From Paraphysomonas bandaiensis (lineage: Eukaryota > Protista > Chrysophyceae): a stretch of 64,000 bases of DNA. Every line of letters starts with the position of its first letter. The first letter of the stretch is position 1. The position numbers were made by a program, and so were the translations under genes. The stretch lies in contig CBFFRP010000363.1 of NCBI GenBank assembly GCA_965644295.1, positions 310,001-374,000 of the forward strand, given 5' to 3'. Shown here in pieces: positions 1-64,000 of the stretch. Below the pieces are notes generated by a model, which saw nothing but the letters and a program-made list of their open reading frames with translations, made no database searches and was not told the origin of the DNA.

Positions 1-1677
1 GCGACGAAGTGATGATACCCAGCGGAAACACGTGTCACATTAGCCCGGTGGTCAGATGCCCCGGACCACTTACAACCTACACCTATGTGGGTAGAGATAT
101 CTGGGGTAGGTTTTAGAAACTGAACCCGAGTAGGATTGTATGATCCATGTCCCCATTGAAACACATCATTCACCTTCCCGCGCGTAGAGGTGTTATATCG
201 AAGCCGGGCGAGAACGAGAGTTGAACAACGGGATGCACATACTTGCAGAACCACTTGTTCTTCTTCAGACTCTCCGTCATCCCACCCACTGCGACTACTA
301 GTGCCCACGTTGGCTTGACGTAATGCTACGCGTACGGGAGAAGAACTACCGGGAGCTCCACATCCGGATTCTGTGCCGGTTAATCGCACACCAAGTTGTC
401 CATGCTTATTGCATCCCCAAGTGTATATGACGCCAGCACTGGTGAAACACACAGAGTGATTCTCCCCCGCTGCAATACCGCAAACTGAATGGCGTCGGAA
501 CTTATCAACTCGCTGGGGACACCATCCGCTTGAAGAACTCTTAGTTGGTCTGCCCAACTGCCCAAATCTGCACGCAGGGTCATTACTAAGCATGACAGAT
601 ACATGCCTGTATACCTGTTAGAACCCCAAGAGAAAAGATTCCCTCGGCTATCTACTGCCAACATATGATTTTCTCCCGCAGCAATAGCAGTGATTTTAAC
701 TCCCTCTATGTGACATACATATAGAGAGTGAGCGGCTTATATATTTCAATAGCTTCATTGGGCGGAAACAAATATATTGCACTTGAAGGAGATCAACATA
801 TATATTCAACACTACATTCTGCAGTGTATCGTGACCACTGAATAGATATATGAAATTGTACGTATCGAAAACACATATTACTTTACTGTATTATAGTACG
901 GTCAATTCCGGTCAATGTACACTACGTATCCATAGCCTCACCTGGAAAAGAGTTAACCAGTTCAGGGTGGGGCTGTGATGCCTCGTCACCATGTCCCAAC
1001 CTACCACCTCTTCCGATTCCCCAGGTAAATACTTTCCCCTCGGAAGTAAGAGCTGCAGAATGATACTTTCCAGTGGCGATATCTCTCACCGGCTCGTCTA
1101 TAAGATGTGTCAAATGGCGGGGGCGAGAGACATCAACAGCAGCACGAGGCAGGGGAATTCCCAGAAAGAAATCGGCCCGACCGAAGGCAAGTACTTCTGG
1201 AGAGCATGATGTTTGGAAAATATTAACTAATGTAGGAGACAGCTGGAGAGAAAGGAGATCAAGTGGAGAGAGGCCGTCGTGGTCAATAGGAGACTTCCAC
1301 GAAGAGCACTGACTGATGTGTCTATCCACCTCACACTTCGAATATATATCAACGTCCCAATTGTCAGATACTACTTCATCTCCTATTTGGGCCCCAGCCT
1401 TAAGAAGTAGAAGGGTCATTTTAATATGACCAAAGTATAAACTGCGGTGTAAAGGAGTCCATCCGTTCTCATAGTCTTGAAGAGTGTGATCTGCATTCCA
1501 TTTCAACAACACGACAGCAGACTCACAGCACCCATAAGTGCTGCATATATGCAGAGCTGTTCTTCCCATCCCATCTCTATCATTCGGATCGGTTCCACTC
1601 GTAAGTATATCAGCAATGGACACAGGATCGTCTCTTCTAGCAGCTATAAACAGGTCACTGTATCCGCCCTTCTCCAT
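1..1677 (-). CDS. Ankyrin-repeat + RCC1-repeat protein (IBTK-like), spliced, 3' end runs off the window
   Basis: Ankyrin motifs GRTALH and GWTPLHRSLYFGH are followed by RCC1 repeats (IATGKYHSAALTSEGKVFTWG..GRLGHGD; IAAGENHMLAVDSRGNLFSWGSNR|FGQLG; IAAGENHSVCFTSAGVIYTWGCNKHGQLG). GT-AG introns at about 941-706 and 613-569 restore the frame. Confidence 0.85.
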
Positions 1678-2241
1678 CCCTTATCTCAACACGGTATTTA
1701 TATCCACACAATCGACACACTTACTCTTCACTACCCACCCACACTCCGAGCCCCTCAGGGTGTTTCATGTAGTACAATACAAGCATTATTCCAATCCATT
1801 CATATTAAAGTAATTCAAATACTCTCAAGTCCATATCGCCATAAGTAAAATCTGCCTCACTTTGGAGTGGAAAATTCCATCTGGTTGGAGGTTTTCACGT
1901 CCTACACCTAGAAAAGTGGCATTTTTTATACATTCAACGTATGAGAACACAGTGTTCTCTGAAAAAGAGGAGTTAAAATGCTTCACTATCACAATCTGTC
2001 CACCAATATATCCTTATTTTTCTCCTCTTAATTCCAAATCTCCATATTTTACAGAGTATATACCAGTGAAATGTCTGAAAACATCGTATTTTCGGGGTCT
2101 CAAGAATGTTGAATGTTGAACTGGTCATATAAAATGTGTGGAGGTAACGTCAGAAGAGTTGTGTACATTCCTATGCATTGTTAAACACTTATATCGCGCT
2201 CCCCTTATCACACCTGCTGCAGAGTCGGCTCTCACGGTACT

Positions 2242-3079
2242 ATGTCCTCTACTTTTTTAAAGTCTGCTCTGTCCTGTAAAGGAGTGAAGTGGATAGGGTT
2301 TGGATGGATGGCTTTCATAGCAGGTGAGATCACGTGTATGAGCATCGATTAGTTGTAACGCTGCTGTAGAAAATCTGATTTTATCAGAAAATAGAGAAGC
2401 AATAATTGATGCGGTCGGAGACGATAACTATCACATCGCTTACAGCACTCTTTCTACGCTCGCTTGCGGCTCCATTGGATATGGCTACATTCGACACGGC
2501 AAGGGGCTTGGCCCTATGCTAGCAAAACCAGGGCCAATAAGGCAGTTTACAGCTTTTGGTCTCCAGTCTCTTGGTCTTGTGGGTCTCTCTCAGTTGATGC
2601 CGGAAGTACGTATGCCTTACACATATGAATCTGTGGGTGGCGATACCACTGTTCCTAATACGCCGACTGAGCCTGTTCAAAAGAAGGCATGGAGATGTCC
2701 CATGGACTTCAGACCTCGGGATATGCCCGAGGATGGAATAGTGGGAATGGATCGCGTGAGTCGTCATTCTATGTTCTGGTCCTTAGGCTTCGTCTGCCTT
2801 GGCCGAGCAGTCACTGCGATATATGCACCGGAGGTTGTGATGTTCGGCTTCCCTAGTATTTTTGCCCTTATTGGCGGAGCTCATCAAGACCATCGCTTTT
2901 TGAAAAACTCAGGAGGAAAGCTTTCAGTTGATAAGTATGAAAAGACTAGCAATGTTCCTTTTTGGGCTGTAGTTAATGGCAAGCAGAAGTTGTCTGACAT
3001 TGCTAATGAGATGAAGGTATCCAACATGTGCATAGCGTTGTGTCTCGGTGGACTTTTCGCTTTAAAGCGTATTAGATAG
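2242..3079 (+). CDS. NnrU / zeta-carotene-isomerase (Z-ISO)-family integral membrane protein
   Basis: ATG at 2242 and an intron at about 2324-2369 give ...ENLILSENREAIIDAVGDDNYHIAYSTLS... The downstream motifs GMDRVSRHSMFW, GGAHQDHR and KTSNVPFWAVVNGKQ match NnrU-family G..RITRHP, D.R and TS..PF.A...G.Q. Confidence 0.75.
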
Positions 3080-3615
3080 GAGTGGACCTAATGTAATTAT
3101 AATCGAGGAAGATATTTGTCAAAAGATTTTTGGCTCTGTATTTTGAATAATACGGATGCTACAGCAGCCTCTTACTGTTTCGTGAGGTAGTATTCTGACT
3201 CGACTTTTGACTGCTGATCGTTGATGGAGAATTTAGATCTGTGACAAGAACTGTTTCCACAACTCATGCCTCATCATATATGGTATTAACGAAAATAACT
3301 GCCAATATATTTTAATTTGAGTAGATCGTAGTGAACTCGAAATAAGTTCAGTATGTCGCCTTCGTATTCCATTCATTTGCTATGAAATGCATATATTAAA
3401 AATATCCCCAATTTGATAAGAAACAGGCATTTAAAGTACTATGTATGCGATAAGTAGCTGCCCAGTTTGTGGAGCCTAATTACGGTGATTTCATGATTAG
3501 TAGGTCATCCAGAAATCCAGAAACATAGTAATATATCATGCGGCCTTCTTATGACCGAAGCCACTTATCACACTTTGATATTCCGAGTGATTTTTAAGCC
3601 AAGACCTTCTGGATA

Positions 3616-4374
3616 TCATCCTTCTTTATGACTGATGTGCGGTGGATTGTCCGGATCAGCAAAGTAAAGCGCATCCATCAATATTGACAAAGCACTTAGT
3701 CGGAGTGTTATTGATGAGTGATGAGCCAGGGTAAAAAGCAATGGTATCTCAATTCTAGTATCATATCTGGCAAGTCGATATAATATTGTGTCGTTATACA
3801 ACCAATATTCGAACAATGGTCAAAATCTAATTGAGTTTTCTTTGTTAGGTATGAACAAGATCACGTGTTACACAGTAAACACTGATGCGTATAGTAGAAA
3901 GTAAAAAGTAATAACTATCCTTTACTAATATTTGTAATTTGTATCTATTCAGGGGGATTCAAAATACACAACCGATTTGTGTAAATTCTAAATTCTAAAT
4001 TCTAAATTAAACTACAATAATCAACGACACCTTTTAATGGTACTTCAGGCTTGTGTATGACACTTTTCACTTACCATGCATTGACATATCTGTAAATGAC
4101 GATGGGGCTGTTATTGAACGACTACTGTTTTCGGTAGTCATAATATCAAATTTACACATTGCGTGGTAAGTAGTATTTTCGTTTCGTTTTATTTGTGTAA
4201 TTTATGTTGTTTAGCTATGCTTAAGTAGAAATCGTATATCAGCGTCCATGTTATATGTTCTATTCCGACAGTTTGGCCACAGTGTAGAGCCCGCCGGTAC
4301 ACTCGCTAACATGCACCTCTCATCCTAAGATTTTGTGCCGCCCCGTCAGCTTCTCCATCATCTTGGTTGCTCAT
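3616..4374 (-). pseudogene. Possible decayed protein-coding gene of unknown family
   Basis: A plausible ATG exon (MSNQDDGEADGAAQNLRMR|gt) starts at 4374. A protein-like stretch LFEYWLYND...LRLSALSILMDALYFADPDNPP is bounded by in-frame TGA stops. No clean splice path was found. Confidence 0.25.
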
Positions 4375-5129
4375 GTAGACATGTAGACGTACGCGGATTC
4401 TGCAAGGGCCTCCCTTCAGTGCCCATCATGTTAAGAATACGTAAACACGAGTAGTAACTACTCAAAGACTTTGTTCATTAATCTTCATTTGAATCCGTCT
4501 GAAACACCTTGCCAGCTAGATTGCTTAACTTAGCGTAACATTAAAATACAGTTGTTTATTTCGGATCTCCGTGTATGCTGACCATAACCTAATATGTTGG
4601 TTTATACCTCCAACTTTGGCTGTTATTGGCCATTTTAATATATCGATTAGTGAGTGTACGTGTGTATGCAGTACATTTCTTTCAATAGTGCAGTTACACT
4701 GTAGATATCAAGGTATGGATATGCATTATTTTAAGTAGATATGGACATGCAGAGCTGTGTGCAGTATGATAGTGACATGAAATTACATCACATCATCACG
4801 AGCAGCAGACTGTCGATTTTTCTACTAAAAATTTGCGGCTGAGATTGTAGGCGGAAACAGCAGTGCGGTAGGCGGCGGTATACCACACTGCTCTGAACGT
4901 GGTATGGGAAGGTGAGAACAGCATCCCCACACACCCACACCGCATATACACAGGAGTACGAGGCTCGTATGTATGAGTAGGAGAGTACTGCTGTACTGCT
5001 GTGTATGTGTATGGGAGTGTATGTGCAGCACCTGACATGCCATCCATCTCACATGCTTTCCATAACACACATCACTGCACCGCACATTAACCACACCTCC
5101 ACACTACACTAACCAACAACACACACAAG

Positions 5130-7710
5130 ATGAACCGAATCAGAGGGCATAACTTAGCGAGAAACTTCCTGTCTCGGTCCCCCAGCAAGTCCCTTATCTC
5201 TCGCGGATATGTGGCTCCTATTCAGGATTTAAACTTTCTTATTAAAGATGTGTATAAGTTCCCTGAGCACTACAAGAAGCTCGGGTTTGATCCTGAGGTA
5301 CGGATGCATGTGTGGGGGCATGAGTCTGCTGATGATGATGATGATGTGGTGTACGCAGGCGTGTGGTGAAGATGTTATCGATATGGTCGTTTCGGAGACC
5401 GCAAAATTTGGAGAGAATGTTTTGGCACCTCTTCAAGAAGTCGGTGATACTGAAGGTGGGAAGACATTAAAGTCATTTCGCGTTCTCATTAATAATTGAT
5501 ATGCATGACAGGCTGCAAGTATGTAGACAAGCACACCATTAAAACTCCCTCTGGATACAAAGAAGCCTATGAGCAGTACTGTGAAGGCGGCTGGCAAGGC
5601 CTTCCATATCCTGAAGAGTTGGGTGGACAAGGGATGCCGCAGTCAATGGCCCTTTTCCATTCTGAGATTCTGGTTAGTTTTGTTGTGACTGCAGATATGA
5701 TATATTGGAAACCGTTGCTTAGCGTGTACTCTGTCAGTGTTAATAATTTTCCAGTTCTGTTGTGTATAATTACACTGTAATCATTTCCTATTCATATGCA
5801 GGCTACTGCTAACTGGACTTGGGGCATGTATCCGGTACGCATCATAGATATTGTTGTCTCTTATAAATATTCTTTGTACTATAGGGTCTTTCCAAAGGCG
5901 CAATCAACACCATTTACTCCCATGGCTCAGAGGAACTTAAAGAGAAGTATCTGCAGCGTATGATATCCGGAGAGTGGACTGGTACTATGTGCTTGACCGA
6001 ACCTCAGTGTGGGTCAGACCTTAACCAGGTGCAGAGTGTTCAGCAAACATCAACCCTCACTCTCAATAATGTCATCTTCCCTTTTAGGTATCTACAAAGG
6101 CAGAACCTCTGGGTGATGGAAAATATAAAATCAATGGCACAAAAATCTTTATCTCATGTGGAGAGCACGATATGACTAACAACATTATCCATTGCGTGCT
6201 CGCTCGTCTTCCGGGTGCCCCGGAGGGCACTAAGGGAATCTCTCTCTTCCTTGTCCCGAAACACAAAGTATCTGATGATGGCGAAATTTCCAGCGAGTTC
6301 AATGGGGTCAGCACCGGACGTATTGAGGTGTGCTTTGCATAATAACTATGAGTACCTGCGATATATTCCAATTATACTCATAACCATGGTGTGTACAGGA
6401 CAAGATGGGCTGTCATGGATCATCGACTTGCGAAATCAACTTCGAAGATGCAGAAGGTTATCTCATTGGTACTGAGAACAAAGGCATGAACCACATGTTC
6501 ACATTCATTAACACTTCTCGCCTGGGAACCTCCATACAGGGAGTGGCGGCGGCAGAGCTATCCTTTCAGAATGCTTTGTGGTACACTAAAGAACGTCGTG
6601 CTTTCCGTGCACTCAATGGTACTCATACTTTCTAGTTTACTGAATTACACTCACTTTTGATAATTGTTTGTAGGCACCCAAGATCCTAAGCATGTTGCGG
6701 ACCCTATTATTGTTCACGGTGACATTCGTAAGATGTTGCTAATTCAGAAAGCTGTGGCTGAAGGTGGCAGATCGATGATTTACGATTGTGCTCGACTTGC
6801 TGACGAGGTGGGAATGGCGCAGCTAGTTTGTACAGGGTGTCTTACCCAATGTGCATCACATCATACCTAGTTATCGTAGTATAATACTTTGTATTACTTA
6901 GATGGTTGTGGCGATGGAAAGCGGTGACAAGAAAAAGCACGATGAGATCGATGACCGGTTAGGTTTTATGACACCTATCCTCAAAGGATTTCTCACTGAA
7001 ATGGGCATTGAGTCTGCTCAGATTGGAATACAGCTGTACGGTGGACATGGTTACATCAAGAGTAACAAACAAGAGCAGGTGTACAGGGATGTTCGTATTT
7101 CAGCGATTTGGGAAGGAACTACAGGTGTGCACACTTCTGCAGTCTTTCTTATGTTTATTATTTACATAATTGTAGTCATGTAGAGTATTGTTGATTATCT
7201 AATATACTGTTTCTAGGAATTCAAGCGCTGGATTTACTAGGCAGAAAGATATTCCGCAAGGGAGAAAACATGAAGCCGATAAGGGACCATTGCAATCGTC
7301 TTCGACAGTTTGCTTGGGATCATATGTGGTCTGGTGCTACTCCTGAGATCAAGTCTCATGCCAAGGAATTGTACTGGAAAGCCGTCGAATGGCAGTTCCT
7401 GACTCACAGTATTGGTTTACGAGCCATGAAGGACAAGGATGTTGTTGGAGTTACCTCCGTTGACTTTTTGATGTATTCTGGACATGTAACTCTTGCGGAG
7501 CACTGGTTGAAGTTGGAAGTTGCTGCGAATGACAAACTGAAGGAGGGGTCAAGTAACAAGGAGTTCTATGAATCCAAGATTAAGATCGCGGACTTCGTGT
7601 ACAGGAACATGCTTCCTCGAACTGTGGCCTTGAAGAAGATGATAATCTATCCTTCCAAATCGGTTATGACAATGAAAGCAAACCAGTTTTCATTTGATCA
7701 TGCACTTTAG
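5130..7710 (+). CDS. Acyl-CoA dehydrogenase, bacterial FadE1/DmdC-like long subfamily, probable mitochondrial presequence, about 11 introns
   Basis: Motifs [81 protein letters not shown]|[10 protein letters not shown] and C-terminal [11 protein letters not shown]. The N-terminus is Arg/Ser-rich and acid-free. Confidence 0.92.
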
Positions 7711-8164
7711 ACGTGCATTGTGTGTGAGGTACTACTTGTAGTATGAGTGATGCAGAATATTGTGCCGTTATATTGCAGTCATATTTTAGTGCTACTAATA
7801 TTGAATGTAATTAATGAATTCTGGCACTATTGTGGTAATTCTATTTTATTGTTGCTGCTGTTCTTAAATATGTAACTCGATACGCATTGAACACCTGCTT
7901 GTTTACCGTGCTTTCTGCTATAGATGCTGGTGTAATACCCACTTGTTCAAAGACTTCAGTCACGTGAAGTGACTTAAGTACTACTATATGTGAATAGTTT
8001 ACAGTTTACATACATATAAAAAAATTCTAAATTTTGTTAGAATTTTATTGTGAACTTAACTCTACAAGTTCAGATAAGACCTATGCTACAATAATAGTCC
8101 AATTGCAATTTTTCACGAAATGTATCAATGGTTAGGATTAGGCAAGCATGTTTGAGCTCTCTAT

Positions 8165-8550
8165 TATACTTTGGTATACTAGTAGACTAGTAGTGAATGT
8201 CTTCTTATTAGCAATAGCTGTTTAAGAGTCAAAACTAATTTAACCAGCTAGTGCTTAACTTTGATATCCTACTGCTTGTGCGTCACTGCAAGCACCAAGG
8301 TGCCATCAATTTCGCTCTATCACTCAAAGAAAACGCAGTGAGAAACAGAATGCTGATGTACTTGACTTCAGCCGGATGCTTGACTTCAGCAGGCATCCCA
8401 ATACCCCGCCATATCGGCCCAGTCCCGGATGCCCTTGAGGTGGGCCTAATACCCCGAAGGGCTGTTTATTCGGCAGGGCATTTATTCGTTAAAGACGTCT
8501 ACAGAAGCGACATCAAAGACGTCCTTTTTGTACCACACAAGCATTTCGCT
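8165..8550 (-). mobile_element. Dispersed repeat family copy A (non-autonomous retroelement or solo-LTR-like)
   Basis: The reverse complement carries the core GCACCTTGGTGCTTGCAGTGACGCACAAGCAG. It also has GC-rich blocks (gggcccacctcaagggcatccgggac-like, gcctgctgaagtcaagcatccgg) shared with 8940-9340. Confidence 0.7.
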
Positions 8551-8939
8551 CTTGCTACTATGATACTTTTGTATTATAAAGTGTTAGAATTGCAACTCTG
8601 AGCCCACGTCTGCTTGTCATAAAAATAGTGCACGATATAAACAAAGTTTCGTAACATCAAAAATATTCTAAATGAATTACTTTGTGCTGTTATTGGATAT
8701 TTGTTTTCAGCAGTATAGTGGCGTAAAGTATAATGTCGTAAAAGTTAATGAGACAGAAGTAAAGTTGTATATAACATTCTATTTTACACGCAGCAGCCAT
8801 ATACTGTATTTTAGTACCCTAAACAAAGTCGGAGTCGCACCTTTTCGTGGTGTTTTAGGGGATAAGTACCGGAGAGATTCTCTCTGGGAAACTAACGTTA
8901 GCCGCAAACATAGTCAGCAGATATTGTTCTGCCCACTCA

Positions 8940-9340
8940 TAGCCGAATGCTTGTGTGGTACAAGGGACACCAATAAGTGTCACTTGTGTAGACGTCTTTG
9001 GGCCCTGACGAATAAACAGGCATCCAGGAATGGGCCCACCTCAAGGGCATCCGGGACAGGGCCCACCTGAAGGGTAACCGGGGTATTGGGCTGCCTGCTG
9101 AAGTCAAGCATCCGGGATGTTCACCTTAAGAACTCAGAGCGGAAGTGGTTGCACCTTGGTGCTTGCGGCGACGCACAAGCAGCTTCCGTAGCGTTAAATA
9201 GTAGGATAAAAAAAGTGTGTACTGATTAGTTACAGGTAGAGGTCTGGCTAGTTTGTCTAGCATTCATCTAGCTACTAAGTTGGTGCAGGTTTTTAATGCC
9301 TATTGCTAATAATAAGACTTTCAATATACGTATTTTAGTA
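8940..9340 (+). mobile_element. Dispersed repeat family copy B, inverted relative to copy A
   Basis: Core gcaccttggtgcttgcggcgacgcacaagcag at about 9151-9182. The tail ctgattagtta...gcctattgctaa is also seen at 12458 and 18955-19145. Confidence 0.7.
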
Positions 9341-9419
9341 TACTTCTCTTCCTCTTCTGGTAAAAACACAGCCCAACAAAAAGTTACTCCTTTTTAGCTC
9401 GCTCCAAGCTCAATGTCTC

Positions 9420-11218
9420 CAGCGGAGAGACTCGACTCGATATCGTCAATGAGGTATCCGTTATGAGAAATGAAATAGGCTTGGTACGGGGGTTTTAAGC
9501 TAAAACCCCCGATTTTATATAAAACTACAGTTTTTTAATAAAAATCCTCTATTTTGTAAAATGACTATAGAAGTTAGCAATATATTGGATACTCTGTATG
9601 TGCAGAGAGTATGCAACAATGAGAGTATCATGAACACATTCATAAAATATACTCACATTGTTGTACGTAACGATGTCAGTTGAATGCGGCATCGGTACCA
9701 AGCGCAAGAAATCTTTGAGTACTTTCTCGGATGTGCAGAAATGTAACTTCGTGAAAGAATATAAAGAGGGTCATTTCAAAACCCTCAACCAATTCGTTGC
9801 ATACAAGAAGAAAATATTCAGCTGTTCAGCATTATGCAAATGGATTAAAGCCAGTGATAATGGGACATTGAAGATTGAAACTTGCACAAGCCGCAAGAAG
9901 CAACGGAAGGGTTTATTTCCTGAGGTGGAGAAGAAAATTGTTGACTACTTCGCGTCATCAGCCAATGGACATGGGAATAATCGCTTCCATAAAAGTAGGA
10001 TATAAATACAGTCTCTTGCACAAACTGCTTTCTGCTTTTGATGACGTCGAGCAATATGAAAGTGTTAAATTTGCCATACCAACAGCGCGGAGAGGTTGCA
10101 AATGAATCATGTACGGTTTGAAACCACATATCCTTGACTGTATGAATATACTGGATGATGTATGGAAAGGTGAACGGTATTGCAGTAACTTAGCAATTGG
10201 AAGATGCTGGCGTAAAGCGAATTGTTTGCCACTACCAATGCAGCAGCAACTGATTAATGAATATGGCTCAGCGGATAGAAATATATATAAGATATCTGAC
10301 GACGATCTCGCTTCAATGTGCAACCTAATGTCAACTCTGTGCATCAAAGTTAGGGAGCTTTCGGCTGTGCCTGATATAGTTTCAGGAATTACTGAGATGA
10401 GTTCATTTACTGCCGAACAGCGAGCAAGCGCAGTGGAAAAATGATCCATTGGTTGTCGAAACTGAAATTGAGGAAGCCATGGAGCGCTTCGAATCTTTTT
10501 TTATTTCTCCGCAAATACCGATGGTGGATGATCATTGTCAAACTGATACAAATATTGACCCTGCAACTTCATCTAAGGTAACTTTGAATCAATTCAATGA
10601 TGCCATGCGTGTTGTATATGACTTTACTATGGGAAGTAGTGATGAGGATGCTGATACTTTGCACTACACGTTTGTTAAGGCCGCTTCTGAAGTTACTAAA
10701 CGTTACTTAGAGAAGCGCAAAAGGTCTTCGTCACAACGAACGATACAGCACTTTTTCTCGATGCAGAGATCTAATTCTACACTATAACAGCGTTATATGT
10801 AGTAACTATGTTATACAGCCTAATGCTTCTGTGGTACAAGGGACACTAATAAGTGTCTGTCCTGTGTAGTTAAGACAACGCATTTTTATCATGTAATAAC
10901 AAGGCTTTCCACATAATTAATCTGTAGTGCCATAATAGAAAGTTTTTCAGCCTTAAACACAGTACCCTGCTAAATTCAAGTGTGATATATAGAATTTTAA
11001 ACATAGACTTAGGGTTTTTTAGTATAAAACCGTGGTTTTAATATCCAAAAACTGAGTTTTATGCAAAATATCTGAATTTTTAAACCAAAACTGGCTTTTT
11101 TATAAATAAATCTGGTTTTTAAAAATAAAACCCGGGTTTTTAATGGTAAAAATGTCCGTTATTGGAAATTGTAACCCTATGGTACAATCCATTGACGATA
11201 TCGAGAACTGACTCTGTA
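9420..11218 (+). mobile_element. Internally deleted pogo/Tigger (Tc1-mariner superfamily) DNA transposon
   Basis: 16-bp inverted repeat ctcgatatcgtcaatg (9436-9451) / cattgacgatatcgag (11190-11205). The right end finishes ...CTG+TA (11214-11218). Subterminal ggtttt/aaaacc repeats occur at both ends, and transposase remnants lie inside. Confidence 0.8.
9673..10787 (+). pseudogene. pogo/Tigger-type transposase remnant (CENP-B-like HTH plus end of the DDE_1 domain)
   Basis: The HTH region KRKKSLSTFSDVQK...SALCKWIK...RKKQRKGLFPEVEKKIVDYF is joined out of frame to QPMDMGIIASIKVGYK and ILDCMNILDDVW...IGRCWRKA. Most of the DDE core is missing, and stops are present. Confidence 0.82.
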
Positions 11219-11265
11219 GTTGAATACAAACTGTAGGGAATGTGATTGTTGGGATTAGAAATAGC

Positions 11266-11315
11266 CGTTGATATTGTAGACAGTATTATTAGTCGTTGAT
11301 ATTGTAGACAGTATT
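11266..11315. repeat. Short direct repeat, 22 bp x2 at 28-bp spacing
   Basis: cgttgatattgtagacagtatt at 11266-11287 and 11294-11315. Confidence 0.9.
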
Positions 11316-11325
11316 CCTATTATTC

Positions 11326-12465
11326 ATGATTCATTATACGATAATAATCATTATTTTATACTTCTGTACTTGGGTATTGCTTTGCACACATACACATATG
11401 TATGCAAGCCCACAGGATTTCAAGAAATCCAAAGCCGACGTGCCCAGACTTCAGCTTCCATCTACTCGCACGTTCTTGGAATGGAGCAGCTTCGAACCAG
11501 CCATGGAATACCGAACTCTAGTGGTCAGCAACCTGAAAATGACAGACGATACGGCGTTCTTCGGAATCATACATTACGTAATCAATGAATTGGGGTTTCC
11601 AATTCCACTCCCTACCCCGCAAGACCTCGCTACTTTCAGGGCAGCCGAGGATGCGCGAACTTGCTCAGATTTACCTGCTCCTACGGCGAGCAGAGTAATA
11701 CGAGCATTCGCCCTTGGCAGACCTGGGTACGAGGTCAGGCAGGGTATGGGTCAGAATGTCGCTGCTGATTCATGCATGCTCTCAGCGCCTCTTTGTTTTG
11801 ATCTCCATATTGAAACTGGCACCTCAGTTGACGACAAAGGGCGTCAACCAACAGAAAGTCGACACATTCAGTTGTCGCTGTTTCAAACTCCAAGAGAACA
11901 ATTCGTCGATCGCTCCACAGAGGAACCAACACTGGCACCCGTTGCTGCGATATATGGTTTGACTGCTGACTCGGCCAGAACTAGGCCTGCACACGCCTAC
12001 AGATTGCGGAATATACTGGACATGTTACTTCGGGCAGGAGGCTTTGCCACACTTCCCCCGTACGAAGTATTTTGGACTTTAACTCATTTCAAAGGCAAAA
12101 CGAGGGCTACAGACAAAACCTATCGCTATTATCAGATTCTGCTACTTCACCACCCTGCTCGGGACCAAAACTTAAGAACGCAATTCTACAAAGCACTATT
12201 CAACAACGAAGTTGGTGGACATGTAGAACTCAGCCTAGGCTCACTGTGTTGCCGAATGACAAGCAGTGAAACACCCTCGCTAAAGCAATCCAACTGGACT
12301 CCAACCCTTTTACTATTTCACATCGCCCTTAAGTCGGAAACACTCCTGCATCCCGTGCAAGTATGGAAGGCATGTGAAATAGTGAAAGGGTCGGAGTCCA
12401 GTTGGATTGCTTTAGCGATGGTGTTTCACTGCTTGTCATTCGGCAACAGAATTTGTGCTGATTAG
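11326..12465 (+). CDS. Intronless ORF of unknown function, probably retroelement-derived and 3'-truncated
   Basis: 379 open codons in a TE island, more GC-rich than the flanks. The last ~30 codons read through an inverted duplication directly into repeat copy C. No recognisable motif. Confidence 0.4.
   Translation: MIHYTIIIIILYFCTWVLLCTHTHMYASPQDFKKSKADVPRLQLPSTRTFLEWSSFEPAMEYRTLVVSNLKMTDDTAFFGIIHYVINELGFPIPLPTPQDLATFRAAEDARTCSDLPAPTASRVIRAFALGRPGYEVRQGMGQNVAADSCMLSAPLCFDLHIETGTSVDDKGRQPTESRHIQLSLFQTPREQFVDRSTEEPTLAPVAAIYGLTADSARTRPAHAYRLRNILDMLLRAGGFATLPPYEVFWTLTHFKGKTRATDKTYRYYQILLLHHPARDQNLRTQFYKALFNNEVGGHVELSLGSLCCRMTSSETPSLKQSNWTPTLLLFHIALKSETLLHPVQVWKACEIVKGSESSWIALAMVFHCLSFGNRICAD
12247..12448. 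repeat. 77-bp inverted repeat (3 mismatches) with a 48-nt loop
   Basis: tgttgccgaatgacaagcagtgaaacacc...ctatttcacat (12247-12323) is the reverse complement of 12372-12448. Confidence 0.95.
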
Positions 12466-12578
12466 TTATGGGTAGAGGTCTAACTAGTAGATCTAGCATT
12501 CAACTAGCCACTATATCGGAACGAGTTTTTAACGCCTACTGCTAAATAAAAAGACCTTCAATATGTATTTTAGTATAG
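12458..12578 (+). mobile_element. Dispersed repeat family copy C (3' tail only)
   Basis: ctgattagttatgggtagaggtctaactagtagatctagcattc...gcctactgctaaat...tattttagtata aligns by eye with 9222-9341. Confidence 0.75.
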
Positions 12579-13006
12579 TCAGACCGAGGTTTTCTAGGAT
12601 TGAGAACCAGAATTATCATTATTTTGGGCACTATGATATAGTTTAAAGTACGTGACAGATAACTTCGTCAACTGACAATATACGATATAATTTTTGTACA
12701 ACGCTCCAAGTGAAATAATATGATTTCTTAGGCATGTCCATGATATTTCTACTATGCATTATACAATCTGACGACAAGAAGCGCAATAATAAGTCCGAAT
12801 AAATTGTATAAACTTTATAATATTTTATAATTCAGTACTACATACCGAATATACCCAGTCATGGTAATAAACAAACCATTGAACACAAAGCACGTTACGA
12901 ATAACTATCATGATTCAATTTATGAACACAATGGTGGAGGTGAAAAATGTAGCAATAGAGATACAGTGCGGATAGCACTCATTTACCACACGTATCCCAG
13001 TACATA

Positions 13007-13352
13007 CTAGAAGCCTTTTATTTTGTGTACTTTGTCAAAAAGCGGGCACCTCGTCAACGCAAGCTTCTCCATGAAATCCTGCAGGGCATAGGCATAGAGT
13101 GACAAGTCGTATCGCTCGCTATCTCTAAATGACTTTATATCAGCTTCAGTCAATTCGTCGATACCAATATGAGTATAGTTTCCTTCTCTAAACATAATAT
13201 TGGGTAAGATACAAAGCTTTTACATCATTGAATACAAAACCATCATACAATACAACAATATCGAATAGAGCAAAGGCTTAATAATTTATATAGTATATGC
13301 ACACCCATTACCTGAATTTATTGAAGTGATATTCTTTAGGCGTTCCACCATA
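13007..13352 (-). pseudogene. 3' exons of a sulfotransferase-like gene (orphaned half)
   Basis: A 41-nt exon 13352-13312 (YGGTPKEYHFNKFR) splices in frame to 13187-13007 (EGNYTHIG...ERYDLSLYAYALQDF...). D..LY.YA...F is typical of the C-terminus of Golgi sulfotransferases. Confidence 0.65.
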
Positions 13353-13443
13353 CTAGCAAATATAATTACTGTGATAGTGCCCCATATTGACAGCGTAACT
13401 AATTACTGCGTGCGGCCCCCTAGTGGGTGCTGCCGAGTGCTGC

Positions 13444-13657
13444 GACCGCGCACCTCTATCTATGTACACATTGCTTAGTTCAGCAGTTCCCCACTCTGGG
13501 TTCTCACTGCATATTCAGCGCTGAATACCATGTGATAATGATGTAGCTAGTTGGGATCAGTAGGTAGCTAGCAAATAACGTGTGGGACTTAAATCAAGTA
13601 TTAGTTAGGTTCCCACCCGACCCCCATCCGAATCTACCTACTGTAAGGCCCGCGGTC
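13444..13657. other. Self-complementary multi-hairpin segment of unknown nature
   Basis: Pairs gaccgcg 13444-13450 / cgcggtc 13651-13657, cagtaggtag 13558-13567 / ctacctactg 13634-13643 and gtggga 13582-13587 / tcccac 13611-13616. A perfect 16-bp palindrome tattcagcgctgaata lies at 13512-13527. Confidence 0.45.
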
Positions 13658-15096
13658 TTTATTCAGACCAGGCCTGAAAACCTCAAAAAAACGACAAAAC
13701 CCACAGTGTGTAATTTGAAACCCCAGTTTTTATTGGTTAGAATTACACAGAAGGAAAACATCACTCATAGAAACAACTTTGAGATTTTTCGAAACAATCA
13801 GATCTGTGTAATTCTAATTACACAGGAGTAAACAGATTTTAAACCTATTTTTGAAGGCATCCATTCACAAAAGTCGGGTTTTATTTATGTAAGGCGACAG
13901 TGACAATGATATATACTTCCAGCATATCTTAAGACGCAGATACTAATAAGTAGAATAACCTGCAGTAGAAGCGATAGTACATCCTAGACAAATGGACCCA
14001 GCTGCATTACACCTCATAATGCAAGGACAAAACGAAAGGAATGTATTGGAAGAATGTCCACACTATCCAGAATACTCAACAATCTTATAGCTATACGACT
14101 TGGTTGGCGCAATCGAAACAGATGATGATGTCCTGATGCATACTGGACAAGCGCATGCATTAAAGATATTTTGAACCCTAGGGAAAAGAGTATTGTGACA
14201 ATGTCTGTTCAGACAAATCTGCTTTGGTGACATGAGTGTGACTGTCGGCCATGAACTATATCTGTTACTCTTGACCACCGAAGGTTGCTCTTTCATGTAA
14301 AATTTTTACTGCGATAGAGGAATAAATGAGCACAACAGGAAAACATAATCTCCACATGTGGAAGTGACATTGGTAGACTCGGTTTTGTTGACGTCAGGTG
14401 TGTACAACACCTGTATATGATATATGATACTCACATCTGTTGCCAGATAGCTCAAGGATAAATACAGTTCAGTAGATTTAATTCCTCTGATATTTTACAA
14501 GCTAAGTATGTTCGAAACTGAAGCTAGGGAACAATATACTATATATATATACTGAAGGTAGCTCACTATATATTGCCGTATATTGCCATCAATATAGCCC
14601 AGGTAATGACTTCATCATGACATTGATATGCATGCAAGACATCTACATATATATATGATAATAGTAATCAAGCACTCGCTATAGAAATGTCTGGTAACTG
14701 GATATAATGAAATGGCAGTGCATCCATCTCCCACACTGTAAAATTATAACGATCACGCATGCGTTTAATTTAGCTTGAGTTATACATTACGTATTTCCTT
14801 CAGTGCATATTGGGGATTGATTGTACTTGTAAGTACGTATACAAGGTTTCAACTACAATGAGAACACTGAATGTATCTTCCCTTATACAGTGATAATGAG
14901 TTATCATGATCAACTGTGTTAGACTGATGTGTTTGGTATTGAATATATGAATGATGTTCATTCCATTGATCACGGAATCGTAGGTAGACTTATATAATTA
15001 TAGATAATAAGATGAAATTTCTTTTCTCTGGAAGTTGCTTGTAGGTAGTGTTGTAGTTATAAACATATTCATTGTTATTAATTTATATTGATTATT

Positions 15097-15315
15097 ATGG
15101 ATGAGGAGATACTTGACCGAGAACGAGAGTCTGCTACTCTAGAGACAGTGAGGACAACTCTTAGGGTTATGCTAGGAGGATTAGATCCATCTATTGCCAA
15201 TGCAAGTGAAGAACAGATCAGGAATATAGGCGTTGGTTTTGGATTGGATGATACAGATGTAGAGATCTTTATCTCATCTTCATTACACATCTGTTATCTC
15301 TTTGTCTGTTTCTGA
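15097..15315 (+). CDS. Short helical ORF or exon, possibly a SAM-like header of the downstream NTPase gene
   Basis: MDEEILDRERESATLETVRTTLRVMLGGLDPSIANASEEQIRNIGVGFGLDDTDVEIFISS looks like real coding sequence within AT-rich DNA. The link to 16408 is not demonstrated. Confidence 0.3.
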   Translation: MDEEILDRERESATLETVRTTLRVMLGGLDPSIANASEEQIRNIGVGFGLDDTDVEIFISSSLHICYLFVCF

Positions 15316-15699
15316 TATATTATGTTGTGCTATTGAAGTGAGCAAAAGTGTGCAATATACGTGAAACCAACTAGTAGTTATAAGTGGTTAGATCAATAAC
15401 TCTAATTCTTTCTTGAAAGTACGTTGCGTGCAACAAAGCAATTCAGGTTTACGTGTTGAGCAAAGTTAATTTGAGTGTAATGTCAACATTCCCAACATCT
15501 ACAAACCTATTTCCCTGAAGCACTACCTACAAGATTACGCATATAACGTTTGGCTAAATAAAACCACGTTCTAAAAACATGGGCACAGAGAGACAAACAT
15601 AGCAGCTGGTTTGAGACGAGTTGCAGCATAGCGTCATCAAGACGCCCATCGTACCGGTTTGGTAAGTTAGAGATCGTCTGCTCTATTCACCGAGTGAAC

Positions 15700-15960
15700 T
15701 GCACACGTCTCCACCTCAAAAAGAAATAGACCTACATCCACGACATCAAAAGTAGATTCCGAGATCACTCGTTACATAGCCATGGATGTCATCGCAGTGC
15801 AAGACACACGACTCCCTAATCTACTTCTCACCCATGCTCGCTCGCTACCTCGACTTCAATCACGACGTCATTTTTCCTCCTGCGCACAGATATTTAACCC
15901 ATCAACAAGCACATACTCCACTACAGATGAAGATAGTTATCCAGTGGACATGTGCTGGCC
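15700..15960 (+). mobile_element. Degenerate non-LTR (LINE) retrotransposon AP-endonuclease fragment
   Basis: DVIAVQDTRL resembles the D(I/V)I.LQET motif of LINE ORF2 EEP endonucleases. The surrounding frames are broken. Confidence 0.5.
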
Positions 15961-16407
15961 ACAGATCCTGAAACTATTGTTACGGTCAAGATCCATAGCA
16001 TAAATAGCATTGCATCTATTGACTACACCAGCAATACTAATTCCATTTGCATCAATTCCATTTATGAGAAGTTTAATACCCATTTCTGTATATATAGATA
16101 TATGTGTGCATATATATGCCATCAGCATCTCAGCCTCTCATGGATTATAGTATACAGTACTGTATTCTCCTCCATATACAATTCACTGTACATCTACCCC
16201 ATATCCTATAAGATAATATAATAATATATAAACGAGTCTACACTTCTGACTTTCATCTCACCTAAACTTCTCCTATACGCAGTCATTACACTGCGACACA
16301 TATGGGGGTTATATATATGGATATGGTATATAACTATAATGGGTGGATGTTTATTTCATTCAGTTAAGTGAAACAGCCTTGTATTATATATTATAGAGCA
16401 TAATCTG

Positions 16408-18360
16408 ATGAACTCATTTATTCCAATCATTGACTGTCCTGATGAAACTATTAAGCATGCCAGAGAATTGTTGTTTAAGGATGATTGTGATCATGACGCC
16501 AATGATTCAGATTTGACTTATGTTTGCAATCGAGCCAAGGGGCTCGTCAAGCGTTTAAAGTCATCAACTGATGTTGAATCCTTTGCTTCTACATTTCTTG
16601 ATTGTTGGGATTTTTTCAGTGGATCACAGGTATCTAAAGTGTTAAAATTTCGACTACCGCCAAAATATCCCTCCGAAACAACAGACTCGATTTTCTCTGT
16701 TCTTTGTCCACTGTTCACAATGGCCACAGCAATCTCACAAGGAAAACGCCGTGAAGTAGGAACTGGCAACAGCACGTTGTATGTTGGTCCTGTAGGAATT
16801 GGGAAAACGTCTATTATGATTGTTGCTCATGTGATCACGTCTCTTCTTCTCTCGGATTGTGTCATTTCGTTATATTGCGAATACGACGATGAAGACTTAC
16901 TTAATGCGCCAACTCCTTTTTCACTTCTTCAAGCTGAAGTTCCCGATTATAATGGTTGCAGTGATATCAAACAACTGCTTTCTTGGATCAATAACAATGC
17001 AGATCATCCTAAAGCAGTAGTTTTCTTTGCCGATGAAATACACGCTCTTTACGTAAAAAAGAGCAGTAATGACAATTCTGTTGTAACCCATGCTGCTCAT
17101 ATTGTACGTGAGTTGGCAAAAATTGGGAAAAGTAGTTTCAACATAGGTGTGGCATCTGGCTCGAGTGTAAACACTGAAGGATATGCACTTCGCCCGCAGG
17201 ATTATGGTTTCATAGGCTACAGAACTCTAAACAATAGCGTGTACAATGTACACAACATTTCTCCTATTCGAGATAAAGGTAAGTGTATCGAGCTTTCCAA
17301 ACTTATTTTCCAGAAACCAGATCTGAGTGAGGAAGTGACTCAGAAGTTGTTCCTTCAGTCGGGAGGGGTTGGACGGAGGATAATTGATAAAAGCTCCAGC
17401 GAATTCATTCCGAGGGCTCTCCCTAAGACTTACTACTTGGATCCTGCACTTGGAGAAATCATACGAGAGATGTATCTTCATGTGGCAGGCCGTCTGCGTC
17501 GTGGCGCTTTTGATCCTTGGGCACACAGCCACTCACTCGCTACCCACCGTGTACTGGAAATTATCAAAGTGCACCACGGAGATTGTAATGTGCAACGAAG
17601 ACTATCGTTATATCGGGAGGAGTCGATACTGTTTCAATGTCCATACCAAGCGGACAAGGTGGAACTGCTAGAACCGGGTATGTTGTACTCCGTCGACGCC
17701 ACTGTTGGTTCTGATTTGACGAAATTTGAGATGTATGCTCTCGAAGGAATCTTAACAGGATGGAGCGACACCAGAACTTTAACAGAACCTTCTCCTGGGC
17801 ATTGCGTTGAGCGTCCTCTTCTACAAATAATTGCAGAGCATAGGCTATTTGCACAGTTAGTAGACGAGTGCCCTTGCGTGTATATCTCACAACTTCGTTC
17901 GTTTTTGGAAGACGATATTGTTGATTTGAGAGGTCCTAACATGAACTTCACAATTCGAACCGGGCACAAATGCTTTGTAGGAATCGATGGATTTATGTTT
18001 GCGCCAATTGAAGACAATCAGTTCTCCTTGTTCCTTATTCAAATCAAAACGGGCAAGCTTAATATGGAAATAAGCGAAAGTGAAATGAAGAAATACATCG
18101 AGAAAGCTGGCGCAGGGATTGCAAAACTTATGAAAATGGTAACACGAACAACGGAACCGTTGAAAATTGTTGTAGAAGAGTTTCTTTTTCTTACTACGAA
18201 GCGCTTAACTGATGATGCTCGTACCTATGTTTCTAACCCTATGTGCTTGCAGTTTTTGCAGCGGAGTATTCCTGTAACAATTATCGAACAAAATCGTGTG
18301 CTTTCGTGCTTCTCGGATAAGACTTTGGTCGATAGATTGCAAAAATGGCTGCAACATTAA
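16408..18360 (+). CDS. P-loop NTPase fused to a C-terminal PD-(D/E)xK restriction-endonuclease-fold domain (Crinkler/RHS CR-NTPase+REase architecture)
   Basis: Walker A LYVGPVGIGKTS, Walker B VVFFADEIH and a GGVGRR motif. These are followed by GHCVE, FVGIDG and LFLIQIKTGK (E...D...QxK nuclease pattern). 650 uninterrupted codons. Confidence 0.8.
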   Translation: MNSFIPIIDCPDETIKHARELLFKDDCDHDANDSDLTYVCNRAKGLVKRLKSSTDVESFASTFLDCWDFFSGSQVSKVLKFRLPPKYPSETTDSIFSVLCPLFTMATAISQGKRREVGTGNSTLYVGPVGIGKTSIMIVAHVITSLLLSDCVISLYCEYDDEDLLNAPTPFSLLQAEVPDYNGCSDIKQLLSWINNNADHPKAVVFFADEIHALYVKKSSNDNSVVTHAAHIVRELAKIGKSSFNIGVASGSSVNTEGYALRPQDYGFIGYRTLNNSVYNVHNISPIRDKGKCIELSKLIFQKPDLSEEVTQKLFLQSGGVGRRIIDKSSSEFIPRALPKTYYLDPALGEIIREMYLHVAGRLRRGAFDPWAHSHSLATHRVLEIIKVHHGDCNVQRRLSLYREESILFQCPYQADKVELLEPGMLYSVDATVGSDLTKFEMYALEGILTGWSDTRTLTEPSPGHCVERPLLQIIAEHRLFAQLVDECPCVYISQLRSFLEDDIVDLRGPNMNFTIRTGHKCFVGIDGFMFAPIEDNQFSLFLIQIKTGKLNMEISESEMKKYIEKAGAGIAKLMKMVTRTTEPLKIVVEEFLFLTTKRLTDDARTYVSNPMCLQFLQRSIPVTIIEQNRVLSCFSDKTLVDRLQKWLQH

Positions 18361-18954
18361 TTCCGTCCCGAATTAATGTGAACAGTTATGAAAATCGTTT
18401 TCATTATTATTACCTCATTGGTATTCACAGTGTTTACCGGTATACCCTGAAAGGGTATGATAACACTACATTTTCAACCTATGCTATTATTATTTTCAAC
18501 TTCTACGTGTAATTATTGTTTTTAGTAGCCGAACGATAAGTGTACACAATGTCAAGTTATGACACAATTGGATGATTTGCTAAATTAACTCTGGACGTGT
18601 ATTCACTCATTAATCTTATTATAAATATTATACAGGGCTAACCATAAGTGAAAACCATAAGTAGCTTTTTTTTCGTTTTTTTGTCCCCTCTCAAAGGATA
18701 ATTACGGGATTTTGTTGTACCAACTTATTAGGATTCAGCTTAATGCATGACAGTACCTGTGAGTTATAATGTTCAATGAAATATATCATGAACTGAATTA
18801 GAAAGAGTATCTGTTGAAGATACATGATCGTCATCATAGCGATCGTCATTATCAGTACACTTCTAACTATTCCGTTTTGCAAGATAGTTATGTTTTATAT
18901 TGTTATTCATAATTCTCACTTCACTGTGTTCATTACTTTACACTCTAATAATCA

Positions 18955-19145
18955 CAGTAGTGAATGTCTGATTATTTAGCAATAGGCGTTGAGACCTTGC
19001 ATCAATTAGTGGCTAGAAGAATGCTAGTCATACTAGTTAGACCACTACCCGTAACTAATCAATACAAACTCTTTTATCCTACTATTTAACGCTACGAAAG
19101 CTGCTTGTGCGTCGCCGCAAGCACCAAGGTGCAACCACTTCCGTT
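18955..19145 (-). mobile_element. Dispersed repeat family copy D
   Basis: The reverse complement cggaagtggttgcaccttggtgcttgcggcgacgcacaagcagctttcgtagcgttaaatagtaggataaaa is nearly identical to 9140-9211. Confidence 0.85.
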
Positions 19146-19190
19146 CTTTTTGTGTGATATGAAATTCGCCTTTATCGTGTGTCCGTGGAC

Positions 19191-20396
19191 TCACCGGCGC
19201 TTTTGATCTGGGGGTCTCCCTTTGGGATGGGTCTCCATTGGTTTTGGAGGGGGCTCAGCATTCTGAATTAGGGTCCTGAGTGCACCTAGGTCCGATTTGC
19301 TGGGTCCGTCACCGCTGTTATCGGAGGAGAATTCCTTCCCCTGAAGGGCGTGGGAGGGATGGTTGATGGACCTGGCACGGTGGACTCCTTGCATTCCCTT
19401 GGAATGACATTGCAACACATTTTGGAGACGCATGATGACAAGGTCAGGAATTCTCTCGAGTAGCGCGTGTAGTTCCAACTCCACCGGGTATTTGGTGTCC
19501 AGGAAGAAGTGATCGTTGGAGCAAAACACATCATAAGATGGAAGGAATTGAGTTTGTGGAAGGAAGGAGGAATGGTGGGTGGACCAGTACGCCCAGTAAG
19601 GGAGAGGCGATAGTTTGTCTGTGGGTTTTCTAGGAGGAGGTAGAGTGTACTGTGTGTGTGTATGACACTGCAGTGGTGTTATGAGTGTGTTGGACAGAGA
19701 GAGAGAGCTGGAGATGTGTCCAACAGTACCGGTATACAGGTACATGGACATGGTGATGTGTCCAACAGTACAGGTATACAGGTACATGGACATGGTGATG
19801 TGTCCAACAGCAGTAGAGGTATACACGGAATGGTATACATCCTGTAGGACACAGTAGTACAGTAGTCGAGTAAACCGTATGCGGAATACAGTGTCTATCC
19901 AATGAGATGGATGGGCTGTGGGGGTGATAGGTGAACAGGGTGAGGGGGTAGCCTGCTGGGTGGATGGACCACAGACAAACCATGTTGGGTTGGGCTGAGT
20001 GGGCGGCAGAAGGCAGCCCTGTTGCACAGTTGAGAGGGATCGAGAGTATTCAGTGATTGCATAGGGGGTCCATGGGGGTCGTTTTCGTGAGCCTGCTCGC
20101 ACGAGCCATGTTCTGAGAGGTTGTAGCCGTAGAAAGCGATGGGTGAGACGAAGTTGTCTGCTGAGGGGATAGCACGTAGGTGCGGTCAGCGCTGCATTGG
20201 TGCAGGCACGTGGTTTAACTGAAGTAGTTGAGTAGGGTGAAGGTTGCAAGGCCAGGCAGGGGGGCTTGGAGCGTGTACAACATGGTGTGACAGGTAATTT
20301 GTCGGAAGCGTGGTGGTCAACAAAATGCAGCAGTAAGGGAGTGTAAAAGGCCCTGGGCACACTGATGTGACTCAGCCACAGTCTCAATAGAGACAT
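19191..20396 (-). mobile_element. Degenerate, probably retroelement-derived ORF region ending ...GRPPDQKRR, followed by repeat copy D
   Basis: C-rich coding-like strand in which only the last ~140 aa look natural. The middle is a minisatellite and simple repeats. It has the same sense as copy D and lies 46 bp upstream of it. Confidence 0.4.
19713..19825. repeat. 42-bp minisatellite, about 2.5 units
   Basis: gatgtgtccaacagtac(c/a)ggtatacaggtacatggacatggt at 19713 and 19755, with a partial unit at 19797. Confidence 0.92.
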
Positions 20397-20513
20397 TGGG
20401 CTTGGAGCTGGTTAATAGAGTGAAACTTTATGTTGGACTGTATTTGCCATCGTAGGGCAGAGAATTTAATAATCACAACATTGTTTTATTATTATAAAGA
20501 TCAATTCTTTATT

Positions 20514-21658
20514 TGGTAGCGAGATGTCAGTTAAAGTTACGACTCAACCGACTCGGATTCGACAACCGACAAGCGAAAAGACTCAATGCCGAAATTCGAT
20601 GCGAAGAACTTCTCCAGGTGGCAGAAGAAGTGCCGCGCATGGTTCTATCGCAAGCCTAAGATCGTTTATACTCTACAAAACGATCACCCTGTTGGAATAC
20701 ACACGTTAGCATTGGAATACGTATGTCTCTCTAAGATAGTTCTATGGAATACGGTGAATACAATGTGAGAAACTGTAATACGTAGTCAAACATACTATAG
20801 CTATATCTGTGAAACTGAAGTATTGTACCACGACTGTACAAGATACGGAAGTTGATCAGTGGATGATATGAACAAATTCTTTTATCATGTTGTTGATGAG
20901 TTTTACTTGACAACACAATTGTGTATACAATTATAATAACATAATCTATCTAGTTTGATTAACTGTAACTTCTCTTGAAAAGGTCTTAAGTGTCTAAAAT
21001 GGTCAATTGTCAATATGATAGCGGATGCGGAGGAGAGAAGGAAGATAGAGCTGATGTTCCAATGTTCGACGAGAGCAACGTTGAGCAATGGATCGAGGAT
21101 TTTGAGATGTTCCTTATGCGGAAGGAACAGAGCGAGGTGGCTCTGGAAAGGCCACCAGAGAAAGAGGACTTCGGACTTCAACCCCTGAACAGTTTTGAGA
21201 CCAAGTCCTACATGGAAGCGGTGGAAAAGTATAGGAAGGCTAATGCAATAGCCTATTCATACTGCAGAGAGGCAGTGAAGTGATCCCCGAAGGCATTGCA
21301 AAAGTTCCATCTCAAGCACAAGGAATTCAAGGCAGCCGAAGGGAGGGTAAACAAGTTCAGCGCAAGAGAGATGGTCAGCACCTTGAAATTGTGTTTTGAA
21401 GGAGGAAGGCACAATAAGGTTAGTGGTCTCCTTGCTCAGTTTGGATCATTTGAGATGAAGCCGGGGGAGACCGCAAAAGAATATGTACTGCGTTTTGAGC
21501 TGCTTCTTCGTGAACTTCAGGCGTATAACCAAACGGTAACGGAAGATGCAAAGATCAGTCGTCTGAAGGAGGGCATTATCAGTAAGGAGTATGCGGGTTT
21601 GAATTATGCCATGTATGTAATGCCTGATGATATATCATATGAATTGTTAATGAATTGA
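20514..21658 (+). mobile_element. Ty1/Copia-type LTR retrotransposon gag remnant(s), with a candidate tRNA-iMet primer-binding site
   Basis: TGGTAGCGAG at 20514-20523. Two gag N-terminal motifs (MPKFDAKNFSRW, VPMFDESNVEQW). UBN2-like FEMKPGETAKEYVLRFELLLRELQAYNQTVTEDAKISRLKEG. In-frame TGA at 21281-21283 and truncation at 21658. Confidence 0.75.
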
Positions 21659-22328
21659 GTGGTAATCACTTTGCATTCTCTCCCAAGGATGTCGTAGGAG
21701 TATTACCAGGTACGTTTCTGTTTTAATAACTAACTCCGGTAGAGATGGAAGCACAGCATGTCCCATACATGAAAATAATCGGCCATTACAGAGACCTTGT
21801 CTTTGTTCTACCTCCTATAACAGTACAGAATAAATATTAGACACGTTACTCTAAATGATATAAATAATATATTAATGTACACATCTTACCGATTCTAGCC
21901 ACTGTGAACACGGCTGCGATGAATTCGAAATCGCGCAGTCAAAATAATCATGAAAAAACCAGTTAATTAACGTTCCCGTCTTCGGAATATGCAGAAATTG
22001 TATTTTATCTAGACGAGTCTGAGGAGGCATCATGCACCTACGCGATCGGCTCAACGCGACGACACTTAAACAGTAGTCCGCTTAGCAGCACTAAACTGCA
22101 CGTGTCACAGTAGCGCCAAGAATTTAAAGGACCACCAAATAGCTCGAGCTTCTGAAGCTCAATCAGCAGCCGCGCAAAGTAACTGCAAGAGATTCGTTTC
22201 CCAGCACACCCCACCTCACTCACAGCCACTGCATCGGTATCTGGATGTACCACAAACTCTACGCTGCTCGCTGACACAAGACACATCCACGAGAACAGGA
22301 GTACCTGTATGCGTGATTTGATTAACAT
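21659..22328 (-). pseudogene. 5' half of a Golgi-type sulfotransferase gene, frameshifted and interrupted
   Basis: Signal-like N-terminus and 5'-PSB motif FLHIPKTGT. After an intron at 21889-21815 comes the 3'-PB motif ILLRHPWERMQSDYH, cut by the gag remnant. Frameshift near 22080. Confidence 0.8.
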
Positions 22329-22370
22329 TATCCGTCAAGCTGTGGACATCATCTTCAAGTGGACAGATAG

Positions 22371-22402
22371 ATACATGCATACATACATACATACATACAT
22401 AT
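22371..22402. repeat. (ATAC)n microsatellite
   Basis: atacatgcatacatacatacatacatacatat. Confidence 0.85.
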
Positions 22403-23262
22403 ATGGATGTAGCATTCATTCCAACCCTTTTTTCCTTGTGTTGATTCTTCATAGCAATAGAAGTTGTATGATATATATGTAAAGTAATGAGCCTTCAGTG
22501 CTCTGAACTTGTATATTTGCTTATACTAATCCGGATACGAGTTGAATATATCGTACTATCTTCAAGTTAAACATCCTAAAGTCAACGAAGAATATGCGCG
22601 AGATACCCTAGTCGCCCTGCTCCGGTTAACTCTAGAATCAAAGCGTAGATGTTGCAGTTAGGAGGGTTAGTAAGTCAACTGTATAGTTTTCGAGTTAGGA
22701 TAAATTAACCAATTCTTTTTTGCGTTGAAGAATTTCTGCGGTTAGATCATGCGCCTTTCATGATAGCATGAGATGTGTGACAGCCTGAAAAGCTACTAAC
22801 TAATAGAAATACAACTTATAATAGCTTTCACATCATATAGTTTTTAATATGTCTGCAATAACATATTACTGTGCTGCAGGAACTTGCTGTGGTAGGCGTA
22901 TTTCTAAATCATGGTGAAATAAATATGTAAGCCGTGCTCCAGCAAAAGTTGATGCTCCAAACGTAAAAGATATGCTACTGTGCTAAACTGTTGTGATGTA
23001 CAGTTGAATCATATACTCAAAAAAGTGCTATCGATGTAAATATGACACAAAGGAATCTTTGTGCCATTGGTTAATTATATTAAATCCAACGCAGAAAGCA
23101 ATATGCGTCTTTAAACATGAAATACAAAAAATTGTTAGGGCAACGCCACACTAAAACTCACTGCGCGATCTCTTTTTCTATACTCGATATCCATCATGAA
23201 CCAAAATCTCTTACCAAATCGAGGAAGTAATTCGGCTGAAACCATAAACAAATCGAGATGCT

Positions 23263-25078
23263 TCATCGGGCATAGTTCCGAGCTGCCTTTAATCCAGGCG
23301 CACACTCCGTACAAACTCTAAAGAGTTCACGAGGATCGATGCGAGGAATGCGACACTTGTCTCTCGAACAGTTTTCACACGTACATTTGCCACTGCAGAT
23401 AAAATTAACGGAAATCCAATATCCACGTCCAAGTACAAAGTACAAAAAACATGCATGCACTTACCAGTTGCGACAATGGTGCCGACGAAAAAGCACGGAG
23501 AACTCAGCTTTACATAATTCACAGCACGGTGCACTGCTGTCTAACTTCCATACAGGGCACATGTTGTCCACTGAGGGAGTGGTACCCGCTTTTTGCTGAG
23601 AATTCCTGACAAAGATATATTAGAACACCATTAAACGACCACCATATATAATCTATATATTAATCATACTAACCTAGCTGCAACGGTAATAGCCTCCATC
23701 CAAGAGTGCTTCGCTGACTCTGATGCAGCTGTTAGATGAAAAGACTTTTGAGTTGATAACAAAAGAAAGGTCTTGCTTTTGTCTGCCTCTGTACTGTCTG
23801 TAGACAGCATTCCTCTTGCAGATGCAAAGTCGCTGTTGGCCTCTCTGTATATATAGCATAGTAAGATAAATCGACAAAAGATTAGCCTAATTGTCACACA
23901 GTTGTATATTGTCAGGGACTATCTCACCTGACAAGCAGTGATGTCAGCGGAATTACTCGATTCAACTTTATGCGATTTCCCCCAATTCCCATTGCCCCCA
24001 CGACTCGACAGTAAGCAAAACATTCTTCTGTAAGAACACAATAAAACCTTTGCATCCCATCTCTGTTGCACTTGTCCAAGAACCCCTCACGTATCAAAGC
24101 ACTCGTACCAAGTGGAGTTTCACGTTCGGACTCGGACTCTTCAGATGCACTGGACAGAACTCCATTGAGTTCTGTCAGTCGTTGGGAACCTTGCAATCGC
24201 TCCGCATCTGTACTGTTGGGGTAGATCTGGAGGTCATGGAGGGTGCAATTGCTGGCACTGAGTATGACGAGTCAAAACTTTAAGTATCACATCTTATAAC
24301 AATCATAGTGCATGATAGCTTAAAAATATAACCAAAACACTTACAACAGTGATGAGAGCTGGCTCATAGATCCTTGTAGAGAAAGTTTTCGAGAACTAAA
24401 CGGAATGGATAAGGAAACACTCTTGTCGGCCTTTTTCGCGGATATATTCGAATCGCCATCATGTGAAAGCTCACTTCGCTGTGGTTTCATCATCGAGTCG
24501 ACTGGTACAGCTGGTACCGTTTTCAACGATGGCGGAGCTGGAGCGCGTGGAGGAGGTGGAGGAGGTACAGCAGATGCTGTATTAGGTGCCGGACGACTCG
24601 GTAGAGGTATTGGCGGGGCTGGACAAGGTGGTTTCGTGTGGCTTATTCGAACAGATTGACTCGGAGACACTGATGGTTGCGGGCTCGAAGAAAAACCCGT
24701 AGGTTGAGTCGCTTGTGGTCCTGCTGGAGTGAGGTTCTTGTATTTACTCGACAGGCCGTATCTATCTGCCAATGGTGATGAGTTTGACGTATTTTCGCCA
24801 GTAGAAACCGACACTGTCTTCGGAGGCTTGTGCGGCTTGGCTGGCTTTGCTGGAGAGGTAGCCCCTATTGCACTAGGATATGATGTCGAAGAGGGGGAAG
24901 AGTAGGCACTAGGCTTGACACTGTCTGTATCGGAGTTAACACTCCCTGCAGGACTTGCACCGCTCAATGTTGAATTCGAGAAGCTACCATTAGTGTTGTT
25001 GAAGGATTGAGGTGAATGCGAGCTCGTGCCTTTGTCGTCTACCTTTCGTAACTTCACTCCGGCCCAAGGTGATGACAT
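23263..25078 (-). CDS. Proline/serine-rich PH + FYVE domain protein (phafin/FGD-like C-terminus), spliced
   Basis: PH: LIREGFLDKCNRDGMQRFYCVL...KSFHLTAASESAKHSWMEAI. FYVE: PVWKLD...CELCKAEFSVLFRRHHCRNC|GKCTCENCS...RVCTEC. ATG at 25078. Confidence 0.88.
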
Positions 25079-25745
25079 AGCAGATGTGATATATATAACT
25101 GTGTCCTGCGGCCTCACTCTGCACTTCCCATTGACGTAAGTATGCTTTACCCTCAACTTAACTTCAGTAGCAGTGCAACTTTCAAACTAATAGCTCACGT
25201 CGCTGCGATATATGCGATGCCTTTCAGTGAGACTTAAGTGACCAAATATTGTCTACTCATATGCTGCCTGTGTATGCTCTATACATCTGCTGTATATGTA
25301 CTGTAGGCACAGCACACATATAGAGTGTTGAATGCAATTTCAAGTATTTCAGGTGCTCAAACACTAAGAATGCCCGGTTTTGTGGGAACTACCAAGGATT
25401 AGTTGGACTATTAGGAAATATCCGCATATCTTACACTTTTAAGAGTTTTCGGGGCCTACAGCTGCGAAAATCTAGATCTTACTGGGGTAGGAATTCCTAC
25501 TCCTCTGTATGCTCAAGCCTCCTGAGTACGTATGCCTGGTATACACATCCACTATACAGCAGTACCAGGGCGGACAGCTGTATGTGCAAGTGTTTCGTTG
25601 CTGGCAGTTAGAGTGGTATGCGTATCATCTGACGCATTCCACACATATCACATCAATCCATAGCAATCACGATCTCGATAATACACATAGCAGCAATTGA
25701 GGGCAGCACTCATCAAACTAGTACTAAAACACTACTATTCCAATC

Positions 25746-26887
25746 ATGGCCGCCTCTGCTGCGGCAGTTATTAATTTTTTTGATAGGTTTTGGAACCGAT
25801 TAACAGCAGGAGACGCATGGAAGTCGGGGTTCCTCAGTGCTATGGCGCTGACTGCATCTGTTGGTTGTATAGCCTCTGCTCTTCCTCTTTGGAACTTCAG
25901 ATTGAATTTTGTTATGAATCTGGTCAATGTTATTGATATAAGGACGGGGTTGCTGTTCTCTAAACTGCACCGCACGAAGGAAGCTGATTTGGCTTCTATT
26001 AATCGATTTCGGCGAGAACAACACATGCTTCCACTTGGACCAGTACGCAAAATGAAAAGCACTGAAAAGACGAGTATGGTATCGAGATTTGGCCATAGCA
26101 TTCCATTATATGTATTCACTCCCATCGATCACACGGAAGGAAGCCCAATGATAATATATTATCATGGAGGTCAGATCTGTAATGTTCACATCGTGTAAAT
26201 CACGGTGAATTGCTTGCAGGTGGCTTTGTGATTGGAGATGTACTCTTCTATGAGTCAGTTCTCACCTTCATTGCTCAAGAGACTGGTTGCGTGGTGATTG
26301 GGGTAGATTATCGGAAGGCACCCGAGAACAAATTTCCAGCTGCTCCATTGGACTGTATCGAGAGCACGGAGTGGATAATCGCTCATGCTGAGAATTTCGG
26401 CTGTGATTCATCCCGTGTGTGTGTCATGGGTGATTCTGCGGGTGGCCATTTGGCTGCAATTGTTGCTCGAGAATTGCAGGATAGAGTTTCCCTTTCGATC
26501 CCAATCTACCCGGTGATATACTGGGGTGTCTTGAGTCAGTCGAAGCATGATAATTCCATGCAGCCAGTGCTATCCTCTGCACTAATGGAGTGGTTCAGTT
26601 TGCGCTATTTTACGTCGAGGGATGAGATGTGTCACCCTCTGGCTAACCCATTATCTGGCGATGTTAGCAAGCTCCCACGAACACATATCATTACCGCTGA
26701 ATTCGACTGCCTGCGAGACGAGGGGCTCGAGTACATGCTTAAGCTTCAATCTGCAGGTGTAAACGTCAGCTATAAGCAATATAATAACACTTGTCATGGC
26801 TTCTTTGGGGCGGAGTATTTGGCTACTCATGGACGGCAGGCGGTAGTGGATATCAGCAATGTTATTCGAATGCATTTTGGACTCTAG
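25746..26887 (+). CDS. Hormone-sensitive-lipase family alpha/beta hydrolase (carboxylesterase)
   Basis: YYHGG|GF spans intron 26170-26219. VDYRKAPENKFPAA, nucleophile GDSAG, acid EFDCLRDE and His HGF are present. Confidence 0.93.
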
Positions 26888-27699
26888 TTCAATTTATAAA
26901 ACCAGAAGGGTGAAACCTGTAAGTGGAAAATGTTTTATCATACTTCGAAGTTTTCCAGATATATATAAGTTAAAGTAAAGTGCCATGTTTGGATGTCATG
27001 TACCAATTATTGGTCAGTTAGCGATGCTATAGAATCAATGCAAGTTAAAATGAAGAGCTTGTAAACCTATTGGTGGTAAACCTAGTGGTATAAATATGCA
27101 TTTGTTGTCGATCTACTAGAATGGAGGTGTATGAATAATGTCCTAATTAGTCGGTAGATGTGTAACCTTAGTGACGGATGTTAGATGTTAGGATCCCATG
27201 TTCTCAATACTCGGAAAATGTTAAGAATACTCAGATGGCGTTAGTTGCGATAAGCTCGCGTTATGTACCTCTCATCGTATTTTTTATATTAATTTTCCAC
27301 ATTTTGAATTTTAACTTAGTATGTCGCGATTAAAACGTCAAAGGGGTGCGATTGAACCCCTTCCGTACGCCTCAAAGTCAATGTTCAGCGGTGTTGACTT
27401 ATGAAGTGAATTTCACTTTTATGATAGACGTACTCATAAAACATGCAAGTCTATATTACCTTTATGATCACAAAAGATCTAGAACAGTTTTGAAGATTTT
27501 ATTTGCTGGTGAAGAACTCTCGCTTGAATCAAATTCACGAGAAGACGCTAACTTGATTTCTTTGGCATCGTCAACCTATGCGTAGTCACCTTAAAAAAAA
27601 AATTCATATACATATTCCTATATTTTTTAACTATATATTATTCAAATCTATCATAGTTAGCAGGACCATCACTTACTGGAGTGAGCTCTGTATTCTGTA

Positions 27700-27865
27700 C
27701 TATAGAGCGAAATTGGTTGCGCCGTTGCACCTTGGTGCTTGCGGTGACGCAAAGCAGGTAGGGCATCAGAGTAAAGCACTAGTTAGTTAAATTGTTTTGC
27801 TACATTAGCTCCGACTCTTACACGCCTATTGCAAATTACCAGACATTCTCTTCTATTCTGTACTA
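27700..27865 (+). mobile_element. Dispersed repeat family copy E (same subfamily as A)
   Basis: tagagcgaaattg...gcaccttggtgcttgcggtgacgcaaagcaggtagg...aagcactag...gactctta...ctattgc matches the reverse complement of 8190-8323. Confidence 0.8.
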
Positions 27866-27960
27866 TGAAATATATTATATGTTTATAATCCATTAATCAT
27901 TAGCAATATCTAATGTGTAACCTGAGGAATTAATTTGTATCCATCCATCAAAAACTAAAA

Positions 27961-30900
27961 CTAAGTAAACATGTTTCTGAACTGGTCATTGCTCATTCCC
28001 TCCTTTGGAGCTGCTGCTTCATGGCCAGGTGCTTTTTCACTCACATTTTTGTCTACGCTAGTCTCAGTCGTTTCAGTTTCCGCTTGCGGAGTCACGGAGG
28101 TCGTGACAGTGCTACTCTTTACTTTTAGTCCTCGAGGTTTAAGTGAAAACAATGAAGCAGAAGAAAACTTTTGTTTCGGCTCAGTACTCCTCCCGCTACT
28201 AACAAGGCAAACACAATCAATCAGCAAAGCAGGTCAAAAGGTAAGGCATATGATGATAATCAATTGTGCAGTACATTTATATATATGGAACATAGACGGT
28301 ATATAGACTTGCATATATACTAAATAAACTACTTGACGCGTGTTCTCTCACCTGGACATATACTTATTCGAAGAAGGTCCCTTCGTTTCAACTATGGCGG
28401 GAAATCTCGAGCGAGATATATTCACAGCATGACCTCGTATCAGGATAGGATCTGATGCTCCAAGAATGTCCTCTACAGATTGCTTTTCTTTGAACTGTAT
28501 GAGCCCGTGACCCTGCAATACAATTTGTTAAAACACATGTCCATTGCAGTGCGCGCATACAGTACATATTAATCTGTTTTGAATTTAAGGTAACACAAAC
28601 AACATATGGAATTAGTACGGATATAGAGAGAGAAACAATAGTATATCACATACTTTACTTCTTCCCGTGCGCTTATCGCATACCACTTTACATCCTATAA
28701 TTTCCCCACTGACCACTCCAACTATAGACTCTTTTAGTTCACTCTCTGTGGCATCCTTGGGCAACCTAGAGACGAACAGTGTAGTTGGATGGTATGACTC
28801 CGCATCATCTCCCGACGCACCACCTTGAGTTGTATTCCGAAAACGCTCAATCGTAACTACTCTCCCATTTACCTTCGGGTTATTCAACTTAATGGCTCTA
28901 TCCACAGCTGTAGCAGATGTAAAGTCTGCATGCGCCATCCCACGTGATTTCCCCGCCTTACTGCAAACAATGCGAACTTGGGAAATCTTGCCACATGGCT
29001 GGAGAGCATTACGAATATCATTTTCGGTGGCATCAAACGAAAGATTTTTAATAAATACAGAGTGTACAGGAACCGCCCCTGTGTCTTCTTCTACGGTCGA
29101 ACAGTGTTCAACTTCACCACCTTCAGTGTCAGTCGGAAGTGCAGTAACTTCGCCAGGCACATCATCACTTGTCGGATGGTGCTTCGAGGTTGCATCATTC
29201 GATTCATTTACAATTTTCATTCGTTTAGGTACATTTTCATTGTCAAAACAATTAGAACTTGCCGCTGCATATGTTTCGTCTGTTTTTTCTGACACGGCTG
29301 CTGCGGCCCTCTTATTCGGTCGAACAGAAGTTTCTTTCTGAATCTCCTGTGAGCTGTTCGAGGTTTGCTGTTTAACCTTTTTGGAAGCCTTCGTGCGACC
29401 ACTGGGTGAATCTGCTGCTATACATCTTCGGTGGTTAGGATTTTTTTGTCGACGATTAATAACATGCATAATATCCAGCACTGATCCAGACTCCTCTTCG
29501 AACGACAACCAGCTGGAGAGTAGCTCTTCATGGGGATATACGATTGTCGCATTGTCATACATCAATACAGCATCGACAGACATTGGATCAACACAAACAG
29601 CCTTACATGGTGAGCTATCTACAGCTTTCAGTGCACGGCGGTAGAGTTTTCGGCAGTGTTGAATATCCTTCTGACTAGTCTTTGCCCAGAGTATATACGC
29701 TTTCCACAACGGGTAGCTTTTGGCCCAGGAACCACTGATAGCCTTTTCCCAAACCTCCTCTGATCGTGAACCCACTTCAGTTCCCGCCAGCGTACCATCC
29801 ACAGAATCAGATATAGTTTCTATGATACCATCCTCTATACGGATACGGTAATGTATGTATAGAATCAAACCACTCTCCCAATCTCCAAGAAAGTTTTCTA
29901 AGTAACTTCCGACAAAGTCCAATGCCCCATACAAGTTTTGTACACATTGCAATATATTCTCCGGCGTGCTACCCTTAGTTACCACTTCTTCTAGGGCACG
30001 ACGAAATACATCACAATACAACTTGCAAACTGTAAAATAATCCGATTTGTAAGGGAAAGATGACTGTACTGCCTTCTCCATTGTACTGTACGCCGCCAGC
30101 GGCAAAGTTGAAAGTGCATCTGCACTACGAGCAGCCATTAACTCCAACGACATATACCTCATGCGCCACACTTCAACCTCGCCGGTACATGATTGAACTT
30201 TTATCATTCGACGAGTAATACTTTCTACAAGAGAGTGATCTTTCAGCTTGTCATATGCGAAAGTGAGAAAGTCCATCCAAAGCGATGCGCAATGAGAACA
30301 AGACATCAATGCACGCTCATAAAGTCGTTGAGCACGGTACAGCTGACTGTCCTTCAATTCAAATTCAATATAAGTTCTCCAAGCCACAATTTGAGCCTCT
30401 TCACTCATGGATTGCAAGTTATTAACGTTTTCTTCAAATGGCATACGAGCTTCTCGCAATTCGAGTCCAGTCTCATAGGCACTTGATAAGGCCGGCGGAT
30501 TAATAATATTTACATCTGATTCCACACAGACTTCTTGAAGGCATTCATCCATTTCTGCAAGGGTGGACTCGTTATCTATGAGAGGATTTGCAAGTTGGCG
30601 CAAGAAGACGTTGATGAGGCGCTTCTTAGCTTCTTGGATAATATCAGGTGGAGATTGTGTTTCCAGATGATCTTCAAGTTCATCCGTTTCAAACTCACGA
30701 TAGCGTGTCCATATCGGTCGTCCATGAAGTATATCCATTCCTACAGTACCCACAGCTCGCTCATATACATTCCGCATCATTTGCTCAGTCTACAGTAGCG
30801 ACAATGAAAATTATACAACACTGCGAACTGCGAACACTTACAATATTTTCGGCTTCATACAAATTGGTCATTGTATCTATATACTCGGATATAATAGAGA

Positions 30901-31216
30901 CATCTGGGCAGTGAAGCAGCGCATCAGCAAACACATTCTCTAGCTGGTTAAAGTTAGCGCAATCGGATTAGAGAACACATGAGCTTACAGCAGACACACT
31001 CTCAGTGTTATTCTGTACAGCTATCACAGTATCAGTGATCCAGGATGACCAAAAAGATACATCTGGTATAACGTATGAAGTGTACTGTGTCCTTATTTGG
31101 TTTAGTTTGTCCCCTGTATCGCCCTGGTCTTGATAGAGGTCAATCAACGAGAGCATTGCATGGACATCCGATGGATTAGATGCGATGTGTGCTTCTAGTT
31201 CTTGCACTGTGTTCAT
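27961..31216 (-). CDS. SART3: SART3/Prp24 U4/U6 snRNP recycling factor, spliced
   Basis: HAT repeats (RNVYERAVGTVG, AQRLYERAL, CRKLYRRAL), two RRMs (VFIKNLSF...KSRGMAHADF; TLFVSRLP) and the C-terminal Lsm-binding motif MSNDQFRNMF. Confidence 0.92.
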
Positions 31217-31577
31217 TTTTATTCCACTTGTGTCAAGATTGTATCGCGGATATGATGTCGAGCTCTGTCCATGCAATGAATGAGTGCATCATACATGAGC
31301 TCTTGTTGCTATCTGTGAATATCATACACATACACACACATACACTGCACTGCTGTACACTCCTCAGACTCTGTTGCGAGATGTCAAAACTGTGAGTTTC
31401 TTGATTAAAACAACAGAAATAAAGGGATTTTCTGTAGATGGATGACAGAATGTCCCATCGAAATATAGAAAGAATCCCTAGAAATAGCCGATTTATAGAA
31501 TATACAGAAGTGGTATCGAACTGTTACGCTATCACATCCCGCATACTTATATCATCCTCAAGCGGCTATCTTCACAG

Positions 31578-32865
31578 ATGGGAAACTATCCTAGTGATAC
31601 TGCAGTAGAGGTGCGGCGTGAAGATGATAACAGTGAGGATTACCTTGAACCTGAATTCGACTTGACAGCTCTACCAGAGCTCGTTCGTGATGTGGAACTC
31701 ATACGGCAGAGGCGAGATAACACCTACTTGAGGTACATGTGCAAATGGTGATATGAAGCCCTGTTTAATGAATGGATCGAATCAGTTTGTGTGGGATGCG
31801 TATAGGAGATGAAGGGGTTGATACTTTGTGTCCGTATATGGCGAAAGACAACACCACCACATGGATAGAGTGGGTCTCTTCCTCTTCTCACTTGTTTGAA
31901 TAATGTTATCATTCAGCTTATCAAGAAACAACATAAGAAACAATGGAGTACATATGATCTGCGATATACTGATCAGTAATTCCACTTTGACGAGGCTAGA
32001 GTATGTGTTTTAGACGTATAATTCCTCGATTCGTGAGCTTCATCTGTTCGTAGTTTAGGAGCGAATAATTTCAATGGCGATGCTGTTTTCCGTATTGCAG
32101 AAATCCTGGCAAAAAATTCTACTCTGACACATATTGAGTAAGATTCTACATTCGTATCTGTTGAAATCACTCATCATTTGCTTTGCCTATCTAGCTTACA
32201 TAACAACGGCATCGATGACTTAGGAGCAGCAGCAATTGCAGAGTCTCTCAAGATTAATAACAACCTCATTCACTTGAAGTGAGGATAATTTTGTCCGTCG
32301 CTTTTTATATTCTAACTTAGTTTATCTACTATGTAGCTTGTACGGTAACGATATAGGCCATAAGGGTGCAGTGGAGTATGCTGTGGCACTTCGGTCTAAC
32401 AGAACACTCAAAGCTCTTAAGTATGTATACATTTAGTTTCATCTGCACAATTTGATTTTTTTTGTCTAGTTTAGATCAGAATCGCATTGATGAAGATGGT
32501 CACAGGGAATTTGCTGAGATCTTCTATAGCTGTGATGTAATCGTCTTGGAGAGGTAATGGTCGTCATCACATGTGGATAAATGTTATACAGGGTATCATA
32601 GTCATAACACTTGTACATTCTGTTCTACATAGAGCGGTGACTATCTGGTTCATATAGAGTATTGTGTCATATGTATTGTCGTATGTATATTTTTGAACGA
32701 AGTGTGCTCCGCGTTGCTTACATACTGCCACTGCGTTTTATCTGCAGGCTACGTGGTATAAACCTATCATCGTATGGACACCTGCTGTTTTTGCATCCAC
32801 CAACAGGTAGTCTAAGTAACGATGAAATATTAAGAATGATGAGAGAAATAAGAAATGAAATGTAA
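31578..32865 (+). CDS. Small RI-type leucine-rich-repeat protein (NLRC3-like LRRs) with a putative N-myristoylation signal; 8 exons
   Basis: Exons 31578-31732, 31786-31869, 31917-32000, 32054-32137, 32195-32278, 32337-32420, 32470-32553 and 32748-32865, all joined by GT-AG phase-2 introns. Example repeat LHNNGIDDLGAAAIAESLKINNNLIHLN. The protein starts MGNYPS. Confidence 0.9.
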
Positions 32866-33312
32866 ATAGCCTATATTAGGTTTATCTGTTTGTTTCTTAA
32901 TGCACATATCATTGTTTTTCTGCGTAGCTGTTAAAAATTATAGCAGCTCCATACTTTACAATTAGTTTGTCTTAGCTAGAGTTTTATAGACCACGTACAA
33001 AAGAACAAACAGCTAGACTAAATAGGTATGTTGTAGTGCAGTCATTAAGAAGATTCATTGATTCCTGTATTATATCTCTTAGCACGCGAATACAACTAGA
33101 GAATACAACGAAATATCAATTGACTGAATAATTACCAGGCTATATAAAATACGCGAATGTGTACGGTTCTAATGCTCTTTACAACTGAATCCTGCTATTA
33201 TACTACTAAGCTTTATTCTTCATGTGGAGTTCATATAATAAATCTTCTAATTAATACGAAGTGCATCTTTCATTAAACACTAAGACTAGCTATAAATCTT
33301 ATTTGTCATCTT

Positions 33313-35217
33313 TTACGAATTGTTATCTTCCTTAGTAGCATATTTCGTATTATATTTCTTCAGGTTCTTTAGATGTACCATATATCGTCAGATCACATGT
33401 CTTAAAATACATTTCAGTTTCATGCATGTTGTAGTGTGCACATAAATACTTAATGGCTGCACCTCAGAATAGTTACTAAAAGTGAAACAATCAGATATCA
33501 AACCAAAAAAAGAGAAAAAATGATAGTTTTTTAGTTATTTAAGTGTCATACCTATATTTCACCATTCAAATCTATAAAAGTATATCTACCTATACAAGTA
33601 AGCGCATTTTCCGCAATAAACGTAGCGAACTTTATTGTGTCGTGGCCTACAACTATATGCAGGCCTACAACACAACATACGTGGAAATATCATCCATGAG
33701 CTTCTGCAGATGTTCCAAGAGCGGAGTTGACGAGAACCTCAGGTCTTCCATCTGTAATAAGACAAATAAGGAAAGCTATAATTTCACCGCAAATACACAA
33801 CTCATGCGGAAGACATTATAATATCTTCGTATTTAAGCAAACAATACATGTACGACAGCATTTATAAAATCAATGGCAACTTTTACCTGTCTAAATATGC
33901 ACACTTTAGTAGCCATGATAAGATTATCTTTGTACATTCCGCAAGCAATGCTTATAGTATCTTGGAACGACATTTCCATTTTTTCAGTTTGAAATACAAT
34001 GTCGGATGCGTGTTTGATAGCGTTCACCTAAAACAATAACCGTAAACAAGTGCAATATCACTCATATGCAGCATTAAAATTCCAGCTAACTTATCATTCA
34101 AAATTTAGCATACACTCTAGATAAATAACATAAGGCAATATAGTTCAAAGGCTTTTCGCCTCGTACTCACATCGCCATCCCTATCGAGTTCATCGGCAAG
34201 TTGTTTCACAGCTTCAACAAGGTTCGCTACTTGTTGAGCAGCTGTAGTCCTGAGTCTCTCTACTTTGCTTACTGAAGTCGATATCATGCGCTTGATATCA
34301 GAAGATAGTTCAGATATCGCAGATGCGTATGCGATGTCCATCTGCGACACACATCGTAAAATAGCTCGTATCACGAAAATTCAGGAACAGGAAAAATATT
34401 TCAGCATTTATATACTTGTAAATACCTGGTCATGCACGTACTTGAGCAGTGCTTCTTCTTCACTCTGCTGTTGCTGGCGTATACTTTCTTCCGCAGCTCG
34501 TCGGTAGTCTCCGTCCTCGTCCCATTCTCGTGCAGCAGCCTCCATAGCCTCGGCCCACTGCCGTTGAAAATCTAGCTCCGCGTTGTGCTACGCAATTAAA
34601 TGTTATATACAAACACAACCAGTACAATAGATATATCAATAAAAATACGTGGATGAGAACTTTTAAAGCATATCAGTAGGCAACAAGATAGTAACTGTCG
34701 TAGATAGGCATCAAACACATTCAAAATAGATTTAAGTTCCACAGCTTACACTCACTTCAACTTTCATAAGAGGTTCATCCGCAGCCGCTAATGCACTATC
34801 CTCTTGTTCTATAAAAAATTCTGTCCCCGTGTCCAGAACACGCGTGGCGGCTACATTTAATTCCTTCAGTCTCACGGTGTCGTACGTGCTTGGCAATTCT
34901 GACAGAGTTTCATTATCTTGTAAAATTGCACTACCAATACCCGAATACTCATCGCGTTGGCACAAATCTGCAATGCAGTGTTGAAAGGCCAAAAAAACAT
35001 CTGAAATCGCAGCAGTCTTTCGGTTCTCCATTTGAAGTTGCAGAGACTGTAACCGTTGATTGAGCTCGCGGTCGATTTTCTCAGCTGCTCCATCCTGCAA
35101 TTCTAGTAATATTTTCTCATGTTCCTCCCTTAAACGACCCCTCATATTGAGATATGCGGCAGAAAGAGAATTAGGATCTGGCACAGAGGCACTTGTCGGT
35201 GAACTCATCCTTTCCAT
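33313..35217 (-). CDS. Coiled-coil protein of unknown function, spliced (ends approximate)
   Basis: Helical exons MERMSSPTS...LREEHEKILLELQDG..., ...MDIAYASAISELSSDIKR... and ...NAIKHASDIVFQ... joined by GT-AG introns. The last plausible exon ends at TAA 33313. Confidence 0.6.
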
Positions 35218-35961
35218 CACGATAAATATATCTACGCTATGCACACAGTAAACGGAACAAGATAGCAGTCCATACCAGTCGCAATGACGAGTAGCGATCA
35301 GTTCCCTCAGTCGTATTCGACAAGCATTCCTTTTGTGTTGTGTTAAAACATACTCCTCGTTGATTAGATATGAGAGCTGCACCTGCATATGTGACCAGTG
35401 CACCCCGGAGTATACATCATCTGTATGCTTAATTTAATACTGCGGGGACAAAATTACAAAATACCAATTTTTACGATTTCAAGTACAAAATACCACCCAT
35501 TTTCTGTTACACAAAATACCGAGTAGAATACGGAATACGTACTTTTAGATTGGCCGTATTTGGTATTCCATATTATACCTACTTCTACATTGTTCCAGAT
35601 TGTTGGTGTGTACTCTGTACAGCAGTACATACCATACGGCATATCCACACCTCGGCTCGGTACAGTAAACTAGAAGTTAGTTCTTTTCCAAGATATACGG
35701 TACTCCAGGTACGATATACAATGCATTATGCAGACTGTGTTTCTCGGCAGCAATAAGAATACAGAAGTATCCGCCAAGTACACTTCACAATCGCCGTTCA
35801 CATGGTGCGAGACGGCCCAGACTTCTTTAAACACATCCACATACACAGCAGCTACTGCAGAGTGAGCAGTCTTCTATCTATATAAAGATTAGCTCTCAAT
35901 GCTGTGTAATTTCTAAGTAGAACTAGGATTAAAGTTATTTGTTTAAGCATATAGAGACCAT

Positions 35962-38900
35962 ATGAAAAAACAAACTCTACTTTATAGCTGTGTACTGGTA
36001 GTTATACTGCACATGGCATGTACGACTCCCACAGGTTTGATATAATATCGATAGCCACTTCCGTTAATTTTAAATCATGTTTTAGCACCGATGAAACGGG
36101 AGGATTCAGAGACCTCGTATGGTAGTGGTAGGAATCACAGCCCGCAGCTGTCCACAGAAGCTGCGACATTTAATCGTCAAAGTGCCACTCTTGATAACGA
36201 AATTGAAGTTTATAATGTAACTAGAAAAGTAGAATCTCAACGCATGCTCACATCGGGTAGGTGGACGCAGTGCTTACTACCCTCGCTTCATTTAAAGTAA
36301 CCGTTTCATGTCGTAGCTCTGGTTTCTGTAAATAGTTTGGCTGGATATGCCAGTGGTTTCTCTGACGGCATTGGTACCAATGCATTGTTTACAAACCCAA
36401 TTGGTATATCGTGGTCATCAGACGATTCATTCCTCGTGATTGGCGAACATGCAGCCCCCAGAATAAGGAAACTGCTGATGTCAACATATGAAGTTTCCAC
36501 TGTTGCAGGAAATGGCGGATCGGGAAGATCAGATGGGATCGGAACGAATGCAGGCTTCAATTCTATTTGGCACATTGCGCTATACCAGAATGATTCGGCG
36601 GTATTGGTATGTGAGACTGGAGCAGTACGTAAGGTTGTACTGTCCACCGGTTACGTGTCGACATTAGCTGTAATAGGTGGAAATGTCTTAAGAGGCGTTG
36701 CAGTATTTTCGATTGGAAGTTCTGCTATAATTGTGGATCTCTCTGACAATAAATTACGAAATTTTAGCATTGTGTCTCCGACGTTTACGACATTGGCCGG
36801 GTCGGGATCACTGGCGACTGTGGATGGTGTTGGTACCAATGCTGCGTTTGATGCTCCAAGTGGGGTATCACTCGCATCAGATGATTCTTTTGCCGTAGTT
36901 GTTGAGATTAGTGGTTATGTTCGAAAGTTTGTTATATCTACTGGAATGGTGACCACATTGGCTGGAGCTGATTCGATATCTGTAGTTGTGGATGGCATTG
37001 GGACAAATGCGAAATTTAGAAATCCCCAAGACGTAACTGTTTCTCCTGATAATTCTTTTGCCCTCATTACTAGCGAGTTAGCCTATAGAATACGCTATAT
37101 TCACTTACCAACAGCTTTTGTCACTTCTGTTATTGGCAATGGAAATGCGGGTTTTCAGGATGGCACCGGGACGACTGTAGAGTTGGGAGCTGTTTATGGG
37201 ATTAGTAGAATATCGGCCGATGGAAACTCCGTCGTATTCAACGATTATTATCATCATAGAGTAAGACAGATATCAGGTTTGAAGGCATACACGGCAGCCG
37301 TTGTCACGAATGCTCCCAGTTCATTACCAACTAGTGAACCGTCAGGTGAGCCGACTGGTCAACCGACCGGACAACCAACTTGGCAGCCAACAGGTGAACC
37401 AACTGGTCAACCAACGTGTTTACCCTCTGGTGAACCGACCGGTCAGCCAAGTGGGCAGCCAACTGGAGAACCTACTGGAATTCCAACTAGCAAACCGACC
37501 AGAGAACCAACAGGTCAACCGACCGGACAACCGACTGGACAGCCGACTGGTGAGCCAACTAGCCAACCGACTGGAAAACCAACCGGACAGCCAACTAGCC
37601 AACCGACTGGAGAACCAACAGGACAACCGACGAGGCAACCAACTAGTCAACCGACAGGTGAACCAACTGGAGAGCCGACAGGGTATCCAACTGGCCAACC
37701 GACTGGAGAACCAACAGGACAACCGACGGGGCAGCCAACATGCCAACCGACTGGTGAACCAACTGGAGAGCCAACAGGACAACCGACGAGGCAACCAACT
37801 AGTCAACCGACTGGAAAACCAACAGGACAACCGACAGGGCAGCCAACTAGCCACCCGACTGGAGAACCAACAGGACAACCGACAGGGCAGCCAACTAGCC
37901 AACCTACTGGTGAACCGACTGGAGAACCAACAGGACAACCGACGAGACTACCTACTAGTCAACCGACTGGAAAACCAACCGGACAGCCAACTAGCCATCC
38001 GACAGGGCAACCAACTGGGCAGCCGACAGGACAGCCAACTAGCCAACCGACTGGTGAACCAACTGGGCAGCCGACAGGACAACCAACTGGCCAACCGACT
38101 GGGCAACCAACTGGACAACCGACAGGGCAACCTAGTAGCCAACCGACTGGTGAACCATCCGGACAGCCGACAGGGCTACCAACTAGCCATCCGACTGGAG
38201 AACCAACTGGGCAACCGACAGGGCAACCTAGTAGCCAACCGACTGGAGAACCAACTGGGCAGCCGACAGGGGCACCAAGTAGCCATCCGACTGGAGAACC
38301 AACAGGACAGCCGACGGGGTATCCAACTGGAGAACCAACAGGGCAACCAACTGGCCAACCGACCGGTGAACCAACCGGACAGCCTTCTGGACTACCAACT
38401 GGCCAACCGACTGGAGAACCAACAGGGCTGCCGACAGGGCAGCCGTCAGGGCAACCAACGAGTGAGCCCTCGGGGAAACCGACAGGACTTCCAACTGGCG
38501 AGCCAACGAGTGATCCTTCGGGGGAACCTACAGGACTTCCAACTGTTCAACCAACTGGTCAGCCAACTGGCCAACCGACGAGTGTCCCCAGTGGGCAGCC
38601 TACTGGGCAGCCAACTAGTCAACCAACTGGTAAACCTAGTGGACTGCCATCAGGACAACCAACTGGCCAACCAACAGGTGCACCTTCTGGTGAGCCAAGT
38701 GGACAGCCAAGCTGTCATCCCACCGGAAAACCTTCCGCTGATCCAACTGGGCAGCCAACAGGTCAGCCTACTGGCGAGCCGACTGGAGACCCATCGGGTT
38801 TACCATCATCATCCCCATCATGCAAGCCTAGCAGTAGCCCTACAAATCGACCTACGAAAAGGCCTACTTCCCACCCTACTGTGAGACCTACCCAGGCGCC

Positions 38901-41900
38901 AGTGCCAACAGTAACGAGGTACCCCACTCTATGGCCAACCTATAGTATGCAGCCCACATCAGTACCTAGCAATGCGCCGACTTTTTCAGTTGTAACCATG
39001 TGGAAGTATGATATCGAGAAGTATATCGAGGAGTTGATAAGTATATCAGATGCTCAGACGCCTCATCGTGAGGTGGTAAAAGATTTAATTGTGGACGGTG
39101 GGCGTGTGTATGGTGGATGTGCTGAATGGTCAGTGTTTGTTGAGGACACCTTACCTACGACATTGATATCGTATGTGCCAACTGAATTGGCTGTTGCTGC
39201 TACTAAGAGCCCATCCAGCCCTATCAGTGAATATGCTATACACTGTTCGGATGACGGCATTCCAATGGCACTAATGAATCATTTGAGTACGTTATCATCA
39301 ACTGCATTAGACAGTGATATGTATTACTCTTATCTCTGCGGAATGTACAATTGGACTGTTGGAAAGTGTATTGGAGCCCCCAGTGCTTTTTTGTGTATCA
39401 ATTGTTCCCAACCGTGCTCCGCCGAGAAACGTGCTGATTACGAGTTATCTTGCCGCAATGCCGCACAAGACAACGACATGCGAGTACTGACTATAAATTT
39501 CAATGATGTATCTGTCGCACCTGCCATCAAATCTATTGCGGTGTCATTGAGACAGCAGTCATCACTGACTCTCTCGTACTCAGTTACAGAGGCCACTGGA
39601 TCAATTGTTTGTGCTGCCTATACCCCTCTCTTCGGAACACCTGAAACAGTCAGTTCACTTCTGCTCAGTGGAAGTTTGCAGGATATAGAATCTAGAATGG
39701 GGTCTTACAAGCTATCGAACCTGAAACCAGCAACGGTGTATTATCTGTACTGTGCAACATACTCAGCGTTAGGTGTTCCGTTAAGTTATTCTTCTATGCT
39801 GAATACGAAGTTATCCATCACAACTTCCTGTTGCCGGCCTGTTTATATAAAGCTGCAGCAGACATCCTTTTCAGATACTCAGGATTCAGCGAAAGCTGTG
39901 TTGGTATCGGTGGAATCTCTCCCTTACGAAAATGTAAATGTCAGTGTGAAATGCGTTAGCATGGCGGGAACTGAAGTGAATTTATTCTTGCCGTCTTCAC
40001 TAACGTTTTCACGAAATTCAAAGTTTAAGAGTGTGTACTTGTCTTACTTAAAATCCCCAGCTGGTGAATATACTATTCATACTTCATTGTCTGGCCCATC
40101 TTCAGATTCTTATGAAGTTGTATTTTCCAGTGGAAAGTTGTTAACAGTGGTGAATTCTGTTGATGAACCTCCTGTGCCCTCACTCACGTCTGCTGCATTT
40201 TCGGACGATGGTACTGCAATAGTTGTAACATTTAATTCTCCGACCAATAGAGGCTCCTACGTTAATGCGTTCATTTGCTCTGCAGTATTCGCAACGGATA
40301 GTTTCCCCATGAATAACTGTCTGTGGGACAGTGACTCCACAGCAAGGATATTCACAAGTGGTGATAACGGAGGAAGGGTTGGGGATGTACTTCACTTGAG
40401 AACGCGGCGTTATTCGGGCCAAGTGTTTGGGTACCACAAGTACAGCTTTGTCATTGTGCTCGTCGTGGAAGTACAGCTCTGCTGGAAATGTAACAGTCGG
40501 TGCTCCTGCAAACCCTGCGCCTCCTGTCGTGTCCATAATAGCGCCAAGTGTCATAGGACCCTGTGATTCTCTCACTCTAGATCTTTCAGGGTCGTCAGGT
40601 TCTGGTGGAAGGATTTTTGATTCGATCACCTTCACTGTGTCTACAACGGATTCAACAGTGGCACCACTACAGACATATTTGGACACCATAGACGAATTCA
40701 AATCTCTAGTTGTTATTTCACAGGATATCTTGAACCCGGGGTATATCTACAGTATATCTGTTGAGCTGTGCTCCTTCCTTGGTGTGTGCAGCATTGGATC
40801 ACACAACCTTGTTGTTTCAACTGCTGCGAATATTCCTATTGTGTCTATTTATAAACAGAAATTGGTTCATGTCAATCGTTTTTCTTCTCTGCGCATATCT
40901 GGTGGGGCATTTACATCCGCGTGTGACGGAAATCAAAACAAAGCGAACTTGAAATTTTCTTGGAGTATAACTACATCCAACAAGGTGCCATTGAGTCTCA
41001 CATCTACTTCTTCGGATAGAACAGTATTTCAGCTTCCCGCTTATTCTTTGGAGGTTGGGAATTTATACTCTGTGACCCTGACAGTGAAGCATTTGGTTTC
41101 ATTAAAATCATCAAGCTCCACAGTATCAGTATCCGTGTTACAGGGCGATGTTGTGGCACAAATTTCTGGTTCGTCGGAACGTGGTTTGCAGGAAGATGGA
41201 TCGATTCTGGTGGACGCGTCTTCCAGCTATGATGAGGACAGCAACGAAGGGATATATTACCTGCAATTTGATTTTTCATGCACCCAGACTTTTCCAACAA
41301 TTGTAGCATCCTGTCTTCTGGATATGGATCCTGTATCCGCATCAAGCATTGAACTATCGGTGCCGAGAAATAGCACCCTACTTGGCACAGTGCACGAGGT
41401 CACGGTGTCAGTCGAGCATATTTATGACAAGAGAACTTCTTTTACATCCATTCTAGTTGAGATATTGCCATCGTTAGCACCAGTGATGTCTCTTCAGGCA
41501 GTTGGATCGACACGTATCAATCCTTCGAAGAAGTTGAAACTAGTTGCGCAAATAGAGACCACCTCGACCACTAATATTGTTTGGAGTTTGAATGACCCAT
41601 CTATTGATCTAAGTGCAGTGTCACTCAGTGATACATCTAGAGCATTCACAGTACTTCCTCACAGCATTGGAATAAAGCATGTATTTAGTTTCAGTTTAGT
41701 CGTTTCTCCTAATGTACTTTCCGAGGACTCCACTTTTGTATTTAGCTTACATGGCACAGCTGACACTGGGCACACCGCTAGCGCAAAGATATTGATATCT
41801 ACGAACTCCCCTCCACACCCTGGCGAATACATTGTGTCGCCGCATAATGGCACCAAGTTGGAAACTGAATTCATGTGTCAGGCTTTGCAGTGGGAAGACA

Positions 41901-44900
41901 TTGATATACCAATAACCTACGAGTTTTCGTATATATCTGCAACAGGAGATTTTGTTGTTCAGCGGGCCAGACAGGAGCTGTCCTACATGCTGGCAAAGTT
42001 TCCTGCTGGGTTACAGCAGAACGAATACAACCTTGTTACCCAGTTGCAGGTGTTCGATAAATTTGATGCTAAGCGCACTGTTTTTGTGCCAGTTCTTGTA
42101 TTTGAGGGAGCCGAGGTGACTCCACAGAGTGCGCAGGAATATTTCATTTCTGCCGTTGTTAACGCAAGTGGGTTCGCAGGTAGAACAGCTTTGAATATTT
42201 TATACGACTATAATCTTTTGTGTAATTAGACGAGTTGAAGCAAGCAGCAGCTCTAACATCATCCATAATCAACGCCGTGAATTGTACCGCTGCACCGAAC
42301 TGTACACAGCTGAGCCAGAAAGCAGTGTAGTGTGTATCAGTCCACATGTGGAGAGTGCTTGGAGGGCTACCTTGGAGAAAGTGGACACAAGAACTCTCTC
42401 TGTGTTGGACGAATAGATGATTCTGATGTGACTTCCAGGCAACTGACAGTGTGGAATCATATGTTCTCTGGCGGCACAGAATGTTCATTGAATGAGCATT
42501 GTAATAGCGCCCTGTGGGAAGTGTGTGTTGATGGGGTCTGTAGAATTGCTCACGCAAAGATGCACAACAGATGTTCTGGACATGGGTGTGCTCGTTTCTT
42601 TCCACACATTGATTGAGTCACGTTGTTGCCAGGAGCATGCGGTGACTGGAATTCTGGTAAGGGCAGTCTGTGTATGTGAGAGTGGCTAACGGCTCGAGTT
42701 GTGAATATGCATCATATGATTTTGGATTACTTCAAAGTATTCGACATGGATATCGCTATTGCCATCGTGAAACATATCTCTGAATTGAAGACCCACTCCT
42801 GAAGTGTTTGTTTACCCGGTTGAATGGGCTGTCTACAGTTGCAGCTGATTCCAACAACAAGGAAGAACGAAGGCATTATTAGCGTCAATGGCATATTGAG
42901 TTCATCCAATAAGGCTTCCTATTTGGGATTACAGTTTGAGGAGACAACAAGTACAGCGGCAGTATACTCGACCTAGTTCTGTCCACGAGTAACGACGTTG
43001 CTTTTGGATTGTTGCAGGTGTATGGGGAGTACATATCAGCGGACATGACTGATGGACAGAATCCGATAGAAGTGATCAATCAAGCATTCAGACTTGTGTC
43101 AGTATCGCTTGACGGACTGAGTAATAGTTCTGTGAGCTCTCCTATGTCATCTATTGAGAAAGCACTCAATACTTCTGCGCATGTTGCACACATTCCAACC
43201 ACAAGCACTGACGAGTCTTTAAAAGTCGTGGTTGATTGAAGGACCAGGTCTGAGCAATGGAACCTATCTATCTATGCCGTTTGGTCTGAACTTCGATAAG
43301 TCTCCCTGTGCTGATAACTCTGATTCGTCGTGTGGATATTACCGTGGTACTACAATATGAGTTTCCGGTGAATACTGGTGAACGGTTCACGACCCATCAC
43401 TGTTGATTTTTGAGTGTAAACGCGGCTTAGAGGCAGAGCACAACTACACTTGTCCCTTGAGTGAAGTCTTAAGTGTATCGTGTAATGGATCTGTAGCCGG
43501 TGTGTGGAGTAAGGCGTGTCCAGTATATCAACCTGGTGTAATCTGTGAATCTATTGGAACATCTACTAGTTCGTGTGAGTATCGTTCAGTATACCAGCAA
43601 CAATGTCAACTTGTCAATGTAGCTTACCCTCGAATTCGAACCAACGCAGGCTGCAGGAAAGTGGAGATAATGACGATGCCGAAAATAACGCAGCTATATC
43701 ACTAAATTTTGTAGCAGCTAGTGAGTCAGTACTGGTGGAATTTGTGAAGTACATGGAAAAGTGCTTCGGATCTCAGTACCAGTGATACGAAGAACAACTG
43801 GCGAGTACTCGTGACAATTGGATCTATCGGGGTATGTGGTGTCTCTTTTATGGTTTGGGGATGGTGGACAGATACAACCTCTGCAGATGAGGAAAAGCGG
43901 GCAGAGGAACAGAGAAAAAAGGATGAGAAAGCGGAAAAAGGTGTAGAAAACTCTATCAAGAAGAGATTAAATCGTCAGAATGTGTCCTGGGAGCGAGTGT
44001 TGCGTCCACAGAAGAGTATTTCACCCGTAAAGCCACAATCAATCAAAGCTATGTCTGCTAGAGATCGAACGAAATCTTTTGTTACTCTTCCTGAGGAGAA
44101 GACGGTGGAAGCTGCCCTTCCGGCTGTGCTGAAGCCTTTTCCGCTGTGGAAGAAGTACATCGTCGAAGCAAGAGTATACCACAGGTACCTGGATTTTTAT
44201 TGCTTCATGCTGACACTAATGGGGTATATATTTACGTAGATGGGCGGGAGTTATATTACACACATCATCAAGATTTCCGCGCCCACTACGCGTGCTGTCT
44301 CTGATGATGAATATATTAATAATGCTTTTTATTGAAGCAATGACATATAATATTGCTGATCCTAATGATGGTTCTTGTGAGACGTATAACACAGAGAGTG
44401 AGTGTCTGACTGAGATGTCGTCTCTTGCTGATCATGAACCCAAGTGTTACTGGGACAATGATAACTCATCCTGTCACTTCCGAGAAATAGATGGGGAATT
44501 CTACCGAGTTGTTACTGTCGCTGTTATTGCTGCGGTGGTTGGAACTCCCTGTGCTTTGGCTATCGAGGCTCTAATATCGAATGTTCTTGCTGCACGCACT
44601 ATAGACGAGAGTGAAATTAAAAAGAGTTTGCAACGTCAGCTTAATTGTAACAAATCACCCATTGTTAGACCTACGAAAGTAGCTAACGAACACCCTTCAG
44701 CAGCAAAGAAAAGTGTACAGCTTTTGCAAATTATTGAAGAAGCTTACGGCTGCACGATAGATGAGGACTATCAGAGTCTCCGAAATGAGCTTCAAAATCA
44801 TCGCCAGAGCTTATCGCCCGGAGAGCGTAATGAGTTTGACAGTAAGTTAACACTTTTAAAATTAAAAACTGTAATGATGTGGATGTAGAAATTTGGGGCC

Positions 44901-47900
44901 TTGACTTGTCAGACATTGACTATGGCGCATCATACAAATGCTGGAAAATTTTGTCGCGGAGAATCTTTCCTCATTCCAATATCGGTATTTTTGCTATATT
45001 TCACTCTAGAAATCGTGAATAACACATATGTGTTACAGATGACAGTGAATCTCTGTTGTTGGCAGAGTTACAGAGCGTTCGGGATTGCTTCGCGAAAGAG
45101 TGTGAGTTCTTTGACAATGCAGCCCTGTCGGATGAGGAAAAGAATTCTCGACTGCTTTTTTTGTTCATCAAAGACCTTATGGATGGTGTAAATGGTATTT
45201 TACTTCATGTAGCGATCTGTATATATATGCGTAACTGCTGTTCAGGTCAAATTATGGATGCGAAGGATCGACGTGATCACGAAATAAGAAAAGCAGTTAC
45301 TCTTACTACGAAGCTATATGCGTGGACTGCGATTGGGTTAATGGCATCAGGGATGCTGTTTTATCTTTTTCTCTTTGCAATTCGACAGACTGAACAAAGA
45401 CAAGCGGCTTGGCTACAGTCGTTTATTGTCTGGCTATTTTTTGAGATACTGATCGTAAGTTCTTTTCTAGTGCTGGTTCAGCATATCGTCATTCCATCAC
45501 TGGTGATGGAAGACGTTCGCAAGGTGAAGAAAAGAGTTGTAAATGATATAATTTCTTTCAAATCGAACGCAAAGAATCGAGCATACAGCGTATTACCTCG
45601 ACGTAGAAATACTGCATCCACTCGGAGAGAATCGGCAACAAGTGTTCAGAAATTAAATGCTGCCAAGTATCTTTATGTGTCGTGGCGAATCGCAAAGTTT
45701 TACCCCAACTTACCGCAGAGTTCCATGGTGACACGGTTTTCAACTCCGTGGCCTAAGAGAGCGATAACGAGAAAGTTCAAGGGTGTGTCAAAGGCCTATA
45801 GCAAGAAGTTTTCGTTTGTGAATCAAGCAGTTAGTCGGGTAGTATTATATCTCCTGGTGAGTGTTGTGCAACTTCCACCTGCTGCTCAAGATACAGTAGT
45901 TCAAGTTATTCTTTCTTCCGGAATTGGATATGTTATCATGCTCCTGGTTCAACTATATGAAGTACATCCCATTCTTGTATTGGTTCCCGTTGTCACGGTT
46001 TTTATTGTGGCACACTTTCTATTCAGCTCTAATAAGCACTCGGATCTGTCTTTACTGAACTCGGCATCTTCAATGTCATTGAACAGTCGCCGTACGAGCG
46101 TCAAAGAAAACGATATTAGAGATACGAAAGACCTTTCAGTCGGTGCACACAGTGTTTTTCCAATAATGCAAGTATCTGGGCCAGAGAGTCATATGGAAAC
46201 ACTCAAAGTGTGTTCAGTGGAAACGGATGGAACTGCATCAACAGTGCTGCGTGATATGCGCAACAGCTTGAGCGATATTCTCCCTGTAAGTTCGGCGCTA
46301 TGTAAATCAGCTTCTCCGATCTCTAAATCGTGCCCTTTGGGAAGCTCGAAACCATGTCGTCGAGCATGTGCAGATTATGATGAAGGAGAGGAAGCCGATA
46401 ATGAGGAAGGGTGGGGCGATGTATCCGATGATAGCTGGGGAGATATGAAGGAAGTACGTCGTCCAACGAGAACACATTCTATTCATTCGCAAATTGATGA
46501 ATTGGAAGATCTTCAAGTCATGTTGAACGAACATTTCGGATGTTTCTTAAATGACAAAACTGAAGCGGGGATAGTTTCAGTGGGTGTAGATAAGTTTTTA
46601 GTAGAAGAGGAAGATGTTCCAAACGCTGGGGAGGCCTCAGTGGACGAAATATTTCAAATTCTTGCCGAGACATTTTCCCTCGATTATTCCGTGCTGTCAC
46701 CGAGTTCGAAATCTCCTGTAAAATCCTCGCACGACGACAGCAGTCCGTCTGACCGAAGTTGTGCTTCACCTGAGGTGCACACGGAAGTTCTGGAGGACAT
46801 TGGAGCGGTGCAGTTTAGGGATGATGAGAGTACTTTGTCTCGAACCCCTGATAACAGTGTCTCTCTTTTTCATCGCAATGTAGTACAGGGGAATGCTTTG
46901 AAACACATGGATGGTGTTAAGTCTCTTGAACTTATTGCAATCGAGGAGGCGCGGCGCCATATTTCAGAGCTCGAAAACCAGTATGCAATCCTAGAAGCGA
47001 AATATAGGAAAGAATTAGCTTGTAAAGTAAGCAGTAATGAGGCCCAAAGCCTTGTGGGTTCGATATTAGCGTCCACGGTTCCTGCGATTGCAAAATCTCA
47101 AGTTTTAAAGGAAATAAGAGACAGCTTGTCGGTGGGACTAGCGAATGGTATCATTGCAATCGCAGCAGCCCACGTAGCCACAGAAGAAGGTAGTGTGCGG
47201 AAAACAAAGGAGGAACGTGAGCAAGCTGAGTTGGAGATTCTTAGACGTTCGACTAGAGGAAAATGTGTACATGATTGCGTGGATGCGTGGATAGAGCGAG
47301 GCAAGGCAAAGCATGTACTTCGTGCTCTGTGTGCTGAAAAGTCGGAGAAATTCGTAAAGGCGCTTGTAGTGAAGGAAGTTTTGAAGTTGTCTGGGGTCGA
47401 TGAGCCGTTCAAAAGGTTTGTACCGAGGGCAACTCATGATGAAAATATGTATAATGACACATCTGGATGGAGGAGTAGATATGAAGCACTCAGTGGCATG
47501 GCGGTCAAAGAGTATGAGCAAACACAACGAATTATAAAGCAGTTACAGCACCGATGTTTGACACTGGAGAGGCAGTTCTATGAGGGTAGAAATGAAGGTC
47601 GTAATGAGTCAGATACTGCCAGTTTGCCCCAGTCCATCGGAGGGGATATTGAAAACTTTTTAGAACGGGATATATCTAGTTATTTCTTCAGTTCTGATGA
47701 TTTTAGTTTTGGTGAACACCCTGTGGAACAGTTTGATGAAAGCTGTGGGGATGTGCATACGGAGACACCAATTGGAGAGGATAGTGATGTAGTGAAACAT
47801 AGCAAAGCTTCCATGCCCGAGAATGTATTGGATATCGATTCTCTGGAAGATATCATGCCTGAAGTGATACAGCTCCTAAACCAAGTCACGGCCAAGTCTG

Positions 47901-47920
47901 AGCAGAAGGAAAATGATTGA
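35962..47920 (+). pseudogene. Polycystin-1/REJ-like giant receptor, copy 1; frameshifted as assembled (pseudogene or consensus errors)
   Basis: Same exons as copy 2, but with a +1 indel near 40403 and many indels at 42310-43760. Confidence 0.7.
37310..38900 (+). repeat. 12-bp coding tandem repeat (P-T/S-x-Q/E mucin-like stalk), copy 1
   Basis: [12 protein letters not shown] units, with a 156-bp higher-order spacing (ggacaaccgacgag at 37621, 37777, 37933). Confidence 0.95.
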
Positions 47921-47927
47921 GATCAGT

Positions 47928-48890
47928 GCTTAATATTTTATAGGAATTTTCTGTTTGGTAATTATGGTTACGATTTTCAGTTTCTTCTTTCGATTTGGGC
48001 TCTGGGTCCAGAACTTCGAGGGTCTGTTGCCAATATACAGAGTATGCGACTTCACAGAGAGTTGGATTTTTGTCGGTGAATATTAGCCTTACGTATGCGA
48101 AGTGTTGTTGATAATGTAGGGTTGTTTGTGTGCAGTTTGAGTGTTGACTCACCCTTTGTCATACATTGTAATTAACGATACTTATAAAGAGTAACCGCGG
48201 TTGTGGTTGATTTAGGCAATGTTAGTTTCTGACAACACTAAATATTTTTGTGTAGTTGTTTGTGATGCATGATAGTGACTTGCAATTGCATTCTGATTGT
48301 GGTTTATGATCAGTGTGTATACAGAAAAGTTACAGAACACTTTTTCTCCTCTGATCTCCGCCAGTACTCTCATTATTGAATATCTGATTATTATTCTTGA
48401 GCTATTCGTAACTAGGACTCTAACGTAAATATCTAATTTGAATGTAACTATATATGCTAGGTATCTAATGATCAAATGCCTGATTTCAGAATACTCTCAT
48501 GGGTGGCATATTCGCCGCGTGTACTGCTGCATATAGGCTGTTGAAGTACTGTACACAGTCCACTCTCCCCACCATGATTGCTGAACGCCCCAATATTAGA
48601 TCTAATCCCATCTTCCCTGATGTCTTCACTTGCATCCACCTGGGTATTGGGATCTTTTTCAACAAACCATATGCATGTTGAGCGACGTTTCTGCTCATAG
48701 GATATCATCGACACTTCTCCTCCAATTGCCTTTGTAGCTCACTCATATACTCCTTCCCACTACATTGCACAATCGACAGAATATCATATATCCACTGGTT
48801 GCTGCTTTCTCTCTCGCCTTGATTTATACCTCTGCTAGTGATCCTCTTCCACACACTATACCTTTCCTGTCCCCTCCTAACTATTCTCCC
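47928..48890 (-). other. Unique spacer between the duplicated units, containing a decayed ORF 3' end (TE-like)
   Basis: A minus-strand frame GRIVRRGQERYSVWKR...EEKCR*YPMSRNVAQH...MPPMRVF* begins at the duplication breakpoint. The sequence is absent after unit 2. Confidence 0.4.
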
Positions 48891-50026
48891 AAATTCCAGC
48901 TAACTTATCATTCAAAATTTAGCATACACTCTAGATAAATAATATAAGGCAATATAGCTCACAGGCTTTTCGCCTCGTACTCACATCGCCATCCCTATCG
49001 AGTTCATCGGCTAGTTGTTTCACAGCTTCAACAAGGTTCGCTACTTGTTGAGCAGCTGTAGTCCTGAGTCTCTCTACTTTGCTTACTGAAGTCGATATCA
49101 TGCGCTTGATATCAGAAGCTAGTTCAGATATCGCAGATGCGTATGCGATGTCCATCTGCGACACATCGTAAAATAGCTCGTATCACGAAAATTCAGGAAC
49201 AGGAAAAATATTTCAGCATTTATATACTTGTAAATACCTGGTCATGCACGTACTTGAGCACTGCTTCTTCTTCACTCTGCTGTTGCTGGCGTATACTTTC
49301 TTCCGCAGCTCGTCGGTAGTCTCCGTCCTCGTCCCATTCTCGTGCAGCAGCCTCCATAGCCTCGGCCCACTGCCGTTGAAAATCTAGCTCCGCGTTGTGC
49401 TACGCAATTAAATGTTATATACAAACACACCAGTACAATAGATATATCAATAAAAATACGTGGATGAGAACTTTTAAAGCATATCAGTAGGCAACAAGAT
49501 AGTCACTGTCGTAGATAGGCATCAAACACACACAATAGATTTAAGTTCCACAGCTTACACTCACTTCAACTTTCATAAGAGGTTCATCCGCAGCCGCTAA
49601 TGCACTATCCTCTTGTTCCATAAAAAATTCTGTCCCCGTGTCCAGAACACGCGTGGCGGCTACATTTAATTCCTTCAGTCTCACGGTGTCGTACGTGCTT
49701 GGCAATTCTGACAGAGTTTCATTATCTTGTAAAATTGCACTACCAATACCCGAATACTCATCGCGTTGGCACAAATCTGCAATGCAGTGTTGAAATGCCA
49801 AAAAAACATCTGAAATCGCAGCAGTCTTTCGGTTCTCCATTTGAAGTTGCAGCGACTGTAACCGTTGATTGAGCTCGCGGTCGATTTTCTCAGCTGCTCC
49901 ATCCTGCAATTCTTGTAATATTTTCTCATGTTCCTCCCTTAAACGACCCCTCATATTGAGATATGCGGCAGAAAGAGAATTAGGATCTGGCACAGAGGCA
50001 CTTGTCGGTGAACTCATCCTTTCCAT
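48891..50026 (-). pseudogene. 3'-truncated duplicate of the coiled-coil gene
   Basis: The first exons match 34077-35217. Exons equivalent to 33313-34030 are absent because the breakpoint lies in an intron. Confidence 0.8.
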
Positions 50027-50722
50027 CACGATAAATATATCTACGCTATGCACACAGTAAACGGAACAAGATAGCAGTCCATACCAGTCGCAATGACGAG
50101 TAGCGATCAGTTCCCTCAGTCGTATTCGACAAGCATTCCTTTTGTGTTGTGTTAAAACACTCCACGTTGATTAGATATGAGAGCTGCACATGCCAAGGTG
50201 ACCAGTGCTTAAAATTACAAAATACCAATTTTTACGATTTCAAGTACAAAATACCACCCATTTTCTGTTACACAAAATACCGAGTAGAATACGGAATACG
50301 TACTTTTAGATTGGCCGTATTTGGTATTCCATATTATACCTACTTCTACATTGTTCCAGATTGTTGGTGTGTACTCTGTACAGCAGTACATACCATACGG
50401 CATATCCACACCTCGGCTCGGTACAGTAAACTAGAAGTTAGTTCTTTTCCAAGATATACGGTACTCCAGGTACGATATACAATGCATTATGCAGACTGTG
50501 TTTCTCGGCAGCAATAAGAATACAGAAGTATCCGCCAAGTACACTTCACAATCGCCGTTCACATGGTGCGAGACGGCCCAGACTTCTTTAAACACATCCA
50601 CATACACAGCAGCTACTGCAGAGTGAGCAGTCTTCTATCTATATAAAGATTAGCTCTCAATGCTGTGCAATTTCTAAGTAGAACTAGGATTAAAGTTATT
50701 TGTTTAAGCATATAGAGACCAT

Positions 50723-53700
50723 ATGAAAAAACAAACTCTACTTTATAGCTGTGTACTGGTAGTTATACTGCACATGGCATGTACGACTCCCACAGGTTTG
50801 ATATAATATCGATAGCCACTTCCGTTAATTTTAAATCATGTTTTAGCACCGATGAAACGGGAGGATTCAGAGACCTCGTATGGTAGTGGTAGGAATCACA
50901 GCCCGCAGCTGTCCACAGAAGCTGCGACATTTAATCGTCAAAGTGCCACTCTTGATAACGAAATTGAAGTTTATAATGTAACTAGAAAAGTAGAATCTCA
51001 ACGCATGCTCACATCGGGTAGGTGGACGCAGTGCTTACTACCCTCGCTTCATTTAAAAGTAACCGTTTCATGTCGTAGCTCTGGTTTCTGTAAATAGTTT
51101 GGCTGGATATACCAATGGTTTCTCTGACGGCATTGGTACCAATGCATTGTTTACATCCCCAGCTGGTATATCGTGGTCATCAGACGATTCATTCCTCGTG
51201 ATTGGCGAACATTCAGCCCCCAGAATAAGGAAACTGTTGATGTCAACATGGGAAGTTTCCACTGTTGCAGGAAATGGCGGATTGGGAAGATCGGATGGGA
51301 CCGGAACGAATGCAGGCTTCAGTTATATTTGGCACATTGCGCTATACCAGAATGATTTGGCGGTATTGGTATGTGAGACTGGAGCAGTACGAAAGGTTGT
51401 ACTGTCCACCGGTTATGTGTCGACATTAACGACAACTGGAACTGTCTTAAGAGGCGTTGCAGTATTTTCGATTGGAAGTTCTGCTATAATTGTGGATCAC
51501 TCTGACAATAAATTACGAAATTTTAGCATTGTGTCACCGACGTTTACGACATTGGCCGGGTCGGGATCACTGGCGACTGTGGATGGTGTTGGTACCAATG
51601 CTGCGTTTGATGCTCCAAGTGGGGTATCACTCGCATCAGATGATTCTTTTGCCGTAGTTGTTGAGATTAGTGGTTATGTTCGAAAGCTTGTTATATCTAC
51701 TGGAATGGTGACCACATTGGCTGGAGCTGATTCGATATCTGTAGTTGTGGATGGCATTGGGACAAATGCGAAATTTAGAAATCCCCAAGACGTAACAGTT
51801 TCTCCTGATAATTCTTTTGCCCTCATTACTAGCGAGTTAGCCTATAGAATACGCTATATTCACTTACCAACAGCTTCTGTCACTTCTGTTATTGGCAATG
51901 GAAATACGAGTTTTCAGGATGGCACCGGGACGACTGTAGAGTTGGGAGCTGTTTATGGGATTAGTAGAATATCGGCCGATGGAGACTCCGTCTTGTTCAA
52001 CGATTTTTCTCATCATAGAGTAAGACAGATATCAGGTTTGAATGCATATACGGCAGCCGTTGTCACGAATGCTCCCAGCGCATTACCAACTAGTGAACCG
52101 TCAGGTGAGCCGACTGGTCGACCGACCGGACAACCAACTTGGCAGCCAACAGGTGAACCAACTGGTCAACCAACGTGTGACCCCTCTGGCGCACCGACTG
52201 GGCAGCCAAGTGGGCAGCCGACTGGAAAGCCTACGGGTGAGCCTACTGGAACTCCAACTGATCAACCAACCGGTGAACCAACAGGGCAGCCGACCGGACA
52301 GCCGACTGGTGAGCCAACGAGTAAACCGTCAGGGCATCCGACTGGAGAACCAACTGGGCAGCCAACAGGTGAACCAACTGGTCAACCAACGTGTGACCCC
52401 TCTGGCGCACCGACTGGTCAGCCAAGTGGGCAGCCGACTGGAAAGCCTACGGGTGAGCCTACTGGAACTCCAACTGACCAACCAACCGGTGAACCAACAG
52501 GGCAGCCGACCGGACAGCCGACTGGTGAGCCAACGAGTAAACCGTCAGAGCATCCGACTGGAGAACCAACTGGGCAGCCAACAGGTGAACCAACTGGTCA
52601 ACCAACGTGTGACCCCTCTGGTGAACCGACCGGTCAGCCAAGTGGGCAGCCGACTGGAGAACCTACTGAAGTTCCAACTAGCAAACCAACCGATGAACCA
52701 ACAGGTCAACCGACCGGGCAACCAACTAGTCATCCGACTGGAAAGCCAACCGGACAGCCAACTAGCCAACCGACTGGAGAACCAACTGGCCAACCGACCG
52801 GTGAACCAACAGGACAGCCGACAGGGCAACCATCTGGCCAACCGACTGGTGAACCAACTGGGCAGCCGACAGGGTATCCAACTAGCCATCCGACTGGAGA
52901 ACCAACAGGACAACCGACAGGACAGCCGACATGGTATCCAACTAGCCATCCGACAGGGCAACCAACTGGCCAACCGACCGGTGAACCAACTGGAGAGCCT
53001 ACTGGACAACCGACGGGGCAACCAACTAGCCAACCGACCGGTGAACCATCCGGACAGCCGACAGGGCTACCAAGTAGCCATCCGACTGGAGAACCAACAG
53101 GACAACCGACCGGGTATCCAACTGGAGAACCAACAGGACAACCGACTGGACAGCCGACATGGTATCCAACTAGCCATCCGACAGGGCAACCAACTGGCCA
53201 ACCGACCGGTGAACCAACTGGAGAGCCTACTGGACAACCGACGGGGCAACCAACTAGCCAACCGACCGGTGAACCATCCGGACAGCCGACAGGGCTACCA
53301 AGTAGCCATCCGACTGGAGAACCAACAGGACAACCGACCGGGTATCCAACTGGAGAACCAACAGGACAACCGACTGGACAGCCGACATGGTATCCAACTA
53401 GCCATCCGACAGGGCAACCAACTGGCCAACCGACCGGTGAACCAACTGGAGAGCCTACTGGACAACCGACGGGGCAACCAACTAGCCAACCGACCGGTGA
53501 ACCATCCGGACAGCCGACAGGGCTACCAAGTAGCCACCCGACTGGAGAACCAACAGGACAACCGACAGGGTATCCAACTGGCCAACCGACTGGAGAACCA
53601 AGTAGCCAACCGACTGGAGAACCAACTGGACAACCGACAGGGCAACCAAGTAGCCAACCGACTGGAGTACCAACAGGGCGGCCGACAGGGCATCCAACTA

Positions 53701-56700
53701 GCCATCCGACTGGAGAACCAACAGGACAACCGACAGGACAGCCGACAGGGTATCCAACTGGAGAACCAACAGGGCAACCAACTGGCCAACCGACCGGTGA
53801 ACCAACCGGACAGCCTTCTGGACTACCAACTGGCCAACCGACTGGAGAACCAACAGGGCTGCCGACAGGGCAGCCGTCAGGGCAACCAACGAGTGAGCCC
53901 TCGGGGAAGCCGACAGGACTTCCAACTGGCGAGCCAACGAGTTATCCTTCGGGGGAACCTACAGGACTTCCAACTGGTCAACCAACTGGTCAGCCAACTG
54001 GCCAACCGACGAGTGTCCCCAGTGGGCAGCCTACTGGGCAGCCAACTAGTCAACCAACTGGTAAACCTAGTGGACTGCCATCAGGACAACCAACTGGCCA
54101 ACCAACAGGTGCACCTTCTGGTGAGCCAAGTGGACAGCCAAGCTGTCATCCCACCGGAAAACCTTCCGCTGATCCAACTGGGCAGCCAACAGGTCAGCCT
54201 ACTGGCGAGCCGACTGGAGACCCATCGGGTTTACCATCATCATCCCCATCATGCAAGCCTAGCAGTAGCCCTACAAATCGACCTACGAAAAGGCCTACTT
54301 CCCACCCTACTGTGAGGCCTACCCAGGCGCCAGTGCCAACAGTAACGAGGTACCCCACTCTATGGCCAACCTATAGTATGCAGCCCACATCAGTACCTAG
54401 CAATGCGCCGACTTTTTCAGTTGTAACCATGTGGAAGTATGATATCGAGAAGTATATCGAGGAGTTGATAAGTACATCAGATGCTCAGACGCCTCATCGT
54501 GAGGTGGTAAAAGATTTAATTGTGGGCGGTGGGCGTGTGTATGGTGGATGTGCTGAATGGTCAGTGTTTGTTGAGGACACCTTACCTACGACATTGATAT
54601 CGTATGTGCCAACTGAGTTGGCTGTTGCTGCTACTAAGAGCCCATCCAGCCCTATCAGTGAATATGCTATACACTGTTCGGATGACGGCATTCCAATGGC
54701 ACTAATGAATCATTTGAGTACGTTATCATCAACTGCATTAGACAGTGATATGTATTACTCTTATCGCTGCGGGATGTACAATTGGACTGTTGGAAAGTGT
54801 ATTGGAGCCCCCAGTGCTTTTTTGTGTATCAATTGTTCCCAACCGTGCTCCGCCGAGAAACGTGCTGATTACGAGTTATCTTGCCGCAATGCCGCACAAG
54901 ACAACGACATGCGAGTACTGACTATAAATTTCAATGATGTATCTGTCGCACCTGCTATCAAATCTATTGCGGTGTCATTGAGACAGCAGTCATCACTGAC
55001 TCTCTCGTACTCAGTTACAGAGGCCACTGGATCAATTGTTTGTGCTGCCTATACCCCTCTCTTCGGAACACCTGAAACAGTCAGTTCACTTCTGCTCAGT
55101 GGAAGTTTGCAGGATATAGAATCTAGAATGGGGTCTTACAAGCTATCGAACCTGAAACCAGCAACGGTGTATTATCTGTACTGTGCAACATACTCAGCGT
55201 TAGGTGTTCCGTTAAGTTATTCTTCTATGCTGAATACGAAGTTATCCATCACAACTTCCTGTTGCCGGCCTGTTTATATAAAGCTGCAGCAGACATCCTT
55301 TTCAGATACTCAGGATTCAGCGAAAGCTGTGTTGGTATCGGTGGAATCTCTCCCTTACGAAAATGTAAATGTCAGTGTGAAATGCGTTAGCATGGCGGGA
55401 ACTGAAGTGAATTTATTCTTGCCGTCTTCACTAACGTTTTCACGAAATTCAAAGTTTAAGAGTGTGTACTTGTCTTACTTAAAATCCCCAGCTGGTGAAT
55501 ATACTATTCATACTTCATTGTCTGGCCCATCTTCAGATTCTTATGAAGTTGTATTTTCCAGTGGAAAGTTGTTAACAGTGGTGAATTCTGTTGATGAACC
55601 TCCTGTGCCCTCACTCACGTCTGCTGCATTTTCGGACGATGGTACTGCAATAGTTGTAACATTTAATTCTCCGACCAATAGAGGCTCCTACGTTAATGCG
55701 TTCATTTGCTCTGCAGTATTCGCAACGGATAGTTTCCCCATGAATAACTGTCTGTGGGACAGTGACTCCACAGCAAGGATATTCACAAGTGGTGATAACG
55801 GAGGAAGGGTTGGGGATGTACTTCACTTGAGAAGCGGCGTTATTCGGGCCAAGTGTTTGGGTACCACAAGTACAGCTTTGTCATTGTGCTCGTCGTGGAA
55901 GTACAGCTCTGCTGGAAATGTAACAGTCGGTGCTCCTGCAAACCCTGCGCCTCCTGTCGTGTCCATAATAGCGCCAAGTGTCATAGGACCCTGTGATTCT
56001 CTCACTCTAGATCTTTCAGGGTCGTCAGGTTCTGGTGGAAGGATTTTTGATTCGATCACCTTCACTGTGTCTACAACGGATTCAACAGTGGCACCACTAC
56101 AGACATATTTGGACACCATAGACGAATTCAAATCTCTAGTTGTTATTTCACAGGATATCTTGAACCCGGGGTATATCTACAGTATATCTGTTGAGCTGTG
56201 CTCCTTCCTTGGTGTGTGCAGCATTGGATCACACAACTTTGTTGTTTCAACTGCTGCGAATATTCCTATTGTGTCTATTTATAAACAGAAATTGGTTCAT
56301 GTCAATCGTTTTTCTTCTCTGCGCATATCTGGTGGGGCATTTACATCCGCGTGTGACGGTAATCAAAACAAAGCGAACTTGAAATTTTCTTGGAGTATAA
56401 CTACATCCAACAAGGTGCCATTGAGTCTCACATCTACTTCTTCGGATAGAACAGTATTTCAGCTTCCCGCTTATTCTTTGGAGGTTGGGAATTTATACTC
56501 TGTGACCCTGACAGTGAAGCATTTGGTTTCATTAAAATCATCAAGCTCCACAGTATCGGTATCCGTGTTACAGGGCGATGTTGTGGCACAAATTTCTGGT
56601 TCGTCGGAACGTGGTTTGCAGGAAGATGGATCGATTCTGGTGGACGCGTCATCCAGCTATGATGAGGACAGCAACGAAGGGATATATTACCTGCAATTTG

Positions 56701-59700
56701 ATTTTTCATGCACCCAGACTTTTCCAACAATAGTAGCATCCTGCCTTCTGGATATAGATCCTGTATCCGCATCAAGCATTGAACTATCGGTGCCGAGAAA
56801 TAGCACCCTACTTGGCACAGTGCACGAGGTCACGGTGTCAGTCGAGCATATTTATGACAAGAGAACTTCTTTTACATCCATTCTAGTTGAGATATTGCCA
56901 TCGTTAGCACCAGTGATGTCTCTTCAGGCAGTTGGATCGACACGTATCAATCCTTCGAAGAAGTTGAAACTAGCTGCGCAAATAGAGACCACCTCGACCA
57001 CTAATATTGTTTGGAGTTTAAATGACCCATCTATTGACCTAAGTGCAGTGTCACTGAGTGATACATCTAGAGCATTCACAGTACTTCCTCACAGCATTGG
57101 AATAAAGCATGTATTTAGTTTCAGTTTAGTCGTTTCTCCTAATGTACTTTCCGAGGACTCCACTTTTGTATTTAGCTTACATGGCACAGCTGACACTGGG
57201 CACACCGCTAGCGCAAAGATATTGATATCTACGAACTCCCCTCCACACCCTGGCGAATACATTGTGTCGCCGCATAACGGCACCAAGTTGGAAACTGAAT
57301 TCATGTGTCAGGCTTTACAGTGGGAAGACATTGATATACCAATAACCTACGAGTTTTCGTATATATCTGCAACAGGAGATTTTGTTGTTCAGCGGGCCAG
57401 ACAGGAGTTGTCCTACATGCTGGCAAAGTTTCCTGCTGGGTTACAGCAGAACGAATACAACCTTGTTACCCAGTTGCAGGTGTTCGATAAATTTGATGCT
57501 AAGCGCACTGTTTTTGTGCCAGTTCTTGTATTTGAGGGAGCCGAGGTGACTCCACAGAGTGCGCAGGAATATTTCATTTCTGCCGTTGTTAACGCAAGTG
57601 GGTTCGCAGGTAGGACAGCTTTGAATATTTTATACGACTATAATCTTTTGTGTAATTAGACGAGTTGAAGCAAGCAGCAGCTCTAACATCATCCATAATC
57701 AACGCCGTGAATTGTACCGCTGCACCGAACTGTACACAGCTGAACCGAAAGCAGTGTAGTGTGTATCAGTCCACATGTGGAGAGTGCTTGGAGGGCTACC
57801 TTGGAGAAAGTGGACACAAGAACTCTCTCTGTGTTGGACGAATAGATGATTCTGATGTGACTTCCAGGCAACTGACAGTGTGGAATCATATGTTCTCTGG
57901 CGGCACAGAATGTTCATTGAATGAGCATTGTAATAGCGCCCTGTGGGAAGTGTGTGTTGATGGGGTCTGTAGAATTGCTCCGCAAAGATGCACAAACGAA
58001 TGTTCTGGACATGGGTCGTGCTCGTTTCTTTCCACATTGAATTCTAGTCACGTTGTTGAGACATGCAGTGTACTAGATTTTAATTGCAGGGCGGTCTGTG
58101 TATGTGAGAGTGGCTTCAACGGCTCGAGTTGTGAATATACATCATATGATTTTGAATTACTTCAAAGTATTCGACATGATATCGCTGTTGCCATCCGAAA
58201 CATATCTCTAATTGAAGACCCCACTCCTGAGAGTGTTGTTTCTTGGTTGAATGGGCTGTCTACAGTTGCAGCTGATTCTAACAGCTTAAAGGAAGAAACG
58301 AAGGCATTATTAGCGTCAATGGCTATTGAGTTCATCAATAAGGCTTCCTATTTAGGATTACAGTTTGAGGAGACAACAAGTACAGCGAGTATACTCGACC
58401 TAGTTCTGTCCACGAGTAACGACGTTGCTTTTGAATTGTTGCAGGTGTATGGGGAGTACATATCAGCGGACATGACTGATGGACAGAATCCGATAGAAGT
58501 GATCAATCAAGCATTCAGACTTGTGTCAGTATCGCTTGACGGACTGAGTAATAGTTCTGTGAGCTCTCCTATGTCATCTATTGAGAAAGCACTCAATACT
58601 TCTGCGCATGTTGCACACATTCCAACCACAAGCACTGACGAGTCTTTAAAAGTCGTGGTTATTGAAGGACCAGGTCTGAGCAATGGAACCTATCTATCTA
58701 TGCCGTTTGGTCTGAACTTCGATAAGTCTCCCTGTGCTGATAACTCTGATTCGTCGTGTGATATTACCGTGGTACTACAATATGAGTTTCCGGTGAATAC
58801 TGGTGAACAGTTCCACGACCCCATCACTGTTGATTTTGAGTGTAAACGCGGCTTAGAGGCAGAGCACAACTACACTTGTCCCTTGAGTGAAGTCTTAAGT
58901 GTATCGTGTAATGGATCTGTAGCCGGTGTGTGGAGTAAGGCGTGTCCAGTATATCAACCTGGTGTAATCTGTGAATCTATTGGAACATCTACTAGTTCGT
59001 GTGATATCGTTCAGTATACCAGCAACAATGTAACTTGTCAATGTAGCTTACCCTCGAATTCGAACCAACGCAGGCTGCAGGAAAGTGGAGATAATGACGA
59101 TGCCGAAAATAACGCAGCTATATCACTAAATTTTGTAGCAGCTAGTGAGTCAGTACTGGTGGAATTTGTGAGTACATGGAAAAGTGCTTCGGATCTCAGT
59201 ACCAGTGATACGAAGAACAACTGGCGAGTACTCGTGACAATTGGATCTATCGGGGTATGTGGTGTCTTTTTTATGGTTTGGGGATGGTGGACAGATACAA
59301 CCTCTGCAGATGAGGAAAAGCGGGCAGAGGAACAGAGAAAAAAGGATGAGAAAGCGGAAAAAGGTGTAGAAAACTCTATCAAGAAGAGATTAAATCGTCA
59401 GAATGTGTCCTGGGAGCGAGTGTTGCGTCCACAGAAGAGTATTTCACCCGTAAAGCCACAATCAATCAAAGCTATGTCTGCTAGAGATCGAACGAAATCT
59501 TTTGTTACTCTTCCTGAGGAGAAGACGGTGGAAGCTGCCCTTCCGGCTGTGCTGAAGCCTTTTCCGCTGTGGAAGAAGTACATCGTCGAAGCAAGAGTAT
59601 ACCACAGGTACCTGGATTTTTATTGCTTCATGCTGACACTAATGGGGTATATATTTACGTAGATGGGCGGGAGTTATATTACACACATCATCAAGATTTC

Positions 59701-62700
59701 CGCGCCCACTACGCGTGCTGTCTCTGATGATGAATATATTAATAATGCTTTTTATTGAAGCAATGACATATAATATTGCTGATCCTAATGATGGTTCTTG
59801 TGAGACGTATAACACAGAGAGTGAGTGTCTGACTGAGATGTCGTCTCTTGCTGATCATGAACCCAAGTGTTACTGGGACAATGATAACTCATCCTGTCAC
59901 TTCCGAGAAATAGATGGGGAATTCTACCGAGTTGTTACTGTCGCTGTTATTGCTGCGGTGGTTGGAACTCCCTGTGCTTTGGCTATCGAGGCTCTAATAT
60001 CGAATGTTCTTGCTGCACGCACTATAGACGAGAGTGAAATTAAAAAGAGTTTGCAACGTCAGCTTAATTGTAACAAATCACCCATTGTTAGACCTACGAA
60101 AGTAGCTAACGAACACCCTTCAGCAGCAAAGAAAAGTGTACAGCTTTTGCAAATTATTGAAGAAGCTTACGGCTGCACGATAGATGAGGACTATCAGAGT
60201 CTCCGAAATGAGCTTCAAAATCATCGCCAGAGCTTATCGCCCGGAGAGCGTAATGAGTTTGACAGTAAGTTAACACTTTTAAAATTAAAAACTGTAATGA
60301 TGTGGATGTAGAAATTTGGGGCCTTGACTTGTCAGACATTGACTATGGCGCATCATACAAATGCTGGAAAATTTTGTCGCGGAGAATCTTTCCTCATTCC
60401 AATATCGGTATTTTTGCTATATTTCACTCTAGAAATCGTGAATAACACATATGTGTTACAGATGACAGTGAATCTCTGTTGTTGGCAGAGTTACAGAGCG
60501 TTCGGGATTGCTTCGCGAAAGAGTGTGAGTTCTTTGACAATGCAGCCCTGTCGGATGAGGAAAAGAATTCTCGACTGCTTTTTTTGTTCATCAAAGACCT
60601 TATGGATGGTGTAAATGGTATTTTACTTCATGTAGCGATCTGTATATATATGCGTAACTGCTGTTCAGGTCAAATTATGGATGCGAAGGATCGACGTGAT
60701 CACGAAATAAGAAAAGCAGTTACTCTTACTACGAAGCTATATGCGTGGACTGCGATTGGGTTAATGGCATCAGGGATGCTGTTTTATCTTTTTCTCTTTG
60801 CAATTCGACAGACTGAACAAAGACAAGCGGCTTGGCTACAGTCGTTTATTGTCTGGCTATTTTTTGAGATACTGATCGTAAGTTCTTTTCTAGTGCTGGT
60901 TCAGCATATCGTCATTCCATCACTGGTGATGGAAGACGTTCGCAAGGTGAAGAAAAGAGTTGTAAATGATATAATTTCTTTCAAATCGAACGCAAAGAAT
61001 CGAGCATACAGCGTATTACCTCGACGTAGAAATACTGCATCCACTCGGAGAGAATCGGCAACAAGTGTTCAGAAATTAAATGCTGCCAAGTATCTTTATG
61101 TGTCGTGGCGAATCGCAAAGTTTTACCCCAACTTACCGCAGAGTTCCATGGTGACACGGTTTTCAACTCCGTGGCCTAAGAGAGCGATAACGAGAAAGTT
61201 CAAGGGTGTGTCAAAGGCCTATAGCAAGAAGTTTTCGTTTGTGAATCAAGCAGTTAGTCGGGTAGTATTATATCTCCTGGTGAGTGTTGTGCAACTTCCA
61301 CCTGCTGCTCAAGATACAGTAGTTCAAGTTATTCTTTCTTCCGGAATTGGATATGTTATCATGCTCCTGGTTCAACTATATGAAGTACATCCCATTCTTG
61401 TATTGGTTCCCGTTGTCACGGTTTTTATTGTGGCACACTTTCTATTCAGCTCTAATAAGCACTCGGATCTGTCTTTACTGAACTCGGCATCTTCAATGTC
61501 ATTGAACAGTCGCCGTACGAGCGTCAAAGAAAACGATATTAGAGATACGAAAGACCTTTCAGTCGGTGCACACAGTGTTTTTCCAATAATGCAAGTATCT
61601 GGGCCAGAGAGTCATATGGAAACACTCAAAGTGTGTTCAGTGGAAACGGATGGAACTGCATCAACAGTGCTGCGTGATATGCGCAACAGCTTGAGCGATA
61701 TTCTCCCTGTAAGTTCGGCGCTATGTAAATCAGCTTCTCCGATCTCTAAATCGTGCCCTTTGGGAAGCTCGAAACCATGTCGTCGAGCATGTGCAGATTA
61801 TGATGAAGGAGAGGAAGCCGATAATGAGGAAGGGTGGGGCGATGTATCCGATGATAGCTGGGGAGATATGAAGGAAGTACGTCGTCCAACGAGAACACAT
61901 TCTATTCATTCGCAAATTGATGAATTGGAAGATCTTCAAGTCATGTTGAACGAACATTTCGGATGTTTCTTAAATGACAAAACTGAAGCGGGGATAGTTT
62001 CAGTGGGTGTAGATAAGTTTTTAGTAGAAGAGGAAGATGTTCCAAACGCTGGGGAGGCCTCAGTGGACGAAATATTTCAAATTCTTGCCGAGACATTTTC
62101 CCTCGATTATTCCGTGCTGTCACCGAGTTCGAAATCTCCTGTAAAATCCTCGCACGACGACAGCAGTCCGTCTGACCGAAGTTGTGCTTCACCTGAGGTG
62201 CACACGGAAGTTCTGGAGGACATTGGAGCGGTGCAGTTTAGGGATGATGAGAGTACTTTGTCTCGAACCCCTGATAACAGTGTCTCTCTTTTTCATCGCA
62301 ATGTAGTACAGGGGAATGCTTTGAAACACATGGATGGTGTTAAGTCTCTTGAACTTATTGCAATCGAGGAGGCGCGGCGCCATATTTCAGAGCTCGAAAA
62401 CCAGTATGCAATCCTAGAAGCGAAATATAGGAAAGAATTAGCTTGTAAAGTAAGCAGTAATGAGGCCCAAAGCCTTGTGGGTTCGATATTAGCGTCCACG
62501 GTTCCTGCGATTGCAAAATCTCAAGTTTTAAAGGAAATAAGAGACAGCTTGTCGGTGGGACTAGCGAATGGTATCATTGCAATCGCAGCAGCCCACGTAG
62601 CCACAGAAGAAGGTAGTGTGCGGAAAACAAAGGAGGAACGTGAGCAAGCTGAGTTGGAGATTCTTAGACGTTCGACTAGAGGAAAATGTGTACATGATTG

Positions 62701-63355
62701 CGTGGATGCGTGGATAGAGCGAGGCAAGGCAAAGCATGTACTTCGTGCTCTGTGTGCTGAAAAGTCGGAGAAATTCGTAAAGGCGCTTGTAGTGAAGGAA
62801 GTTTTGAAGTTGTCTGGGGTCGATGAGCCGTTCAAAAGGTTTGTACCGAGGGCAACTGATGATGAAAATATATATAATGACACATCTGGATGGAGGAGTA
62901 GATATGAAGCACTCAGTGGCATGGCAGTCAAAGAGTATGAGCAAACACAACGAATTATAAAGCAGTTACAGCACCGATGTTTGACACTGGAGAGGCAGTT
63001 CTATGAGGGTAGAAATGAAGGTCGTAATGAGTCAGATACTGCCAGTTTGCCCCAGTCTATCGGAGGGGATATTGAAGACGTATTAGAACGGGATATAAAT
63101 AGTTATTTCTTCAGTTCTGATGATTTTAGTTTTGGTGAACACCCTGTGGAACAGTTTGATGAAAGCTGTGGGGATGTTCATACGGAGACACCAATTGGAG
63201 AGGATAGTGATGTGGTGAAACATAGTAAAGCTTCCATGCCCGAGAAGCAACAGTATAATGTATTGGATAGTGATTCTCTGGAAGATATCATGCCTGAAGT
63301 GATACAGCGGCTAAACCAAGTCACGGCCAAGTCTGAGCAGAAGGAAAATGATTGA
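50723..63355 (+). CDS. Polycystin-1/REJ-like giant surface receptor (~4000 aa), copy 2, intact: signal peptide, NHL beta-propeller, PT stalk, Cys-rich/Ig-like region, REJ, EGF-like, GAIN/GPS-like region, multiple TM helices, long cytoplasmic tail
   Basis: Signal exon [20 protein letters not shown]; NHL repeats TLAG....DGIGTNA.F..P; REJ motifs [31 protein letters not shown] and [13 protein letters not shown]; [22 protein letters not shown]; GPS-like [15 protein letters not shown]; hydrophobic segments. GT-AG introns (e.g. 57610-57659) join the ORFs. Confidence 0.85.
52070..54330 (+). repeat. 12-bp coding tandem repeat stalk, copy 2, with 216-bp and 228-bp higher-order repeats
   Basis: gtgtgacccctctgg at 52175, 52391 and 52607; atggtatccaactagccatcc at 52931, 53159 and 53387. 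Confidence 0.95.
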
Positions 63356-64000
63356 GATCAGTAGGATAAGCACAACTTATTTTATAGGAATATTTATACA
63401 TATGCGCTATACGTTCTCATTCGTGGTTTTTCATATTAAATTGCGATATTTCGATTTTTACTTATGGTAACTGTTTGTACTGCACAAGAGCTACCCAACT
63501 GTGTTTTTTAGTTTAAGTTAGAACATTGTGGAAGAAATGAAGTTTAATACTGATATTATGTTCAGCATATTCCAACTTTGTATCAAGTGTTGTTTCTGGA
63601 CATATCATATCGCTCACTCATTTCCAAATATCACATGTAGCGCAGATATCACATAATGGAATTCTCAAGCGTACCATAGCCAAGACAAATGCCATCATAA
63701 TGCTAACTTGTAAAAATGAAATTCACATCACGAATCACTGCTCCACGAAAGGTTTACTATATATATGTGGATATATTGTGGAAAGTATTTCTATTATGAT
63801 TAAAGAGCCTTAATAGTTCATTTTTTCTTCATGTTTATAAATCGAGTTAAATTTTCTTTGATTTGATAGTTGTGCGTGTGTTTACATCAGCAATGATTCA
63901 ATTTATCATTCATTGTCATGCACTAAGTCACTACAAGACTGCAAGATCTATTTTCACATCAAGAGCCTCGGAAAAAAGAGAACTGGTAACTGGAGAGTGG

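Follow-up and report, generated by a model that had tools for sequence, protein, structure and literature searches.

A gene that encodes an NHL-type propeller, a Pro-Thr stalk, a REJ domain, and multiple transmembrane segments is present twice in the window (the whole stretch of 64,000 nucleotides that we analyzed), in a 14.8-kb tandem duplication delimited by self-BLAST and MAFFT alignments. In order, the gene comprises a short N-terminal exon, the NHL-type propeller, the Pro-Thr stalk, the REJ domain, a Cys-rich juxtamembrane region, several transmembrane helices, and a cytoplasmic tail. This order was read from separate frames, with the downstream open frames searched by Pfam one at a time, rather than from a spliced or joined model. 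The features are as follows.

34077-48890, plus strand: tandem unit A, 14.8 kb long with its 3' spacer at 47928-48890 (self-BLAST and MAFFT alignments)
36091-36256, plus strand: upstream exon of copy A (three-way alignment; conserved with the C288 paralogue)
36337-37311, plus strand: six-bladed NHL-type beta-propeller of copy A, 325 codons (translation, alignment to B, and fold from the B model)
36349-36683, plus strand: first diverged tract of A, in blades 1 to 3 (enclosing interval 36337-36700, 24 substitutions in 364 bp, or 6.6%, plus a 3-bp indel)
37118-37321, plus strand: second diverged tract of A, in blade 6 and the linker (enclosing interval 37111-37330, 12 substitutions in 220 bp, or 5.5%)
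37312-38900, plus strand: Pro-Thr-rich stalk of copy A (12-nt xPTG units with 48/96/144-nt higher-order periods)
40403, plus strand: first frame-breaking 1-bp insertion of copy A, which closes the A open frame at 40566 (derived on A relative to C288)
40940-42088, plus strand: REJ domain of copy A (PF02010, 135 bits, own-genome search)
42317-43747, plus strand: degraded stretch of copy A (~21 small indels; 50 substitutions in 42500-43000)
48891-64000, plus strand: tandem unit B, extending beyond the window end to about window position 65247 (self-BLAST and MAFFT alignments)
50852-51017, plus strand: upstream exon of copy B, followed by a phase-1 intron at 51018-51078
51099-52070, plus strand: six-bladed NHL-type beta-propeller of copy B, 324 codons (AF2 model and Foldseek)
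52071-54300, plus strand: Pro-Thr stalk of copy B (216-nt x3.5 and 228-nt x3.5-4.3 arrays, 87-95% identity)
56370-57518, plus strand: REJ domain of copy B (Pfam PF02010, 133 bits, E=1.5e-38)
57665-59662, plus strand: Cys-rich, possibly GAIN-like region of copy B, with the first transmembrane helix at its end (translation and family alignment)
59715-63355, plus strand: further exons of copy B, in open frames 59715-60311 and 60479-63355, which encode transmembrane helices and a long cytoplasmic tail (no Pfam family)

The junctions between the units are clean, and a homologue of the unit A 3' spacer is present after copy B, just beyond the window end. Relative to A, unit B carries a ~940-bp insertion at 63363-64299. 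The upstream exon of copy A is followed by a ~60-nt phase-1 intron (about 36257-36316), whose donor (G|GTAGGT) and acceptor are conserved in C288. No signal peptide was found in the upstream exon, and the true 5' end of the gene was not located. The two stalks are rearranged relative to each other, that of copy B being ~215 aa longer, a difference that went unmentioned in the original prediction.

The AF2 model of the copy B propeller (pLDDT 94.6, pTM 0.92) contains 22 strands in six blades, in keeping with the closed ring of four-stranded antiparallel blades that defines the six-bladed NHL fold. Foldseek matched this model to the NHL domain of SOQ1 (7djj; E=1e-17, TM 0.84, rmsd 2.4 A) as well as to NHLRC2 (6g7w), teneurin-like, and TRIM71 NHL structures. 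At the sequence level, Pfam reported only Str_synth (PF03088, same clan as NHL) with 27.2 bits (cut-off 25), and not PF01436 itself, which is carried by almost all homologues of the propeller in a word search (25-37% identity); the motif G-x-x-G...DG-x-G-T-x-A-x-F-x-x-P is repeated in the propeller. The REJ domain of the ectodomain was confirmed, with both copies above the PF02010 cut-off in the own-genome search. The proposed tip on a mucin-like stalk is thus confirmed: the propeller is carried by a Pro-Thr stalk, and the membrane base below contains REJ. The "PKD1-like chassis" proposed with it holds for the REJ domain only, as none of the downstream open frames, searched singly with Pfam at E up to 5, matched PLAT/LH2 or PKD_channel. 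Pfam likewise gave no GPS match before the first transmembrane helix, where the family alignment shows a conserved C-x-C before the membrane and a ~25-aa loop between, but no H-L-T/S after it. The AF2 model of the Cys-rich, possibly GAIN-like region, built from a five-sequence alignment, is unusable (pLDDT 35).

Alignment of the homologous ~324-aa propeller domains (36337-37311 vs 51099-52070) gives 25 residue replacements and one in-frame codon indel, in agreement with the ~25 replacements and codon indel originally counted by eye. All changes named at that time were found again (AS>TN, N.I>S.A, Y>W, NS>SY, AVIGGN>TTT-GT, AG>TS, and YY>FS). The impression that many changes involve several bases of a codon is also borne out, since seven codons carry two base changes where 1.5 are expected (P=0.00025), and this excess persists when the count is limited to the two diverged tracts (P=0.0013). 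The claim that few changes are silent was wrong, however: synonymous changes make up 10 of the 39 propeller substitutions, the proportion expected under neutrality, and the NG86 estimates for the propeller (dS 0.042, dN 0.041, dN/dS 0.99) are compatible with neutrality in a binomial test (p=0.60). Outside the propeller, the near-identity described for the following ~1050 aa and the upstream DNA was reproduced, with 6 replacements in ~1085 post-stalk codons and with 1 substitution and 1 indel column in the 832 bp at 35505-36336. The NHL domain and the post-stalk/REJ part differ in their ratio of nonsynonymous to synonymous changes (29:10 vs 6:15, Fisher p=0.0009).

The limits of the diverged region closely match those of the propeller: the first difference lies at 36349 and the last at 37361, the onset is <60 bp from the first propeller codon, and divergence ends at the stalk. 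Blades 1-3 and blade 6, which form the two ends of the coding region of the domain, adjoin in the closed propeller ring. Some differences are tightly clustered, as at 36667-36683, where 17 bp contain 11 changed columns, and at 36394-36401, where 8 bp contain four. Adenine-specific (retroelement-type) mutagenesis was considered and rejected, the changes being without base specificity.

Along the unit, substitution density is 0.12% upstream; 6.6%, 1.0%, and 5.5% in successive segments of the propeller; between 0.4% and 0.8% in the post-stalk and REJ part; and 0.03% in the transmembrane region. Silent divergence follows a similar course, from ~0 upstream and in the transmembrane region to ~2% in REJ and ~4% in the propeller. 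Synonymous differences number 10/247 in NHL vs 1/832 upstream (Fisher p=3e-6) and 15/779 in REJ vs 1/3450 in the transmembrane region (Fisher p=1e-10), and synonymous divergence of the propeller (0.042) exceeds that of the pooled rest of the gene (0.0126, Poisson p=0.0015). Since silent divergence is so strongly heterogeneous along the unit, the A/B pair is a mosaic of tracts that differ in age. This points to homogenizing gene conversion or unequal exchange as the simplest cause of the near-identity, from which the ends of the propeller escaped. When both versions of the propeller were used as DNA queries against the own genome to find a donor of the diverged tracts, the matches were A, B, and C288 (66% identical) alone, and no short exact donor matches appeared at E up to 10. 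The "patchwork gene conversion" originally offered as one explanation is upheld in the sense of tracts of different age; no third donor was found in the assembly.

The replacements are placed non-randomly on the fold. Most of them occupy the D-to-A and B-to-C loops, placed on one face by propeller topology, and they avoid the strands. Specifically, 16 replacements occur in 123 top-loop residues vs 8 in 189 others (p=0.008), with the face assigned by strand topology from the DSSP string of the AF2 model rather than from 3-D coordinates; by this measure, the predicted one-face placement of variable sites was borne out. The top loops contain 18 nonsynonymous and 2 synonymous differences (ratio ~3.0), whereas the rest of the domain contains 10 and 7 (~0.5), and the two classes differ in their proportions (p=0.034). 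Compared with neutrality, a top-loop ratio of ~3 gives p=0.09 and p=0.14 when the silent sites of the propeller itself serve as the reference, and p=0.0015 against gene-wide silent sites, a reference that the mosaic makes questionable.

Related propellers give a mixed picture. Either the A or the B state is kept in C288 at only 5 of the 25 A/B-variable positions, vs ~50% overall, and 15 of 24 such positions also vary in an independent six-member NHL-LRR subfamily (background 36%, p=0.0075). In that subfamily, top loops show no excess of variable columns (38% vs 37%). Their ratio, 0.62 when all pairs are summed, rises above 1 in the three youngest pairs alone (1.1-1.3), and ratios in the subfamily are generally high but sub-neutral (0.4-0.6). 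No allele or orthologue emerged from a word search with B residues 1-324, in which identity never exceeded 37%, and the selection comparison rests on two copies. Moreover, constraint is weaker in the surface loops than anywhere else in a propeller, and the loop enrichment can thus be explained without positive selection; relaxed constraint on old tracts is a live rival. Altogether, the original proposal of diversifying selection is favored by the one-face loops and the double-hit codons but not by the whole-domain ratio or by the loops when set against the silent sites of the propeller itself; the data suggest selection on a putative binding face as the best, yet unproven, reading.

Copy A is broken downstream of its propeller, a state that was overlooked in the original prediction. 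Its downstream lesions are almost all derived on A, with C288 as the outgroup, and its degraded stretch represents either pseudogene decay or local assembly noise. No donor for this patch was found in the own genome, the sole extra match being a 340-bp fragment (C363:258211-258550) that has the B state at the indels of A. Polarized by C288, 10 propeller changes are A-unique and 12 B-unique, with 17 of the 39 left unresolved. The A lineage has 2 nonsynonymous and 10 synonymous changes in the post-stalk/REJ part, which implies that A was under purifying selection while the divergence there arose. The downstream lesions were acquired later or reflect local misassembly, and copy A in its present state could be a pseudogene or yield a truncated product.

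This genome holds at least 90 REJ loci, many of them in tandem (own-genome PF02010 search). For example, contig C475 carries three tandem copies whose bases are 96.5-98% identical, with different stalk types and a Kelch propeller head on only one.

Our preferred explanation, in which our confidence stands at about the midpoint, is that A and B are two real tandem receptor paralogues in a silicifying stramenopile, most likely a diatom, kept as a mosaic by conversion, with one propeller face diverging under selection for two specificities. The copies would be held near-identical over most of the duplicated unit by gene conversion or unequal exchange; one face of the propeller would bind a ligand; selection for two different specificities would drive replacements on that face and oppose homogenization there; and the stalk and base would be interchangeable between copies. 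Both lineages contributed propeller changes. A possible but less probable explanation is that an older duplication was repeatedly homogenized, that the propeller tracts merely escaped, and that the replacements are drift in loose loops at a ratio of ~1. The whole-propeller ratio of 0.99, the silent divergence of the propeller, raised over both the pooled rest of the gene and the upstream DNA as older tracts would be, and the high yet sub-neutral ratios of the NHL-LRR subfamily all fit such drift. It accounts poorly for a diverged region that closely tracks the propeller boundaries next to 832 bp of virtually identical upstream DNA, for a ratio of ~3 on one face vs ~0.5 elsewhere, and for the double-hit excess even inside the tracts.

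That short conversion events brought the tracts into one copy from a distant paralogue or allele outside the assembly is unlikely, although the clustered differences, the joint rise of silent and replacement sites, and a large tandem family in which heads are visibly swapped between copies elsewhere would all be expected of it. The own-genome searches yielded only A, B, and C288, C288 agrees with neither version at most variable sites, and the changes are spread evenly over both lineages. We consider it very improbable that copy A is a pseudogene whose neutral decay produced the propeller differences. The frameshift at 40403, about 21 more indels, a 10%-diverged downstream patch, and a ratio near 1 are what decay would give, but the A propeller has no stop or frameshift, its changes avoid strands and are no more numerous than those of B, and the A lineage was constrained in the post-stalk/REJ part. 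Sequencing or assembly errors, or two alleles misplaced in tandem, are the least credible source. Near-identical 15-kb repeats are difficult to polish, and part of copy A resembles poor consensus (8 indel columns vs 2 substitutions between copies at 43001-43800); the propeller, however, differs by 39 substitutions and one 3-bp in-frame indel patterned by codon and fold, which is not error-like, open frames of up to 7865 codons are intact elsewhere in the assembly, the junctions are clean, and the spacer is found again after copy B.

Among stramenopiles, the Ectocarpus REJ receptor Esi0130_0068 has been reported to be under positive selection (PMC4700764), and the same paper cites the sea-urchin suREJ lectin domains and primate PKDREJ as well. 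Sea urchins have a multi-member family of REJ paralogues, with 10 SpREJ (PMC1934368). Like all of these, the proteins studied here are large membrane proteins with REJ below a distal recognition part; the extracellular part of the known receptors is reported to be under positive selection, which a two-copy comparison only suggests here. They differ in their distal module, an NHL-type propeller on a long Pro-Thr stalk instead of a C-type lectin, in having no Pfam GPS, PLAT, or polycystin channel, and in the number of loci (at least 90), and a role in gamete recognition would be putative. The propeller shares its fold with SOQ1, NHLRC2, teneurin and teneurin-like proteins, and TRIM71/Brat (TM 0.70-0.81 to teneurin-like and TRIM71) at only 14-26% sequence identity, and an extracellular NHL head on a REJ receptor is a combination absent among the solved structures matched. 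In plant NLR/LRR clusters and the MHC, tandem paralogues are homogenized by conversion while the ligand-contact part stays diverged or evolves faster, and PKD1 pseudogene conversions are known in humans. Those systems belong to other lineages and domain sets, and the A/B pair differs from them in having no donor tracts that show conversion directly.

Prey recognition, one of the functions originally proposed, was judged unlikely, the host being taken as a silicifying phototroph. To our knowledge, no cell-surface recognition repertoire has been described in diatoms, the group to which we assigned the host, and yet diatom mating, bacterial partners, parasites, and viruses all call for surface recognition. 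A large tandem REJ-base family whose heads differ between near-identical neighbors is a concrete candidate for such a repertoire. Within it, A and B form a natural minimal comparison, with two heads 25 residues apart, mainly on one face, on otherwise near-identical scaffolds. Even if the divergence were neutral, the locus would still be a clean case of concerted evolution with domain-bounded escape. Tentatively, the at least 90 REJ-base genes might constitute a modular, fast-turnover recognition repertoire, in which stalk-base cassettes are homogenized, NHL, Kelch, and LRR heads are exchangeable, and binding faces diversify under selection. If so, the A/B pair would be a snapshot of two specificities splitting, and in this protist the family would play the part that gamete-recognition, allorecognition, or immune receptor families play elsewhere.

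A 14.8-kb unit is duplicated in tandem, from 34077 to 48890 (copy A) and from 48891 to beyond the window end (copy B), with clean junctions and one large gene per unit, in a genome assembly of 62.6 Mb and 669 contigs that also holds several silicon-transporter genes. The 963-bp spacer after copy A (47928-48890) was found again past the window end at 64300-65247 (97% identity). Therefore, copy B carries a ~940-bp insertion (63363-64299), placed between the gene end and the spacer homologue. The first part of unit A also holds a minus-strand open frame of 223 codons (34732-35403), with a shorter counterpart in B (49541-50053); neither frame has a Pfam match. The gene itself was read and searched open frame by open frame, each frame separately.

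Layout of the receptor gene (window coordinates, forward strand)
Short upstream exon, then a ~60-nt phase-1 intron (~36257-36316 in A, 51018-51078 in B), kept in the C288 paralogue
NHL propeller (36337-37311 in A, 51099-52070 in B)
Pro-Thr-rich stalk of 12-nt units (~530 aa in A, ~745 aa in B)
Cys-containing region and REJ domain after the stalk (PF02010, E=1.5e-38)
Cys-rich juxtamembrane region, followed by several TM helices and a long tail

The intron just 5' of the propeller has the donor G|GTAGGT, which is the same in the more distant paralogue on contig C288 (66% DNA identity to the A/B propellers). Since the exon before the propeller has no detectable signal peptide and no ATG conserved in C288, additional 5' exons are likely. 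The ~324-residue domain is modelled as a six-bladed propeller (pLDDT 94.6), and the nearest solved structures are of the NHL type (SOQ1, 7djj, TM 0.84, then NHLRC2, a teneurin-like protein and TRIM71). The gene had been called PKD1-like; the REJ domain is indeed present, but its open frames give no Pfam match to GPS, PLAT or a polycystin channel, and the fold prediction for the juxtamembrane region (pLDDT 35 only) is unusable, so that the name is based on REJ alone. At 52122-53872, the copy B stalk has young arrays of higher order (216 nt x3.5, 87%; 228 nt x3.5-4.3, 89-95%) that are absent from A, so unequal exchange alters the length of the stalk.

The core observation of the original prediction, that divergence is concentrated in the distal propeller, is real. 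Alignment of the two propellers shows 39 substitutions, one in-frame 3-bp indel and, as a result, 25 replacements; it contains every amino-acid change that had been named. Divergence sets in 12 bp after the start of the propeller frame and stops at the stalk. On either side, the near-identity that had been described was recovered: one substitution in the 832 bp 5' of the propeller, and 6 replacements with 15 silent changes in the ~1085 post-stalk codons. The propeller has 29 non-synonymous to 10 synonymous changes, the post-stalk/REJ part 6 to 15 (p=0.0009), and the propeller is special within the unit on several counts. The claim that few of its changes are silent did not survive counting, as 10 of the 39 are synonymous (dS 0.042, dN 0.041).

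Substitution density between copies A and B along the unit
5'-most 1.3 kb: 1.1-1.4%
Stretch just 5' of the propeller: 0.12%
Blades 1-3 of the propeller: 6.6%
Blades 3-5: 1.0%
Blade 6 plus the linker: 5.5%
Post-stalk/REJ part: 0.4-0.8% (1.9% at synonymous sites)
TM region, 3.45 kb: 0.03%
3'-terminal part: 2.4%

Silent divergence differs sharply between the propeller and the adjacent non-coding DNA (p=3e-6), and between REJ and the TM region (p=1e-10). Selection on new point mutations alone cannot explain differences of this kind at silent sites; they imply tracts of unequal age. The A/B pair is therefore a conversion mosaic and not a uniformly young duplicate. The simplest cause of the unequal ages would be exchange of sequence between copies A and B, each homogenising the other. 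Of the proposed patchwork gene conversion, the mosaic along the unit thus stands, but no third donor for either propeller version was found in the assembly.

The variable sites had been expected on one face of the propeller, and at the level of strand topology this is what the predicted model gives. Strands were assigned on the model, and the loops D-to-A and B-to-C, placed together on one face by topology, were labelled top; replacements then fall on 16 of 123 top-loop residues, compared with 8 of the other 189 (p=0.008). Candidate positions for selection in these loops are residues 5-6, 20-22, 62-76, 111-116, 271-272 and 304-305 of A. The blades concerned (6, 1, 2 and 3) adjoin in the ring. 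Equivalent motif positions have changed repeatedly, as read off the A/B alignment: the two residues in the G-x-x-G turn preceding DG, and the residues on either side of P in F-x-x-P-x-G. Seven codons were hit twice, vs 1.5 expected (P=0.00025; inside the diverged tracts P=0.0013). At only 5 of the 25 variable positions is either the A or the B state kept in C288 (overall identity 50%; p=0.0025), and in an unrelated NHL-LRR subfamily with six members variation recurs at 15 of 24, vs a background of 36% (p=0.0075).

Whether this pattern reflects diversifying selection, as had been proposed, depends on the silent sites used for comparison. In the top loops, 18 changes are non-synonymous and 2 are synonymous (ratio ~3.0), vs 10 and 7 in the remainder (~0.5), a contrast that favors selection (p=0.034). 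However, the dN/dS of the whole propeller is 0.99, not above 1, and with the propeller's own silent sites as reference the excess of the top-loop ratio over 1 is not significant (p=0.09 to 0.14). Significance is reached only with the silent sites of NHL plus REJ (p=0.0015) or with the full set of silent sites (p=8e-6), references that are unsafe owing to the mosaic. In the NHL-LRR subfamily, the top-loop ratio is 1.1-1.3 in the three youngest pairs and 0.62 overall, and variable columns are not enriched in top loops. Taken together, the non-significant ratio, the whole-domain value and the NHL-LRR pattern make relaxed constraint on loose loops within old tracts a serious rival. Diversifying selection on the propeller is therefore plausible rather than demonstrated, and we give it about an even chance.

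In this assembly, copy A does not encode an intact receptor: its frame is closed by a 1-bp insertion at 40403, ~21 more small indels follow at 42317-43747, and in a sharply bounded patch of 501 bp (42500-43000) 22 indel columns accompany 50 substitutions. Polarised with C288, 39 of these 50 substitutions and nearly all of the indels arose on A; the commonest A-derived changes are A>G (14) and G>A (9). The 750 bp that come next hold eight pure indels, and A and B are nearly identical on both flanks. The patch is either local assembly noise or poor consensus, or real decay or a clustered mutation event; elsewhere in the assembly, open frames of thousands of codons are intact. An isolated 340-bp fragment of the juxtamembrane region (G000:C363:258211-258550, minus strand, on the same contig of this assembly ~52 kb upstream of the window; 1501-1840 of locus L037) is 98% identical, has unrelated flanks and shows the copy B state at the copy A indel sites. 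Decay of copy A is a very unlikely source of the propeller divergence: polarised propeller changes divide into 10 A-unique and 12 B-unique, unlike the one-sided patch further downstream, and the A lineage has 2 non-synonymous to 10 synonymous changes in the post-stalk/REJ part.

Genome-wide, at least 90 REJ loci lie above the Pfam cut-off. Most of them occupy open frames of 2000-7800 codons, many are arranged in tandem (C66, C475, C380, C506), and NHL and REJ matches occur together on at least 12 contigs. In the literature searched, no REJ family or expansion was found for diatoms. Six paralogues (L008, L009, L010, L011, L023 and L025, on C516, C116, C247, C79 and C609), with 82-97% identity, have an NHL propeller joined by a short Pro-Thr linker to plant-type leucine-rich repeats; over 2228 bp, L024 (at a contig end of C516) and L025 (on C609) are 100% identical, suggesting that the contig ends overlap.

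On the minus strand of C475:64000-104000 (L043-L047), a 7.8-kb base is common to three REJ-receptor copies in tandem (96.5-98% identity). A head, a Kelch six-blade propeller (PF24681, E=1e-38), is present on the third alone, the two others being headless in the same frame, and the stalk repeats differ in type (a 12-residue type vs PTSFPTDYPTSYPTV-like). Across the three copies, a conserved base carries swapped heads and stalks. Between copy B and C288, amino-acid identity is 50% in the propeller, 58% in REJ, 69-72% in the other ectodomain and TM parts and 39% in the cytoplasmic tail. Together with the C475 differences, these identities indicate that head and stalk are the changing part in this family, by point change as well as replacement. 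Among REJ receptors, rapid evolution of the distal part is established from the lectin domains of sea-urchin suREJ and from primate PKDREJ, and PMC4700764 reports it for a male-gamete REJ gene of the stramenopile Ectocarpus; the propeller divergence described here may be set beside these receptors.
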